From Nitrospirota bacterium (GTDB taxonomy: Bacteria; Nitrospinota_A; UBA7883), in contig JAJRZK010000006.1 of NCBI GenBank assembly GCA_024275315.1, forward strand, positions 830-64,829: a stretch of DNA of 64,000 bases, given 5' to 3'. The notes beneath the pieces were generated by a model. The model was not told where the DNA came from, searched no databases, and saw nothing but the letters and a program-made list of their open reading frames with translations. Positions 1-64,000 of this stretch are shown piece by piece (the first letter of the stretch is position 1; each line of letters begins with the position of its first letter). Position numbers and translations under genes: made by a program.

Positions 1-1
1 A

Positions 2-1712
<1,711 letters not shown>

Positions 1713-1745
1713 ACCGTGGCGTGTGGTCGCTGAAATATACGAAAT

Positions 1746-3116
1746 ATGTCCGCAGATTCCCATTGCCATCTCAATGACCCGGCGTTTAAGGATGATCGCG
1801 ACGAAGTGATCGCCAGAGCCAGGGGGGCCGGGGTCTGTCTTATGCTCAACGTTGGGTACGACCTGGCCACCACCCGTGTCGCCATCGACCTGGCTCGCGC
1901 CAATCCCGACATGTTCGCCTCGGTCGGCGTGCATCCCCACAACGCAAAAGATGTGGACGGCGAAGTTATAGAGAAAATGCGCTTTGCCGCGGCGGCTCCG
2001 GAGGTGGTGGCGATCGGCGAGACCGGTCTCGATTATTACCGTGACAGGTCTCCAAGAGAGGCGCAACAAAAGGCGTTTCGGGCTCATCTGGCCCTTGCCC
2101 GGGAGGTTTGCAAACCGGTGGTGATCCATTGCAGGAACGCCATGGAGGATTGTCTTGAAATCCTGAGAGACGAGGGCGTGGAGCAAACCGGCGCAGTGAT
2201 GCACTGTTTCGCCGGGACACCGGACGACGCGCGCGCGTGCCTGGCGATGAACATGTACATCTCTTTTGCAGGCAACATCACATATCCAAAGGCCGCCGGA
2301 TTGAGGGAGTCCTTGAGCGTTGTCCCGGGCCACAGGTTGCTGGTGGAGACCGACTCGCCATATCTTGCGCCCCGGAAAAAACGGGGCAAGAGAAACGAGC
2401 CGTCGCTGATATCCCATGTCATTGGCCAGGCGGCGACAACAAGAGGTGTCACCTACGAGGATATGGAGAGAATATCGGTTTCCAATTTCAAGACGCTTTT
2501 CAAGGTGGGTGATCCGGGCGCCGGCGAGGTGGCCTACATGATCAGAAACTCGCTATACCTGAACGTCACCAGGAGTTGCGACAACGAGTGCTATTTCTGC
2601 GCCAGATTCCATTCCGACACGGTGCAGGGGCACAACCTGCGTATCGAACGCGACCCGACCACTGAAGAGATGATAGAAGCGGTGGGCGACCCGACCAGGT
2701 ATGACGAGGTGGTGTTTTGCGGATATGGCGAGCCGACACTGCGACTGGACCGGGTCAAAGAGGTGGCCAGGGCGGTAAAGGCCATGGGCGGGCACACACG
2801 GCTTAACACCAACGGTCACGGCTCTGTTATCGCCGGCCGGGACATTACACCGGAGCTTGTGGGCCTTGTTGACGAGGTTTCTGTCAGCCTGAACGCTCCC
2901 GACGCTGATACGTACAACGCAATATGCAACCCGAAGTCGCCGGGTGCGTATGAGGGGCTGATCGAGTTTATCAAAGCTACCAGGCGGCGGGGGCTGAAAG
3001 TCACCGCCACTGCCGTGGCCATAGAGGGCAAGGTGGACATTGAAGCTTGCCGGCGACTGGCGGAGAACGAGCTGGGGGTTTATTTCCGGGTGAGGGATTA
3101 TAACCTGGTCGGTTAA
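1746..3116 (+). CDS. TatD-family hydrolase fused to a TatD-associated radical SAM domain
   Basis: N-terminal DSHCH, GETGLDY, IHCR and ETDSPYLAP TatD motifs. C-terminal LYLNVTRSCDNECYFC (CxxxCxxC) and VVFCGYGEPT. Confidence 0.9.
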   Translation: MSADSHCHLNDPAFKDDRDEVIARARGAGVCLMLNVGYDLATTRVAIDLARANPDMFASVGVHPHNAKDVDGEVIEKMRFAAAAPEVVAIGETGLDYYRDRSPREAQQKAFRAHLALAREVCKPVVIHCRNAMEDCLEILRDEGVEQTGAVMHCFAGTPDDARACLAMNMYISFAGNITYPKAAGLRESLSVVPGHRLLVETDSPYLAPRKKRGKRNEPSLISHVIGQAATTRGVTYEDMERISVSNFKTLFKVGDPGAGEVAYMIRNSLYLNVTRSCDNECYFCARFHSDTVQGHNLRIERDPTTEEMIEAVGDPTRYDEVVFCGYGEPTLRLDRVKEVARAVKAMGGHTRLNTNGHGSVIAGRDITPELVGLVDEVSVSLNAPDADTYNAICNPKSPGAYEGLIEFIKATRRRGLKVTATAVAIEGKVDIEACRRLAENELGVYFRVRDYNLVG

Positions 3117-3856
3117 TCTATCGGTCGTGTCCCTCCGAACAGGGCCAGCTCGAATATCTTGAAATAGCAGTCGACATTCTCATAACCGATATCCCTCAAC
3201 CACGCGCACTGCTTCTCCACAGGCGTAAGGATGTTGGCCTCCTTGTCGGGTCTTTTGTAATAGCGCCTGGTGGCTATTTCGTCCCTGGACATGGTCGATC
3301 TATGGTTCTTGTGGCAGTCGTACAGCGAATCGACAAACATATCATCAAAAATTGTTTCCACCCACTTGCCACACGAAGACACATGCTCCAGGTTTAAAAA
3401 CACACAGCCCGGCTTTAGCGGGCCCAGTATCTACTTATACGGCCCCTTTTTTCTCTCATCGGTCTGGTGGTGGATGGAGAATCCCGACACCACGGCGTCG
3501 AAAGGGCCAAATGGGCGGACGGAATCCGTCCATCGACTGTATTGAAAATCCCCGACCACAAATTCCGGCTGGCGCACCGTATCTTTAAGCCTGATTTTGG
3601 CGGAGTTGATCATGCTTTCCGATAAATCGTAGAACACCCCCTTGGCGTCCGGATATCTTTCCAGGATGGCTCCGCCAAGTATCCCGCCACCACAGCCGAT
3701 ATCGAAAAACCTCTTAAGATGCGGAGCGGCGGCTTCTATTATTCTCAGCATGGTGTCGATCTGATCGGAAGCCATCGGGATCGCGCCACGTACATTTTCA
3801 AGAAATGTTTTGGCCAGCTCCGGCTCTTTCCACACCCTGTCGTTTTTCGTCGTCAT
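3113..3856 (-). pseudogene. class I SAM-dependent methyltransferase interrupted by an in-frame TAG (3431-3433)
   Basis: ORFs 3431-3856 and 3113-3403 share a frame, reading ...HHQTDERKKGPYK*ILGPLKPGCVFLNLEHV... SAM motif DIGCGGG and C-terminal WLRDIGYENVDCYFK are present. Confidence 0.75.
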
Positions 3857-3963
3857 CTGGATTTATGGCAAACCGAGGTGAGTGTTTATATTAAAACCAG
3901 CCGCCGGTTAATCAGAACCCGGGCGGGATATCGCCGGGTTACGGTCAGCTAGGTTGAAAATCA

Positions 3964-5007
3964 TCAACGGGTGATTCCCAGGGTCCTGATGCCGGCATTG
4001 TTGAAAGAAGCCATGGCCTGTTCCGCTTCTTTTCTGGTTTTATACTTGCCGATACGGACTTTATACAAGCTGACCGGCGTTTTTGTGACGGTTATCCTGG
4101 ATGGAAATCCGGCGGACTTTATGCGTCGGTGGAGTTTTTCCGCGCTCGCCCGTACGCTGAAAGTTCCCGCCACCAGGGTCACTCCTGATCCGTTGTCGCG
4201 ATACTTGACCCTGGTCGTAAATCCTGCCTCGCCCAGGCTGGCGGACATGCCGGACGAATCACGTATGGACTTGAATTCACCCACATCCACCCTGTAAAGC
4301 TCCTGCCGCGCCTTTCCCATGGATATCCACGAATCATATCCCTTTTTCATCAGGCTGTCCCGAAAAGCAAGCGCCCGTATCGCATCGGTGGTCGCCAGCG
4401 TCTGCACGGAAAATGCGCCGGTCCCCGCCGTCTCCGGAGACGGGCTCGACTCTACGGCTCGGACCGATTGCGCCGCAGATTCGGGTTTTTGCCGTGCGGT
4501 GTCGCTTGTGGGCGTGGCCTTGGCTGGCGCCGGTTCCGGCTCGGGACCGGTTTCCCGCTCCACCTGCTCCGGCTCTTTTTTGTCATCTTCGGGTGTCTGT
4601 CCCGCGGCTTGTTCTACCGTAACAGGTGTGGGTTTTGCCGGTTCTTCAATTGTTTTGGCAGGTTCAAGGGGCTTGTCTTCCATCAGTGCGCCCGGAGCCT
4701 TAAAATCTTCGTCTATCTGGTTTTGCTCCTGTAGCTTCGCTATTTGCGTTTCGATATCCTGCGGTTCCTCACGGGGTGTTTCCCGCGGTTTTTCTTTTCC
4801 GGGTTCGACGGTCGCTGTTATTTCCTCTACATGCGTAGGTTCCGGGTTCTCGGATGTCAACACCAGGGCGATGATTATTCCCGCGGCTATCCCGATAAAA
4901 ATAAGGTTGCGCTTTTTTTTGCTGGCGTGATATTCGTCCGCCAGCTCGGCTTCGAAATCCTCCAGCAACTCGTTGTCCACTCCGCCGAATTTTTCCTCGT
5001 CGCTCAT
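3964..5007 (-). CDS. SPOR-domain cell envelope/division protein (one TM helix, low-complexity linker, about 3 SPOR repeats)
   Basis: TM segment LIFIGIAAGIIIALVL, a P/E/A-rich linker, and repeated SPOR-like motifs (YRVDVGEF, YKVRIGKYKTRKEA). Start chosen at ATG 5007; the ORF is open to 5079. Confidence 0.8.
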   Translation of the reverse strand: MSDEEKFGGVDNELLEDFEAELADEYHASKKKRNLIFIGIAAGIIIALVLTSENPEPTHVEEITATVEPGKEKPRETPREEPQDIETQIAKLQEQNQIDEDFKAPGALMEDKPLEPAKTIEEPAKPTPVTVEQAAGQTPEDDKKEPEQVERETGPEPEPAPAKATPTSDTARQKPESAAQSVRAVESSPSPETAGTGAFSVQTLATTDAIRALAFRDSLMKKGYDSWISMGKARQELYRVDVGEFKSIRDSSGMSASLGEAGFTTRVKYRDNGSGVTLVAGTFSVRASAEKLHRRIKSAGFPSRITVTKTPVSLYKVRIGKYKTRKEAEQAMASFNNAGIRTLGITR

Positions 5008-5099
5008 GCAATTTATCTCCAATCGTGTTAAGCCGTTTGTATCATAACCGGGCTCTATTAACAACATCTGTTGGGCCATTAGTTGGTATGATATACATC

Positions 5100-6068
5100 A
5101 TGAAACCAGGAGGGTATGTAATAGGGGTCGATCTGGGCGGGACATATGTCCGAGCCGCGGCGGTTTTGCCTGCGGGCAGGATATACGCCAGGGTCAAGCT
5201 GGAGTCGGGAGCTTCCCTGGGATACGGCGAGGTTGTAAAAATCATCAGGTCCGCCGTGGAAAATGTCGTTGTTTCGATGGGTGCGCCCCCTTTGGCCATC
5301 GGCTTAGCGTCCGCCGGTGCGATTGATTTTTCCAGGAAACAGGTCGTCAGGTCGCCGAACTTTCCCGATTGGCGAAATGTTCCCCTGGCGAAAGATGTGG
5401 GCGAAGAGTTCGCGGATTGTTCCATAACACTGGAAAACGACGCCAACGCCGCCGCTCTCGGAGAAGGGTGGCTGGGAGCCGCTAAAGGTTGGTCCGATTT
5501 TGTAACGCTGACCCTGGGTACGGGAATAGGTGGAGGTGTTGTCCTGGCCGGTGAGTTGTTGCGCGGCGCCCGGGGGATGGCTGGCGAAGTGGGGCACATC
5601 ACCATACACCCCGATGGCAGACCTTGCGGGTGCGGAAGCTCTGGATGCCTGGAGACCACCGCGTCGGCGACCGGGGTCAGGCGCACCGCGATAGAGAGAA
5701 TGGCCGACCCCGGCTCCGTGTGGCTGAAAAAGGCCTGCCGGGGCGACATTGAAAAGATCGACGCCAGGTTGATCGCCAGGCTGGGAGAAAAGGGGGACCC
5801 GTTTTGTGCTCGTATCCTGAAAGAAGCGGGAAGAGACCTTGGCGCGGCCATGGGAACACTGGCCCTGGTCCTGGGTGTGTCACGGTTTGTAATAGGCGGC
5901 GGGATGGCTCGGGCTTTCGGGTTGATGAAACCTTCGGCGAGAAGAACGGCCCTGAAATCCGCCTATACACTGACAGGGGCTAAACTTAAAATTGTGAATT
6001 CGCGGCTTGGCGATGACGCGGGGATACTCGGCGTGGCGAAAAAAGCCCTGGATTCGATTGATTCATAA
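5100..6068 (+). CDS. ROK-family sugar kinase (glucokinase-like)
   Basis: IGVDLGGT, LENDANAAALGE, LTLGTGIGGG, GEVGH and Zn motif CGCGSSGCLE. Confidence 0.92.
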   Translation: MKPGGYVIGVDLGGTYVRAAAVLPAGRIYARVKLESGASLGYGEVVKIIRSAVENVVVSMGAPPLAIGLASAGAIDFSRKQVVRSPNFPDWRNVPLAKDVGEEFADCSITLENDANAAALGEGWLGAAKGWSDFVTLTLGTGIGGGVVLAGELLRGARGMAGEVGHITIHPDGRPCGCGSSGCLETTASATGVRRTAIERMADPGSVWLKKACRGDIEKIDARLIARLGEKGDPFCARILKEAGRDLGAAMGTLALVLGVSRFVIGGGMARAFGLMKPSARRTALKSAYTLTGAKLKIVNSRLGDDAGILGVAKKALDSIDS

Positions 6069-6069
6069 C

Positions 6070-7275
6070 ATGTTCAGGATCATTGTCCAGGTCGCCTTCA
6101 GGGAGCTTCGCGGGTCGTTGAGCAGGTCGCTGTTGACCATGCTGGGTGTGATAATAGGAGTGGCGGCGGTGGTGGCGATGGTGGCGCTGGGGGAAGGGGC
6201 GAAATATGATGTGGCCCGCAACATACAGAACCTGGGCTCCAACCTGCTGATTATCCGTCCCGGCCTGCTGCAAAAACACCATGTGCGCAGCGCCCCCGCG
6301 CAAACGCTGACCATGGACGACGCCCGCCGGATAAGAAAGACCATTCCCCATGTGGTCTCCGCCGCGCCAAGCATAGCCCAGACGGCCCAGGTAAAATATA
6401 TGAGTGAAAACGTTATGACGAATATTATCGGGGCCACGCCGGACTACCTGTCCGCCCGAAAGTTTTCGACTCGTAAGGGCAAGTTTTTCACATTGCACGA
6501 TGTCGCCTCGGCCAGGCGAGTGGCCGCGCTGGGCAAAACGGTGGCCAAAACGCTTTTCAGGTCCACCAGCCCTGTCGGAAAATATATCAAGATCAACGGC
6601 GTAAACTTTCTGGTGGTGGCGGTCATGGCGGAGAAGGGCCAGGCCGGATGGTGGGACGCGGACGACCAGATACTGATCCCCGTCACCGCGTATCAAAAGC
6701 GGATATTCGGCGGCTCCCATGTCAGCAACATATTTGTAGAGGTGGACAGCCGCGGCTTCATGGCGCAGGTCAAGGCTCGTATCGAAACCCTGTTAAGGCG
6801 CACCCACAGGATAAGGAAAGAAGCCGAAGCGGACTTTCATATCCGGTCCCAGGTGGATATTCTAAAATCGATGGAATCCATGACCAGGACATTCACATAC
6901 CTGCTTGGAGGCATCGCCGCCATATCCCTGGTGGTTGGCGGGATAGGCATCATGAACATCATGCTCGTTACGGTGACCGAGCGAACCAGGGAGGTGGGGC
7001 TCCGAAAGGCGCTGGGCGCCAAGCGGCGGGATATATTAAAGCAGTTTCTTGTGGAGTCCACCATCCTGTCCGGGATAGGGGGAATTGTGGGTGTGGGTCT
7101 GGGCGTGGTGGTGGCGCATGTCATCGGCCAGTTTTCAAAATGGGGAACCCATGTCTCCACCAACTCCATAATGGTGGCGTACATAACCGCTTTGGTGGTC
7201 GGAGTGTTTTTCGGATGGTATCCGGCGTACAAGGCCGCGCAACTCAACCCGGTGGATGCGTTGAGGCATGAATAG
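6070..7275 (+). CDS. MacB/FtsX-like ABC transporter permease
   Basis: RSLLTMLGVIIGVAAVV and GGIGIMNIMLVTVTERTREVGLRKALGA motifs; C-terminal PAYKAAQLNPVDALRHE. Confidence 0.93.
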   Translation: MFRIIVQVAFRELRGSLSRSLLTMLGVIIGVAAVVAMVALGEGAKYDVARNIQNLGSNLLIIRPGLLQKHHVRSAPAQTLTMDDARRIRKTIPHVVSAAPSIAQTAQVKYMSENVMTNIIGATPDYLSARKFSTRKGKFFTLHDVASARRVAALGKTVAKTLFRSTSPVGKYIKINGVNFLVVAVMAEKGQAGWWDADDQILIPVTAYQKRIFGGSHVSNIFVEVDSRGFMAQVKARIETLLRRTHRIRKEAEADFHIRSQVDILKSMESMTRTFTYLLGGIAAISLVVGGIGIMNIMLVTVTERTREVGLRKALGAKRRDILKQFLVESTILSGIGGIVGVGLGVVVAHVIGQFSKWGTHVSTNSIMVAYITALVVGVFFGWYPAYKAAQLNPVDALRHE

Positions 7276-8041
7276 GTTATACAAGATGAATGGTGATCAA
7301 CCACCGATTGCGACGGTCATCATGGCCGCTGGCAAGGGAACCAGGATGCAATCAGACTTGCCCAAGGTCATGCACAACCTTGCCGGGCGGCCCCTGCTTG
7401 CCCATGTTATTGAAACGGCCCGCAAGGTAAACCCGTCCAGGATCGTTATAGTCGTTGGCCATGGAAGGGATCTGGTGATGGACAGGTTTCGTGGAGAGGG
7501 TGTGGAGTTCGCCGTGCAGGAACCGCAACTGGGCACGGGGCACGCCATAGCCCGGACGGAGCCTGTTCTGGGGGATTTCGCCGGCCTTATAATCACCCTG
7601 TCCGGGGACGTGCCGCTGTTGGGAGCCGAAACCTTGAAAAAGATGATCCAGGTTCATCAGGACACCAAAGCTTCGTTGACCGTTCTCACCTGCGAACCGG
7701 ACGACCCCGGGGCGTATGGCAGGATCGTGCGGAGGGACGGGCGTATCGTGGCCAACGTGGAAGCCAGGGACGCGACAGAAGCGGAGTTGTCGATCAGGGA
7801 GATAAACGCGGGTGTATATGTGTTTGACTCCGGTTTTTTGTATCCCGCGCTTAAAAAGGTGGACAACAACAACGCGCAGGGGGAGTATTATCTGACAGAC
7901 CTCATACGCATAGCGGTGGAAAGCGGGCTCACGGTTTCATCCTGCAAGACAGAGGATCCGGTGCAGGCGCAGGGGGTCAACACCAAGGAGCAACTCGAAT
8001 CACTGGCGAATGCGTACATGGCCCGTGTTGAAAGTAGATAG
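7268..8041 (+). CDS. GlmU N-terminal-only nucleotidyltransferase (N-acetylglucosamine-1-phosphate uridyltransferase-like)
   Basis: MAAGKGTRM.SDLPKVMH, QLGTGHA, EINAGVY and NNAQGEYYLTD motifs. It stops at 257 aa with no hexapeptide acetyltransferase domain. Confidence 0.88.
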   Translation: MNRLYKMNGDQPPIATVIMAAGKGTRMQSDLPKVMHNLAGRPLLAHVIETARKVNPSRIVIVVGHGRDLVMDRFRGEGVEFAVQEPQLGTGHAIARTEPVLGDFAGLIITLSGDVPLLGAETLKKMIQVHQDTKASLTVLTCEPDDPGAYGRIVRRDGRIVANVEARDATEAELSIREINAGVYVFDSGFLYPALKKVDNNNAQGEYYLTDLIRIAVESGLTVSSCKTEDPVQAQGVNTKEQLESLANAYMARVESR

Positions 8042-8131
8042 AGCAACTGGCGTGACGGCGAATGGTGGATTTGCCTAAAGTCGGCGCTGGGCATATAATC
8101 GGGGCTCACGTAAAACACAACAGGTTTTGTT

Positions 8132-9340
8132 ATGAAAGCGATTGTATTGGCAGGAGGCCGCGGCGCGAGCATGGCTCCGTTTTCCAGCACCCGCCCGAAC
8201 CCGATGCTCCCGGTGTGCGGGTCGTACGTGATCGACTATACCCTGGGCATGCTCAAAGCCGCAGGTGTAAACCTTGCGAACATGGTTGTAGGCAGCCACG
8301 CAGACGTGATAAAGAGCCATCTTTCCCACGGGCACCCTTCCGGCATGGCCATACACATCATCAACCAGGGCAAGCAGGCCATGATAGGAAAAGCGATATT
8401 GAAAGCCAAATCCCGCTTTTCTCCGGGGGAGCATTTTGTGTTGGTATACGCAGACACCCTGACCACCTCCAACATTTTCAGCGTGGCCCTGCAATCGTTC
8501 GGGCTCCACAACGACCCGGTGGCGTCTATCTGCCATACCGGGTCGGCCGAGAAATACGGCGCGGTCTATCTTGGCCAGGATATGAAGATCACAAAGATAA
8601 TAGAAAAACCAAAAAAGAAAGCCGGGCTGGGCAACTATGTCCTCTCCGGGGTATTCGTGTTGCCGGAGCGTTTTTTCGGCTACCTGGAAAAAGCCAGGGG
8701 CGACATGGAGCAGGCGCTTAAGAACCTGATCGACAAGGAGACCCTTCGCGCTTCCATATGGGAAAACGACTGGCTGGACATGGCCTATCCCTGGGACATT
8801 CTCACCGCCAACCGCATGATAATGGACCAGTGGAAAACAGCGGAAATACATCACAGCGTCGAGCTGAGCGAGACCATAATCAAGGGCCCTGTCAGGATCT
8901 GCCAAGGCGCGGAAGTGCGGGCGGGGTCTGTGCTTGAAGGGCCGGCGTTTATCGGGCCGGGGGCCTTTATCGGGCATAACGTGCTGATTCGTCCATATAC
9001 GTGCGTGGGCGCCAACAGCGTGATCGGCGTGGGGGCGGAGCTCAAGAACTGCGCCCTGTTTCCCGGCGTTAATGTCGGCAGGCTGTCGTTTATAGGCGAT
9101 TCGGTCGTTGGCGAGAGTGTGGATATCGGCGCCGGAACGATGACTATCAACCGCACCATAGACTCCAAACCGGTAAAAGTGAAAGTCGGCGGGAAAATCG
9201 TCGACACCGGGCTGGAGAAGATAGGGGCGTTTATAGGTGACAAGGCGGTTATCGGGGCTTCGAACACCCTGGCCGCGGGGGTGAAGATCGATCCTGGTGT
9301 GATGATCCCTCATAATTGCTCGGTCCACCACCGATGCTAG
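8132..9340 (+). CDS. bifunctional sugar-1-phosphate nucleotidyltransferase/acetyltransferase-like protein (archaeal GlmU-type architecture)
   Basis: MKAIVLAGGRG NTP-transferase start, YPWDIL linker, then left-handed beta-helix repeats (SFIGDSVVG, IGAGT, KIGAFIGD). Confidence 0.8.
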   Translation: MKAIVLAGGRGASMAPFSSTRPNPMLPVCGSYVIDYTLGMLKAAGVNLANMVVGSHADVIKSHLSHGHPSGMAIHIINQGKQAMIGKAILKAKSRFSPGEHFVLVYADTLTTSNIFSVALQSFGLHNDPVASICHTGSAEKYGAVYLGQDMKITKIIEKPKKKAGLGNYVLSGVFVLPERFFGYLEKARGDMEQALKNLIDKETLRASIWENDWLDMAYPWDILTANRMIMDQWKTAEIHHSVELSETIIKGPVRICQGAEVRAGSVLEGPAFIGPGAFIGHNVLIRPYTCVGANSVIGVGAELKNCALFPGVNVGRLSFIGDSVVGESVDIGAGTMTINRTIDSKPVKVKVGGKIVDTGLEKIGAFIGDKAVIGASNTLAAGVKIDPGVMIPHNCSVHHRC

Positions 9341-9363
9341 AAATATTTTCCTGAAGTAAAATT

Positions 9364-11187
9364 ATGTGCGGAATAGCTGGCATAGTTGCACTGGAGGATA
9401 TAAGCGCACGGCTTGTCCAGTCCATACGGAATCTTGAATACAGAGGTTACGACTCGTGCGGGATTGCGATGCTCAACGGGTCTGGAAAAATAAAGATAAG
9501 CAAGAACATCGGCTCTGTCGAGGAAGTCTGCGAGAAGGAAAACTTTGGCAGGCTCAAGGGCTCGGTCGGCATCGCGCATACAAGGTGGGCCACCCATGGC
9601 GGGGTCACCAAATCCAACGCTCATCCCCACATGTCGTGCGACAACGGCTTTTCCATCGCGCACAACGGGATAATATCCAACCATGAAAAGCTCCGGACAA
9701 GGCTGAAAAATGCGGGGCACCGGTTTCGCTCCACCACCGATACGGAGGTGATCGTGCATCTTGTGGAGGACTGGCACAGGAAGGTCAAATCGGTCGAAAA
9801 AGCCTTTGTGGCCGCCATGCGCGAGCTGGACGGGACATACGCCGTCATCCTCGTCACCGGCCACGAGCCGGACAGGATATACTGCGCCAGGAACGAAAGC
9901 CCCCTCCTTATCGGGCTTGGCGATTATGTCAACTATATCGGGTCCGACCTTAACGCCTTTATCGACCACACCAAAAACGCCGTGTTTATGGAGGACAAGG
10001 AATACGCCATTGTCACCCATGACAGCTGCATACTAAAACGCATATCCGATGGCGAGACAATGTCCCGCCAGGTGCAGGAGCTTATGTGGGATTCGGAGAT
10101 GGCGCAAAAGGGTGGTTTTCCCCATTACATGCTCAAGGAAATCTATGAACAGCCCCAGGTTGTCCATAACGCCCTGGATATCGACCCTGAGCTGGTGGAG
10201 GGTTTTGCGAGGATGGCGCTTGAGAAAAAGACGCTGCACATAACGGGGGTCGGCACCACTTTTTACGTGTCCCAGATCGGTCAATATTATTTCAGCAGGT
10301 ACGCCGGCGTTACGCCCATGGTGATATCCTCGGACGAGTTCAGGTTTTTAGCCCAGGTGGACAAGGACACCGCCATCATAGCGGTTTCCCAGTCCGGGGA
10401 GACATACGACACGTTAAACGCTCTTCGTTACGGCAAGAGCCACCATGCGACCACAGGCGCCATAGTGAACGTGATGGGTTCGTCCATGGCCAGGATGGTG
10501 GATCAGATGATCCTCCAGGGGTCCGGGCCGGAGATATGCGTGATCAGTACGAAAGCGGCTCTTTCACAAATGATAATTCTGGCCAGGATCGCGATGGCGG
10601 CGGGGGTGATGAATGGCCGTATAACCGCGAAACAAGCCAGGGGTTACGAGGCGCAATTGCGGGAGCTGCCCGCGGCGATAGAGAACGTGTTGAATGAAAA
10701 ATCGGGTTTTATCCATACAATAGCCCAACAGCAAAGCCATATAAAGCACTGGCTGTTTCTTGGCAGGGGCCGCTATTATCCTGTCGCCAGGGAATCGGCG
10801 CTGAAGATGAAGGAGGTGTCGTATGTTCACGCCGAAGGGATGCCCAGCGGATTTTTGAAACACGGCACGATTGCCCTGATTGATGAGAATCTCAATTCCG
10901 TGGTGTTCGCCCCGCCGGAGGAGGAGAAGGAGCTGTACAAGCTTACCCTCTCCTCGGCCGAAGAGATCAGGGCGCGTGACGGATATGTTCTCGGGCTGAC
11001 ATTCAAACAGAAGAAAAAAGAGAAACTGCCCTTCACAGAGCAGATAGTCCTCCCGAAAACCCCACCCTTCACCGCTCCGTTCCTGCAAATGGTGGTGGCC
11101 CAGCTCCTGTCGTATTTCACCGCCACCACGTTAAAACGCAATATCGACAGACCCAGATCGCTGGCCAAATCGGTGACGGTGGCCTAG
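9364..11187 (+). CDS. glmS: glutamine--fructose-6-phosphate transaminase (isomerizing)
   Basis: N-terminal MCGI nucleophile, LEYRGYDS, HTRWATHG, SQSGET and C-terminal PRSLAKSVTV. Confidence 0.97.
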   Translation: MCGIAGIVALEDISARLVQSIRNLEYRGYDSCGIAMLNGSGKIKISKNIGSVEEVCEKENFGRLKGSVGIAHTRWATHGGVTKSNAHPHMSCDNGFSIAHNGIISNHEKLRTRLKNAGHRFRSTTDTEVIVHLVEDWHRKVKSVEKAFVAAMRELDGTYAVILVTGHEPDRIYCARNESPLLIGLGDYVNYIGSDLNAFIDHTKNAVFMEDKEYAIVTHDSCILKRISDGETMSRQVQELMWDSEMAQKGGFPHYMLKEIYEQPQVVHNALDIDPELVEGFARMALEKKTLHITGVGTTFYVSQIGQYYFSRYAGVTPMVISSDEFRFLAQVDKDTAIIAVSQSGETYDTLNALRYGKSHHATTGAIVNVMGSSMARMVDQMILQGSGPEICVISTKAALSQMIILARIAMAAGVMNGRITAKQARGYEAQLRELPAAIENVLNEKSGFIHTIAQQQSHIKHWLFLGRGRYYPVARESALKMKEVSYVHAEGMPSGFLKHGTIALIDENLNSVVFAPPEEEKELYKLTLSSAEEIRARDGYVLGLTFKQKKKEKLPFTEQIVLPKTPPFTAPFLQMVVAQLLSYFTATTLKRNIDRPRSLAKSVTVA

Positions 11188-11193
11188 GGGAAT

Positions 11194-13239
11194 ATGTTCC
11201 TGTTCCAGGGCACCGATGGCGTTCGCCGGCGTGTGAAACTTTCAACCGACCCCGAATTGTCCGGCTTGACGCCACAACAGGCGTTTATGAGGCATGGCGT
11301 GATCACGGAACGATTCATGGAGCTTTACACCTATTGCCATGTTCGCCAGTTGATCGAGTCCGGTTTCATATCCGAAGGTGATCGTTTTGTTATCGGGTGG
11401 GACCCCCGCGACCCGGACAAGGTGTTCAGCTCCGCGGCGGCGCACGGGTTGGCCAAAGGTGGGGCGAGAGTGGTCGTGGCCGGCGTGGCGCCGACCCCCG
11501 CCGTGGCGCTGTATATGCGATATATAAAAGCCGCCGGGGTGGTCGTGGTTACCGCTTCTCACAATCCGGCTTCTTACAACGGGATAAAAATATTCACAAG
11601 GAGCGGATTGAAGCTTCTCCCCGATGATGATCGGGCGTTGAGCGGCCGGGTCCTTGCCACGGATTACGCGGAGGTGGAACGGGCCGCGGTCGACGTGTCG
11701 ATAGAAGACCATCATGATCGTGCGCTGGAAGTGTTTGTAAATTATTCGATCGACCCGTCCAATAGCTGGATAGACGATCCGGCGTGGCTTGAGGATATGA
11801 CCATTGTGGCGGATTGCGCCAACGGGGCGCTTTCGGAAGTGGCGGAGGGTATTCTCCAAAAGGCCGGGTTCGGCGAAGTGGTCGTGGTGAACGACAGGCT
11901 GGACGGATCGGTCAATGTCCGGTCCGGTGTCGCGGAGTTGGAAGGGGTGGATGAAATCGGGCCGGACATGGTGTCTGACGGCGGCAGGTTCGCGGGGAAC
12001 ATGGCGATGGTTCGTCTGTTTGAAATCGGGAGAAAAAAACGGGATCTTGTGGCGAATGGATCGGCCATGGTGTGCGCCGCTGTGTTCGATGGCGACGGTG
12101 ACCGGTTTTATGGTGTCTTTTACAATCCGCTTACGGATTCGGCTTTCGTCCTGACAGGAGACGAGACCGCCGCGCTCCAGGCGGGGTATATGGCGGAGCG
12201 GGGCGAGGGGGATGGACTGTTTCTCAATACGGTTGAAAGCGACCTGGCCGCCGCCATAAAAGCCAGGGAACTGGGTTTTGCCACCGAGCTTACCGCTGTC
12301 GGTGACAAATGGATTCTGCTGGGTTCGTTTCTCGCCTTGTGGAGGCGGACATTGCCTCCCGATGTGTATAACCACATCAGGTCCCTTATTGACAAGGGAT
12401 CTGTCTCGGCCGATGCGCTGGAAAGGGCGCTGGACGAGGCTGGGGAGGGTCGGGACAAAGTTAGCGCCGCCGGGGGGCTGGCTCTGGTCGGGGCCGAGGA
12501 GAGCGGACACACTATCACCCAAGGGTACCTGGAAATGGCCGATGGCGCGCGGGTCGCGGTTTTTCACGGGAACGGTATCAAGAGCTGTCTTAACACTTTC
12601 GGGGCGATTTGCGGATCGTGGAGGCGTGGATATCACGCTGACGATGTCGAGCCTGCGCTCGATAGGATCCGTCATCCGTTCACGGGTGGGTTCAAAAAGA
12701 CTTTGTATGTCTATTATGTGGATAAATCCCGGTGGCGCAGAGGAACCGCGGTGTGGAATGACGTAAGAGCTGTTATCTGTGAGAAAATGGCGGAACTGTG
12801 GCCCGGAGGTGTTTGCGAGGAGATGGTTCGCGCCGAGGACGCTGATATGCTGTATATGAAAATCATCGAATCGGGGTTGCACACCGGCTCTGTGTTTGTG
12901 AGGAATTCCGGCACGGAGGACAAAACCGGGGTTACGTTGCGGGGGGATGTGACGGCGGAAACGAAGCTGTTGGAAATTGGCGGGGCGGTGTTGCGGCGGC
13001 TCATAGCGGGGTTGAAGGATCAAAAGGGCGTGATGGGCAGGGCCGAGATGGAACTGCTGACAGCGGCCGGGCGGGGGGGCGCTCCGCAATCTCCTGTGGG
13101 CGGGCTGGATGATCGGGAATATCGTCAACTGCTTGTGGAAACCGCTACAAAACAAGGGTTTTTAACCGATCCCGATCCTGGCGCTGTGTTGACGGAGCTT
13201 GGAAAATGGTATCTTTCGACGGGGGAACCAAAAATATGA
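11194..13239 (+). CDS. divergent, enlarged alpha-D-phosphohexomutase (GlmM-like)
   Basis: FQGTDGVR, TASHNP phosphoserine loop, FDGDGDR metal loop, GAEESGH and RNSGTE; 681 aa; lies directly after glmS. Confidence 0.8.
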   Translation: MFLFQGTDGVRRRVKLSTDPELSGLTPQQAFMRHGVITERFMELYTYCHVRQLIESGFISEGDRFVIGWDPRDPDKVFSSAAAHGLAKGGARVVVAGVAPTPAVALYMRYIKAAGVVVVTASHNPASYNGIKIFTRSGLKLLPDDDRALSGRVLATDYAEVERAAVDVSIEDHHDRALEVFVNYSIDPSNSWIDDPAWLEDMTIVADCANGALSEVAEGILQKAGFGEVVVVNDRLDGSVNVRSGVAELEGVDEIGPDMVSDGGRFAGNMAMVRLFEIGRKKRDLVANGSAMVCAAVFDGDGDRFYGVFYNPLTDSAFVLTGDETAALQAGYMAERGEGDGLFLNTVESDLAAAIKARELGFATELTAVGDKWILLGSFLALWRRTLPPDVYNHIRSLIDKGSVSADALERALDEAGEGRDKVSAAGGLALVGAEESGHTITQGYLEMADGARVAVFHGNGIKSCLNTFGAICGSWRRGYHADDVEPALDRIRHPFTGGFKKTLYVYYVDKSRWRRGTAVWNDVRAVICEKMAELWPGGVCEEMVRAEDADMLYMKIIESGLHTGSVFVRNSGTEDKTGVTLRGDVTAETKLLEIGGAVLRRLIAGLKDQKGVMGRAEMELLTAAGRGGAPQSPVGGLDDREYRQLLVETATKQGFLTDPDPGAVLTELGKWYLSTGEPKI

Positions 13240-14054
13240 AATCAGAAGAAATGTTTCTGGCCAACAACCGGTTCCGGTTTTTGGATTACATCAAGGAAGG
13301 GCCGGCGCTTTGGTCTGTCCTGGAGAGGATTCCCGGTATAATAGAGGAATTCCTGGATGGCAAAAAGGGTACGGAGCAGGATGTATACGGACACGCTCTT
13401 CTGCCCGGCTCGGTCCGGATCCCCCATGGGTCCGGTGAACGCTCCGTTTCGGTCATGCAGACCATGGCCGTCGAGGAGGATATATATATCAGGCAGGCCA
13501 AGGTGTTTATCGGCAGGGGGACGACGCTGGAATATGGGGCGATCATCAAGGGACCTTGCGTTATCGGGGAAAATTGCGAGATACGGCAGGGGGCGTATCT
13601 TCGCGGCTCCGTTATTATCGGGGACGGTTGCGTGGTGGGCCATGTGACCGAGGTGAAGAAATCGATATTCATGGACCGCACAAACGCGGGGCATTTCGCC
13701 TATGTGGGGGATTCGGTGCTGGGTAGCCGTGTGAACCTTGGCGCGGGCGTGATTCTGGCCAACCTGCAGTTTCGAACGCCAGGGGAGATAGACTCCGGCG
13801 TCATAAGGGAGATTGTCATAAACAGGCGGGGGGACGCGCGTCCCACCGGGCTGGAAAAGCTCGGCTCCGTGATCGGGGACTATACGGAGGTCGGGTGCAA
13901 CACGGTGATGACACCAGGTGTCGTCATCGGGCCAAGGTGCTGGGTCTATCCCAACACCACTGTGCCAAAGGGGTTTTACGAGCCCGGAAAGTTCATCAGG
14001 ACAAGGGGTGTTTCATTGTCCGTGGACGCGACGGACTTGCCGCAGGTGGATTGA
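13236..14054 (+). CDS. stand-alone hexapeptide-repeat acetyltransferase (glucosamine-1-phosphate N-acetyltransferase-like)
   Basis: LbH repeats with GHFAYVGDSVLG..VNLGAG.ILAN and KLGSVIGD. Its ATG overlaps the upstream TGA (ATGA). Confidence 0.8.
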   Translation: MKSEEMFLANNRFRFLDYIKEGPALWSVLERIPGIIEEFLDGKKGTEQDVYGHALLPGSVRIPHGSGERSVSVMQTMAVEEDIYIRQAKVFIGRGTTLEYGAIIKGPCVIGENCEIRQGAYLRGSVIIGDGCVVGHVTEVKKSIFMDRTNAGHFAYVGDSVLGSRVNLGAGVILANLQFRTPGEIDSGVIREIVINRRGDARPTGLEKLGSVIGDYTEVGCNTVMTPGVVIGPRCWVYPNTTVPKGFYEPGKFIRTRGVSLSVDATDLPQVD

Positions 14055-14058
14055 CAAC

Positions 14059-14565
14059 ATGAGAATATTCGTTATGTTTACACTGTTTCTGATCTTCTCC
14101 GCTTCGTTGCTGTCCCCTGTGTCGGCCAAGGACCTTCCGGAGATGGCGCCAGGGTTTACTCTCGAAAAGGCCGGAGGGGGTGTGGTGACTCTCGAAAAGT
14201 ACCGGGGTTCGGCTGTGATTGTTAATTTCTGGGCCACATGGTGCAAACCTTGCGTGGAGGAGATGCCGGCCCTGGAGCGGATACACCGGAACCGCGCCGG
14301 TTCCGGCGTTTCGGTTATCGGCGTCAATTACAGGCAAAAGGCCAAACGTGTGGAGAGGTTCATAAAGGAAAACTCCATAACGTTTCCCGTGGCGCTGGAC
14401 AGCAAGGGCAAAACGGCCAAAATCTATGGAGTGAACGCGTTGCCGCACACGGTCCTGGTGGACAAGGACGGCAAGGTGGTAAAATCCCGCGAGGGCCCGC
14501 TGACAGAGTCGACAATCGACGAATGGTTCCAGGCTTTGAAAACGTGCGGCGATTCACCATGCTAG
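14059..14565 (+). CDS. TlpA/ResA-like thiol-disulfide oxidoreductase with signal peptide
   Basis: VNFWATWCKPCVEEMP motif and a hydrophobic N-terminus. Confidence 0.9.
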   Translation: MRIFVMFTLFLIFSASLLSPVSAKDLPEMAPGFTLEKAGGGVVTLEKYRGSAVIVNFWATWCKPCVEEMPALERIHRNRAGSGVSVIGVNYRQKAKRVERFIKENSITFPVALDSKGKTAKIYGVNALPHTVLVDKDGKVVKSREGPLTESTIDEWFQALKTCGDSPC

Positions 14566-14629
14566 AGCCTGGCCGATAAATATCGCCACCTCCCCGGCGA
14601 TCCGTTCGCCAGGCCGGTTTTGCCGGGCG

Positions 14630-14956
14630 CTATATGTTCTGGTCGATAACTTCCTGAAGCTCGGACTTGGACCGCACACCGACGACCTGTTTTAAAATAT
14701 CCCCGTTCTTGAAGAACAGCAGTGTCGGGATCGATCTTATTCCGTATTTCGTCGCGGTCTTGTTGTTGTCATCGACGTTAAGTTTGCCGATGCTCAATTT
14801 TCCCTGGTACTCATTGGCCAGTTCTTCTATGGTGGGAGCTATCATCCGGCACGGGGCGCACCACTCCGCCCAGAAATCCACGAGGGTCAACATGCCTGAA
14901 TTAATAACTTTTTCATCAAAATTGTCGTCTGTAAACTCTGCAACATTATTAGCCAT
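14630..14956 (-). CDS. trxA: thioredoxin
   Basis: VDFWAEWCAPCRMIAP and YGIRSIPTLLFFKNG; 108 aa; SD AAGGAG upstream. Confidence 0.95.
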   Translation of the reverse strand: MANNVAEFTDDNFDEKVINSGMLTLVDFWAEWCAPCRMIAPTIEELANEYQGKLSIGKLNVDDNNKTATKYGIRSIPTLLFFKNGDILKQVVGVRSKSELQEVIDQNI

Positions 14957-15034
14957 TACTTCATGTCTCCTTGATCAAAACTGCAATCTCGCGCAATGCC
15001 ATCAACTAGATATTAACTGTTAGACCGAAGATAA

Positions 15035-15997
15035 TCAACCTGTGATTTTTTCCCTGGAAACCACGTTTCTGAAGTTTTCCAGAAGATCGGACAAAGTCTT
15101 GTCCATCGGAATTTGTGGCGTCCAGCGGGTCAACTGAAAAGTTTTCGCTACGTCACCGAAGACGATCGGGTTTTCGGACGGCCTGGAACGGGCCGGGTCC
15201 AGCTCCGATCTGAGGCCGCGCCTGGTGGACAAACCCAGCAGTGTGTCGAGAATCCATTTTATTTTTATCGGCCTGCCGGAGCAGACATGATAGACGCCGC
15301 CTGTCTCTCCTTTGGAGAGTATGAGAGGGTACACCGCCGCGACATCGCGCACGTCGCAAAAGTCCCGCTCTGCGTCCAGGCTCCCCGTCCGTATGACAGG
15401 GTCGCTCAGCCCCGCCTCGATCCGCGCAATCTGGGAGGCGAACGCAGGCGCGACAAAGCGGGTGTCCTGCCCTGGTCCGGTATGGTTGAAGGGTCTTGCG
15501 ATCACCACATGCAGGCCGGGGTTGTGGGCGTATTGCCGGGCGATCGCCTCGGCGCAATACTTTGATGTGGAATAGGCGTTGACAGGATCCGCGGGCCTGC
15601 TCTCGGATATGGGGTTTTCCGCAGGATCGACCCTGCCGTAAACCTCGGAGCTGCTGGCTAGCAGGGTTTTGCTGTGAGGCGCCAGGCTGGCCAGGGACTC
15701 GAGCAGGTTCAATGTTCCGTTCACGTTGGATCTGTAAGCCGATATGCGGTCGTTCACGGCGTCGGGCATAAAGGACACCGCCGCCAGGTGGTATACCGCG
15801 TCAGGCCGGATGTCGGATATCGCGCAATACGTTTGATCGTAATCGTCCAGGGAGACTTTCACCAACCGGCCCGGAAAATCATCGCCCGGGCGGGAACTGC
15901 GATAAGTTCCGAAAATTTCCACGTCTTTTGATCCGGCCAGGGCGCGGGCCAGGATTTTACCTACAAACCCTCCTGCGCCGGTTATAAGGATTTTCAT
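15035..15997 (-). CDS. extended SDR NAD(P)-dependent sugar-nucleotide reductase/dehydratase (GDP-6-deoxy-D-mannose reductase Rmd-like)
   Basis: ITGAGGFVG, SSSEVYG, YSTSK (YxxxK), RPFNHTGPGQ and RDFCDVRD. Confidence 0.85.
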   Translation of the reverse strand: MKILITGAGGFVGKILARALAGSKDVEIFGTYRSSRPGDDFPGRLVKVSLDDYDQTYCAISDIRPDAVYHLAAVSFMPDAVNDRISAYRSNVNGTLNLLESLASLAPHSKTLLASSSEVYGRVDPAENPISESRPADPVNAYSTSKYCAEAIARQYAHNPGLHVVIARPFNHTGPGQDTRFVAPAFASQIARIEAGLSDPVIRTGSLDAERDFCDVRDVAAVYPLILSKGETGGVYHVCSGRPIKIKWILDTLLGLSTRRGLRSELDPARSRPSENPIVFGDVAKTFQLTRWTPQIPMDKTLSDLLENFRNVVSREKITG

Positions 15998-16007
15998 ATG
16001 GAGCGCA

Positions 16008-16862
16008 TTACTTCAGGTTTTCTGACCGAACCCTCAGGATCATCACGAAGCTCGATTCGGATTTACGTCCCGATACGCCACGCATAAAATTCGTGTTGAA
16101 CGAGTTTTTATCATCGTTCTGGCTTCCTATAACCACCATGCCGGGGTCGCTTATTATGATGGAGGTGGATGCGTTTTTCACGGAGAAGCTTTTCTTTTCC
16201 CGATCATAATAGCTCACCTCCGGCTCCAGCGTGATTTTTATCTTGGAGCCTTTTTTTATGGTTCTCGCCTTGACGGTAAAGCTGGTTCCGGCGTCCTTGA
16301 ACGTTACATTTTTGGAAATATAACCATTGTTGTATCCGTATTGCCGGTAATACTCGGTAAAAGGTACCGTCTTGCCCACGAATATGCGCCCCTTTTTGTC
16401 CTCCATAATGAGTAGAGACTGTTTTTTTACGCTGTGAGAGCTTGCCGTGGAGGCGTTTGCGCTGATCTCCAGGTTTTTGCCGGAGGATGGGCCAGGAAAT
16501 GTCCCTATCGACCAGCCGTGGCCGCCCGCTTGCCATTTTACGTCTATACCCAGATCTTTGAGCCTGCTTTTTTCCACGAACTCCACGGTTATGCGGATGT
16601 TTTTTGGTTTCCGGTCCAGGCTGGAGATGACCCTGGCCACCTGTTTTAACACTTCGGGCTCGTCGACCACGATCAAAGTGTTGCTCGAGGTATTGACAGT
16701 GACCTTTCCTTCGGGACCAAGGAGCGATTCCACAACATCTTTAAGTTCGGCGGCGTTGGTGTAATAGATTTCAAAGATTTTTACGGTGGTCTTTCCGGCG
16801 TACGCGGCGCCGGCCGATATCGCCAGCGCCAGTGTGACCAATAGCAGGCAGGATCGTGTCAT
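16008..16862 (-). CDS. short secretin-like protein (signal peptide, NolW/N3 domain, reduced secretin core)
   Basis: IYYTNAAELKDVVESLL...NTLIVVDEPEVLKQVARVISSLDRKPKNIRITVEF is an N3 domain. GRIFVGKTVPF and DAGTSFTVK resemble the secretin core. Only 284 aa. Confidence 0.72.
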   Translation of the reverse strand: MTRSCLLLVTLALAISAGAAYAGKTTVKIFEIYYTNAAELKDVVESLLGPEGKVTVNTSSNTLIVVDEPEVLKQVARVISSLDRKPKNIRITVEFVEKSRLKDLGIDVKWQAGGHGWSIGTFPGPSSGKNLEISANASTASSHSVKKQSLLIMEDKKGRIFVGKTVPFTEYYRQYGYNNGYISKNVTFKDAGTSFTVKARTIKKGSKIKITLEPEVSYYDREKKSFSVKNASTSIIISDPGMVVIGSQNDDKNSFNTNFMRGVSGRKSESSFVMILRVRSENLK

Positions 16863-16872
16863 GGGACGCTCC

Positions 16873-17196
16873 TCAGGCCATGGCGTGGCGAAGGTCTATG
16901 ACGCCGATGGCGGCGACGCATTCGCCCGCGCTGTTTCTGATCGGAGCCGCCGCAATGGGGATCCCCTTGTAGGCGCCATATTCCGGCCTTTCCCGGACAA
17001 CCTCATTTGTCTCCAGAACTTTCTCCAGCACCGGTCCCGTGAAATTGTTGTCGATCACCCGGCCTGTTTCTATGCGGACACCGGGCCTGTTCTTGCTGCG
17101 GATACATACGGGAAACTGGTCTACGATATAGAACAAAGCCATAGCCAGCGGTGTAAGCTCTTCTGCCGTCATATCCGGATGAAACAACTCGCTCAT
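16873..17196 (-). CDS. DUF2111-family small protein (family typical of methanogenic archaea)
   Basis: RSKNRPGVRIE.G.VID.NFTGPVLE.VL...GAYKGIPI..APIR...AAIGVIDL matches my recollection of DUF2111. SD AAGGAGG upstream; alternative start at 17205. Confidence 0.75.
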   Translation of the reverse strand: MSELFHPDMTAEELTPLAMALFYIVDQFPVCIRSKNRPGVRIETGRVIDNNFTGPVLEKVLETNEVVRERPEYGAYKGIPIAAAPIRNSAGECVAAIGVIDLRHAMA

Positions 17197-17261
17197 GGTA
17201 ATCATTCCTCCTTAGATGGTTTGCACAAGATGTTGTGCAACGTGAAACTGGTTCATCGCTC

Positions 17262-17492
17262 TCACGGCTCGTTGCTCGCTAGTGGCGCAATATCCACAAC
17301 ACCTGTCAGAAACAGCGCTCCAGCGGCGATGATAATTATCCCCATAAAACGCATCATCAGGATCACCGTGTCTCCGGCCACGGGTTTCTGCCCGATCAAT
17401 TTCCAGTTTTTTCGCATGGACGCCGGCATGAGAATCATCAGCGTAAAACCGAAAATAAACAACCCAAGCGCGAACAGCGAATTCTGGCTCAT
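17262..17492 (-). CDS. small two-TM membrane protein (76 aa)
   Basis: MSQNSLFALGLFIFGFTLMILMP...MRFMGIIIIAAGALFLTGVV, in frame within ORF 17262-17801. Confidence 0.6.
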   Translation of the reverse strand: MSQNSLFALGLFIFGFTLMILMPASMRKNWKLIGQKPVAGDTVILMMRFMGIIIIAAGALFLTGVVDIAPLASNEP

Positions 17493-17597
17493 AATTTCCA
17501 GGAAAGATTGATCTTGTATCACTATAACACAGCCACGCCCGCTTGTGCTCTCCCGGGTCTTGTTGGGTAAGTGGTCTGTTTTTAGTATAATTCTCTT

Positions 17598-18032
17598 ATG
17601 CGCGGGTTTACCATTCTCGAACTTGTTATAGTCATTTCTATTACGTCCATTATCGCCCTGTCTGCGTATCCCCTTTTGCAAAGTGATGGCCAGATGAGCC
17701 TGGACACCGCCGCCAAAATGGTGAAAACAGATATTCTTTTCACCCAGCGACTGGCCATGAGCCAGGGCCGAAGCAGGTCCGTCACGTTTGTCTCCGGCCA
17801 AAGCTGGTATCTGTACGGCTCCGGCGCGCCCGGTCCGGAGCCACTACGAAGAGACCTTGCGAGGATGGACGGGTCCCTGGTCGTCGGGTCGGACGTAACC
17901 GTCACGTTCAACTCCCTTGGAGAGCCCTCTCCCATGACAACCGACACATCGATAACAATCCTGGGGCGGGGCGGATCGATATCGGTCACGATCACGCCGT
18001 ACACAGGAAAAACCTCCGTAGGGAATTTATGA
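17598..18032 (+). CDS. type IV prepilin-like minor pilin (MshC/GspH-like)
   Basis: RG/FTILELVIVI class III signal peptide. Confidence 0.85.
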   Translation: MRGFTILELVIVISITSIIALSAYPLLQSDGQMSLDTAAKMVKTDILFTQRLAMSQGRSRSVTFVSGQSWYLYGSGAPGPEPLRRDLARMDGSLVVGSDVTVTFNSLGEPSPMTTDTSITILGRGGSISVTITPYTGKTSVGNL

Positions 18033-18475
18033 TACGTCGAGCCCGTGGTTTTACGCTGATCGAGCTGGTTGTGACCATTGTTATCCTGGCTGTCGCCTGG
18101 GTGTTCACGGCGCCTGTCCTGGTTTCCGTGATGGGCCTGGGAGCGCAGGGTGGGGTGGCCTTGTCACAGATGGCTGTCACCGCCCAGGGCCAGGCAGAGC
18201 TGTTTATCCGGGAGCTTTCCGCCATCGACAAGGGAGCGTGGAACTCCACGGTCTCCTCGCTCGCTTCGGCGTCTCCATATCGCCATACGCCCGATCCGCA
18301 ACTGGACGGCAAATCGTATACCGTTTTCCGTTTTATCGACTGCGTACAGCAGGATTTGGCCACCCCAGACCCGGGATGCGCGGCAGGATACGCCAAATCA
18401 ACGGTAACCGTCAGCGATCCGCGAAACGGGGCGAACCTGTCCATCACTTTCATAAAAACAAGGGCGGGCTCGTAA
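18029..18475 (+). CDS. type IV prepilin-like minor pilin (MshD/PilV-like)
   Basis: RG/FTLIELVVTIVIL; ATGA overlap with the previous gene. Confidence 0.85.
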   Translation: MIRRARGFTLIELVVTIVILAVAWVFTAPVLVSVMGLGAQGGVALSQMAVTAQGQAELFIRELSAIDKGAWNSTVSSLASASPYRHTPDPQLDGKSYTVFRFIDCVQQDLATPDPGCAAGYAKSTVTVSDPRNGANLSITFIKTRAGS

Positions 18476-18478
18476 ACC

Positions 18479-19075
18479 ATGACCACCATGCGCAGGCCGC
18501 CGGTCCGTGGCGCCGGAGCGTTTACACTGATCGAGTTGATAACAGTTATCATTGTAATGGGTGTGATCGGGACGGGGGCGATAGGTGTGATATCCGGTCT
18601 GGCTGGTATTTACGTCGAATCGGTCAGGGATTCCGGGTTGAACGCTGAGACATGGGTGGCGGCGCAACGAATAGGTGCGGAGCTTCGAGACGCGGCCCCT
18701 TTGGCGGGAGGAAACCCCGAAGCGGTCACTTTGCCTGCGCGGGGCGCCAGCGGGTCCACGCTTTCATTCACACGTCCTTCGGCTGGTCAATGCCCCGTAT
18801 GTGTGGACAAATCTGTGTCGGTGACGTTTTATTTCACACCCGCCGATGGCAAGCTGTGGCGAAGCACCGCGGCCGCGCCGAACAAACCGCTGGCGGACAA
18901 GGTGACAGCTTTTACGGTCACCGCCAGCGACGATCCGGTTTCGCTCCGGTTTTATACCATTACCTTGACAAGAACCGTAGACACCACCGGCGACAAATCC
19001 GCCAGCGCTACCATGAGCGTGGTTGTATATCCCGGCGCCACCCTTAATCCTGCCAGGGTGCAGGTTATAATGTGA
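18479..19075 (+). CDS. type IV prepilin-like minor pilin (MshO/PilW-like)
   Basis: GA/FTLIELITVIIVMG. Confidence 0.85.
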   Translation: MTTMRRPPVRGAGAFTLIELITVIIVMGVIGTGAIGVISGLAGIYVESVRDSGLNAETWVAAQRIGAELRDAAPLAGGNPEAVTLPARGASGSTLSFTRPSAGQCPVCVDKSVSVTFYFTPADGKLWRSTAAAPNKPLADKVTAFTVTASDDPVSLRFYTITLTRTVDTTGDKSASATMSVVVYPGATLNPARVQVIM

Positions 19076-20502
19076 GGCGACAAATGTCACACGGCCGTCG
19101 TGGCGCCCTGGCAAGGGAGATGGGAGCGACTGTGATCATGGCGCTTGCGCTGGTTGCGGCCGGAGCCGCGCTGGGGTTGGCGGCGCTTGGTCTGGTGGGA
19201 GCGAGCCAGGTGGCGTCGGTCAGGGTGGGGGAAGGATATAGCGTCTATTACGCCGCCGTGTCCGGCCTCGAATGGGTGGCCCAGACAGCCGACGGTTTCA
19301 CCACTTCGGACAAGAGCAGATGGTTGTCTGTCGACAATTCAACGGTCGTCATCGGTGATACCGGATTTAAAATATCGATAACCTACTCCGATCCTGACAA
19401 CAGCCCCTTTACGGCCGATACGGCAATCGTGGTTTCGACCGGTTTTGCCGGTGATCCGGCCTTTTCTTCCTCCATACGGGTGTTGACGACCATGATCAAT
19501 GTCCCTGCCCCGGGGCGGACCGCCGTTTTTTCCGACCATTACGACCAGTTGGACGCTTCTTTTTTCGATGGCTCATACCAGTTCGGCCAGGCGGCGGGGT
19601 ATCACGGCGACATGACACCCTACCGCAGTGCGAACCAGGGCGCGGGAGGGGATAACGACGGACTTTTCACATTGTCCCATGAACAGGGCGGCTCCGCCAG
19701 CCTCCTGAAAATGGGCGGCTCTGGCGAGGTGCGTTATTTTATCGCTCCGGAATCGTGCCTTAAATGGCGCACTTCGCCTTTTGGCGATCCATGTTCATAT
19801 CCGGAGTGCGCCAACTCCGCCGATTGCCAGGCTCGCCAGGGGATGGATCTGGCTCAGGATATGGACGGATACCATAACTATTTCATAAAAGTCCGGGCAA
19901 AGCTCGTGTCGGGCGCCGGATTTGGGGTCTATTTCCGGGCGACGTACCCAAATCAAAACGACCCTAGCACGATAGATTTCGGAGGGCTTACCGGCTATGT
20001 TTTCCAGTACGATTCCGGCATGGGATACATAGCCCCCTGCGACCTTTCCACGGCGATACTGGGCAGTGACGGATCCGGCGTGATGTTTACGAGAAAAATT
20101 AGCGGCGGAACGGAGATTTGCCCGGCCGAGTGCGGGATTTTCAGCGCCGTCAACCCGCCGCCACCCTCCGATTCATATCCCTTCTTTTGTCCGGAAAACA
20201 GGACCGGTCGACCCTACCTTGACGGCTGGAGATGGACCAACGCCGACTGGGCTGGTAACTGGAGGACCATATACATATATGTCTACAGGAATGTGGCCGA
20301 TATTTATGTGGACAGGGAACAGGCTGGCGGTCCCGGTATCGAAAGCGTGGGCAGTGTGCGTCTTAACGGCGTCGGCTCCGAGCTGAAAACCGGGGGTGTG
20401 GGGTTGAGGGTGTGGGACAATTCGCAAGCTTTCATCGACTATATCCGGGTCTACCCCAATGACGACAACAAAACCCCCGCCACGTTCACAGGAGACCCGT
20501 GA
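19072..20502 (+). CDS. PilX/MshP-like pilus protein with a large Cys-rich C-terminal beta-sandwich (possible adhesin)
   Basis: MG/ATVIMALALV lacks Glu5, as in PilX/GspK. YYAAVSGLEW PilX-like motif. C-terminal GGVGLRVWDN...FIDYIRVY resembles a ConA-like strand pattern. Confidence 0.65.
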   Translation: MRRQMSHGRRGALAREMGATVIMALALVAAGAALGLAALGLVGASQVASVRVGEGYSVYYAAVSGLEWVAQTADGFTTSDKSRWLSVDNSTVVIGDTGFKISITYSDPDNSPFTADTAIVVSTGFAGDPAFSSSIRVLTTMINVPAPGRTAVFSDHYDQLDASFFDGSYQFGQAAGYHGDMTPYRSANQGAGGDNDGLFTLSHEQGGSASLLKMGGSGEVRYFIAPESCLKWRTSPFGDPCSYPECANSADCQARQGMDLAQDMDGYHNYFIKVRAKLVSGAGFGVYFRATYPNQNDPSTIDFGGLTGYVFQYDSGMGYIAPCDLSTAILGSDGSGVMFTRKISGGTEICPAECGIFSAVNPPPPSDSYPFFCPENRTGRPYLDGWRWTNADWAGNWRTIYIYVYRNVADIYVDREQAGGPGIESVGSVRLNGVGSELKTGGVGLRVWDNSQAFIDYIRVYPNDDNKTPATFTGDP

Positions 20503-20600
20503 CACTCGCCGACGGAGGGTGTGCGCGTTGACACATTCCATGATGGGGGCGATATTATGAGTGTATAGAATAGTGAAAAATAACAAAGGGAAAAGTGAGC

Positions 20601-20834
20601 ATGTCCACACAAAAAGATGATAGATGGCGGGAGATGCTTGTCCGGCCCTGGGACATGTCGCAAGAGCGCGGCGAAATGGCCGGGAAAAGTTCGCTGGTAA
20701 AAATAAGCAGGCGGCCGATGATTTTTTGTAAAAGGGCGCACATGGCCGGTTACGACATGACCAATATCATCAGAAAATCGAGACGGTCCCTTCCCCGTTT
20801 TTTGCCCAGACACGGCAAGCTCAGAGTCCGGTAA
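20601..20834 (+). CDS. possible small basic hypothetical protein (77 aa)
   Basis: ORF preceded by purine-rich AAAGGGAAAAG and a TTGACA at 20528-20533; no recognisable domain. Confidence 0.3.
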   Translation: MSTQKDDRWREMLVRPWDMSQERGEMAGKSSLVKISRRPMIFCKRAHMAGYDMTNIIRKSRRSLPRFLPRHGKLRVR

Positions 20835-20961
20835 TCTGCGGATATACTGTCCGGCCGCAACAAAATGGTGGCTGGCCGATCGGGCCTGCTCCCTGATCGG
20901 CGCTGGGCGGACGCTTAAAACTTGTCACGTATGGCGTCTGGTTATGATATAAACAATCGCC

Positions 20962-21732
20962 ATGAGACGAGAAACATGGCTCCGTTCGGGAGTTTATTTC
21001 ATTACCGCTGTTTTTGTTTTTGTGTCATTGTCCCCGTCCATGGCGTGGGCTTCCGGAGGATGGTTTTCCGATTTGTGGATCGTCTCCGTTTTCTCGAAAG
21101 GGGGGATAGTCATGTGGCCCATACTGGGATGTTCCATTCTGTCTGTCGCCATCAGCCTGGAGCGGGGGATCAGTCTGCGTCATGACAACATCATTAACCA
21201 TGATTTTCTCGAAGATGTCGGCAAACTGTCGTCCAAGGGCGAGTTCGACCTGGCGCTGAGGGCGTGCGCCACCCACGATGTGCCGATGGCCAGGATCGTG
21301 GAGGCGGGGCTTAAACGGAGCAGGTTCGGCGTCCTGGAGATAGAGAGGGCGATAGAGGCGGCCGGGTCCCATGAGGCCATGCTGCTCCAGGCGAACCTCA
21401 GGGGGTTGGGTGTGCTGGCCAACCTGACACCGATGCTGGGGTTGTTGGGGACGGTGATGGGGATGATAAAAGCTTTTAACGTCATCTCGGAATCGGGCAC
21501 GGGCAACCCCGGCCTGGTGGCTTCCGGCATCGCCGAGGCGCTGATAACCACCGCGGCGGGGCTCATCGTAGGCATACCCACGCTGGCTATGTACCACTTT
21601 TTCAGGAGCCGGGTGGACAGGTTTACATACGAGATGGAGGAGGCCAGCCTGCAGTTTGTCGAGGATGTGCAATACGCTGTGGGCGATTCTAAGGGACGAG
21701 GTCCCGGGCCAGGCGCAACCGATGAAGTTTAA
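20962..21732 (+). CDS. MotA/TolQ/ExbB proton channel protein
   Basis: PMLGLLGTVMGMIKAF and GIAEALITTAAGLIVGIP. Confidence 0.93.
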   Translation: MRRETWLRSGVYFITAVFVFVSLSPSMAWASGGWFSDLWIVSVFSKGGIVMWPILGCSILSVAISLERGISLRHDNIINHDFLEDVGKLSSKGEFDLALRACATHDVPMARIVEAGLKRSRFGVLEIERAIEAAGSHEAMLLQANLRGLGVLANLTPMLGLLGTVMGMIKAFNVISESGTGNPGLVASGIAEALITTAAGLIVGIPTLAMYHFFRSRVDRFTYEMEEASLQFVEDVQYAVGDSKGRGPGPGATDEV

Positions 21733-22120
21733 ACGACAGGACGAAGAAGATTTTTCCCTCCAGCTTACCGCGCTTATCGACGTGGTGTTTCTGCTGTTGA
21801 TTTTTTTCATGGTGTCCACCGCGTTTATCGATTTTACCAGGAGGATGGATATAGAGGTGCCGGAAGTCAAAGCCGGATCTGGTGTCCAGAGAGAGCGGGT
21901 TTATGAAATCGAGATGGCTCTCGACAGTAAAGTGTATTTAAACGGGGTTGAGGTCGATCTTGATTCGCTGGCTGACAGGTTGAGGGAAAAAAACCCGGAG
22001 ATAGTGAAAAGATCAGCGATAATCCGGGCCGACAGGAAGCTCGACTATGGCTCCGTGGCCCAGGTGATCGGCTTATGCAAAAACGCGGATATTCTGGATA
22101 TCGCCGTAGCCGTGCAATAA
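21722..22120 (+). CDS. ExbD/TolR family protein
   Basis: LTALIDVVFLLLIFFMVST and IIRADRKLDYGSV. Confidence 0.92.
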   Translation: MKFKRQDEEDFSLQLTALIDVVFLLLIFFMVSTAFIDFTRRMDIEVPEVKAGSGVQRERVYEIEMALDSKVYLNGVEVDLDSLADRLREKNPEIVKRSAIIRADRKLDYGSVAQVIGLCKNADILDIAVAVQ

Positions 22121-22869
22121 CGGCCTGGGCGGCCGTGGCGATGGTTTGCCTGTTTTCGCACTCCGGTTTTGCAGGCAAGCCCCCCGGGGCCGCTACGGGC
22201 TCCAGTGACGAAACGGATACCCCCGTTGATTTCGACCCGAAATCCATTGGGGCGGATGAGAAAATCATTGCCGGGACGCCAGGCAAAACCCCGTTGATGA
22301 TCCGTGACGTGGAGATAGAGGCGCCTTTGGAGCTGGTGAGCTATTTCGTGTCCAGGTTTCACCTGGCCTACCGCATCATGGATGAAAACTCCATCGCCCC
22401 TTTCGCGCTGAACAGGGAGGACGATGGCTCCGGATGGGAAATGACAGGGGCGGGAAAGGAATATACGTTCAGCCAGGTTGGCGGTTCCGGCGGGCCTTCG
22501 GCCCTGAAATTCTCTTTTTATTATAAACCGCCCGTTGGAATCGGGGTGAAAATGACCGGCTCGGGGGTGGTCGTGTTTCGCTTGAGAAAAGGGGAGCCGC
22601 AACCCATGACGCTGGTTGATTACGACATATATTTTGTCACGGGGTCGACGCCTGTCGACAGGCTGACCAAAAAGGCGCCTTTTATCCAGACATCAATTAT
22701 CGGCGATGACATCAACTCCGTGCTCCGATCATTTATCGAGCTGTGCGAGGGTGTGTATGAAGACCCGGAGACCGTGGCCGATGAGATGGAGATGTCGGAT
22801 GAAATTTTCACCGAGGCGGAAGTGCGTGACTTAAGGGACAGTTTCATATCCGGGAATCACTCTCGCTAA
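22075..22869 (+). CDS. hypothetical exported protein (true start probably near 22135-22141)
   Basis: 264-aa ORF with a signal-peptide-like segment, continuing the exbBD operon. Confidence 0.6.
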   Translation: MQKRGYSGYRRSRAITAWAAVAMVCLFSHSGFAGKPPGAATGSSDETDTPVDFDPKSIGADEKIIAGTPGKTPLMIRDVEIEAPLELVSYFVSRFHLAYRIMDENSIAPFALNREDDGSGWEMTGAGKEYTFSQVGGSGGPSALKFSFYYKPPVGIGVKMTGSGVVVFRLRKGEPQPMTLVDYDIYFVTGSTPVDRLTKKAPFIQTSIIGDDINSVLRSFIELCEGVYEDPETVADEMEMSDEIFTEAEVRDLRDSFISGNHSR

Positions 22870-23128
22870 CATTGGACCGGTTGCGTATGGCCGGACAATA
22901 ATGTCTTATAATTCAGACATAGCTGTCCACCATGGGGCCGGAACCTTTTGAAATATCAGACCGTTCAAATTCGCCCGATTTATGCACTATAAACAGTCAA
23001 AGATACGACCCGGAAAATGAGCAGAGTCTATGTTTGTTGTTTGGCGATGCTTTACAGGGTGTTTATTTATAAAAAGACTTGGTTCCGTATCGCACGAGCG
23101 ATATGGGCGACAGATGGAGACGTGAAAA

Positions 23129-23272
23129 ATGGAAATGTTATTTGCAATCGGATTTGTGGTATGGCTTACAGCGCTGATCATGGCGACTCCTGCAGGACCC
23201 AGGAGCGATTTTATGTCTACGCAGGCTGATGTGAAGTTCCTTGATACCTCCAGCGTCAGGAAAGCCGCGTAG
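23129..23272 (+). CDS. unannotated 47-aa small membrane/secreted protein
   Basis: MEMLFAIGFVVWLTALIMATPAGPRSDFMSTQADVKFLDTSSVRKAA*, with GGAG SD upstream and terminator-like hairpins directly downstream. Confidence 0.55.
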   Translation: MEMLFAIGFVVWLTALIMATPAGPRSDFMSTQADVKFLDTSSVRKAA

Positions 23273-23313
23273 CGTACGGGCAGGCGTCAGCCTGCCGACG
23301 GCTTTTTGCCTGC

Positions 23314-23356
23314 CGGGCGTAAAGGAGACGCGCCGCGCCTCCCTTACGCCCGTTTT
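23314..23356 (+). terminator. long GC hairpin with T-tract between convergent genes
   Basis: CGGGCGTAA...TTACGCCCG stem followed by TTTT; preceded by the hairpin GGCAGGC-GTCA-GCCTGCC. Confidence 0.55.
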
Positions 23357-23412
23357 ACCATGATGGCCATGAGACTTTTGTGGTGGGGCGGCGGATATCG
23401 GTAAAGGGCCGG

Positions 23413-23805
23413 TTACAAGGCGTCCAGAGCCCGTGTAAGTTTGCTTTTGACCTCAACCGCCAGTTCGCCGATTTGTGGGTTGTCCACGAACGAAGTGATA
23501 ATATCGGGGTCCATTATCTCCACATGAACAGCGCCTTGCTTATCGGCTCTTACAACCACGTTGCAGGGCAACAGCGCCCCGATGGAAGGGTCGGCCTCCA
23601 GAGCTCTGTGAGCGAAAGGAGGGTTGCAGGCGCCCAGAATCCTGTACGGAGGCATGTCCAGGTCCATTTTTTTCTTCAACGTGGCCGCCACGTCTATTTC
23701 CGACAATATTCCGAAGCCTTCCACTTTGAGAGTCTCTGTAATTTTTCCCACCGCCTCGTCAAAACCAAGATCGACCACCTTTCCAAAACTGTATTTACCG
23801 CTCAT
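23413..23805 (-). CDS. DUF302 domain protein
   Basis: GFGILSEIDV...YRILGACNP..A...IGALLPCNVVV; SD GGAGG upstream. Confidence 0.9.
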   Translation of the reverse strand: MSGKYSFGKVVDLGFDEAVGKITETLKVEGFGILSEIDVAATLKKKMDLDMPPYRILGACNPPFAHRALEADPSIGALLPCNVVVRADKQGAVHVEIMDPDIITSFVDNPQIGELAVEVKSKLTRALDAL

Positions 23806-23920
23806 TATCAAGCCTCCATGTAAGTGTTATAACAAGGTTGTCCCGAAACCCGAGCCGCGTCGCTTCGGGACAAGGACGTTTTGTGCCAGGATTCCCGTAT
23901 GACCGGCCAACAATAACCCG

Positions 23921-26347
23921 TCAACACTTGGAATAGCCGCACGCATGGCATAACATGCAGCCGTCAGCCCGTTGAAGCGCCCCGCCGCAGTCCGGGCACG
24001 CTCCCCCCGGGGAAATGTTGTTTTCCTCTATAAACGTGGCCATTACCGGAGACTTTGGCTTCTCCTTTTTCGACCCGTTGTCCGAAGACGCTTCGGCTTC
24101 GATAAGCGATCCGCCGATCGAAGCAAGCCCCATGCGGGAGAGCTTGTCCAAAGCCTTGCTGATGGCGTCCGCGCATGATGATATACGCACCCCCTTTTCC
24201 CACGCCGGCTGGTGGCATGATATACCCATGAGCTGGCTACGTATCTGTTCCAGATCGATGCCGGCCCTTAACGCCAGCGACACCAGCCTGCCTATCGATT
24301 CCGTCTGGCTGGCGGCGCATCCTCCGGCTTTGCCTATCTGGGTGAACAGCTCGAACGGTTTTCCTGTTTCGTCATGGTTTATGGTGACGTACAGGGAGCC
24401 GCATCCGGTGTTGATCCTCTGGGTGGAGCCAAAAATCATGTCCGGCCTCGGGCGCGGGACAAGCTTTTTGCTGGCGGGGTCCTGCGTTTCGGTTTCTTCT
24501 TTTTTCGGTTTTGCGTGGGTGGACCCTGTGGACAGGACTTGCTCGTCCCTCGATCCGTCGCGGTAAATGGTAACCCCCTTGCACCCGAAGTTGTAAGCCA
24601 TCAGGTAGGCGTTGTACACATCCTTCTCGGTCGCCTCGCTAGGGAAGTTTATGGTTTTGGATACGGCGTTGTCGGTGTGCTTCTGGAACGCCGCCTGGGT
24701 CTTGATATGCCATTCGGGGGTGACGCCGTGGGCCGTTACGAAGATCTTCTTGATCTCGTCGGATATCTCGTCGATGTCATTGATATGTCCCTGGTAGGCC
24801 ACCTTTTCCATAAGCTCTTTCGAATAGAACCCCTGATTACGGGCCAGGTTTTCGAAAAGAGGATGGATTTCTATGAGCTTGTCGTTATCCATGACATTGC
24901 GCACAAAAGACAAGGCGAAAAGAGGCTCCACTCCCGAAGAGCATCCCGCGATGATGCTTATGGTGCCGGTGGGGGCGATGGTGACCGTTGTGGCGTTGCG
25001 CAACGGTTCCGCTCCTGGCTTGTCATAGATGGATCCATAAAAATTCGGGAAAGGACCCCTGGTTTTCGCAAGCTCGGCGGAAGCCTTTTTCGATTCTATG
25101 TTTATAAAATCCATCACCTCCGAAGCCAGGGATATGGCCGCTTCGGAATTATACGGCACGCCGAGCTTGATGATAAAATCGGCCCACCCCATGACGCCCA
25201 TTCCAATCTTGCGGTTGCCCTTGGTCACCTTTTCGATCATCTCGAGCGGGTACTTGTTCATGTCTATCACGTTGTCGAGAAAACGGACCGAAGTGTGGAC
25301 GACGGACCTTAGCCGCTCCCACTTGATCTGGCCTTCGTCCGAAACCATCTGTGAAAGGTTGATAGAGCCCAGGTTGCAGGATTCGTATGGAAGCAGGGGC
25401 TGTTCGCCGCATGGGTTGGTGGACTCTATTTCCCCGACGTGCGGCGTGGGGTTGGCGTCGTTTATTTTGTCGATGAATATGACGCCGGGATCGCCGTTTT
25501 TCCAGGCCGACGACACTATCCGGTCGAACACTTCCCTGGCGTCGAGCGATCCGGTGGCCTGGTTGTTGTACGGATTGATCAGGTCATAGTCGTCGCCGTT
25601 TTTAACGGCCTCCATAAAGTTGTCTGTTATGGCGACGGAAATGTTGAAATTGTTCAGCCCCTTGTCGTTGCGTTTGCAATCGATAAACTCCAGGATGTCG
25701 GGGTGATCCACCCTCAAAATCCCCATGTTCGCCCCCCGGCGCGTTCCTCCCTGCTTTATCGCCTCTGTTGCGGAGTCGAACACGCGCATGAAGGATATGG
25801 GACCCGAGGAGACACCGTTGGTGGAACGGACCATGGAGTTTGACGGTCGCAGTTTGGAAAAGGAAAACCCGGTGCCGCCGCCCGACTTGTGGATCATGGC
25901 GGTGTCATGAATGGCTGAAAAAATCGACTCCATGGAGTCTTCTACGGGGAGGACAAAACAGGCCGAAAGCTGTTGGAGCCCCCGTCCGGCGTTCATCAGG
26001 GTGGGGGAATTGGGCATGAACTCCAGGTTGGTCATCATGGTGTAAAACGCCTCTTCGGATAGGGCCGCCTCCTCCGCGGCTCCGTACCGCAACTCCGCCT
26101 GAGCGATGTTCTTGGCCACGCGCCGGAACATGTCTGAAGGGGTTTCTATCACGGCGCCACTCTCGTCTTTTACAAGGTACCTGCGCTCCAGCACCCGCAG
26201 TGCGTTTTCCGAAAGAAGACAGTCTGCGTCAGACTCCATCCCAAAATCGGCCAGCGCTTCTATACACTTGCCTCCCATTATTTTTTCTTCATTGTTTTTG
26301 TCGTAGCTGTGATTGAATTCATGCTCAAGATTGCTGTTCGGATTCAC
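23921..26347 (-). CDS. nrdJ: adenosylcobalamin-dependent class II ribonucleotide reductase with C-terminal TSCPD/Zn-ribbon region
   Basis: FMPNSPTLMNAG, QLSACFV, STNPCGEQPL, TIAPTGTISI, SSCAD and terminal CPDC...CHACGYSKC. Start codon uncertain. Confidence 0.93.
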   Translation of the reverse strand: MNPNSNLEHEFNHSYDKNNEEKIMGGKCIEALADFGMESDADCLLSENALRVLERRYLVKDESGAVIETPSDMFRRVAKNIAQAELRYGAAEEAALSEEAFYTMMTNLEFMPNSPTLMNAGRGLQQLSACFVLPVEDSMESIFSAIHDTAMIHKSGGGTGFSFSKLRPSNSMVRSTNGVSSGPISFMRVFDSATEAIKQGGTRRGANMGILRVDHPDILEFIDCKRNDKGLNNFNISVAITDNFMEAVKNGDDYDLINPYNNQATGSLDAREVFDRIVSSAWKNGDPGVIFIDKINDANPTPHVGEIESTNPCGEQPLLPYESCNLGSINLSQMVSDEGQIKWERLRSVVHTSVRFLDNVIDMNKYPLEMIEKVTKGNRKIGMGVMGWADFIIKLGVPYNSEAAISLASEVMDFINIESKKASAELAKTRGPFPNFYGSIYDKPGAEPLRNATTVTIAPTGTISIIAGCSSGVEPLFALSFVRNVMDNDKLIEIHPLFENLARNQGFYSKELMEKVAYQGHINDIDEISDEIKKIFVTAHGVTPEWHIKTQAAFQKHTDNAVSKTINFPSEATEKDVYNAYLMAYNFGCKGVTIYRDGSRDEQVLSTGSTHAKPKKEETETQDPASKKLVPRPRPDMIFGSTQRINTGCGSLYVTINHDETGKPFELFTQIGKAGGCAASQTESIGRLVSLALRAGIDLEQIRSQLMGISCHQPAWEKGVRISSCADAISKALDKLSRMGLASIGGSLIEAEASSDNGSKKEKPKSPVMATFIEENNISPGGACPDCGGALQRADGCMLCHACGYSKC

Positions 26348-26605
26348 GTTTTATCCCCTTTTTCCCCTCACAAAAAAATCGAAATAACAAATCGGTGAAC
26401 TTCCCACCCCAAAACCGGCATAGAGACATATAGATACAATGAAGATTATCGACCCATGCCTGATTGCTCCAACTCTGCTGGTTATGTATGATTAAACGTC
26501 AAACTATTGATAGTGAAATATGATAGTTGCAAATCATTTATTTTCAGCAAACAAGAGTTTTTCGCTGTAATATTATGTGTTGAAATAGTCGAATATCCAT
26601 CATCT

Positions 26606-26653
26606 ATACAGGATGTTGTGTAAATGGCAATAATACACCACTATATATAGTGT
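26606..26653. promoter_or_regulatory. tandem NrdR boxes
   Basis: CCACTATATATAGTGT (26638-26653) matches acaCwAtATaTwGtgt at 15/16. ATACAGGATGTTGTGT (26606-26621) matches at 12/16. Starts are 32 bp apart, upstream of nrdJ. Confidence 0.85.
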
Positions 26654-26658
26654 GTCAA
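26630..26658 (-). promoter_or_regulatory. sigma70 promoter for nrdJ overlapped by an NrdR box
   Basis: TTGACA (26658-26653), 17-bp spacer, TATTAT (26635-26630). Confidence 0.75.
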
Positions 26659-26858
26659 GTGCTTTTCTCAAGAGTCCGGGCAACGGTTTTCAACACTTTG
26701 TCCACATTCCTCGATCTTATTTTGTCCTTATTAATATAGGCGATAAACACATTTTCAATAGAACCCGGATATGTGTCTTTGTAATATTTTCGCCACGGAA
26801 AAATTGGTTTCCAGCGTGAATATTCAGGAGCTTCGGGTTTTCATTCTGGCGTGTCACG

Positions 26859-26896
26859 CAAGAAAAAGGGGGGCGGCCGGAGGCGCCCCCCTCTTC
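26859..26896 (-). terminator. intrinsic terminator of the FadL-like gene
   Basis: On the minus strand, GGGGGGCG-loop-CGCCCCCC followed by TTTTTCTT. Confidence 0.8.
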
Positions 26897-26914
26897 GACA
26901 AAGGCTTTACACCG

Positions 26915-28252
26915 CTACTGTTTCGCAAATTTATAGCTGATGGCGATCAGCAGGCTTTGCTCTTCGAGAGTGATAGTTGTGTTCGAATCGGAACCCATCA
27001 TATCGTTCTTGCCGTCGATCTCCTTTTTGAGCGTCTTCATGTAGGCCAGCCCGACTCCCCACCGACTGCCAAGGGCCAAATCCACCCCCAGGCCCAGGTG
27101 GTCCTCCACGATCGCCGGAAAGACTATGTTGTTGAAGACGTCCTCCTCGCCGATAGGCGAATCTCCATGGTTATACCCAGCGCGCAGGGTGGTCATCGAG
27201 CTTACCTTGTACTCCACCCCCACTGCGTAGACCATTACGTCGCTCCATCCGAAATTAAGGGGCATGGAGCCGGCCGTGTCCACCGGAGCCCCTGTGACCA
27301 TGTCTACCATGGTAAAATCGCCTGATAAATCTATCTGGTCATGGGTGGCGCTGAAGTTTATCCATTTGATATCGGCGGTGATTTTGAACTTTTCGTTCGG
27401 GGTGACTGCGATGCCGAAGCTGAGTTGTTGCGGGAAGTTCATCCCCATCGAATAAGTTCCATCGGAGTTTGTGTAGAGTTTTCCCGTACCATCCGGAAAG
27501 ACGATATCACCTGCGGAAAGACGATACTCCATGTCCGCGAAGCTTTGCTCGGATATGTAGGTCGCCCCGATCTGGATTACATCGTTTACCTTGAATATGG
27601 CTCCTATGGTCGCGCCGAACCCCATAGCCCCCACGGCCCTGGACAGGTCCGCTCCGATATAGTTGGCGCTGTTGGGGTCGCTGAACTTCTGTTTGAAGGC
27701 CATCTGCTGGTAATCTATGTTGATAGAAGCGCCGACATAAAGCTTGTCGCTGAATTTCTTGGCCAGTGTGGGCGCAAGTTTCCAGAACTGGTATTGGCTG
27801 TACAGGTTCGCTTTCCATGGCGTGAAATCACCGAACGCGGCGTTTATCGGGACCGAGTTTATGGTGTTGTAATCCACGCCCATTCCGGATGTTAGGAACA
27901 TTCCTCCACCGAAATAAAGATCATTCCCGATCTCACCGGTCCAGCCAACCGCCGGAGCCAGGTACAGGGGCGATCCGCCCTCGTCAGCCTCACCGCCCGC
28001 CCCGGTGAAATCTGAGGATCGGGTGGGCATGAAAAGGTCGAAGTTAAAATCGGCTCTGTCGCCGATAAGCGCCATACCGGCGGGGTTTGTGATGGCGGTG
28101 GTCGTGTCCTCCGGTGCGGCGGTCACCGCGCCTCCCATACTTTTGCCATAGGCCCCAAGCCCCATCATTTGATGACCATTGGTAGCCTGGGCCTGGTTTG
28201 CCGCCCCGAACGAGGCCACCAGAAACGCCATTATTACAGTCAGTTTTTTCAT
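26915..28252 (-). CDS. OmpP1/FadL/TodX family outer-membrane transporter
   Basis: Signal peptide, then TNGHQMMGLGA...MGGA...NPAGMA hatch, TLRAGYNHG and a terminal aromatic beta-signal (ISYKF). Confidence 0.88.
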   Translation of the reverse strand: MKKLTVIMAFLVASFGAANQAQATNGHQMMGLGAYGKSMGGAVTAAPEDTTTAITNPAGMALIGDRADFNFDLFMPTRSSDFTGAGGEADEGGSPLYLAPAVGWTGEIGNDLYFGGGMFLTSGMGVDYNTINSVPINAAFGDFTPWKANLYSQYQFWKLAPTLAKKFSDKLYVGASINIDYQQMAFKQKFSDPNSANYIGADLSRAVGAMGFGATIGAIFKVNDVIQIGATYISEQSFADMEYRLSAGDIVFPDGTGKLYTNSDGTYSMGMNFPQQLSFGIAVTPNEKFKITADIKWINFSATHDQIDLSGDFTMVDMVTGAPVDTAGSMPLNFGWSDVMVYAVGVEYKVSSMTTLRAGYNHGDSPIGEEDVFNNIVFPAIVEDHLGLGVDLALGSRWGVGLAYMKTLKKEIDGKNDMMGSDSNTTITLEEQSLLIAISYKFAKQ

Positions 28253-28420
28253 GATGCCCTCCTCCGGATGTGTCTTCAAAGGCAAGCCCGGCGCCCACGC
28301 CGCCTGGCCAGCAGACTGGATTTACGTATTGAGCTGGTAGCGCACGTTTTTCAATACGAACATCTTCTGCTTCCCCTTAGATTCGGAATTGCGAGATTGG
28401 ATTCATAAAAGGGCAAGTTA

Positions 28421-28445
28421 ATACTTGACTGTTTTAGTATGACTT
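28421..28445 (+). promoter_or_regulatory. IscR/Rrf2-type operator candidate upstream of nfu-mrp
   Basis: ATACTTGACTGTTTTAGTATGACTT: the first 18 positions match the type-1 IscR motif ATASYYGACTRWWWYAGTCRRSTAT. Extended -10 TGTTATGAT at 28452-28460. Confidence 0.6.
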
Positions 28446-28590
28446 TTGTCCTGTTATGATGTAATCTTGGATTATACGATTTTAAGCGTCTGATTTAGAC
28501 GCAGGCCAAGTGCCGGTTTTGCACAGGTTGTTTGGCTGGCGAAGGTGGCTTCGGGCGGAAACAAATAGCAATAAGAAGTGGAGAAAACAG

Positions 28591-28827
28591 ATGGCAGAAG
28601 TAGATAAAAGCTTGATTGAAACAGCTCTGGACGAAATACGGCCGGCTCTCGCCGCAGATGGCGGCAATGTAGAATTTATAGACGCGAATGATGAAGGTGT
28701 TGTCCTGGTAAGATTGCAGGGCGCCTGTTCCGGGTGTGCGTCTGCGTCTGTGACCCTGAAAATGGGGATAGAAAAGACGTTAAAAGAAAAGGTCCCGGGT
28801 GTCACCGCCGTTCAGGCGATAATGTAG
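28591..28827 (+). CDS. NifU-C/Nfu-type Fe-S scaffold (78 aa)
   Basis: IRPALAADGGNVE...RLQGACSGC...TLKMGIE. Confidence 0.92.
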   Translation: MAEVDKSLIETALDEIRPALAADGGNVEFIDANDEGVVLVRLQGACSGCASASVTLKMGIEKTLKEKVPGVTAVQAIM

Positions 28828-28837
28828 GTATAACGAT

Positions 28838-29923
28838 ATGGCCGACAGGGAACAGATCATAGAAGCGCTGAAACAGGTTATGTATCCGGGGTTTGATAGG
28901 GACATCATCACCCTTGGAGCGGTCGACGACATCCGTACAGGGCCGGACTCTATCACGATAACTCTCAAAAAGATCTCCGCGGACGAGGCCACTGTAGCCG
29001 GTCTTTCCGAGGAGATTCTCCTGCATGTCGGCAAGGTGGCCGCGGACAGAAAGGTAAACGTTGTCCATGGTGACGGAAAAGGCGGGCATGACCATGGTAA
29101 CGGCGGCGATAACAACAATAGTAAAACCCCCTTCCAGCGCAAGACCCTGCCCGGTGTGAAACATATCGTCCCTGTCACTTCCGGCAAGGGTGGTGTGGGC
29201 AAATCGACTGTAGCGGTCAACCTCGCCCATACGGTGTCGGAGCTGGGGTCGAAAGTCGGCATTCTTGACCTGGACATTTTCGGCCCGTCGGTTCACAAGA
29301 TGCTGGGGACGAACGAGCGTCTTGCGGTCGTGGACGACATGATATTGCCGGTGGAGAAGTACGGGTTGAAGCTGATCTCCATAGGCATGGCCGTAGACGA
29401 CGCCGAGGCGATGATTCTGCGGGGTCCGATGGTGATGAAGGTGATAGACCAGCTTATAAACCAGGTCAACTGGGGCGAGCTGGACTACCTGTTCGTCGAT
29501 CTGCCCCCCGGCACGGGAGACGTTCCCCTTTCGCTGACACAGCAACTGGCCATAGATGGCGCTGTGGTGGTGACAACACCGCAGGATGTGGCCCTTATCG
29601 ATGTGCGGCGGTCTGTCTCGATGTATAAGCAGACCCAGACCAGGATCCTGGGGATAGTGGAGAACATGAGCTATTACGTGTGTGGCAAGTGCGGAGAAAT
29701 AGCCCACCTGTTTGGAGAAGGCGGAGGAGCCGCCGAAGCCGAGTCGCTGGGTGTGCCCCTGCTCGGATCCATTCCCCTGGTAAAGTCCATCTGCACCGGG
29801 GCGGACAATGGCTCGCCTGTTTTCAACCGCGAGACCAACCCCGAGCTTGCGAAAGTGTTCGAAAGCCTGGCCGAGCGCGTCAAGGAAGAGGTGGCGAAGG
29901 TCCCGGCGCCCCTGACAGGGTAG
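28838..29923 (+). CDS. Mrp/ApbC/NBP35 Fe-S cluster carrier ATPase
   Basis: SGKGGVGKST, DLPPGTGD and ENMSYYVCGKC. Confidence 0.94.
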   Translation: MADREQIIEALKQVMYPGFDRDIITLGAVDDIRTGPDSITITLKKISADEATVAGLSEEILLHVGKVAADRKVNVVHGDGKGGHDHGNGGDNNNSKTPFQRKTLPGVKHIVPVTSGKGGVGKSTVAVNLAHTVSELGSKVGILDLDIFGPSVHKMLGTNERLAVVDDMILPVEKYGLKLISIGMAVDDAEAMILRGPMVMKVIDQLINQVNWGELDYLFVDLPPGTGDVPLSLTQQLAIDGAVVVTTPQDVALIDVRRSVSMYKQTQTRILGIVENMSYYVCGKCGEIAHLFGEGGGAAEAESLGVPLLGSIPLVKSICTGADNGSPVFNRETNPELAKVFESLAERVKEEVAKVPAPLTG

Positions 29924-29983
29924 CCTTCTTACGCTTGGCACAGGGTGACGGCCCGTCTTGGCAAATTGTGAAAGAAATTTTCG

Positions 29984-30011
29984 TGGACTAAATTCTCGTT
30001 ATCCTTATAAT
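29984..30011 (+). promoter_or_regulatory. sigma70 promoter for tRNA-Leu
   Basis: TGGACT, 16-bp spacer, TATAAT. Confidence 0.6.
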
Positions 30012-30056
30012 GTGAGTTCATTTCGGCGAATACCCTCATGCCGAAACGTTGAATGG

Positions 30057-30141
30057 GCCCTGGTGGTGGAACTGGTAGACACGCCATCTTGAGGGGGTGG
30101 TCGGGAGACCCGTTCCGGTTCGAGTCCGGACCAGGGCACCA
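30057..30141 (+). tRNA. tRNA-Leu (anticodon GAG)
   Basis: Acceptor stem GCCCTGG/CCAGGGC, D-loop TGGTAGAC, anticodon arm CCATC-TTGAGGG-GGTGG, long variable arm, GGTTCGAGTCC and encoded CCA. Confidence 0.96.
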
Positions 30142-30316
30142 AATATCACGTTATCCATGTAAGAACCCGGGCGGGCGCTATTGCGTTTTTACAATTCCGT
30201 TTTCCGTTACGGAGCCCCCAACAGGGCCGGATAATGCGACCGCCCGGGTGGAAAAGCAACCGGGAAAAAGACCTATAGATCCGATGCGCGCAACCGCTGC
30301 CGCTTTTATGACCAAA

Positions 30317-30376
30317 CTACATGCTTTAATGACCGGGCACATGCTCTTGCGCCAGGCTACATGCTTTAATGGCCAA
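30317..30376. repeat. three imperfect 20-bp tandem repeats with ACATGCT core
   Basis: CTACATGCTTTAATGACCGG / GCACATGCTCTTGCGCCAGG / CTACATGCTTTAATGGCCAA. Confidence 0.65.
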
Positions 30377-30488
30377 GATACAGGTCGCCGCTTTCGTGCT
30401 CAAACAAAATATCTGTCCGCGCGGGGATATTGTCAAGTTATAGACTGGCAACCCCGCGCGGACCCGGCTATAAAAGCGCGTTTATGGA

Positions 30489-31700
30489 TTAAAACAGATA
30501 CATTGCGTAGAGCTTGACCCGGTTGTCCGTACCGTCATCGAGCCCTTTGTACTCGGTTGTCCACGACAGGTATTCCATGCCTATGTAGACCGGATCGACC
30601 ACCTTGAACTTGTCCGCGAAGTAATAGATCGTGTTCTTGTCCCGGCCTTCGTTGTCTATATCCTCATAATCGGGATCGTCGAAAGAATACCCCAGTGCGA
30701 CGGAATTTCTGTCCGATGTTTTTATCCCCAGTTCGATCCAGCCACCTTTTGCGTCGATCTCCTTTCCGGTGGTGGCGTTTACCCCCTGGAATATGCCCCC
30801 TCTCACGTCGTCCACGTTGCTTCCGAACCAGAGTTCACCCTGCATGGTGATCGCCTCGGTGAACAGGGGAATAAACGCGTCTACCCCGTATGCGATGGAA
30901 TCCCATTTGTTTTGTCCGGCGATTGCGGTGTCGCTCTCCTCCCATGCCCGATGGCCCCACACGCCGATCTCGATCCGTTGTTCGCCGACGAACGAGGGGA
31001 TGCGATAGGCGATCCGGCCCTGCACAGTCGGTTTACCCGAGTTTTCGCCGTTTGTGACGCCACGGTCATCGTAGTTCTCCCCTGCGATAGCGCCGGTAAG
31101 CCCCAGGGCGGCCTGGATGTAAAGCCGGCCTGAGCCGGCCGCGGGGTGATAGTCGAAACGGAGCTGTGGCCTCCTGTCGCCCAGGTTGCCCGCGCCCCAC
31201 ATCACCATGTCGTAGTTGACCGATGGATAGAGCGGGGAGATAAGGTCTGATGTCTGGCCGGCGAGGAAGGTGTAGTTGTCTCCGCCAAGCTTCATGTACG
31301 CGTGACGCATGCGGAACATGTTGCGTGAATCGGATGACGGCCACGCGTAGAAATCGACCTCTATCCTTCCATCAATTTTCAGCGCCGATCCTGTGTCAGG
31401 CGCGTTGAACAGTATGCCGAACCGGGACAGGCGCGGTGTCATCGTAAACGAGGAATTGTCCTTTCTGACGCCGGAGAAGGCGTCTTCGGATCGTATGTAT
31501 CCGATGATCTGGTTGTCGTTCGGCTCCGAGTCGTCGTAAATGGCGTCGAGCCGGATAAATCCGTATAGTTTGAAAGTAGATCCCTTTTTCGTCACCAGCG
31601 CCGCGCCGTCCTGGCTTGATGCGGTGGCGTTTTTATGGGTGAAAACCGTGATCAACATTATCAGAATAGCTGTAATGAACGGCCATGACCGTTTGGACAT
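30489..31700 (-). CDS. DcaP-like outer-membrane porin
   Basis: Signal peptide, FKLYGFIRLDAIYD, SRFG, GRIEVDF, RMRHAY, LAGQT and C-terminal YLF; SD GGAG upstream of ATG 31700. Confidence 0.8.
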   Translation of the reverse strand: MSKRSWPFITAILIMLITVFTHKNATASSQDGAALVTKKGSTFKLYGFIRLDAIYDDSEPNDNQIIGYIRSEDAFSGVRKDNSSFTMTPRLSRFGILFNAPDTGSALKIDGRIEVDFYAWPSSDSRNMFRMRHAYMKLGGDNYTFLAGQTSDLISPLYPSVNYDMVMWGAGNLGDRRPQLRFDYHPAAGSGRLYIQAALGLTGAIAGENYDDRGVTNGENSGKPTVQGRIAYRIPSFVGEQRIEIGVWGHRAWEESDTAIAGQNKWDSIAYGVDAFIPLFTEAITMQGELWFGSNVDDVRGGIFQGVNATTGKEIDAKGGWIELGIKTSDRNSVALGYSFDDPDYEDIDNEGRDKNTIYYFADKFKVVDPVYIGMEYLSWTTEYKGLDDGTDNRVKLYAMYLF

Positions 31701-31903
31701 AATAGTTCTCCATTTGCTTTTTGGTGTTGGTTTTGTCGTATCGGGAGCCAACTGTTCCATTTCTGGTGATTTGCGTAGATTGGCGGAATTTCGGAATACC
31801 GGTGTTTTGTGAAACCCGCCGGAACCGGACACAGCAATGGCTACATCCAGCTCCCGCTATTTACCACTGAGAGTTTCGTTGACTTTCGACGATGTCGGGC
31901 CGT

Positions 31904-32917
31904 CTACAGGTTTGAAAAGGCCGTAAGCCGCTCGAAACCTTTGAAAGGCTTTCCGTCGATCTCTATGTATGGATCCGGGCCGAAATAGTTTAGCTTTTCA
32001 CCTGCCTGTCGCGGAAACTTGATATCCCGTCCTTCGCTGAACTTGAAGCGGTTTTCGCATATCGAGCCCCAGTAGTATTCTCTCTTGTCCGGATTTTTCC
32101 TGGCTTCGGAAATGTCCACGGGAACCCAACCGAGCCCTGCGGCGTAAAACTTCGCCCAGCAGTGGTACCCCCCCGCCTTGAGTTGTTTGCGATCTTTACC
32201 AGGTGTGAGAGGATATCCCATTTCAAACTTGACGGGGATATTCTGGACCCTCATCATCGATGCGAAAAGGGAATGAAAATCGGTGCAGTTACCCGCCCCC
32301 TCCCCGGAGCCGTTTATCATCACGCAGGCTCTGTTCACATCCCCTTTTCCAAAGCCCGGTATCTGCTTGTTATAGTTCATATGGCCGACTATCCAGTCGT
32401 AAATGGCTCTTGCTTTTTCTATGGCTCCTTTTTTGCCCGCTGTGGCCTCGGCGGAATATTTTCTGACCTTGTCGTTTATGACGGCGTAATGGCTTGGCTC
32501 GAGAAACAGCCTGAACTGCCCGCTGTCATGCACGTAAAAATCATTTTCGGGATCCACTTTTCTGGTCAGGCTTTCGACCCGGTCCACGGTATATACCACA
32601 TTTATGGAAAAGGGCTTTTTGGGGTTGTCCGTGGTGATGAAGAGGGCGCTGTTGCCATATTTGGGCTCATGCTCGACAGTGACAGGGTAGGGGCTGTCGA
32701 TTTTCACGTCAAGAATGCTCTGGTCCTCGTCGCTGGGCGGGTATGGTATCCACATGTTCAGCCTGGACGCGCCGGAGGGTATATCCCTGACTTTTACGAC
32801 ATATGTGAAATTGAAAGTCCTGTGATTCGGGGTTGCGGCTTCCAGAGTTCCGGAAAAACAGAGTGTAAGGAAGGAAAGTGTGACAAAACCAATAAAGCGA
32901 TTGTGGGCGATATTCAT
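31904..32917 (-). CDS. secreted transglutaminase-like (Cys-His-Asp) protein
   Basis: Signal peptide, WIPYP, KARAIYDW, GNCTDFHSLF, GYHCWAKFY and GWVPVD. Confidence 0.88.
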   Translation of the reverse strand: MNIAHNRFIGFVTLSFLTLCFSGTLEAATPNHRTFNFTYVVKVRDIPSGASRLNMWIPYPPSDEDQSILDVKIDSPYPVTVEHEPKYGNSALFITTDNPKKPFSINVVYTVDRVESLTRKVDPENDFYVHDSGQFRLFLEPSHYAVINDKVRKYSAEATAGKKGAIEKARAIYDWIVGHMNYNKQIPGFGKGDVNRACVMINGSGEGAGNCTDFHSLFASMMRVQNIPVKFEMGYPLTPGKDRKQLKAGGYHCWAKFYAAGLGWVPVDISEARKNPDKREYYWGSICENRFKFSEGRDIKFPRQAGEKLNYFGPDPYIEIDGKPFKGFERLTAFSNL

Positions 32918-32946
32918 AGGAAGTCTCCTCTAGATTCTTTTCTGTG

Positions 32947-33060
32947 TTACATCAGGCGCACCTCCCGCCCGATACGCGAGCCGAGCCCGGGGCGCTTGAT
33001 GCGGGGAATTTTCAGGGCATGGTTACACCACGCCGCTCGAACGCCTCAGAGCTTGTGCAT
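32947..33060 (-). other. leader uORF MHKL-UGA with SECIS-like hairpin (37-residue product if UGA is recoded)
   Basis: SD AAGGAGGT 7 nt before ATG 33060, TGA at 33048-33046, hairpin GGCGTGGT-GTA-ACCATGCC starting 11 nt after TGA, next in-frame stop TAA at 32949-32947. Confidence 0.55.
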
Positions 33061-33106
33061 GATGTTGACCTCCTTTTTACGAATCCGACAAAGACTGTTG
33101 CGGCCT

Positions 33107-33136
33107 ATTATAGCGCCATTTTTTGTCATTTGTAAC
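33107..33136 (-). promoter_or_regulatory. sigma70-type promoter for the leader/transglutaminase/porin transcript
   Basis: Perfect TATAAT at 33112-33107; weak -35 (GTTACA/TTACAA) 17-18 bp upstream. Confidence 0.55.
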
Positions 33137-33249
33137 CCTGGTATTACACTAATCTGAAAAAAATAGGCGACCGGCTGAATATCGACAAATTATCAATGAC
33201 TTCGAACTTGCCGGCTGGGTCTCCCCGTCTGTCATTTCAGCCGGGACCA

Positions 33250-33729
33250 TTATTTCAGCATGGTTTCGGCTTGCCGTATACGCTCGGCTTCATAGTCCAC
33301 CACGAGGTTTTCATATTCGCCATCCATAAGAGGGCTGGAAATGGCGAAGTCGGCGGAGGACCTGTTGCAGGCCAGCACGATGTTATAAACCGTGGCGATC
33401 CGCTGGAGAGCGTGGATGTCCGGCTCGTGAGGGTGTGACATAAGCGGGTCCCACAGGAAGATGACGACATCGATTTTGTTGTCGGCGATCCTGGCGCCTA
33501 TTTGCTGGTCCCCTCCCAGCGGGCCGCTTTTAAACAGACAGATCTCAAGCCCCAACTCGCGGGCGATGATGGTCCCAGTTGTGCCGGTGGCGAAAAGCTC
33601 GTGGCGGGCGAGCGACTCCTTGTTGAACTTCACCCATTCGAGCATGTCCTTCTTACGTGAATCATGCGCCACAAGCGCGATCCGCTTTTTCTTCGGAAAA
33701 CGCACTCTTTTATGTGTCGAGTAGCTCAT
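33250..33729 (-). CDS. mgsA: methylglyoxal synthase
   Basis: IALVAHD..K, ATGTTG, SGPLGGDQQIGA, FLWDPL..HPHEPD and ACNRSSAD. Confidence 0.96.
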   Translation of the reverse strand: MSYSTHKRVRFPKKKRIALVAHDSRKKDMLEWVKFNKESLARHELFATGTTGTIIARELGLEICLFKSGPLGGDQQIGARIADNKIDVVIFLWDPLMSHPHEPDIHALQRIATVYNIVLACNRSSADFAISSPLMDGEYENLVVDYEAERIRQAETMLK

Positions 33730-33736
33730 GATTCCA

Positions 33737-35566
33737 TTATTTCCGCGGTGGAGCCTCTCTCCTGCGATGTACGGCGAAATTCACCAGGTAGTTGAACAAC
33801 CGGATCAACTTTCCACCTTCACGTTTCTGATCGGCCCAGTGGCCTATCATTCCGATAGTTCTGGCCAGCACGAAAAACCCGTTTAGAGTTTCGTTCGGGA
33901 ACCCGAGATCGGTTAGAATGCACGCTATGCATCCGTCCACGTTCAGGATAAGGTTACCCTTTTTGCTCGTGGTGACTTTTTCAACTTCCAGGGCGTAATC
34001 GAGATGAGGTGTCCTCAATCCCAGCTCACGCACGCATTTTTTCAGTTCCAACACCCGCCTGTCCGGATTTTTCACCGACTTGACACGATGCCCGATACCC
34101 GGCACCGGGCCGTGGTTCTTTTTCATGTAAGCCAGGAACCCGGTAATATCGTTCGGGTAGTTCAATAATCCGTAATTGAAAAACTTGCCCGCGTCGGTCA
34201 CCGCGCCCCCGAACCTGGGACCGATCATTATCAGCCCGGCGGCCACCGATTGGCTCATGCCGATACCCGCGCACGCCGCCATGATGGTAGCCAACGCCCC
34301 CGACACACACGGGCCATGGTCGGCTGTGAGCATCAGGATACGTCGTATAACCTCCGCTTCCTTGTCGTTTATCAGCCGTTTGTTCCACAACAGCCCCAGG
34401 ATGTGGGGAATGTCGTATCCCTTTTCGATAAGGTCGGACGCCGGATAACCGCAATAAAGCGGCTCTTCGCCCCGGTCGTCGGTGATGGTGGTCTTTAGCA
34501 GGGGCTGGACCATGATGTCGCCGGACCCCAGGACCTCCTCCACCTTTCTGGGTAAATCCGGCAGTTGCGACGCTGGTATGTCCTCCACCACGCTGGCCTG
34601 ACCAGTGGCTTTCAGGTCTTCATAAACCTGTTTAATGGTGTTGCCAAGATCGCCGAAGGTCGGCGGCACGATCACACCGGCTTTCTTCAGGATATCGCTT
34701 TTTGACCTGGCCGAACCTTCGCCATGTTGCCCCTCCTTGGCGCCGGCGTGGCCGAATTTCATCCCCTTGGGCAACGATTCCTGACAAAAACCGGAAACCA
34801 CGGCTACCAGCTTGATCCGGCGCGGCTTGGCGGCGTACCATTCCGCGGCTTTCTCCTCGAGATCACCACCCATTTCGCCTACTATGATCACCGATTTGGT
34901 TTGGGGGTCCTTCTCGAACAACTCAAGGTAAGTCACGAAATCCGTACACGGATATGCGTCCCCCCCGATGCCGATAGTCGTGGTGATACCGTCGGCGAAC
35001 TGGGAAACGAGCCACATGATCTCGTTGGACAATCCGCCGGACTTGGTCAACACGCCGAACGACCCCTGCCTGTAAAGCTTGGACAGCTTCAGGTTGTTAT
35101 ACTCCCCTCCGACAACCCCCAGCCTGCATTCGCCAGCGGATATGATGCCAATGGCCGATGGGCCGTTTAACAGTTTGTTCACCTTTTTTGAATGTTTGAT
35201 AAGCAGTTTGGCGTCTTTTTCAGGGACACCTTCCGTTATCATCGACACGAACTTGATTTTGTCGTTGTCCAGCGCCTCCATGCAGCCCGTATAGGCCCTG
35301 TTTGCGCCTATATACACAAGGCAGGTGTTGGTTTCGGGATGGTTTTCCGTGGCGTCGGCCAGGGTTTTGTATATGGGAATAGACAGAAATTGCGACCCGA
35401 AAGGTATTTCCGACGATTTACCGGCGTCAGGGGGATAAACAAACGAGGTGACGTTATAATCCCTGTTGCAAAGGTAACAGAACTCCGCCATTCTCTTTGC
35501 GGCGTTCACACCGGCCACGCCGCCCATTATCACTACTTTCGTATCTTTTGTTGCGACAATACTCAT
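33737..35566 (-). CDS. aclA: ATP-citrate lyase alpha subunit
   Basis: CoA-binding/ligase domain with FGHAGA phospho-His, fused to a citryl-CoA lyase domain (ADHGPCVSGA, GPRFGGA, PGIGHRVKS, LNVDG); 609 aa. Confidence 0.95.
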   Translation of the reverse strand: MSIVATKDTKVVIMGGVAGVNAAKRMAEFCYLCNRDYNVTSFVYPPDAGKSSEIPFGSQFLSIPIYKTLADATENHPETNTCLVYIGANRAYTGCMEALDNDKIKFVSMITEGVPEKDAKLLIKHSKKVNKLLNGPSAIGIISAGECRLGVVGGEYNNLKLSKLYRQGSFGVLTKSGGLSNEIMWLVSQFADGITTTIGIGGDAYPCTDFVTYLELFEKDPQTKSVIIVGEMGGDLEEKAAEWYAAKPRRIKLVAVVSGFCQESLPKGMKFGHAGAKEGQHGEGSARSKSDILKKAGVIVPPTFGDLGNTIKQVYEDLKATGQASVVEDIPASQLPDLPRKVEEVLGSGDIMVQPLLKTTITDDRGEEPLYCGYPASDLIEKGYDIPHILGLLWNKRLINDKEAEVIRRILMLTADHGPCVSGALATIMAACAGIGMSQSVAAGLIMIGPRFGGAVTDAGKFFNYGLLNYPNDITGFLAYMKKNHGPVPGIGHRVKSVKNPDRRVLELKKCVRELGLRTPHLDYALEVEKVTTSKKGNLILNVDGCIACILTDLGFPNETLNGFFVLARTIGMIGHWADQKREGGKLIRLFNYLVNFAVHRRREAPPRK

Positions 35567-35570
35567 TATC

Positions 35571-36773
35571 CTAGCCCTCCCCCTTTAACGCGAATTTTAC
35601 GATATCGGTCAGGGGTGTGTACCGGTCGTAAACGTGTATATCGAACCCCTCGTCGCCGAGTTTACGCATGGACTCCAGCCCGATAGCCTCGTTGGGCCCG
35701 CCACGGCGCACCCAGATCTTTACGCCGTCGAGCTTGCCTTCCTGCTTGGCCTTGCGAAAACCGGCTATGATGCCTGCGAACGTCGCCTTGACATCGGTGA
35801 AGTTGGCGATCGCCCCGCCTACTATTATGTGTTTGATTCCGGGAAGCGAGCACACCTTGTCCGTCAACGCCTCAACAGCCCAGGCCGGCGGGTCGCCGGA
35901 ATACTCCGAGTAATTGGCGAGAGTGCCGCCCAGAGCCACCACAGCGTCGGAATAAAAGACAGAAGCCCCGCCGCCGGCGGGGAGCATGGCCACTTCGCCG
36001 CCCGGTATCTCTATGAGCTTGACAGAACCCTTGACGCGGCTGTCTATCTCCATGATCTGTTTCTCGTCTTCCGTGTAGGCCCGGCCAAACTCGGGGGCGA
36101 ACGAAAAGTTCCAGTCCGGATGACGGAACCTCGCGTCCCCGTCGAGCATGATAACAGCGTCCAGCGCGCACAGCTTGCCATCGATCGGGCTTATTATCAG
36201 GGGATTTATCTCCATGTACTGGCCGTCCTCGTTGTCATAGCATTCATACAGGCGGCTGGCGAACTTGCGCATTTTATCTACCAGTTCACCGTCAAACCCC
36301 GCCTCCCTGGCGCACGATTCGAGCTGTTCATCTGTCGGTTTTTCACCAATTTCCACATGTGTGCGGGAGATTTTTTCCCAGTTATCCTCCACCTCGACCC
36401 CGCCGAACTTCGCCATGAGCACTTCCGCTCCCTCCCGGTCCGATTTGACCGCCAGGTAATACTCGTCTTCATGGACCAGCATTTCGGCTATGATGACTTG
36501 TGAGATGACCAACCCCTGCACCTCCACGCCAAGGATTTCCTTGGCGGTCGCGATCGCCTGGTCTATATCCAGATCGATTTTTACAAGCCCCAGTTTGAAC
36601 CTGGAACCGATAGCTTCATGCGCTTTTACAACCATTTTGCATTCGCGCATCCATTGGTTGGACTGAACCAGAGACTCTATCTGATCAGAAGTGGAAATAA
36701 CAACATGACGAGGAGTCCTGATGCCCCACTTATTAAACAATTCCATACCGGGTCCTTCAAGCACTTTGGCCAT
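35571..36773 (-). CDS. aclB: ATP-citrate lyase beta subunit
   Basis: ATP-grasp plus citrate-binding domain (AGGGASV, NYSEYSGDP, GGAIANFTDV, VRRGGPN); adjacent to aclA. Confidence 0.95.
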   Translation of the reverse strand: MAKVLEGPGMELFNKWGIRTPRHVVISTSDQIESLVQSNQWMRECKMVVKAHEAIGSRFKLGLVKIDLDIDQAIATAKEILGVEVQGLVISQVIIAEMLVHEDEYYLAVKSDREGAEVLMAKFGGVEVEDNWEKISRTHVEIGEKPTDEQLESCAREAGFDGELVDKMRKFASRLYECYDNEDGQYMEINPLIISPIDGKLCALDAVIMLDGDARFRHPDWNFSFAPEFGRAYTEDEKQIMEIDSRVKGSVKLIEIPGGEVAMLPAGGGASVFYSDAVVALGGTLANYSEYSGDPPAWAVEALTDKVCSLPGIKHIIVGGAIANFTDVKATFAGIIAGFRKAKQEGKLDGVKIWVRRGGPNEAIGLESMRKLGDEGFDIHVYDRYTPLTDIVKFALKGEG

Positions 36774-36829
36774 GGACTCTCCTCCAAAAGGCTGAAAATA
36801 TAGTTATCACAAACTAACAGGAAATAGAG

Positions 36830-36914
36830 AAAATAGCCGAACACGAAGGAAAAGTCAAACAGTCAATAAAACTTTTCAAATATTGTTGACAGACCCGCAA
36901 AAGGGATGTAGATT
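36830..36914. promoter_or_regulatory. back-to-back sigma70 promoters for aclBA (-) and rho (+)
   Basis: Minus strand: TTGACT (36858-36853), 17 bp, TATTTT. Plus strand: TTGACA (36886-36891), 17 bp, TAGATT (36909-36914). Confidence 0.65.
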
Positions 36915-37163
36915 ACACGAATCAAAGGTTGATGTGCGGCCTTTGAGGCTACTTGCCATCATTACAGTGCGCGGCCCGCCTGAACGGATGCGGTCGGGGT
37001 TGTATTAACGGTCGTCAAACAAAGCTGGTAACAATCGTCAATCCATTACGAGTGAGTCTATAGTTTCAATCCCCTGTTTTCCGCCGGTTGCGGCGTTTTC
37101 CATCTTTTAACCGATAATCTATTGTTTTCAACAACCATATATAACTGTTTTTAACTATCTGTC

Positions 37164-38483
37164 ATGGCCCCTAAAAATTCTTCTGTAAACACCAATGTCA
37201 ACAACAGCTCCTCCACCGCGGAGATGGAACTGCCGCTAGACATCAGTTCGCTCACAAACAAAACCATCAACGAATTGACCGAAATCGCCAGCCAGTACAA
37301 GATCGAAGGTATCAGGGGGTTGCGCAAGCAAGAGCTGATGTTCAAGATCCTCGAAGCCCAGACAGTGATGGAGGGGCTGATTTTCGGCGGAGGTGTGCTG
37401 GAGATTCTTCCCGACGGGTTCGGGTTTTTAAGGTCCCCCTCGTTCAACTACCTTCCGGGACCGGACGACATATATGTCTCACCCTCCCAGATCAGGAAAT
37501 TTGACCTGCACACGGGAGACACCATATCCGGCCAGATACGGCCCCCAAAAGAGAACGAGCGCTATTTTGCCCTGCTAAAGGTCGAATCGATCAACTTTGA
37601 AAGTCCCGAGACCCAGAGAGACAAAATACTTTTCGACAACCTCACCCCCCTCTATCCCGATCAGCCGTTCAGGCTCGAATCCACCCAGGGCAACATATCC
37701 GGAAGAGTTATGGACCTGGTATGCCCCATAGGAAAAGGCCAGCGGGCGCTCATAGTGTCCCCGCCCAGGGCCGGCAAAACCATGCTGATGCAATCCATAG
37801 CCAACTCTATAACCAAAAACCATTCCGAAGCGTACCTGATCGTATTGCTCATAGACGAAAGGCCGGAGGAGGTCACGGACATGGAGCGGTCCGTAGATGG
37901 CGAGGTTATCTCCTCCACGTTCGACGAGCCCGCCAGCAGGCACGTGCAGGTGGCCGAGATGGTTATAGAAAAAGCGAAACGTCTCGTGGAACACAAACGC
38001 GACGTGGTAATACTTCTCGACTCGATCACCAGGCTCGCCCGGGCGTACAACACCATCGTGCCTCCCTCCGGCAAGGTTCTGTCGGGCGGTGTGGACTCCA
38101 ACGCCCTGCAACGGCCCAAAAGGTTTTTCGGCGCCGCCCGAAACCTCGAAGAGGGCGGGTCGCTTACCATCATCGCCACGGCTCTTGTCGACACCGGATC
38201 CAGGATGGACGATGTCATATTCGAAGAGTTCAAGGGGACTGGCAACATGGAAGTGCATCTGGACAGGCGCCTTGCGGACCGCAGGGTGTTCCCGGCGATA
38301 GATATCACCCGCACCGGCACCAGGAAAGAGGAGATGTTGCTCGACGCGGCCGACCTGAAACGCATCTGGATTCTCCGCAAGGTGCTCCAGCCCATGGATC
38401 CGATAGAGGCGATGGAGCTTCTGACAGAGAAGATGAAAGGCACCAAGAGCAACAAAAAGTTTCTGGAGTCGATGAACGCTTAA
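37164..38483 (+). CDS. rho: transcription termination factor Rho
   Basis: [33 protein letters not shown] and [11 protein letters not shown]. Confidence 0.99.
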
Positions 38484-38554
38484 CACGAAGGGAAAATTCG
38501 GGTATAATCCCCGATTGCAACTTTTCCTGAAAATTAGCGGAACAAAGTAGAAAA

Positions 38555-38782
38555 ATGAAAAAAGACATACATCCTGAATACACCGAATGCGAAATCACAT
38601 GCGCTTGCGGGGCCAAGGTTGTCACCAGGGGCGTAATGCCGTTGATGCACCTTGACATATGCTCCGCCTGCCATCCTTTCTTCACCGGCAAGCAAAAGCT
38701 TATAGACACCGCAGGCCGCATAGAGAAATTCCGCCGCAGATACAAATCCAGGGACACGGGCGCAAACACCCAGGCAGGGTGA
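38555..38782 (+). CDS. rpmE: 50S ribosomal protein L31 (Zn-binding type)
   Basis: MKKDIHPEY...CACG...[24 protein letters not shown]. Confidence 0.97.
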
Positions 38783-38819
38783 GCGTCCCGTTTTTTTTGA
38801 CTATTAAGCCCGCCTGAGG

Positions 38820-39905
38820 ATGTTTTCCACCCTTGACACCATAGAAAAACGGTTCGACGAAATCACGCGGCGAATGGCCGATCCGGATGTCGTTTCCGAC
38901 AGGGCCGTGTTTGAAAAGCTGGCCAAGGAAATGGCCGACCTGCGGCCGCTGGTCACAGGGTACCAGGAATATAAAAAAATCAAAAAATCCCTCGACGAAG
39001 CCTGCGAGGTTCTTTCCGAGGAATCCGATCCCGACCTTTTAGAGCTTGCCCGGGAAGAAAAAGAGACGCTCGAGCCGGAGCTGGAGCGCATGGTAAAACA
39101 GATCAGGGTTATGATTCTGCCCAAAGACCCGAACGCCGGCAGGAACATCATACTGGAAATCCGGGCTGGAACCGGCGGCGAGGAGGCGGGCCTTTTTGCC
39201 GCCGATCTTTTCCGCATGTACTCGAGATACGCCGAAAGAAACGGCTGGAAGGTGGAGGTCATGTCTTCCAGCGAAACCGGCAAAGGGGGATACAAAGAGA
39301 TAATCGCGATGATATCCGGCAAAAATGTGTTTTCCCGCCTGAAATATGAACGGGGTGTGCACAGGGTGCAGAGAGTCCCGGAAACGGAGGCTTCCGGCAG
39401 AATACACACGTCGGCGTGCACCGTCGCCGTCCTTCCGGAGGCCAGGGAGTCGGAGGTTCAAATCGATCAGAACGACATCAAAATAGACGTGTACAGGTCA
39501 TCTGGCCATGGAGGCCAGTCCGTGAACACCACCGACTCCGCCGTGAGAATGACGCATATCCCCACAGGGATCGTGGTGACCATGCAGGACGAGAAGTCGC
39601 AACTGAAGAACAAGGCCAAGGCCATGAAGGTGCTGGCGGCCCGTCTCCAGGATCTGAAAATGAAGGAAGAAGCCGCCAAGCGCGCCTCTGAACGGAAAAG
39701 CCAGGTGGGCACCGGTGACAGGAGCGAAAGAATACGCACATACAACTTTTCCCAGGGCAGGGTGACGGATCACCGGATAAACCTGACCCTCTACAAGCTC
39801 GAGTCGGCCCTTGACGGCGACATAGACGAGATAATAGACGCGCTGATATTCGCCTCGCAGGAAGATGCGATAAAAAACGAAAGCCGCGACACGGCGGAGG
39901 TGTAG
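38820..39905 (+). CDS. prfA: peptide chain release factor 1
   Basis: EIRAGTGGEEA, RVQRVPETE (PxT), GGQSVN and RIRTYNF. Confidence 0.98.
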   Translation: MFSTLDTIEKRFDEITRRMADPDVVSDRAVFEKLAKEMADLRPLVTGYQEYKKIKKSLDEACEVLSEESDPDLLELAREEKETLEPELERMVKQIRVMILPKDPNAGRNIILEIRAGTGGEEAGLFAADLFRMYSRYAERNGWKVEVMSSSETGKGGYKEIIAMISGKNVFSRLKYERGVHRVQRVPETEASGRIHTSACTVAVLPEARESEVQIDQNDIKIDVYRSSGHGGQSVNTTDSAVRMTHIPTGIVVTMQDEKSQLKNKAKAMKVLAARLQDLKMKEEAAKRASERKSQVGTGDRSERIRTYNFSQGRVTDHRINLTLYKLESALDGDIDEIIDALIFASQEDAIKNESRDTAEV

Positions 39906-39907
39906 GG

Positions 39908-40762
39908 GTGACCCGGACTTACGGCGAGGTCATACAGCGGGCCGCCTTGCGTTTTTCAAGCGCCGACATACGCTCCCCCCGGCTCGACGCGGAGCTTCTG
40001 ATGGTCCACGCCGCGAAAACCGACAGGGCCGGGATAATAGCCCGCCTGGGAGAAAACGTCCCGGAGGATGTTCTGCCCGTGTTCGAGCGGCTGGCCGACA
40101 GGCGCGCCGCGAGGGAGCCTTTTGCGTACATAACCGGTTCCCGGGAATTCTATTCGCTTGAATTCTTTGTCGACTCTTCTGTGTTGATCCCAAGGCCGGA
40201 GACTGAGGGCATAATCGACGCCGCCCTTTGCGTGTATGACGATTCCACACGGCTGAACGTTCTCGATGTGGGAACCGGCTCCGGGGCCATCGCCGTAACA
40301 CTGGCCAAACTAAGGCCGCTTTGGTCCGTAACCGGCGTCGATATCAGCGCGATGGCGCTGGATGTCGCGCGAAGAAACGCGGGTTTGCACAATGTGGGTG
40401 ACAGGGTAAAGTTTGTGGAGTCGGACCTGTTCGGCTCGTTGACAGGCTCCACATACGACCTGATAGTGTCCAACCCCCCATACCTGCGCAAAGGCTCCGG
40501 CCAGATTGATGAGGAGGTGTCCCTGTTCGAGCCGGAGGAGGCGCTGTACGGGGGTGATGATGGCCTGTGCGTGGTAAGCTCCATAATAGATCAAAGCCGG
40601 GATTTTCTTAATAGCCGCGGCCGGTTGATCATGGAAATAGGAGCCGACCAGGCGTCGTCGGCGAGGAGTCTTGTCGACAAAAGTGAAACTCTCCGTCTCG
40701 AGAAAGTTTCCGCCGATTTGCAGGGAATCGATCGAATAATCACGGCGATCAAAACGGTCTAG
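39908..40762 (+). CDS. prmC: release factor glutamine methyltransferase
   Basis: VLIPRPETE, LDVGTGSGAI and SNPPY; follows prfA. Confidence 0.96.
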   Translation: MTRTYGEVIQRAALRFSSADIRSPRLDAELLMVHAAKTDRAGIIARLGENVPEDVLPVFERLADRRAAREPFAYITGSREFYSLEFFVDSSVLIPRPETEGIIDAALCVYDDSTRLNVLDVGTGSGAIAVTLAKLRPLWSVTGVDISAMALDVARRNAGLHNVGDRVKFVESDLFGSLTGSTYDLIVSNPPYLRKGSGQIDEEVSLFEPEEALYGGDDGLCVVSSIIDQSRDFLNSRGRLIMEIGADQASSARSLVDKSETLRLEKVSADLQGIDRIITAIKTV

Positions 40763-42025
40763 ATGGACAAAGTCGTAATTCATGGAGGCAACCGGCTTGC
40801 CGGGCAGATAAAAATATCCGGCGCAAAAAACGCCGCGCTACCCATCTTTGCCGCGACACTCCTGGCTCCGGGGGTTTTTGAGATCAGCGATGTGCCGGAT
40901 CTCAAGGATATCCGCACCATTTCAAAGCTACTCGAGGAGTTCGGAGCCAAGGTCGGCAAGGTGGGCTCGTCGTCGTATCGCATCGACAGCGAAAACGTGA
41001 ACCACCACGAAGCGTCGTATGACCTGGTAAAGACCATGCGCGCCTCGTGTCTCGCCCTGGGGCCGTTGCTGGCGAGGCTTGGCAGGGCGAAGGTTAGCCT
41101 TCCCGGAGGTTGCGCCATCGGCGAAAGGCCCATAGACCAGCATCTGAAGGGATTGCAGGCGCTGGGGGCTGATGTCAGGCTGGAGCATGGCTATGTGGAT
41201 CTGCGTGTCAATGGCAGGCTGACGGGGAGCCGGGTGACTCTGGATATAGTGACTGTGACCGGCGTTATGAATATCATGATGGCGGCGACCTTGGCCGAGG
41301 GCCGAACGGTGATAGAAAACGCCGCCGGCGAGCCGGAAGTGGTGGCATTGGCTGATATGCTCAATTCCATGGGAGCCGAAATCAATGGGGCCGGATCATC
41401 CGTAATTACAATTGACGGGGTTGAGGAGCTGCGCTCCACCTCGGTCCGCATAATACCCGACAGGATCGAGGCGGGCACGTTCATGGTGGCGTCCGCCATC
41501 ACCGGGGGGGATGTGAAGGTCATCGGGGTTGTCCCGGAGCATGGAGCCACCCTTTTGGAAAAACTGCGGGATTGCGGGTGCCGGGTCACGGAATCGGAAA
41601 ACTCCATCCGTGTCGAAGGGCCGGACAACATAGCCCCGGTCAACGTCACCACTTCCCCGTTTCCCGGTTTCCCGACGGATATGCAGGCCCAGTTCATGGC
41701 CCTTATGACTCTGGCAGGCGGAGCCTCGGTAATCACGGAGACGATTTTCGAGAACCGCTTCATGCACATAGGCGAGCTTCGCAGGATGGGCGCCGATATA
41801 AAAGTGTCTGGCAATACCGCGGTTGTGCGCGGAGTGGCGGGCTTGTCCGGGGCCGAGCTGATGGCGACCGACTTGAGAGCCTCCGCTTCGCTGATCCTGG
41901 CGGGGCTTGCGGCCAACGGGCGGACCAGTGTTTCCAGGGTTTACCATCTCGATCGCGGATACGAGCATATAGAATCCAAGCTCGCCGCGATCGGGGCTGA
42001 TATAAGACGCGAGCGAGCCACCTGA
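40763..42025 (+). CDS. murA: UDP-N-acetylglucosamine 1-carboxyvinyltransferase
   Basis: SGAKNAALP, LPGGCAIGERP, PGFPTDMQAQ and DLRASA. Confidence 0.98.
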   Translation: MDKVVIHGGNRLAGQIKISGAKNAALPIFAATLLAPGVFEISDVPDLKDIRTISKLLEEFGAKVGKVGSSSYRIDSENVNHHEASYDLVKTMRASCLALGPLLARLGRAKVSLPGGCAIGERPIDQHLKGLQALGADVRLEHGYVDLRVNGRLTGSRVTLDIVTVTGVMNIMMAATLAEGRTVIENAAGEPEVVALADMLNSMGAEINGAGSSVITIDGVEELRSTSVRIIPDRIEAGTFMVASAITGGDVKVIGVVPEHGATLLEKLRDCGCRVTESENSIRVEGPDNIAPVNVTTSPFPGFPTDMQAQFMALMTLAGGASVITETIFENRFMHIGELRRMGADIKVSGNTAVVRGVAGLSGAELMATDLRASASLILAGLAANGRTSVSRVYHLDRGYEHIESKLAAIGADIRRERAT

Positions 42026-42191
42026 TTTTTTCCATTCCCGGCCTTTGTTTATGGCGTCGCCCAATGTGCGGGTAGTCATATTCTGTCATCCTGATGTGTG
42101 GATCCGCTGGTGTTTTCATCTTGGGAAGCTCTTTATCTCCGGCGCAAGAAGCGTATAAATAGAAAAAAAACGTACCGAAGTAAAAAAAGTC

Positions 42192-42219
42192 TTTAGTAAA
42201 AAAAGGGGCCTGACGATAA
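42192..42219 (+). promoter_or_regulatory. sigma28 (FliA) promoter candidate for flagellin
   Basis: TTTAG...GACGATAA resembles TAAAG-N-GCCGATAA. Confidence 0.5.
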
Positions 42220-42293
42220 GTAGCTAAATTCGGATAGTAAACATATTCGATTGCCGGGCCAAGCATTTTGGCTACTGAATAAACAACGCCTTT

Positions 42294-42326
42294 GCAAGGA
42301 TGCTGGGGCAGGATTTCAAGGAGGAT
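42294..42326 (+). promoter_or_regulatory. CsrA-binding-like GGA motifs in the flagellin 5' UTR
   Basis: GCA-AGGA-TGC mini-hairpin, then CAGGAT, then CAAGGAGGA overlapping the SD. Confidence 0.6.
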
Positions 42327-42332
42327 TGATAA

Positions 42333-43205
42333 ATGGCTCTCAGAGTATACAACAACCTTTTTTCTGTCACGGCGCAACGCCACCTCGGGAACAACAACAG
42401 TTCACTAGGTGTGTCGCTCGAGCGCCTGTCTTCAGGTCTTCGCGTAAACAGGGGCGCCGACGACGCGGCTGGCCTGGCCATCTCCGAAGGTTTGAGGGCG
42501 GACATCAGGTCGTTGAACCAGGCCCTCAGGAACGCCAACGACGGCATCGCGATGATAAACACCGCGGAAGGCGCCCTGGCAGAGCAGGCTTCCATCCTGG
42601 TCAGGATGAGAGAGCTGGCCGCCCAGGCCGCCACCGGCACCGTCGGATCCACTGAACGCGCCACGATCAACCGTGAGTTTAACGCGCTCAGGGACGAAAT
42701 AGACCGGATTTCGCAGGTAGCGGAGTTTAACGGCCAGAAACTGGTGAACGGTTCGCTCTCCAGCAGTCTCGCCGTGTTGCAAAACATCAACGCGCAGTCG
42801 GTGACGATCCAGATCGGCATGCAGGCCACCACCAACGACCGGATCAGCCTCAACACGGCGGTCGACCTGACGGCTATCGACTCCACAGGTCTTAACATCA
42901 CCGACATATCGGTTACGCATGTGCAGTCCGCTCTCGATACGCTAAACAGGATCGATTCGGCTCTTTCGAAAGTTACGGCCGGCCGCGGCAAGCTGGGCGC
43001 GGTGCAGAACCGCCTTGTGCACACGATCAACAACCTGGCGGTCAGCTCTGAGAACCTGCAGGCGGCGGAGTCGCAGATCAGGGACGCCGATTATTCGATG
43101 GAGATATCCCAGTTCACCAGGAACCAGATACTGGTGCAGGCTTCCACCGCTATTCTGGCCCAGGCCAACCTGGTGCCCCAGACGGTGTTGCAGTTGTTGG
43201 GTTAG
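42333..43205 (+). CDS. fliC: flagellin (short, 290 aa)
   Basis: LERLSSGLRVN..ADDAAGLAIS, LGAVQNRL, ENLQAAESQIRDAD and QANLVPQTVLQLLG. Confidence 0.97.
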   Translation: MALRVYNNLFSVTAQRHLGNNNSSLGVSLERLSSGLRVNRGADDAAGLAISEGLRADIRSLNQALRNANDGIAMINTAEGALAEQASILVRMRELAAQAATGTVGSTERATINREFNALRDEIDRISQVAEFNGQKLVNGSLSSSLAVLQNINAQSVTIQIGMQATTNDRISLNTAVDLTAIDSTGLNITDISVTHVQSALDTLNRIDSALSKVTAGRGKLGAVQNRLVHTINNLAVSSENLQAAESQIRDADYSMEISQFTRNQILVQASTAILAQANLVPQTVLQLLG

Positions 43206-43234
43206 GAAAATAAGTCCATGGAGGACTTTTAAGA

Positions 43235-43268
43235 GGGTGAGGAGCGCAAGCCCCTCACCCTTGTTTTT
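43235..43268 (+). terminator. intrinsic terminator after fliC
   Basis: GGGTGAGG...CCTCACCC followed by TTGTTTTT. Confidence 0.8.
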
Positions 43269-43408
43269 GTCCCCGTTTGACCATGGAGTTGGATAGCGGG
43301 CGGGCCTTTTTTCGCCTGATTGTTCAATAAAAGCGGTCCCAAATGCGGCAAATTACATGATGTCAATTAAAACAGCGTGTTGTATGCCGCCTCTTAATGA
43401 AAAACCGC

Positions 43409-43436
43409 TAAAGGAAAGTTTTCGCCCGACCGATAA
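43409..43436 (+). promoter_or_regulatory. sigma28 promoter for fliD-fliS
   Basis: TAAA, 16-bp spacer, ACCGATAA. Confidence 0.65.
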
Positions 43437-43487
43437 AGTAGACAAATCAAGCGGACATGCTTTATCTAACATAAGGAAAACGGGCAA

Positions 43488-45074
43488 ATGGGACTTTCAG
43501 TAGATGGGTTGGTATCGGGACTGGACACGACATCCATAGTCAGCCAGCTTATCGCGCTGGAGCGGCGTCCCATTACTCTGCTTGAAAACCGGCAAGCCGG
43601 GCTGGTGAGCCAGAAGGAGGCCTGGCAGGGTGCGAACACCAAACTGCTGGCGCTTGAAACCGCATCCAAAAAGCTCAATACCGCGGCCAAGTTCAACTCG
43701 TTCACAGCCAAGTTTCAAAACAACAGCTCCACCGGCTGCTCCGTTCTTTCCGTAACATCCGGCTCAAACGCCACCACAGGAACTTATGACATCACCGTTA
43801 GCCAGTTGTCCAAAGCCGAGAAATGGGCCTCTACCGACAGCGTCAGCGACAACACCGCGGCTCTAGGAACCTCCGGCACGATAACCATCGGATCGACGAA
43901 CATTTCGGTGGTTTCCACGGACAGCCTGAACGACATAAAAGACAGCATCAACTCCAGCGCCGCCTCGGCGACTGCGACAGTGTTCAACGCGGGAACGTCA
44001 GCCAGTCCGGACTACAAGCTGGTGATCACCGGTGATTCGACCGGCGCGGATAACGCATTTAGCGTCACAGAGGATATATCTCTTACCTTCTCCAACACCC
44101 AGAACGCCCAGAACTCCATGTTAACCGTGGACGGCGTCAGTATCCAGAAAGACACCAACTCCATCAACGACGTGATCGGGGACACCACCATAAACCTTGA
44201 AACCATCGGTTCGGGGACTATAACCTTCAGCACCGACTATACCGCCATAATAGACAAGGTGAAGGAATTCGCCAGCGCGTACAATGAGGTAACCAACTAT
44301 ATAACAGAACAGTTTACCTATAACCAGGAGCTTGACCAAAAAGGAGTGTTGTTTGGCAACGCGTCGCTCCAGGTGATACAGAACCAGCTTCGGTCCATAG
44401 TAAACAGCTCTGTCCCGGGAATAGACGCCACAGACTCCAACAACCTGGCCTACCTGTCCCAGGTGGGGATCAAGACCGACGACACGAACCAGCTGGTTGT
44501 CGATGAGGCTGTGCTGACGGACGCGTTAAAGGACAACTTCAGCAAAGTCCGCGATTTGTTTGTGCCGGGAGGCAGCGGGACATACACCATGGTAGCGGCG
44601 TCCGGTAATACCGAGGGAGGAACCTATAACACCCGCGTGTCTGGCGGAGTGTTGCAACTCCAGCTCCAGGGCGGTGACGGGTCATGGATAAGCACAACCC
44701 AGAATTCGGGCTATGCGTATGGTCAGACCGGCACAACTCTTGAGGGGCTTTTGCTTCAAACAGGGACGTTGATTGAGGGTGAAACGGGTTCGGTCAGGAT
44801 ATCTATCGGCATCGCAGAAAACGTAGCCACGAAAACGGCGAGCTACACGGAGTTTTCCACCGATGGAATGATTTTCAACCAGAACAAGAGCATAGAAGAC
44901 CGGGACAAGGAGATCCAGAAGCAGATAGACGATCTGGAAAATCGATTGGCTAAAAAAGAAGAGGATATCAAGGCGAAATTCGTCAACCTGGAAATCTTAA
45001 TGGCCAAGCTGACTTCGGAACAGGGATATCTGGACCAGCAGTTATCCAACCTGTCGAAGGGATGGAAGTCGTAG
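43488..45074 (+). CDS. fliD: flagellar filament cap protein
   Basis: GLVSGLDTTSIVSQL, GTYDITVSQL, DGVSI...TNSINDVI and a C-terminal coiled coil; lies between fliC and fliS. Confidence 0.93.
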   Translation: MGLSVDGLVSGLDTTSIVSQLIALERRPITLLENRQAGLVSQKEAWQGANTKLLALETASKKLNTAAKFNSFTAKFQNNSSTGCSVLSVTSGSNATTGTYDITVSQLSKAEKWASTDSVSDNTAALGTSGTITIGSTNISVVSTDSLNDIKDSINSSAASATATVFNAGTSASPDYKLVITGDSTGADNAFSVTEDISLTFSNTQNAQNSMLTVDGVSIQKDTNSINDVIGDTTINLETIGSGTITFSTDYTAIIDKVKEFASAYNEVTNYITEQFTYNQELDQKGVLFGNASLQVIQNQLRSIVNSSVPGIDATDSNNLAYLSQVGIKTDDTNQLVVDEAVLTDALKDNFSKVRDLFVPGGSGTYTMVAASGNTEGGTYNTRVSGGVLQLQLQGGDGSWISTTQNSGYAYGQTGTTLEGLLLQTGTLIEGETGSVRISIGIAENVATKTASYTEFSTDGMIFNQNKSIEDRDKEIQKQIDDLENRLAKKEEDIKAKFVNLEILMAKLTSEQGYLDQQLSNLSKGWKS

Positions 45075-45107
45075 AAAAGGCAAAACTGTAAAATAGGAGA
45101 AAACGGA

Positions 45108-45545
45108 ATGTATGGTAACGGTTACGCCAACACTTATAATTCGAATCAAGTGTCGACTGCGAGCAAGACAAAGCTGATTTTACTCATGTACGATGGGGCG
45201 ATCCGGTTTATCAAGGAGGCGATATCCAAAACCAGGAGCAAGGACATCGCCGGTTATGGATTGAAGATAAGCAAAGCGCAGAGAATAGTTGTCGAGCTGG
45301 AGAACTCTCTTGACAAGCGCCAGGGAGGCCAGGTGGCGGTGAATTTGCAAAAAACATATTCGCAGGTGAGCAACCTTCTGACCGCGGCCAATATTTCCGG
45401 TGACGAGGCCCCGCTTAGCGCCGCCGCGAATATCCTGACATCACTCAGGGAGGCGTGGGAGCAGGTGATCAATGGTCCGGAATCGGCGCAAACTTCTTCT
45501 AGCCAAGCTCCTGCGGTGTCGAACAAGCTGACCATAAACGCATGA
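45108..45545 (+). CDS. fliS: flagellar export chaperone
   Basis: QVSTAS..KLILLMYDGAIRF...KAQRIV.EL..SLD...LREAWEQ. Confidence 0.93.
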   Translation: MYGNGYANTYNSNQVSTASKTKLILLMYDGAIRFIKEAISKTRSKDIAGYGLKISKAQRIVVELENSLDKRQGGQVAVNLQKTYSQVSNLLTAANISGDEAPLSAAANILTSLREAWEQVINGPESAQTSSSQAPAVSNKLTINA

Positions 45546-45573
45546 CTGTCCAATAACCCGTTTTCTTTTTTTC

Positions 45574-45608
45574 GGGGTGGGCCTTATAAAGGGTCCACCC
45601 CTTTTTTT
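45574..45608 (+). terminator. intrinsic terminator after fliS
   Basis: GGGGTGGGCC...GGTCCACCCC followed by a T7 tract. Confidence 0.8.
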
Positions 45609-45650
45609 GTTTTAATTTCCTCTTTGGCGCAGGTTCGATATACTGCCCCG

Positions 45651-47636
45651 ATGCAGATAAAATTCAGGCTGGTTTCCGATTTTTCTCCCGCGGGCGACCA
45701 GCCGGAAGCCATATCAAGCCTGGTGCAAGGTCTGCGCGATGGCCTGACCGACCAGGTGTTGTTGGGTGTCACCGGGTCCGGAAAAACGTTTACCATGGCG
45801 AGCGTAATCGAAAAGGTTCAGCGGCCAACCCTCGTCATCGCCCACAATAAAACCCTGGCGGCGCAATTGTATACGGAGTTTAAGACGTTTTTTCCGGACA
45901 ACGCCGTGGAATATTTCGTCTCCTATTACGACTATTACCAACCGGAGGCGTATCTGCCGAAAACTTCCACCTACATAGAAAAGGATGCGTCGATAAACGA
46001 CGAGATAGACAAGATGCGCCATAGCGCCACCAGGTCTTTGCTGGAGCGGGAGGATGTTGTGATTGTGGCCTCGGTTTCGTGCATATACGGCCTTGGGTCG
46101 CCGGAGGCGTATTATGGCATGAAAATCTCCGTCAAACAGGGGGAGATACTCGACAGGGACAAGTTCCTGGAAACCCTGGTCGGCATCCAGTACGAGCGGA
46201 ACAATGTCGATTTTCGCCGGGGAACGTTCCGTGTCAATGGGGATGTGGTGGAAATACTGCCGATATATGAAACCGACACGGCGATACGGATAGAGTTTTT
46301 CGGGGACGAGATAGACACGATATCGATAGTCGATCCGCTGACAGGCAGGGTTATCAACCGGATATTGTCGGTAAACATCTATCCTGGCTCGCATTATGTC
46401 ACGCCTGATGACGTGATGAAAAAGGCGCTGGTGGAAATTCAGAGCGAGATGGAAATCGCGGAGGATTCGTTTCTGGCGAATAACAAGCTTATCGAGGCGC
46501 AAAGAATCCGGGAACGCACCCTGGCTGATATTGAAATGATAAAAGCCATCGGCTACTGTAACGGTATCGAAAACTATTCACGCTACCTTTCCGGCCGTGA
46601 ATCCGGCTCGCCGCCTCCAACGTTGCTGGAGTATTTCCCGGACAACGCTCTGTTTATCATCGACGAAAGCCATCAGACCATACCCCAGATAGGGGCGATG
46701 ATAAAAGGAGACAGATCCAGAAAAAAATCGCTGGTGAACTATGGGTTCCGGCTTCCGTCGGCGTATGACAACCGCCCCCTGTCTTTTGAAGAGTTCGAGG
46801 CGCTTACAGGGCAGGTTATATATGTTTCCGCGACGCCGGGTGCGTATGAATACAACAAAACAGGGGGGCAGGTGGTGGAGCAGGTGGTTCGGCCAACCGG
46901 CCTTGTCGATCCGAGGATAATCGTGCGTCCGGTGCGCAACCAGGTGGACGACCTGCTCGACGAGATCAACGACCATGTCGCCAAAAACCAGCGTGTGCTG
47001 GTTGGGGCGCTTACCAAACGTCAGGCGGAGGATCTGACCGACTATTACCAGGGGCTGGATGTGCGGGCCAGGTATCTGCATTCGGACATAAAAACGCTGG
47101 AAAGAATGGCTATCATAAATGACCTGCGGTCGGGCGTTTTCGATGTTCTTGTCGGGATCAACCTGTTGCGGGAGGGGCTCGACCTGCCGGAGGTGGGGCT
47201 GGTGGCCATACTAAACGCGGATATGGAGGGGTTTCTCCGGTCCGAAACGTCGCTGATCCAGACCGCGGGCAGGGCGGCCCGCAATATCGAGGGAAAAGTC
47301 ATCCTGTACGCCGACAGGATCACCGGATCCATGCGGCGGGCGATAGACGAAACCAACCGAAGGAGGAAGTTGCAGGAAAGCTATAACGCGAAAAATAAAA
47401 TTGTCCCGAGAAGCACCGTGCGTAAAATCGACACTGCGCTGATGTTTGTCTCTGGAGGCGCGGCGTCGGAGAAGCTCGAAAAACTGGATATCGAAAACCT
47501 TGCGCTGGACCACATCGAAAGAGTGATCGCAGAACATGAATCCGCCATGAAAAAAGCGGCGGCGGAGCTCGACTTCGAATCCGCCGCGCGATATCGTGAC
47601 GAAATAACCAGGCTCAAAAAACTTGCCCTACTGTAA
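45651..47636 (+). CDS. uvrB: excinuclease ABC subunit B
   Basis: [26 protein letters not shown] and a C-terminal UVR domain. Confidence 0.98.
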
Positions 47637-47657
47637 CGCGCGAAAGGCCGGGTTTCC

Positions 47658-48239
47658 CTAGCCGCACAAAATTTCTTTCAGCTTTTCTATCGCTCTGGCG
47701 CGGTGGCTGATCCTGTTTTTTATCGAAAGCGGAAGCTGGGCCATGGTCTTGCCGTATTCGGGAATGTAAAATATCGGGTCGTACCCGAACCCGTCGTCTC
47801 CCTCCTGCCGGTCGTGGATCACTCCTGTACATGTCCCTTCCACGGTGCGCTCTTGTTTTGTGTCGGGATCGTACATGGCGATGGAGCAACGATACCGGCA
47901 ACCACGGTTATTGTCGCCCTTGAGTTTTTCGAGTATATCGGCGTTGACTTCGCTGTAGGGCCGGTCTCCGGCGTGCCTGGCGGAGTACACGCCCAGCTCG
48001 CCGGGCATGGCGTCGATCTCTATCCCGGAGTCTTCGGCGACTACCGGTTTGCCGATATGTATGGCGATGGCCTTGGCTTTGAGCATGGCGTTGTCGGCGT
48101 ATGTCTCTCCTGTTTCTTCCACTTCCGGGGCGTCGGGAATGGATTCAAGCCCGGTAAAGACTATACCGGCGCTTTTAAACGCGTGGTTGAATTCACGTAA
48201 CTTGCCAATATTACGACTGGCCAATATCAATTCTTTCAT
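47658..48239 (-). CDS. rdgB: non-canonical purine NTP pyrophosphatase (ITPase/XTPase)
   Basis: ASRNIGKLRE, EDSG, GVYSAR, GFGYDPIF and KNRISHR. Confidence 0.94.
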   Translation of the reverse strand: MKELILASRNIGKLREFNHAFKSAGIVFTGLESIPDAPEVEETGETYADNAMLKAKAIAIHIGKPVVAEDSGIEIDAMPGELGVYSARHAGDRPYSEVNADILEKLKGDNNRGCRYRCSIAMYDPDTKQERTVEGTCTGVIHDRQEGDDGFGYDPIFYIPEYGKTMAQLPLSIKNRISHRARAIEKLKEILCG

Positions 48240-48354
48240 AACTTGTCATTATACTCCTGTTCTGGAATACAGATTTCTTCCTTTCTTTTTGCTTCTTTTT
48301 ATTTTCAAAGAAAAAGAAGAAGTTTGTGGTCTCCAACAGGGGTATGGCGCCAGG

Positions 48355-49542
48355 TTATGGCAGGGACTGGTAGTAGTCCATTAGGATTTTCGCCACTTCC
48401 GGACGCGCGAACTCCACCGGCAACGACTCCCCGCGCTTCAACATATCCCGCACCTTCGTACCCGACAGGAGCACGAAATCATCCTTGTCATGATCCGGCG
48501 CGTCCCTCATCATGACCACTTTGTTCAGCTTTTTGGACCACGCCGTATGATCCGCCCGGAATATTTCGATCTGGAGAGCGTCGTCAGGGACGCTGGTGTC
48601 GAAAATGGTTTGCGCGTCGAACGGGCCGTAATAATCCCCCACCCCAGCGTGGTCCCGGCCGATGATAAAATGTGTGCAACCGGCGTTTTGCCGGAACACG
48701 GCATGCAACACGGCCTCACGCGGACCGGCGTACAGCATGTCGAACCCGTACCCGGTGATCAACACGCTGTTCGGAGGGAAATATATCTGCGCCATTTTCC
48801 GGATCGAGGCGTCCCGCACAGGGGCGGGGATGTCACCCGGTTTAAGTTTGCCCAGCAACATATGGATGAGGATACCATCGGCCCCTGCCGCCTCCTGCGC
48901 CATGCGGCACAGCTCCTCGTGAGCCCGATGCATCGGGTTGCGGGTCTGGAACCCGACGACCTTTTGCCAGCCAAGTTCTTTGATTTCGTTTCGTATCTGT
49001 ACCGCCGTGCGGAACGTGTCCGGAAAATCGGAGCTGAAATAGCTGAAGTTAAGCGTCCGCACAGGCCCGGACACCAGGTATCGCCCCTGTGACAAAAACG
49101 CCGCCACACCCGGGTGGTTTTTGTCAGTGGCGCCATACACCATCTCCGTGATCCCGAGCAGTTGATCCTCCCCAACCTCCTCTACAGCCGTCACTTCCTG
49201 CACCGCCAGCACAGGAGCGCCGTCGACGTTGGGATCGCGCAGGGCGATTGTTCTTTCGTTTTTGATGGCCGACACATCGTCGGTCATGTTAAGCACCGGT
49301 GTCGGCCAGAACAGACCATCGGAAGTGCGCATGTTTTCCGCCACGGACTGCGCGTCCGCCAGAGTCATATAGCCTGTCAGAGGGTTGAAATAACCACCCC
49401 CCAACATAACGGCGTTAGCCGCCGTGGCGGAGCTTACGGTTATGGAGACAAGCCCGTTCGCCTCCGCCGCGAGCGCGTCACGCTCCTTGGCGTCATGAAC
49501 AAAAAGGGGAGCGAGTTTTTCAGAGCCGTACGGTTTTATCAT
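48355..49542 (-). CDS. sat: dissimilatory sulfate adenylyltransferase
   Basis: FQTRNPMHRAHE, MLYAGPREAVLHA and IIGRDHAGVGDYY; last gene of the apr-qmo operon. Confidence 0.96.
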   Translation of the reverse strand: MIKPYGSEKLAPLFVHDAKERDALAAEANGLVSITVSSATAANAVMLGGGYFNPLTGYMTLADAQSVAENMRTSDGLFWPTPVLNMTDDVSAIKNERTIALRDPNVDGAPVLAVQEVTAVEEVGEDQLLGITEMVYGATDKNHPGVAAFLSQGRYLVSGPVRTLNFSYFSSDFPDTFRTAVQIRNEIKELGWQKVVGFQTRNPMHRAHEELCRMAQEAAGADGILIHMLLGKLKPGDIPAPVRDASIRKMAQIYFPPNSVLITGYGFDMLYAGPREAVLHAVFRQNAGCTHFIIGRDHAGVGDYYGPFDAQTIFDTSVPDDALQIEIFRADHTAWSKKLNKVVMMRDAPDHDKDDFVLLSGTKVRDMLKRGESLPVEFARPEVAKILMDYYQSLP

Positions 49543-50704
49543 CGATTCGTTCCTTTGCCCTATCAACGGAGTTTGCGTACATCATCGCCACGAAGCGGTA
49601 TATCATGTGGGCGAACTTGCTGAACGGCGCGTAGGCGAGCAGGGTGAAAACCAGCACTAGGTGGACATAGTAGGTCCAGAACGCCACGGCGGCCACATCC
49701 GCCAGACGGAACAGCTCCGACAATATCCCCGTCAGTATGGTCCCGTACAGGATGAATATGAAATGGCTGTCATAATACCCTGTGCCATCTGTTTTTTCGC
49801 CAGATCCGCCATACCTCCTGGCGACGATCAGCGTAACCCCCGTCACCGCCGCCAGAGCGCCCAGATTGCCCAGTATCTTCACCGGATGCAAAAGCAAAAG
49901 CGGGGTGGTGGCCACCTCGGCTATCGCAAGCTTGTTGATCCAGTACATGACCGCCACCAGGGACGTGGTGGCCGTCAGTGCCAGAAAACCGTACATCGTC
50001 ATCAGGTGCGATAAAAACCGGGGCGCGTTGGTTACGCATTTGCCAAGCTTTTCATGTTTCAATATGCCAAGCGCGGTTACAGCCGCCGCCTTTCCCAGGC
50101 CGGAGGAGATCCGCGCCCCTCCGGGCGATCCTTTCGCAATAGCCGTCCAGAACTTTTTTATTCCCAGCATGGCCGACACCGCGGCGAACAGAACCGCCGG
50201 CACGAAAACCATGTCTATCGCGTGCACAGGCGCCATGTTGGAAAACACGATCGGATTCGCCGACATGAACCCGGGTTTGGACGCAAAAAAGATCATGGCC
50301 GTTATCAGTATCGCCGGAACCAGGAACAACACCGGCAGATACGAAGGAGACGACAACATCCTGCCCATCGCCTCCACTCCGGCGTATTTCGAAAAGCTGA
50401 TGTTGCGCACCGCCGCCAAGACATCGGCCGGCTTGGCCCCGCAGGGGCAATGCGCCGTGCAGTCACCGCAACCGTGGCATATCCATATATCCGCGTTGGC
50501 CAGCAGCTTGTCCTTCAGACCCCACTGCGCCCACACCATTTCTTTTCGTGGGAAAGGGACGTTGTCGGGCGATATCTCGCACACCACAGAGCAGTTTCCG
50601 CACTGGAAACATTTTTTCAACGTATGTCCGCCGTTTTCCATGATCCTCCGAACGAACGCCATGTCCGGCTCGATCACATCCGGTGATTCCACTTTGTCCG
50701 TCAT
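49520..50704 (-). CDS. qmoC: quinone-interacting membrane-bound oxidoreductase subunit C
   Basis: Two 4Fe-4S motifs (CFQCGNCSVVC, CHGCGDCTAHCP) followed by multiple TM helices with heme-ligand His (YYVHL, SKFAH). Confidence 0.92.
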   Translation of the reverse strand: MTDKVESPDVIEPDMAFVRRIMENGGHTLKKCFQCGNCSVVCEISPDNVPFPRKEMVWAQWGLKDKLLANADIWICHGCGDCTAHCPCGAKPADVLAAVRNISFSKYAGVEAMGRMLSSPSYLPVLFLVPAILITAMIFFASKPGFMSANPIVFSNMAPVHAIDMVFVPAVLFAAVSAMLGIKKFWTAIAKGSPGGARISSGLGKAAAVTALGILKHEKLGKCVTNAPRFLSHLMTMYGFLALTATTSLVAVMYWINKLAIAEVATTPLLLLHPVKILGNLGALAAVTGVTLIVARRYGGSGEKTDGTGYYDSHFIFILYGTILTGILSELFRLADVAAVAFWTYYVHLVLVFTLLAYAPFSKFAHMIYRFVAMMYANSVDRAKERIDDKTVRL

Positions 50705-50725
50705 GGTGATATCGCCTTTACCATG

Positions 50726-52930
50726 TTAAAAACCTTTGTACGGGTTGGGCTCCAGCGCTTCGAGCCCCTGCATGAAACCGTCGATAATTTCCGGTATCCT
50801 GCGATATTCGTTGATCGCCAGGCTCTCCACCACGACCCTGTCCGATTCGAGCATAAGCCGGTCCAGGGTTTCCTGCACTTTGCTGGCCCGAATTTCCGCC
50901 AGCTCGCTTCCCTTTATGTTGTGACACTGGTAATCGTCCCCGTGTTTGCAACCGATCATGATGATGCCGTCCCACCCGAAAGACAAGGCGTCCGCCACCC
51001 ATTGCAGGTTGATCGACCCCATGCACCGAAGCTGTATGAACCGGACCGAGGAGCTGTATCTGATCCGGTTGATCCCGGCCATGTCCAGCGCGGGCATGGC
51101 GTCGTTTTCACAAATAAACGCAAGGGCCCGCAGTTTGCCGGAGTCTTCATCCGGCATTTCCACCGACTTTATCATCGACCCGATCATGGGTATGGAATAG
51201 TCGGCAAAATTGATGATCTGGACTGGACACGCCCCCATGCACGTGGCGCATCGGCGGCACCTGGTGGGGAAGGGGATGGGGTAGGCTTTCTCGTCTTCGT
51301 TGATGGCGCCGAACGGGCATTCCACCGTGCACCGCTTGCACTGGGTGCACCGATCCAAAGCGAATTGCGGATAGCTTTTGTCTCCCGCCCGGGGGCTTAC
51401 GGCTTCCCCTCTTTCCACCATGGTCACGCACTGGATCGCTTTTAGCGCCGCTCCGGCCGCGTCGTTTCTGGCTGTCGCCGTGTCCTGGGGATGGCGGACG
51501 GCTCCTGCTGTGTATATGCCTGTGCGCCTGGTCTCGTATGGAAAACAGATAAAGTGGGAATCGGGGAATCCATAGCCGAGATCCGGCAACTCCGGTCCCT
51601 GGCGATAGTCAAGTTTCAGTGTAGGGGCTTTGCCGACCTGCTCCCTGTCCCAGTCCTGCATCTGGTCGACAGGTTTGTCTATAGTTACAGATTCATCGAA
51701 AGTGGCCGGGACCATTCCGGTGGCCAACACTACGACATCCGCCTTTATCACCACCTGCCGGCCAAGCAGGCTATCTTCCACGCAAACCTCCAGCTCATCG
51801 CCAGAAAGTCGCACTCCGGTAACCTCGCCCTTGGTAAGGAAAATCCCCGGGTCCTCTTGGACGTTCTTGTAAAACAGCTCCGTCTTTCCCGTTGTGCGGA
51901 TATCCTTGTATATGATCGTAGCCGTCGCGTCCTGGTCCATTTCCCGCACATAGGCGGCCTGTTTAAGCGACGTGGCGCAACAGACGGATGAGCAGTAGGG
52001 GAGATGGTTTTCGTCCCGGGACCCGGCGCACTGGACGAACACGATCCGTTGCGCCGGCGTGACGTTGTCATGTAGCGCCAGCTTTCCCGACGCCGCCATT
52101 TTTTCAAACTCCACCGAGCTTATCACGTTGGGTAGTCCGGCTCCGAGATGGGATAGCTTGCCGACATCATATGGCTTGAACCCGGTGGCGAGAACGATTG
52201 CGCCCACCCGAAGCTTGGAGCCGGTTCCGTTGCGCAGGGTCACGTCGAACATGCCGGGACCGCCGGAGACAGATTCTATAGTGGTGTTCAGGTGGACGGT
52301 AATATCCGGATCGTCCTTGACGGCTTTTACATGTTCCGCGATATCGCTCGGCTCCGGGGTTTTGTGGGGAGCCTTTTGCGGGAATATCCGGGGCAGGTTG
52401 TTCACGAACCCTCCCAGCCTGTTTTCCTTTTCCACCAGGACCACCTTGTGCCCGGCCATGGCCGCGTTTTTGGCCGCGGAAAGCCCGGCGATCCCGCCGC
52501 CGACCACCATGATGTCGCTACTGGTCGATTCTATCTTGTATGGCTCCGGCAGGCTTATTTCCCCGATTTTCGCAAGGCCCATGCGTATATAGTCCTCCGC
52601 CAGTTCCTGTGTCTCCCCGTCCCCGGGTTCATGGCTCCAGGCCACCCGCTCGCGCAGGTCGATCCGGTCTACCATTACATCCCCGCCGAAATCGAAAATG
52701 TCGTAATTGACACGAGCGGAGCACGCGGCTATCGAAACGGTGTTAACACCTTCTTCGGATATGTCCTTTTTGACGAGGTCAGCGCCATCAGGCCCGCACA
52801 GGAACGGGTGGGTTTTTACAATGGGGGAGTTTGGCGCTGACGCGGCGACCTTTTCGAGCGACGCGACATCCACGCATTCCCCGATAGAGCAACCAGAGCA
52901 TATATAGACGCCGGTTTTTTTATCACTCAT
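50726..52930 (-). CDS. qmoB: QmoB (HdrA-like flavoprotein with ferredoxin and MvhD-like domains)
   Basis: VVGGGIAG, QCAGSRDENHLPYCS, CTQCKRCTVECPFG, CRRCATCMGACP and CENDA. Confidence 0.94.
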   Translation of the reverse strand: MSDKKTGVYICSGCSIGECVDVASLEKVAASAPNSPIVKTHPFLCGPDGADLVKKDISEEGVNTVSIAACSARVNYDIFDFGGDVMVDRIDLRERVAWSHEPGDGETQELAEDYIRMGLAKIGEISLPEPYKIESTSSDIMVVGGGIAGLSAAKNAAMAGHKVVLVEKENRLGGFVNNLPRIFPQKAPHKTPEPSDIAEHVKAVKDDPDITVHLNTTIESVSGGPGMFDVTLRNGTGSKLRVGAIVLATGFKPYDVGKLSHLGAGLPNVISSVEFEKMAASGKLALHDNVTPAQRIVFVQCAGSRDENHLPYCSSVCCATSLKQAAYVREMDQDATATIIYKDIRTTGKTELFYKNVQEDPGIFLTKGEVTGVRLSGDELEVCVEDSLLGRQVVIKADVVVLATGMVPATFDESVTIDKPVDQMQDWDREQVGKAPTLKLDYRQGPELPDLGYGFPDSHFICFPYETRRTGIYTAGAVRHPQDTATARNDAAGAALKAIQCVTMVERGEAVSPRAGDKSYPQFALDRCTQCKRCTVECPFGAINEDEKAYPIPFPTRCRRCATCMGACPVQIINFADYSIPMIGSMIKSVEMPDEDSGKLRALAFICENDAMPALDMAGINRIRYSSSVRFIQLRCMGSINLQWVADALSFGWDGIIMIGCKHGDDYQCHNIKGSELAEIRASKVQETLDRLMLESDRVVVESLAINEYRRIPEIIDGFMQGLEALEPNPYKGF

Positions 52931-52935
52931 GGTTT

Positions 52936-54183
52936 TCACCTCGTAGCCGCCGCCTGAATGGCCTTGAGCGCCGCGCCGGTGGCGCTTTGGATGGAGGTGG
53001 TAACGTCAAACGGGCCAGCGGCCACACCGGCCGGTATGACACCGGGTGCGGACTGATTGTTTTGCGCGATGAAACCTTCGCCGTCGACGCTGGCCATGGG
53101 AACATCGCACGATTTCGCCGTCGGCTCCATGCCGGTCGCCAGCACCACCAGGTCGCACGACACCCGCATCTTGCCACCGCCCAGAATATCCTCCGCGGTC
53201 ACTATGGCCGCTCCGCCTTCGCCCGGGTCTATCCTGCCGACTTTACCTTTTACCAGGTGGATATTGGGGTCCGCTTTTACTTTATTGTAAAAGGACTCGT
53301 ATTTGCCTGGAGCCCGAAGGTCTATGTAGAATATGTACACCTCGCTGTCCGGATACTGGTCGCGCACATACCTGGCCTGTTTGAGAGAGGCCAGGCAGCA
53401 TATCGACGAGCAGTAGGGCAGGTGGTTCTCGTCTCTCGACCCTGCGCATTGGACGAACGCCACTGTACGCACCGGTTCGCCGTTGTCACGGCGCGTGATT
53501 CCGCCGGAGGTGGGACCGTTCACCGCCGCCAACCGTTCCATCTCCACGTTGCTTATAACGTTGTCTATTTTCCCATAGCCAAGGTTGGCTATCTTCGACG
53601 CGTCATAAGGTTTCCAGCCGGTGGCGTAGACCACCGACCCTGCTTCAACCGTCGTTTCCGAATCTTCCATGTCCAGCTCTATCGCGTCGTATTTGCACAC
53701 TTTCACGCATTCCCCGCACGATGACCCCTCGCACACGTCCATGTCTATGACATGTCTTGCGGGCATGGCCATCTGGTGTGGCAGATATATCGCCCCGGTC
53801 TGGCTCATTCCGTAGTTGAACCGGTCGGGACGGGAGACGGGGCACACCTTGACGCAATCGTCGCAGGCGACGCACTTCTGGTTTACGTACCGCGGGTCGG
53901 TTTTGATCACAGCCACAAAATCACCCGGTTTCCCGCTGATGGACACAACCTGCGACGATGTGAAAAACCTTATGTTGGGATTGGCCCGGATACGGCGGAA
54001 ATTGATCTCCAGGCCGCAGTAGGGAGGGCATAGCTTCGGGAAATATTTGTTCATCCGCGCCACACGCCCGCCCAGCCACGGTTCTCGCTCCACCAGATAA
54101 ACCTGTCTGCCGCATTCGGCGGCTTCGATGGCGGCGGTCATGCCGCCGATGCCGCCGCCGATTACAAGGATTGAATCGTTCAT
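52936..54183 (-). CDS. qmoA: QmoA (HdrA-like flavoprotein)
   Basis: ILVIGGGIGG, KYFPKLCPPYCGLEIN and QCAGSRDENHLPYCSSICC. Confidence 0.94.
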   Translation of the reverse strand: MNDSILVIGGGIGGMTAAIEAAECGRQVYLVEREPWLGGRVARMNKYFPKLCPPYCGLEINFRRIRANPNIRFFTSSQVVSISGKPGDFVAVIKTDPRYVNQKCVACDDCVKVCPVSRPDRFNYGMSQTGAIYLPHQMAMPARHVIDMDVCEGSSCGECVKVCKYDAIELDMEDSETTVEAGSVVYATGWKPYDASKIANLGYGKIDNVISNVEMERLAAVNGPTSGGITRRDNGEPVRTVAFVQCAGSRDENHLPYCSSICCLASLKQARYVRDQYPDSEVYIFYIDLRAPGKYESFYNKVKADPNIHLVKGKVGRIDPGEGGAAIVTAEDILGGGKMRVSCDLVVLATGMEPTAKSCDVPMASVDGEGFIAQNNQSAPGVIPAGVAAGPFDVTTSIQSATGAALKAIQAAATR

Positions 54184-54224
54184 TCCCGATTTCCTTACCA
54201 CTCCTGGCTTCTGCACAGGCCCGG

Positions 54225-56150
54225 CTAAACGTTTTTCGGGACGATATCCTTGTGGGGAATCTTTTTCATCTCCCAATCATCGGTCTTCGGGTTATATTTG
54301 GAATTGACGAAACATTTCCAGTTTTCCTCGTCCAGATGGGGATGGTCGGACCTGTAATAAAAACCCGGATAACGGGTTTCCTTGCGGAAATAGACATGGC
54401 GCAGGTGTATCTCCGCCATCCATATGCGGTGATAGTTTTCCCATGCCCGAAGAAGCTCGTGCAGGTCCTTGGCCGCCATTTTTTCCGCGTCTTCTTTTAG
54501 CATCGTAAGCAGGTGCAACCCCTGGTCCATCATTTTCTCCGAAGTGACGTACCAGGTGGACGTGCCGGCGACATACTCGTCCATAAGCTTGTTGAGCCGG
54601 AACATCATCATCTTCGGACGGATGTAGTTCGGGTTGATCATCGGGTCTGTGGAATAATCCTTGTGGTCGAGGTAATTCTTGAAAGGCTTGTATATCTCCG
54701 CCCCGAGCTCTTCTGCGGACAGGTGCAGTGACGGCGAGAAATCCTGGTTGTCCCGCAGGAATTTCACCATCGATTTCGCCGCGATGCGCCCCTCGGTAAA
54801 GGAGCCGGAGGAGAACTTGTGGCCCGACGCCCCAACCCCGTCTCCTGCGGTGAACAGTCCCTTGACTGTGGTCATCCTGTTGTAACCCCATTGCCACTCG
54901 TCCGGGGCGATGTCTTCCGGGCCCGACACCCAGGCCCCGCACGCCCCGGCGTGGGAACCGAGGAAATAGGGTTCCGTGGGCAACAGCTCCGACGCGGTCT
55001 CTTCCGGGCGGATGTTCATTCCGGCCCACATGTTCGCCTGGCCGATGGTCATGTCCAGGAAATCCTCCCACGCTTCGGCTTCGAGCTGTTTTTTCTCTTT
55101 CGGGGTTTTGCCTTCGAACAGCTTTGCCATGGCGGTGGGTGTGTCCATCAATATGGGGCCCTTGCCCTCCTTGAGCTCTTTTAGCATCTGGTGGTTGCGG
55201 AGGCAGGTGGCCGGCACATGAGCGAGCCCGTATGGCGGATACTCCTCCAGTTGCGCCTTGTTTTTGGCGGCGTAATCCACGCCTTCAGCGTTCACGGCCT
55301 TGGATTTGAACAGCAGGAACCAGGCTCCGACAGGTCCGTATCCGTCCTTGAACCTCGCCGGCACGAACCGGTTTTCCATGGTGGTCATCTCCGCCCCCAC
55401 CTGGGACATCATGGAGTAGGTGCTACCGGCGTTCCATACGGCGTACCAGGTGCGGCCCATCCCCTCGCCGGTGGATCGTGGCCTGAAGATGTTCACGGCG
55501 CCACCGGCCACGCAGAGGACCACCTTTGCGCGGAACACGTAAATCTTGTTTTCCCGGACGGAGAACCCGACCGCTCCGGCGATGCGGTTTTCGTTTTTCT
55601 CATCGAGCAACAGCTTGACGATAAAACAACGCTCTATTATGTTGTCCACGCCAAGGGCGTTCTTGGCGGCTTCGGCTACGATGGTCTTGTACGACTCGCC
55701 GTTTATCATGATCTGCCATTTGCCGGATCGAACCGGCTTGCCCCCTTCACGAAGCGATTTGCCCTCGTCGCCGGGCTGTTTCCAGATAGGCAGGCCCCAT
55801 TCCTCGAAATGCTTCACAGAGTCGTCCACGTGCCGGCCCACGTCGAACACCAGGTCGTCGCGGGTGATGCCCATTAGGTCGTTTGCGACCATGCGCACAT
55901 AGTCCTCCGGAGTGTTGTCGCCCAGGTACGTGTTTATCGCAGAAAGGCCCTGGGCCACGGCTCCGGACCGGTCCAGCGCGGCCTTGTCCACCAGCGTGAC
56001 CTTGTACTTGTCCCCGGCCCATCGGCCCACCTCGAACGCCGCGCCGCACGCGGCCATTCCGCCGCCTATGATGAGGATGTCTGTTTCATGCTCTTCAATT
56101 ACCGGATTGTTCGCAAAGTCAGCGTGAAAATTATCGCTCGGTGTAACCAT
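54225..56150 (-). CDS. aprA: adenylylsulfate reductase alpha subunit
   Basis: RSGAVAQGLSAINTY, WQIMINGESYK, RFKDGYGPVGAWFL and GHKFSSGS. Confidence 0.98.
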   Translation of the reverse strand: MVTPSDNFHADFANNPVIEEHETDILIIGGGMAACGAAFEVGRWAGDKYKVTLVDKAALDRSGAVAQGLSAINTYLGDNTPEDYVRMVANDLMGITRDDLVFDVGRHVDDSVKHFEEWGLPIWKQPGDEGKSLREGGKPVRSGKWQIMINGESYKTIVAEAAKNALGVDNIIERCFIVKLLLDEKNENRIAGAVGFSVRENKIYVFRAKVVLCVAGGAVNIFRPRSTGEGMGRTWYAVWNAGSTYSMMSQVGAEMTTMENRFVPARFKDGYGPVGAWFLLFKSKAVNAEGVDYAAKNKAQLEEYPPYGLAHVPATCLRNHQMLKELKEGKGPILMDTPTAMAKLFEGKTPKEKKQLEAEAWEDFLDMTIGQANMWAGMNIRPEETASELLPTEPYFLGSHAGACGAWVSGPEDIAPDEWQWGYNRMTTVKGLFTAGDGVGASGHKFSSGSFTEGRIAAKSMVKFLRDNQDFSPSLHLSAEELGAEIYKPFKNYLDHKDYSTDPMINPNYIRPKMMMFRLNKLMDEYVAGTSTWYVTSEKMMDQGLHLLTMLKEDAEKMAAKDLHELLRAWENYHRIWMAEIHLRHVYFRKETRYPGFYYRSDHPHLDEENWKCFVNSKYNPKTDDWEMKKIPHKDIVPKNV

Positions 56151-56172
56151 TTTGCATGGCTCCTTTCCTGTT

Positions 56173-56604
56173 TTATGAAATTGTTGGAAGCTTCTGACCC
56201 AGCTCGGTGAAAAAGTTCGGGCTGTCCATATCTGCGTCGGTCGGCTCTGGTTCGCCTTTGTAAATTTTGATGGATCCTTCAGGAACTGTCCTGGTGGGGA
56301 ACTTGAAACGTTTCAGCTTTCCATCCCGGAACTTTATGGTCCACATGATGGAATCAGAAGAGCGCATCGGGATCGACGTGCCGCCTAGGGGAACGAAATC
56401 GGCGTATGGTCTCGCCTCGATGGCCTGCTGGGGGCATATTTTCACGCATGAGTAACATTCCCAGCATTGTTCCGGTTCCTGGTTCATGGCTTTCATCCGG
56501 TCCTTGTCCAGGTACATCAGGTCGTTCGGGCAGATATACATGCAGGCTGTCTTGTCCTGCCCTTTGCATCCGTCGCATTTTTCCTGTATTACGAATGTTG
56601 GCAT
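56173..56604 (-). CDS. aprB: adenylylsulfate reductase beta subunit
   Basis: MPTFV...CDGCKG...CMYICP and CWECYSCVKICPQ. Confidence 0.98.
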   Translation of the reverse strand: MPTFVIQEKCDGCKGQDKTACMYICPNDLMYLDKDRMKAMNQEPEQCWECYSCVKICPQQAIEARPYADFVPLGGTSIPMRSSDSIMWTIKFRDGKLKRFKFPTRTVPEGSIKIYKGEPEPTDADMDSPNFFTELGQKLPTIS

Positions 56605-56819
56605 CGGTCTGTCTCCATATATTTAAAAAAGTTGAAGTTTCACCTTAAACGGCAGGAATGGGCCAATGTCGGCGGCCGGGTTTGTGATTGCCATAATGTC
56701 GCTTTATGCCCCAGTTTCAAGCGTGTCTGTCTATAATATAAGACCTTGAAAAAGATTATGCCTCTCTTTCGGGAGAAAATATAATAGATAGTTGTGATAG
56801 GTAGGATAGATAAAAGTAT

Positions 56820-57740
56820 ATGCTTGACCAGGTTACGATTCACCAGTTAGAGCTGTTCCTGGTGGCCGCCAAACTGGGTAATTTTTCCCGCGCAGCAGAG
56901 CGGATGACGATAAGCCAGCCCGCTTTTTCCGCCCAGATAATCAAACTCGAAAAAATCCTCGGCGCCCCTCTTTTTGAAAGGGTGGGCAGGAGGATCGAGT
57001 TGACCGAGGCGGGCAGGGTGTTCCAGGGTTATTCCGAATCCATCATCTCATCGCTCAGGGAGGGCAAACAGGCGGTGGACGACATGAGAGAACACGTGGT
57101 CGGGACGCTAAGGATAGGCGCGTCGACCACCATAGCCAATTATATAATGCCGGATTACCTTCGCGCATACAGAAAATCATACCCCGCCTGCAGGGTGCAT
57201 ATGATGGTCAGCAACACCGACCAGGTGGAACAGGCGCTGTTGCGAAGCGAGATTGACATGGGGCTGGTGGAGGGGCCTGTCGCCCATTCCCGCCAGATAT
57301 CCACCTATCTGTTCCGGCGGGACGAGCTGGTGGTGGTGTTTTCAGGCGCCCACCATTGGAAAAAACGGAGGAAGATAAGCATCAGCGATCTGCAAAACGA
57401 GCCGTTGATCATACGGGAGAGGGGATCGGGAACCCGCAATGTGTTCATGGAAATAATGTCCGAAGCCAATACGCCCCTGAACATAGCCATGGAGCTTGGA
57501 AACACCGAGGCCATCAAGCGGTCCGTGGAGACCGGCGTCGGCGTGTCTGTCATAAGCAAGTCCGCCGTTGAACGCGAGCTGAAGGAAAAAACGCTGTTCA
57601 TGGCGCGCATAGACGGCTATCCCATAGAGCGGATACTCTCTCTGATCATAGTGAAAAACAAGCATATCTCCAATCCGCTGAAGGCTTTTATAAACCTGAT
57701 TGACCCTATGGACGACAGCGTGATCGCCGGCCTGTCGTAA
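56820..57740 (+). CDS. LysR-family regulator (CysL/YeiE-like), divergent from aprBA
   Basis: HTH FSRAAE...SQPAFS...LE..LG.PLFER; substrate domain IGASTTIANY, GLVEGP, RERGSGTR and ELGNTEAIK. Confidence 0.92.
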   Translation: MLDQVTIHQLELFLVAAKLGNFSRAAERMTISQPAFSAQIIKLEKILGAPLFERVGRRIELTEAGRVFQGYSESIISSLREGKQAVDDMREHVVGTLRIGASTTIANYIMPDYLRAYRKSYPACRVHMMVSNTDQVEQALLRSEIDMGLVEGPVAHSRQISTYLFRRDELVVVFSGAHHWKKRRKISISDLQNEPLIIRERGSGTRNVFMEIMSEANTPLNIAMELGNTEAIKRSVETGVGVSVISKSAVERELKEKTLFMARIDGYPIERILSLIIVKNKHISNPLKAFINLIDPMDDSVIAGLS

Positions 57741-57961
57741 CCTGTGGTATGGATTATCCCTGGGAAATTGGGGTACAATAACGTCAGCTACCCCGATTGA
57801 TCCGTATGCGGTGAAAATGGCTCGATCGCTCCGCCACGTGTCCCCGGGAATCATTACCATGAGGGTGGCGGTGAATGTATGGTTTCGACCCGCAGGTCGC
57901 AGGGAGTAAACCGGCTCAATCTGGATAGCCGGATATTTATTTTATTTTCAGGAGAGTGTTC

Positions 57962-58057
57962 ATGGAATACGTATCCATCGCCATCGGTATCACGGGGTTT
58001 ATTGTCTGCGTCTTCTTCCTGATAAAAAACTACAGCGCAAGATTCCCCAAACAGTAA
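57962..58057 (+). CDS. unannotated 31-aa single-TM peptide
   Basis: MEYVSIAIGITGFIVCVFFLIKNYSARFPKQ* with SD AGGAG upstream. Confidence 0.55.
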   Translation: MEYVSIAIGITGFIVCVFFLIKNYSARFPKQ

Positions 58058-58126
58058 TATCGGCCGCAGTGGAACTGAGGGCAAAAAGGCTGGCCGCGCC
58101 GGGTGGCGCCAAGGCCAGGGTTCCGC

Positions 58127-59692
58127 TCATTGGATGGGGTCTGTATCCTCCATGTCCGAATTCACAGGGTCGTAGGGCAGGTAGACGGTAAACACGGAGC
58201 CTTTTTCCTTTTCGCTTTCAACACTGATCCATCCCTTGTGAAGCTCCACAAGCTCCTTGGCCAGGTTCAGACCGAGACCGGTGCCGGCGTATCTTCGCGA
58301 GTCAGCGCCGTCGGCCTGCCTGAACCGGTCGAAAATCACGGATTGCTGTTTGTCGTCTATGCCGATCCCCGTGTCGGTCACCTTGACCAGGACACCGGGG
58401 TATGCGCGGGATTTTTCTATTATCGTACGCACGCTACCTTCTTCCGTAAATTTTATGGCGTTCGACAGCAGGTTGATCAATATCTGCAAGACTTTCCGCT
58501 CGTCCATGGGAAACTCTTTGATATCGTCAGGAAACTCATAGCTGATCTGCAGACCCTTTTTCTTTGCCAGCGACGATACATACGTCACCGCCTCCACCAC
58601 GATTTCCCGTATATCGTTCATCTCGACCTTGAGTTCCATATGCCCGGATTCTATTTTGGCGAGGTCCAGCAGTTCGTTTATCAGCTCCAGCAGATGCTTT
58701 GAGCTTGCCTCCACCCTGCCGAGCATGTCCCTGGCCTCCATGGACCACTCCTTGTCCGAGGCGAGCAGTTCCCAGTCTTCGATGATCTGTTCCGAATAAT
58801 TGATGATGGCGTTAAGTGGTGTGCGAAGCTCATGGGACATCGAAGCGACGAATTCGGATTTTAGCCTGTTGGCTTCCTGAAGTTCGGTGTTGAGCTTTTT
58901 CAGTTCGTCGGTCGTCTTTTCCAACGCGGCGCTTTTTGACTTGAGCGAAGCTGTCATCTTGTTGAAAGCTACCGCAAGATCCCCTATCTCGTCCCTTGCC
59001 GACATTTCAGCCTTGACATCCAGGTTTCCCCTGGCCAGCTCGTCGGTGGCTTCCACGAGCCTCGCCAGGGGTGTGGTTATAGTGCGTATGAAAATAGGAA
59101 CGGTGACTAGGGATATTATCAGCAGCAAGAACAGGATAAACGATGTTTCGTTCGCCAGACGGGAGGCGGCCGCGGTCGATTGGTTCAGGAGCGTGGAAAA
59201 CTCCATATAGCTCCTGCTGAATATTCCTTCCACACGTTCCCGCAGGTCTGGGATTGTGTTCTTGACCCGCTCGGCGTAGATCAGCATCTCCTTGCTGAAG
59301 GTTTCGTCCCTGATGAATATTGTCGCCGCCGCACGGGCGCTGGCGTAGTAAGAGTCAAACAAAAGCTGTGTCTTGTGATATTCCTCAATCCTCGACGGGT
59401 CCAGGACGCTGAGCATGTTTAAGGTCTTGCTGAACACCTCGGCCCGTTCGTCGGCTTCCGTCACCGATTCGGGTTCATGAAGTTGCGCGGCGTCGTTAAG
59501 GAGCTGTTCGATATCCCTCAAGGCTTGCCGGAGCCTGTCGGCCTGTCTCATCATCTCTATCTTGGAGGAATCGAGGTATTCGCCGATTTTCCCGGAAGTC
59601 TGATATGACAATACCCAGGTGGTGACGAAAAACACCAGTATCGAGGAGAGAAAACCGAGCAGTTTTAGCTTTATAGATACATTTTTTATCAT
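58127..59692 (-). CDS. membrane-bound HAMP sensor histidine kinase
   Basis: Two TM helices, HAMP (DEIGDLAVAFNKM), H-box SHELRTPLN, NLLSNAIKF, DTGIGI and GTGLGL. Confidence 0.94.
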   Translation of the reverse strand: MIKNVSIKLKLLGFLSSILVFFVTTWVLSYQTSGKIGEYLDSSKIEMMRQADRLRQALRDIEQLLNDAAQLHEPESVTEADERAEVFSKTLNMLSVLDPSRIEEYHKTQLLFDSYYASARAAATIFIRDETFSKEMLIYAERVKNTIPDLRERVEGIFSRSYMEFSTLLNQSTAAASRLANETSFILFLLLIISLVTVPIFIRTITTPLARLVEATDELARGNLDVKAEMSARDEIGDLAVAFNKMTASLKSKSAALEKTTDELKKLNTELQEANRLKSEFVASMSHELRTPLNAIINYSEQIIEDWELLASDKEWSMEARDMLGRVEASSKHLLELINELLDLAKIESGHMELKVEMNDIREIVVEAVTYVSSLAKKKGLQISYEFPDDIKEFPMDERKVLQILINLLSNAIKFTEEGSVRTIIEKSRAYPGVLVKVTDTGIGIDDKQQSVIFDRFRQADGADSRRYAGTGLGLNLAKELVELHKGWISVESEKEKGSVFTVYLPYDPVNSDMEDTDPIQ

Positions 59693-59807
59693 TATCGAGG
59701 CGTCACTGCGATGTTACGGAACCAGATGTTCCGGAGCTATTTACACTACCGTTAACGAATTCTCGGCCATATCCGCAAGACGCCGTCCGGGCGATGGTAT
59801 GGCAGGC

Positions 59808-60287
59808 CTATTTCGTATCGTCGAATATCTTGAGAACTTTTACCTTGCTGTTAACCTTGTCCACGGGCAGATATCCTATCCTGTTCTTTTTGCCGGAGAC
59901 GAAGTTTATCACCTCTTTTGCGTCGCTAAACCTTGTTGGCGGATGGCCTTTGCCGGAGAAGATCATCTTGATCCAGTAGTTCTTGAGGATCATGAGGTCT
60001 TTATGAAGGTAACGCTGGCTGAATATCGCTCTGGATGTCTTCTGCTCGTCCAGCCCGTGTTCTACGAGGTCGCATGTGTCGTTGGCCTGGCCCCAGGACC
60101 AGAAGTTGCGTTTGCCGAGGAATATTTTGGCCAGTTCCGCCCTGGAAAGCTCCTTCAGCGGATTGTCCTTGTGGACCACCACAGCTATTTGAGATTTTTC
60201 ATAGACGTTGCCAAAAGTGACAGACAACGCTTCCTGGGTGGTCGTGGCGAGCAAAGCCAGTGCGATAATGGTGTGTAAGTAACGCAT
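59808..60287 (-). CDS. small periplasmic binding-protein-like protein (PstS-like PBP fold)
   Basis: Signal peptide, AVVVHKDNP...LSRAELAKIFLGK...YW.KMIFSGKG.PP...IGYL. Confidence 0.8.
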   Translation of the reverse strand: MRYLHTIIALALLATTTQEALSVTFGNVYEKSQIAVVVHKDNPLKELSRAELAKIFLGKRNFWSWGQANDTCDLVEHGLDEQKTSRAIFSQRYLHKDLMILKNYWIKMIFSGKGHPPTRFSDAKEVINFVSGKKNRIGYLPVDKVNSKVKVLKIFDDTK

Positions 60288-60290
60288 CGA

Positions 60291-61421
60291 TTAGAACAAC
60301 AATGTTAAGGCGGAGCGAAACTCGCCATATTCCAGGGGTTCGCCGGTTACGATATCCCTGTTGTTAGAGCCCCGTTTGTGCTCGTTCCACTCGATTTTAT
60401 AAAACAGGTAGTCAGTGACTTTTACGTTGACACCCGCCAGGTAGATGGTCCAATCCTCGTCGTTGCCTTCCTCGTGCGGGTTAAGGGTCTGGTATCGCAG
60501 GTATGGGGTATACCGGCCGAATCGCCATGAAGTTTGCACATACCAGGATGTCTCCGTCTGCGTGCCGAGAACAGAGCGTCCATATTCACCGCGCAGGTTC
60601 CCTTCGCGCCAGTTGAAGTCCGCGTGAAAAACCGTGGTCCAGTGGGTTTCGGAGAGCTTGTCGCGGCTGGTGGCCTTGTCACCGTAATAAGCGGAAATCC
60701 CCACCTGGTACGCCTCGTCGTGATCGGTTAGCTGCAACCTGCACCCCACAGCCTTGTTCTGGTTGTCGTCGTGCTCGTTTTCGTTGATGGTCACCCTCGA
60801 TTCGCCGTTTCCGATGTAAACGATATAATCGATGTCGGTGTGCGAAATACCAGTGGGGACCCCGCCCAGCGCCGTCATGCCGGTTATCCATTTTGGTATC
60901 AAGGCAAATCCGCCCTTGGTCCCGGATCTGTAGAAAAGCTCCGGCGGATACACGGACAGGTATGCGGGGGTGGAGTCGTGGATTTCGTTGTATATCCCCC
61001 ACGGCGACAGCATCTTCCCCCAGCGGAATTTCAGTCCGTTACGCTTCACGTATTCCACGAAAGCGTATTCGAGCACCATCGCCGCGTCTCCCGCGCCGGG
61101 GTATATGCCGTGTTCGAACTCCAGATGCGCTTTGGCCGCTATTTCCGATGTGACGGTGGCTTCCATGAGGATATTGAAATGGTGCTGGTCAAACGCGCCG
61201 TTTTTCATGTTGGCGTCATCTTCGCCGCTACCGTCGTACTTGTTGCCGGTGGTCTGTTTATACTCCAGGTCTATGTATCCATAAAAAAGTAGCTTGTCCA
61301 TGCTGGCGCCACATGCATTTTCGGGGACGACCATGGAAAACAGCAACGCCGAGACTATGGAAAACAAGAGCGGACTCGCCCATTGTCTGGATTCTCCCGT
61401 TACACGGTCACATGCACGCAT
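60291..61421 (-). CDS. outer-membrane beta-barrel porin-like protein
   Basis: Signal peptide, FYGYIDLEY, LEFEHG, LEYAFVEY, GKMLSPWGIYNE, DDNQNKA and terminal F. Confidence 0.8.
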   Translation of the reverse strand: MRACDRVTGESRQWASPLLFSIVSALLFSMVVPENACGASMDKLLFYGYIDLEYKQTTGNKYDGSGEDDANMKNGAFDQHHFNILMEATVTSEIAAKAHLEFEHGIYPGAGDAAMVLEYAFVEYVKRNGLKFRWGKMLSPWGIYNEIHDSTPAYLSVYPPELFYRSGTKGGFALIPKWITGMTALGGVPTGISHTDIDYIVYIGNGESRVTINENEHDDNQNKAVGCRLQLTDHDEAYQVGISAYYGDKATSRDKLSETHWTTVFHADFNWREGNLRGEYGRSVLGTQTETSWYVQTSWRFGRYTPYLRYQTLNPHEEGNDEDWTIYLAGVNVKVTDYLFYKIEWNEHKRGSNNRDIVTGEPLEYGEFRSALTLLF

Positions 61422-61627
61422 CTTGGACCCCGTTTTCTTTCATGCAAGTTGCGGCGGGCGAACGACTTGTCCGATTGTAAAACTGACTGCACAAAACATC
61501 TCTCCCATTTTTATTGAACCCGGTCATCACCCGTGGTTTAAACGACGCCGTACCGGTCAATTCCTTCGTTTGACACATTGACACCATGCAATTTACCACA
61601 AGCCGGTGGTCGGCTACATCGATATAA

Positions 61628-62443
61628 TTACCCGAACCATACATCAAGGATCATCATTACCGTAAACCCGCACATAAGACCCATCGTGGCCTGGTCTGCG
61701 TTGCCTCCGTGCTGCGACTCGGGGATCACTTCCTCTGCGACAACGAATATCATCGCCCCGGCGGCGAACGCGAGGGCATAGGGCAGGATCGGTTGCGCGA
61801 TTATGACGAACGCCGCTCCCGCCACAGCCGCCACCGGCTCCACCACCGCCGATAGCTGTCCAAACCAGAAGCTTCTCGGGGCGGACAGGCCCTCCCGCCT
61901 CAACGGTATGGAAACAGCCGTCCCCTCCGGGAAGTTCTGAATGCCGATACCCACGGCCAGCGCCACCGCTCCCGCCAGGGAGGCTTCGGAAAACCCGGCG
62001 GACACCGCGCCAAAAGCGACACCGATGGCCAGCCCCTCCGGTATGTTGTGGAGGGTTATGGCCAGCGCCAGCAGTGTGGTCCTCCGCCACGATGTCGGGA
62101 CGCCTTCTACCTTGTCCATCGGCAGGCCCAGGTGGAGGTGGGGGAGCAATTTGTCTATTATCCGCAAAAACACGCCACCAGCCATAAACCCCACCGCCGC
62201 CGGAAGCCATTCCGGCACGTTTAACCTCTTAGACATTTCGATCGCGGGGGCCAGAAGAGACCAGTAGCTCGCCGCGATCATCACACCCCCGGCGAACCCG
62301 AGCATTATATCCAGCGTCTTGCGGTCAATATCCTTTCGAAGAAAGACCATCGCCGCGCCCATGGCGGTCATAAACCATGTCAACAATCCCGCGACGAGCG
62401 CCTGGAGCAAAGGGTTTAGATGCGCGAAATTATCAAAGATCAT
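61628..62443 (-). CDS. ZIP-family (ZupT/GufA) metal transporter
   Basis: GFAGGVMIAAS, TLHNIPEGLAIG, IQNFPEG and EEVIPE. Confidence 0.94.
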   Translation of the reverse strand: MIFDNFAHLNPLLQALVAGLLTWFMTAMGAAMVFLRKDIDRKTLDIMLGFAGGVMIAASYWSLLAPAIEMSKRLNVPEWLPAAVGFMAGGVFLRIIDKLLPHLHLGLPMDKVEGVPTSWRRTTLLALAITLHNIPEGLAIGVAFGAVSAGFSEASLAGAVALAVGIGIQNFPEGTAVSIPLRREGLSAPRSFWFGQLSAVVEPVAAVAGAAFVIIAQPILPYALAFAAGAMIFVVAEEVIPESQHGGNADQATMGLMCGFTVMMILDVWFG

Positions 62444-62476
62444 GCCGTCCGTTTAACTTTATGCAAGAGGCGCAGG

Positions 62477-62899
62477 TTAATCCTCTGTGACGGTCTTTAT
62501 GTCCCGTTCGTGTTCCTCTTCCTGGATCAGAATATCCTCCAGCACCCGCCGAAGGCCATATTCCTTGAGCGCTTCGGCCTCTCCTATCCTGCTCTTATAG
62601 CTTTTTATGGCCTGTCTCTCCCCTTTCAGATCCTGCTTCAGCATCTGCAGGCTAACGCGGGACGTTTCCACTTTCTCTACTTTGGCGGTCGGCGTTCCGC
62701 CAAGGTAGTCCACCTGTTCGGAGAGCATGATGGCGTGTTGCAGTTCTTCGGAGGCGTGAACCAGAAGTTCTTTCTGGATCGATTCGTATTTCGCCCCCGT
62801 GATAACCGCCGCGTGTTGCACATACTGGACGGCGGCGGCGTATTCCCATTCGATATCCTTGTTAAGGTTTTTCAAAAGCTGTTTTTTCGTGATTTTCAT
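62477..62899 (-). CDS. ferritin-like four-helix-bundle protein
   Basis: Di-iron ligands EYAAAVQY, EELQHA, GERQAI and EEEH; 140 aa. Confidence 0.85.
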   Translation of the reverse strand: MKITKKQLLKNLNKDIEWEYAAAVQYVQHAAVITGAKYESIQKELLVHASEELQHAIMLSEQVDYLGGTPTAKVEKVETSRVSLQMLKQDLKGERQAIKSYKSRIGEAEALKEYGLRRVLEDILIQEEEHERDIKTVTED

Positions 62900-63215
62900 T
62901 TTTGGATCTCCTGGAAATGGCTGCATGGGCGGCCAGTGCCGTTTCGGTTAAAATCATGCTGTGTTGCGTCCTTCGCTAGTCTCCGAACGTCCGGTTTGTT
63001 CGTCAATCTTCCGATCCGACCCCGACGCCATTATAACTATAACTTGCCTATCGCGCGGCGCAAAACAAAAAACATCACGCAAATGGTTGCGCCAAACCGG
63101 TCTTTGGAGTGTACAATAGGGGCGTTTTTTGTTATCAAACCCGGATCGCTTGTTCGGTCCAATAATTGACGACGTCGGCTTTGCCGCTGGATATGACACG
63201 GAAGGCATTTAAAAA

Positions 63216-63860
63216 TTGATAGACTTGCACACGCACACAATCTTCTCTGACGGGGGCCTTATTCCGTCGGAGCTGGTGTGCCGCGCCGAAACGCTTGGAT
63301 ACCGGGCCATAGCCATCACCGATCATGTGGACATATCGAACGCCGATTTCGTGGTGTCCGGAATAGTCAAGTTTTGCCGGGAGTTCGACAGCGGCTCTAT
63401 CAAAGCCATCCCTGGAGCGGAGTTGACCCATGTTCCTCCAGGCCAATACGCCCAGCTTACGAAACTTTGCAGGGACCTTGGGGCCAAAGTGGTTGTGGCT
63501 CATGGCGAAACGATAGTGGAACCGGTGGCCGATGGAACCAACCGGGCCGCGATCAACGCCGGGGTTGATATAATCGCCCATCCGGGCCTGTTGAACGACA
63601 GGGACGCCGCGCTGGCGGCGGCCAAGGGCGTGGCTCTGGAGATAAGCGGACGGGGGGGGCACTGTTTCGCCAACGGTCATGTGGTGGCCATGTCGCGCAA
63701 GCATGGTTCGCCGCTGGTTTTTAACACGGACACCCACCAACCGAGGGACCTTATGAGGCGCCAGGACGCCACGGAGGTGGCTTTCGGGGCGGGAATGACC
63801 CAGGACGAGGTTGAAGCCATGTTCGAATTCTCCGCTGGCCTGGTCGAACGTTTGGGATAG
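63216..63860 (+). CDS. PHP-domain phosphoesterase (histidinol-phosphate phosphatase-like)
   Basis: DLHTHT..SDG, AITDH, ELTHVPP, VAHGET, AHPG and TDTH; TTG start. Confidence 0.88.
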   Translation: MIDLHTHTIFSDGGLIPSELVCRAETLGYRAIAITDHVDISNADFVVSGIVKFCREFDSGSIKAIPGAELTHVPPGQYAQLTKLCRDLGAKVVVAHGETIVEPVADGTNRAAINAGVDIIAHPGLLNDRDAALAAAKGVALEISGRGGHCFANGHVVAMSRKHGSPLVFNTDTHQPRDLMRRQDATEVAFGAGMTQDEVEAMFEFSAGLVERLG

Positions 63861-63883
63861 ATAGAAAGGCAATAAAAGGGAAA

Positions 63884-64000
63884 ATGGCGCATTACAAAAG
63901 AATTGTAAAAAAAAGGGAAAAAACCGCGGGGCTGGTCATCGAAGAGCCGGCGCGTTTGCAGGAATGGGTGAGTGAAAACATCCAGGCAATTACGATCGGA
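63884..64000 (+). CDS. 5' part of a gene truncated by the window end (possibly YfgM/TPR-like membrane-anchored protein)
   Basis: ATG after AAAGGG; open to the window end as MAHYKRIVKKREKTAGLVIEEPARLQEWVSENIQAITIG. Confidence 0.45.
   Translation, partial: MAHYKRIVKKREKTAGLVIEEPARLQEWVSENIQAITIG

Follow-up and report, generated by a model that had tools for sequence, protein, structure and literature searches.

A candidate selenocysteine-dependent leader ORF upstream of a transglutaminase-like and putative porin operon in a Nitrospirota bacterium

The leader and the downstream operon

The locus lies on the minus strand of a 64,000-nucleotide stretch of contig JAJRZK010000006.1 of a Nitrospirota bacterium (this whole stretch is called the window below, and its genome, G000). 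It comprises an operon with a gene for a transglutaminase-like exported protein and a gene for a putative outer-membrane porin, and a leader containing a very short upstream ORF (uORF) with its own Shine-Dalgarno sequence (SD), followed by a SECIS-like hairpin. The features, in the direction of transcription, are as follows.

33107..33136, minus strand: sigma-70-like promoter GTTACA-18 nt-TATAAT, 10 of 12 matches, with the -10 box at 33112-33107
33068..33075, minus strand: SD of the uORF, AAGGAGGT, 7 nt ahead of the ATG
33046..33060, minus strand: leader uORF ATG CAC AAG CTC TGA (M-H-K-L-UGA), with the ATG at 33060-33058 and the candidate selenocysteine (Sec) codon at 33048-33046
33035..33045, minus strand: spacer of 11 nt between the UGA and the hairpin
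33016..33034, minus strand: SECIS-like hairpin, 8-bp stem with one G-U pair and GUA triloop at 33026-33024, from RNAfold and covariation
32947..33045, minus strand: read-through frame, 32 codons after the UGA, with the TAA at 32949-32947 and 29 nt to the ATG at 32917
32930-32925, minus strand: SD of the transglutaminase-like gene, GAGGAG
31904..32917, minus strand: transglutaminase-like exported protein, 337 aa, Pfam Transglut_core E 6.7e-22, N-terminus signal-peptide-like
30489..31832, minus strand: second operon gene, for a putative outer-membrane porin; its DcaP match is weak (22.7 bits vs the 27-bit cut-off)

The TATAAT box, the SD, the ATG-CAC-AAG-CTC-TGA frame, the 11-nt spacer and the hairpin had been noted in a preliminary description of this DNA, and all of them lie on the minus strand where it had placed them; RNAfold predicts both the hairpin and the bulged lower stem that had been described with it. 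The read-through frame ending at the TAA 32947 was also recovered, with 32 codons after the UGA, whereas the gap between it and the next ATG is 29 nt rather than 30. The UGA is in frame after the SD, 7 nt, the ATG and three codons, and the SD suggests that the uORF is translated. The final sense codon of the read-through frame is itself an ATG, with GGAGGT ahead of it.

The apical loop of the hairpin begins 19 nt past the UGA and opens with G followed by U (GUA). The loop of bacterial SECIS elements is reportedly sought by bSECISearch within about 16-37 nt of the UGA, and the loop at 19 nt fits this description. In RNAfold, the 48-nt segment has a z-score of -1.98, with 9 of 200 shuffles equally stable, and the stability of the complete 206-nt leader is ordinary (z -0.49). 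We found no site resembling an intrinsic terminator on the minus strand from 33046 to 32917, and the leader does not have the make-up of a trp-type attenuator: it contains no terminator/antiterminator pair or U-run, the SECIS-like hairpin being its only conserved structure. Rfam yielded no matches across the 64-kb window; for the region 32700-33400 at E<=10 there were just two matches to miRNA families, on the opposite strand, and no family's gathering threshold was reached. The plus-strand ORFs overlapping the leader were rejected, as Pfam gives them no support.

The downstream genes had been described as transglutaminase and porin; the former assignment is borne out by Transglut_core, and the latter relies on the DcaP match below the cut-off. 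In genome G013 a Porin_5-type gene occupies the equivalent position, and BLASTP shows no likeness between it and the porin of the window. In the transglutaminase-like protein, Cys211, His252 and Asp268 are invariant across 28 homologs, and the AF2 model has a pLDDT of 90. The best PDB match in a fold search with this model was 3ISR, a structural-genomics "putative cysteine protease"; otherwise the search returned only eukaryotic transglutaminases and no clue to the function. No NCBIfam model matches the family, and Pfam provides the generic transglutaminase core only. In none of the homologs is the catalytic Cys replaced by Sec. The homolog at locus L068 has one internal stop, which is situated elsewhere than the catalytic Cys.

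Conservation of the layout and its distribution among Sec-decoding genomes

When upstream regions of orthologs were compared, as the preliminary description had proposed, the layout recurred: it was found at three orthologous transglutaminase-like loci, namely in the window, at L019 in genome G013 (a different family of the same order) and on a metagenome contig, L085. All three have an SD-bearing uORF whose UGA follows a Leu codon, a spacer of exactly 11 nt, an 8-bp stem and a GUA loop. The uORF comprises four codons in the window, reads M-G-R-L-UGA in L019, and has 11 codons ending in ...S-L-UGA in L085. The adjacent proteins of L019 and L085 are 55-59% identical to that of the window and 70% identical to each other; since these two loci are sisters, the three members represent about two effectively independent lineages.

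Within the stem, 23 of the 24 cells are paired, with compensatory changes in three of the eight pairs, the closing pair being U-A, A-U or G-C depending on the locus. This covariation score was matched by just 5 of 500 shuffles, and with the partners slid along the alignment the pairing was 29-54%. The distance from the UGA to the ATG of the transglutaminase-like gene is 128, 127 and 128 nt at the three loci. Past the UGA, 32, 35 and 34 codons can be read before a stop, which leaves 29, 19 and 23 nt to the gene ATG; the openness of this read-through frame is only weakly non-random, since shuffled sequences stayed open equally long in 44%, 32% and 17% of cases. The SD of the uORF is kept in G013; in L085 its distance to the ATG, 11 nt, is suboptimal, and the stem of L085 contains one G.A mismatch. 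Compared by eye, the surroundings of the -10 box are similar in the window and L085. Conserved structure outside the hairpin is not supported.

A covariance model (R1) run on 32 genomes of the class matched only G000 and G013. Six weak matches (E 0.09-0.92) were rejected, as they do not have the layout of uORF, UGA and hairpin, and three of them represent one shared motif. When R1 was run on 100 transglutaminase-like loci (80 metagenome loci and 20 of the 28 genome_contigs loci), the sole match was L085; L068-L075 were scanned by script alone. The script scan of the 28 genome_contigs loci gave weak matches at L054, L061, L064 and L066, all rejected for having no SD, spacing and loop layout. 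A second model (R2) run on 33 genomes of the phylum produced one extra match, in G008, rejected because it lies inside a 119-aa ORF without a UGA. A DNA search of 41 relatives returned no match at the level of the leader. The same search gave a 25-nt match in G020 (L016, E 4e-4).

In the protein tree the leaders are confined to one subclade of eight rows. The other five rows of the subclade, without a leader, are G015, G018 and G024, in which SelA was not found, and two metagenome contigs. The preliminary description had suggested looking for loss of the element in Sec-negative relatives; it is missing from the three nearest assessable orthologs, all of them in these genomes with no SelA found. 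More distant orthologs in at least five Sec-positive genomes (G010, G011, G041-G043) also have no leader. As G018 and G024 keep the transglutaminase-like gene, with neither SelA nor SelD found, this gene is not strictly tied to selenium.

The window genome contains the Sec machinery that the preliminary description had named as a prerequisite: tRNA-Sec (selC, 77.5 bits), SelA, SelB, and SelD with an in-frame UGA. G013 has SelA, and SelD with a UGA. The three verified SECIS elements of G000 all have triloops starting with G: that of SelD has a 9-nt spacer, 8 bp and a GGA loop; that of a Trx-like UxxC protein has 11 nt, 8 bp and a GUC loop, which is the geometry of the leader hairpin; and that of an FwdB-like protein has an apical stem of 5 bp and a GUG loop.

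Alternative explanations of the leader

The alternatives are as follows: the leader uORF could depend on Sec decoding and gate a selenium-linked envelope operon; the uORF and the hairpin could be an ordinary leader or a functionless coincidence; the hairpin could bind SelB with no productive recoding; or the read-through frame could encode a selenoprotein. From the sequence evidence, we lean towards the first alternative, with a slight preponderance of probability. The interpretation in the preliminary description is thereby partly supported, and every sequence-level test proposed there was favourable; SelB binding to the hairpin, Sec insertion, the control of the operon and the sign of the regulatory output are what we infer.

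If an SD, a mini-ORF and a hairpin had met by chance, without a function, their coincidence should be rare. Of the 89,073 TGA trinucleotides in the window genome, 54 have a perfect 8-bp stem with a G-first triloop 9-13 nt downstream, and there are 78 mini-ORFs consisting of GGAGG, an ATG and at most 11 sense codons ending in TGA. The expected number of coincidences of a TGA mini-ORF and a hairpin is about 0.05 per genome, and exactly one was found, the leader site. In favour of chance, many kinds of pattern had been scanned for the preliminary description, at about 0.05 sites expected per genome; against it, the entire layout recurs at two more loci, whose proteins are about 55-59% identical to that of the window, with compensatory changes in the stem and kept distances. 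Chance can be practically ruled out because the layout is conserved at these further loci, and we consider it barely credible. As no further copies of the leader were found in the window genome, it is not part of a regulon. Another alternative is an ordinary leader uORF with a stabilising or coupling hairpin and no link to Sec, which might sense general translation or RF2 activity. The criteria for bacterial SECIS elements are loose, so that the likeness could be coincidental, and hairpins of the leader kind occur equally often after mini-ORFs ending in TGA (9/2403), TAA (7/1780) and TAG (4/1081); the empty Rfam result and the several Sec-positive genomes without the leader also agree with such a reading. 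Nevertheless, it is unlikely: the GUA loop is invariant and the stem covaries, the 11-nt spacing and the UGA stop are present at all three loci, the leader is confined to genomes that decode Sec (G000 and G013, L085 being a metagenome contig) and absent from the closest relatives, whose genomes yielded no SelA, and the regulated gene family lies inside sel clusters elsewhere.

Similarly improbable is a hairpin that binds SelB as an operator or titration site and brings about no productive recoding; the binding of SelB.GTP.Sec-tRNA would then by itself change how well the operon mRNA is translated or how stable it is. The geometry of the hairpin is that of the genome's own SECIS, the read-through peptide is not conserved, its open frame is statistically weak, and a precedent exists in the SECIS-like element of the E. 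coli selAB 5' UTR (excerpted text of PMC13449736). According to the same excerpt, however, the E. coli element lies 3 nt from the SD it regulates, whereas here about 85 nt separate the end of the hairpin from the SD of the transglutaminase-like gene. Moreover, binding alone would leave unexplained the SD-bearing uORF, the UGA at three of three loci and the 11-nt spacing retained despite the varying uORF length. The read-through ORF might also encode a real small selenoprotein, 37-46 residues long and with its own function; selenoproteins are conserved on either side of the Sec and usually have a redox partner residue. The frame is open at all three loci, with the endings V-R-L-M, V-R-L-E and V-Q-L-E, and in G000 there is a Cys 7 residues past the Sec. 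Against this, the peptides do not align across the three loci beyond the last four residues, they share no Cys partner, L085 lacking Cys altogether, and the MAFFT nucleotide alignment does not bring the G000 stop into register with the stops of the other two loci; the common ending may reflect nucleotide-level conservation or chance. A selenoprotein is hence very improbable, and the lack of conservation agrees with the earlier view that the product does not look like a folded enzyme, fitting a regulatory rather than an enzymatic product.

Possible regulation by Sec decoding and the link to sel genes

If the uORF depends on Sec decoding, transcription would start at the leader's own promoter, and ribosomes would load at the strong SD, translate the four codons and reach the UGA, with the hairpin 11 nt on acting as a bacterial SECIS of the host's own type. 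In the presence of SelB.GTP.Sec-tRNASec, Sec would be inserted, and about 32 more non-conserved codons would be translated up to the stop located 29 nt before the transglutaminase-like start. Vice versa, in the absence of this complex, RF2 would terminate, and about 100 nt of the leader would stay untranslated. The operon output would then track the Sec-decoding capacity of the cell, as the operon, with an exported transglutaminase-like enzyme and a porin, is in a family genomically tied to sel genes. Read-through would presumably turn the operon on, the opposite sign also being possible. The means could be translational coupling or re-initiation at the ribosome-binding site close by, relief of the polarity that an untranslated leader causes, or a combination of the two; since conserved structure outside the hairpin is not supported and the leader has no intrinsic terminator, there is no visible device for this coupling step.

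Bacteria sense amino-acid supply by leader peptides and recode UGA by SECIS elements. In the trpL/hisL attenuators and the prfB UGA frameshift site, the decoding rate of a short upstream ORF reports a translation component and sets downstream expression. Unlike these, the leader has no terminator/antiterminator, U-run or frameshift site, and what it senses would be SelB.Sec-tRNASec at a stop codon that is recoded. A bulged U in the upper stem is a feature of the E. coli fdhF-type SECIS; the leader hairpin has a three-base loop and an upper stem without a bulged U. According to the excerpted text of PMC8659212, the core of the E. coli SECIS is an upper stem-loop of 17 nt located 11 nt from the UGA, in agreement with the distance given for fdhF in the preliminary description, and the leader resembles the fdhF element in having its upper stem-loop 11 nt after an in-frame UGA and a loop opening with G-U. 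It differs in that the UGA belongs to a four-codon leader ORF, not to a conserved enzyme gene, and that the peptide past it is not conserved.

In Treponema primitia, selenium controls fdhF(Sec) transcription via translation across the UGA/SECIS (PMC3892789, in excerpt). Likewise, translation across the UGA and the hairpin would here decide downstream transcription or expression, although, going by that excerpt, the T. primitia UGA is the catalytic Sec codon in an enzyme gene, whereas here it lies in a dedicated leader and the downstream genes have no Sec codon. The selAB element, which represses on binding (PMC13449736, in excerpt), is similarly a regulatory SECIS-type hairpin in a 5' leader, reporting the state of SelB/Sec-tRNA; it abuts the SD and has no uORF or UGA as far as the excerpt describes it, whereas here the hairpin follows a UGA-containing uORF, with the regulated start codon about 100 nt further on. 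As in the preliminary description, which knew of no attenuator of this kind, the literature searched contained no published precedent for a Sec-uORF leader with Sec recoding as the sensor. If true, this would be the first natural gene switch run by the 21st amino acid, and synthetic biology would gain a compact part, about 60 nt long, that responds to selenium.

It is plausible, as a more tentative extension of the Sec-decoding reading, that the uORF UGA and the SECIS read the supply of SelB.Sec-tRNASec and switch the enzyme and the porin on or off, the two forming an unrecognised module of selenium acquisition or handling, because members of the enzyme family lie within selC/selA/selB/selD clusters of Planctomycetota and soil bacteria. 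The unannotated transglutaminase-like family, together with the porin, would then be a candidate for the part still missing from envelope-level uptake or processing of selenium. Transglutaminase-like homologs adjoin selA, selB, selD or tRNA-Sec in 8 of the 129 loci, the members in sel clusters belonging to Planctomycetota and soil bacteria. At four Planctomycetota loci selB is followed by the transglutaminase-like gene, and the gene order in G044 is AT5-selA-selD-selB-TGase. In L133 the transglutaminase-like gene is followed by selB, and in L134, L144 and L155 by selD, with tRNA-Sec directly upstream in L155.

Leader elements and selenocysteine decoding in the host

The -10 box, the SD, the uORF, the 11-nt spacing and the hairpin, which the preliminary description had read from the minus strand, were each found there:

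33112-33107, minus strand: -10 box TATAAT
33075-33068, minus strand: SD of the uORF, AAGGAGGT, followed by a 7-nt spacer
33060-33046, minus strand: uORF ATG CAC AAG CTC TGA
33045-33035, minus strand: 11-nt spacer from the UGA to the hairpin
33034-33016, minus strand: hairpin of 8 bp with a GUA loop

The sequence GTTACA lies 18 nt upstream of TATAAT (10/12 promoter matches in the scan). Reading through the UGA yields 32 codons, ending at TAA 32949-32947 (minus strand), as had been described, but the gap between this stop and the ATG of the transglutaminase (TGase)-like gene at 32917 is 29 nt rather than the 30 nt claimed. Both the hairpin and its bulged lower stem were recovered by RNAfold, and the stability of the whole leader is not unusual. 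Rfam gave zero matches to the leader, and none of the plus-strand ORFs over it has Pfam support. The read-through frame closes with an ATG codon and, directly after it, the TAA, a "start-stop" unit (window 32947-32970, minus strand) with GGAGGT 7 nt 5' of the ATG; RNAfold places the GGAGGUG of this unit in a hairpin loop. In the relative's genome G013, ATGTGA occupies the same position of the MAFFT alignment, but out of frame.

A search for selA, selB, selC and selD, proposed together with the leader, found the full Sec gene set in the window's own assembly (G000; 63 contigs, 100% complete): tRNA-Sec (77.5 bits, cut-off 47), SelA (506.8 bits), SelB with a wing-3 domain within a 646-aa frame, and SelD, whose motif GGUGAK holds one in-frame TGA. 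SECIS elements were verified at three selenoprotein sites of this genome (C19:57125, C56:4729, C49:15523), those of SelD (9 nt, 8 bp, GGA loop), of a thioredoxin-like WUGYC protein (11 nt, 8 bp, GUC loop) and of an FwdB/Fdh-like SSVUH protein (5 bp and a GUG loop capping a long stem). A three-base loop starting with G is present in 3/3 of them, which may point to a SECIS form particular to the lineage; in geometry, the leader hairpin matches the thioredoxin-like element exactly. On contig C15 of the same assembly, identical scan hits occur at identical coordinates on both strands, and tRNA-like hits are mirrored (20024-20105, minus; 47608-47689, plus); this contig seems to equal its own reverse complement, probably as a product of misassembly.

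Perfect 8-bp stems with a G-first triloop follow 54 of the 89,073 TGA trinucleotides of G000 at 9-13 nt, and 78 of the genome's mini-ORFs that have GGAGG, ATG and no more than 11 sense codons end in TGA. Hence, approximately 0.05 coincidences are expected per genome, and the only site found in G000 that combines both features is the leader of the window. Under looser rules, hairpins are equally frequent after mini-ORF stops of all three kinds (TGA, 9/2403; TAA, 7/1780; TAG, 4/1081), and thus there is no regulon of such leaders in G000.

Recurrence of the leader and the Sec trait

At the DNA level, the leader had no match among 41 relatives. The TGase-like protein has a match at E<=1e-20 in 21 of the 32 class genomes, and close orthologs (54-68% identity in the best segment) are present in seven of them besides G000. 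Among the upstream regions of eight loci, the layout of the window's leader was found at L019, the locus in G013 (same order, different family), where an SD precedes ATG GGC AGG CTT TGA and an 11-nt spacer separates the UGA from a stem of 8 bp capped by a GUA loop. The covariance model derived from this pair gave no further member in the 32 class genomes, and one, the metagenome contig L085 (24.4 bits, E 1.7e-4), in a set of 100 TGase loci taken from public collections. The L085 uORF has 11 codons, ending with CTT TGA followed by 11 nt; its stem comprises eight positions, one of them a G.A mismatch, and the loop is again GUA. The leader thus has only three known members, from about two independent lineages. 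When a second model combining all three was run on 33 phylum genomes, the sole extra hit lay inside a coding ORF and was rejected.

The UGA, the 11-nt spacing and a covarying stem, the features proposed for a check of the leader, do recur upstream of orthologous genes in L019 and L085. In the three-sequence alignment, 23/24 stem cells are paired, compensatory changes affect three of the eight pairs, and the closing pair occurs in three forms; the covariation score was reached by just 5 of 500 shuffles, and pairing was 29-54% when the partners were slid. The UGA lies 128, 127 and 128 nt from the TGase-like start, and the read-through frame is free of stops over 32, 35 and 34 codons, terminating 29, 19 and 23 nt short of the start. 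Taken by itself, this open frame is weak evidence, since 44%, 32% and 17% of the shuffles had one at least as long. The read-through peptides are dissimilar, save for a common ending V-[RQ]-L-[ME], itself ambiguous in the nucleotide alignment, and conserved structure outside the hairpin had no support in the three loci. By eye, the -10 box region (window 33104-33120, minus strand) is nearly identical to L085 1049-1065, situated about 60 nt further from the uORF than in G000, and an upstream U-run followed by TAGTG is also common to both.

SelA was detected in 14 and SelD in 16 of the 33 phylum genomes. In a FastTree tree of 111 non-identical TGase-like proteins (10 identical-protein rows and 9 partial loci dropped), the three genes with the leader are placed within a single subclade of 8 rows (support 86), itself part of a clade of 16 rows (support 100). 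The leader is lacking in the remaining five rows of the subclade, namely G015, G018, G024 and the metagenome contigs L084 and L087. In the three genomes, which bear on the proposed check for loss in Sec-negative relatives, SelA was not found: G015 (87% complete) has a SelD without UGA, and in G018 and G024 (98% and 97% complete) SelD was not found either. Outside the subclade, the more distant orthologs of the Sec-positive G011 (whose SelD has a UGA), G010, G041, G042 and G043 are also without the leader. Hence, the leader is found only where Sec is decoded, yet not everywhere it is decoded. The TGase-like gene of G010 appears split, with two frames (L038 / L024, on G010:C73) matching residues 18-192 at 42% and 176-337 at 68% identity; this reflects either a frameshift or a chimera in the assembly.

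Putative mode of action

The uORF looks translated, its UGA stands in a SECIS context of the host's own type, and the leader is conserved, with covariation and fixed distances. SelB.GTP.Sec-tRNASec would bind the leader hairpin, allowing Sec to be inserted at the UGA; ribosomes would then cross the leader and terminate beside the ribosome-binding site of the TGase-like gene, which would favour its translation via coupling, and/or translating ribosomes would shield the leader from premature transcription termination. Such protection has a precedent in T. primitia, where, according to PMC3892789, elongation of the fdhF(Sec) transcript is raised by translation through the UGA/SECIS. On balance, we somewhat favour read-through as the ON state of the operon.

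Classical leader-peptide sensors are among the nearest known systems. Others include the selAB 5' UTR with its SECIS-like SelB operator and the T. primitia UGA/SECIS coupling effect. In the literature searched, about 8.4 million papers, no Sec-uORF leader is described, and neither "leader" nor "uORF" occurs in a 2026 review of prokaryotic selenoproteomes.

The operon and linkage of homologs of its first gene to sel genes

The first gene downstream of the leader, on the same strand, encodes a transglutaminase-like protein of 337 aa (Pfam Transglut_core, 6.7e-22) whose N-terminus resembles a signal peptide, and the second, a 447-aa putative porin with a weak DcaP match (22.7 bits vs the 27-bit cut-off). 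As the porin gene is followed by an Mrp/NUBPL-type ATPase gene on the opposite strand, the operon comprises two genes. Upstream of the leader are genes for methylglyoxal synthase (33250-33729, minus) and, preceding it, two adjoining ATP-citrate lyase subunits (33737-36773, minus; citrate-binding/ATP-grasp and CoA-ligase/citrate-synthase domains), a pair that suggests the reductive TCA cycle.

The Cys-His-Asp triad is invariant in 28 aligned family members, with a second invariant Cys adjoining the His. The AlphaFold model of the protein is confident (pLDDT 90), its closest structure being 3ISR, a putative cysteine protease whose function is unknown; NCBIfam yielded no matching model for the protein.

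When all 129 TGase loci of the analysis were searched by tblastn with SelA, SelB and SelD, a same-strand sel gene was observed in the flanks of eight, spread over three separate parts of the tree. The gene selB is immediately upstream of the TGase-like gene in four Planctomycetota MAGs and downstream in L133; L134, L144 and L155 have selD on the downstream side. The Planctomycetota MAG G044 carries, in sequence, class-V aminotransferase (AT5), selA, selD, selB and the TGase-like gene (L168, G044:C2:362000-378000, 2716-10295), and the soil contig L155 has tRNA-Sec, TGase, selD, with tRNA-Sec directly upstream of the TGase-like gene. Thus, the downstream gene family is tied to sel genes, a link to selenium independent of the leader. 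No TGase-sel gene link was found in NCBIfam or the literature searched, where the sole mention is a single table entry, in PMC5322559, of a transglutaminase-like enzyme as a predicted partner. The loci listed for sel-cluster association are L168, L053, L055, L062, L064, L133, L134, L144 and L155. In L168, two tandem IS200-like (Y1 transposase) genes (10421-11472) lie directly 3' of the TGase-like gene.
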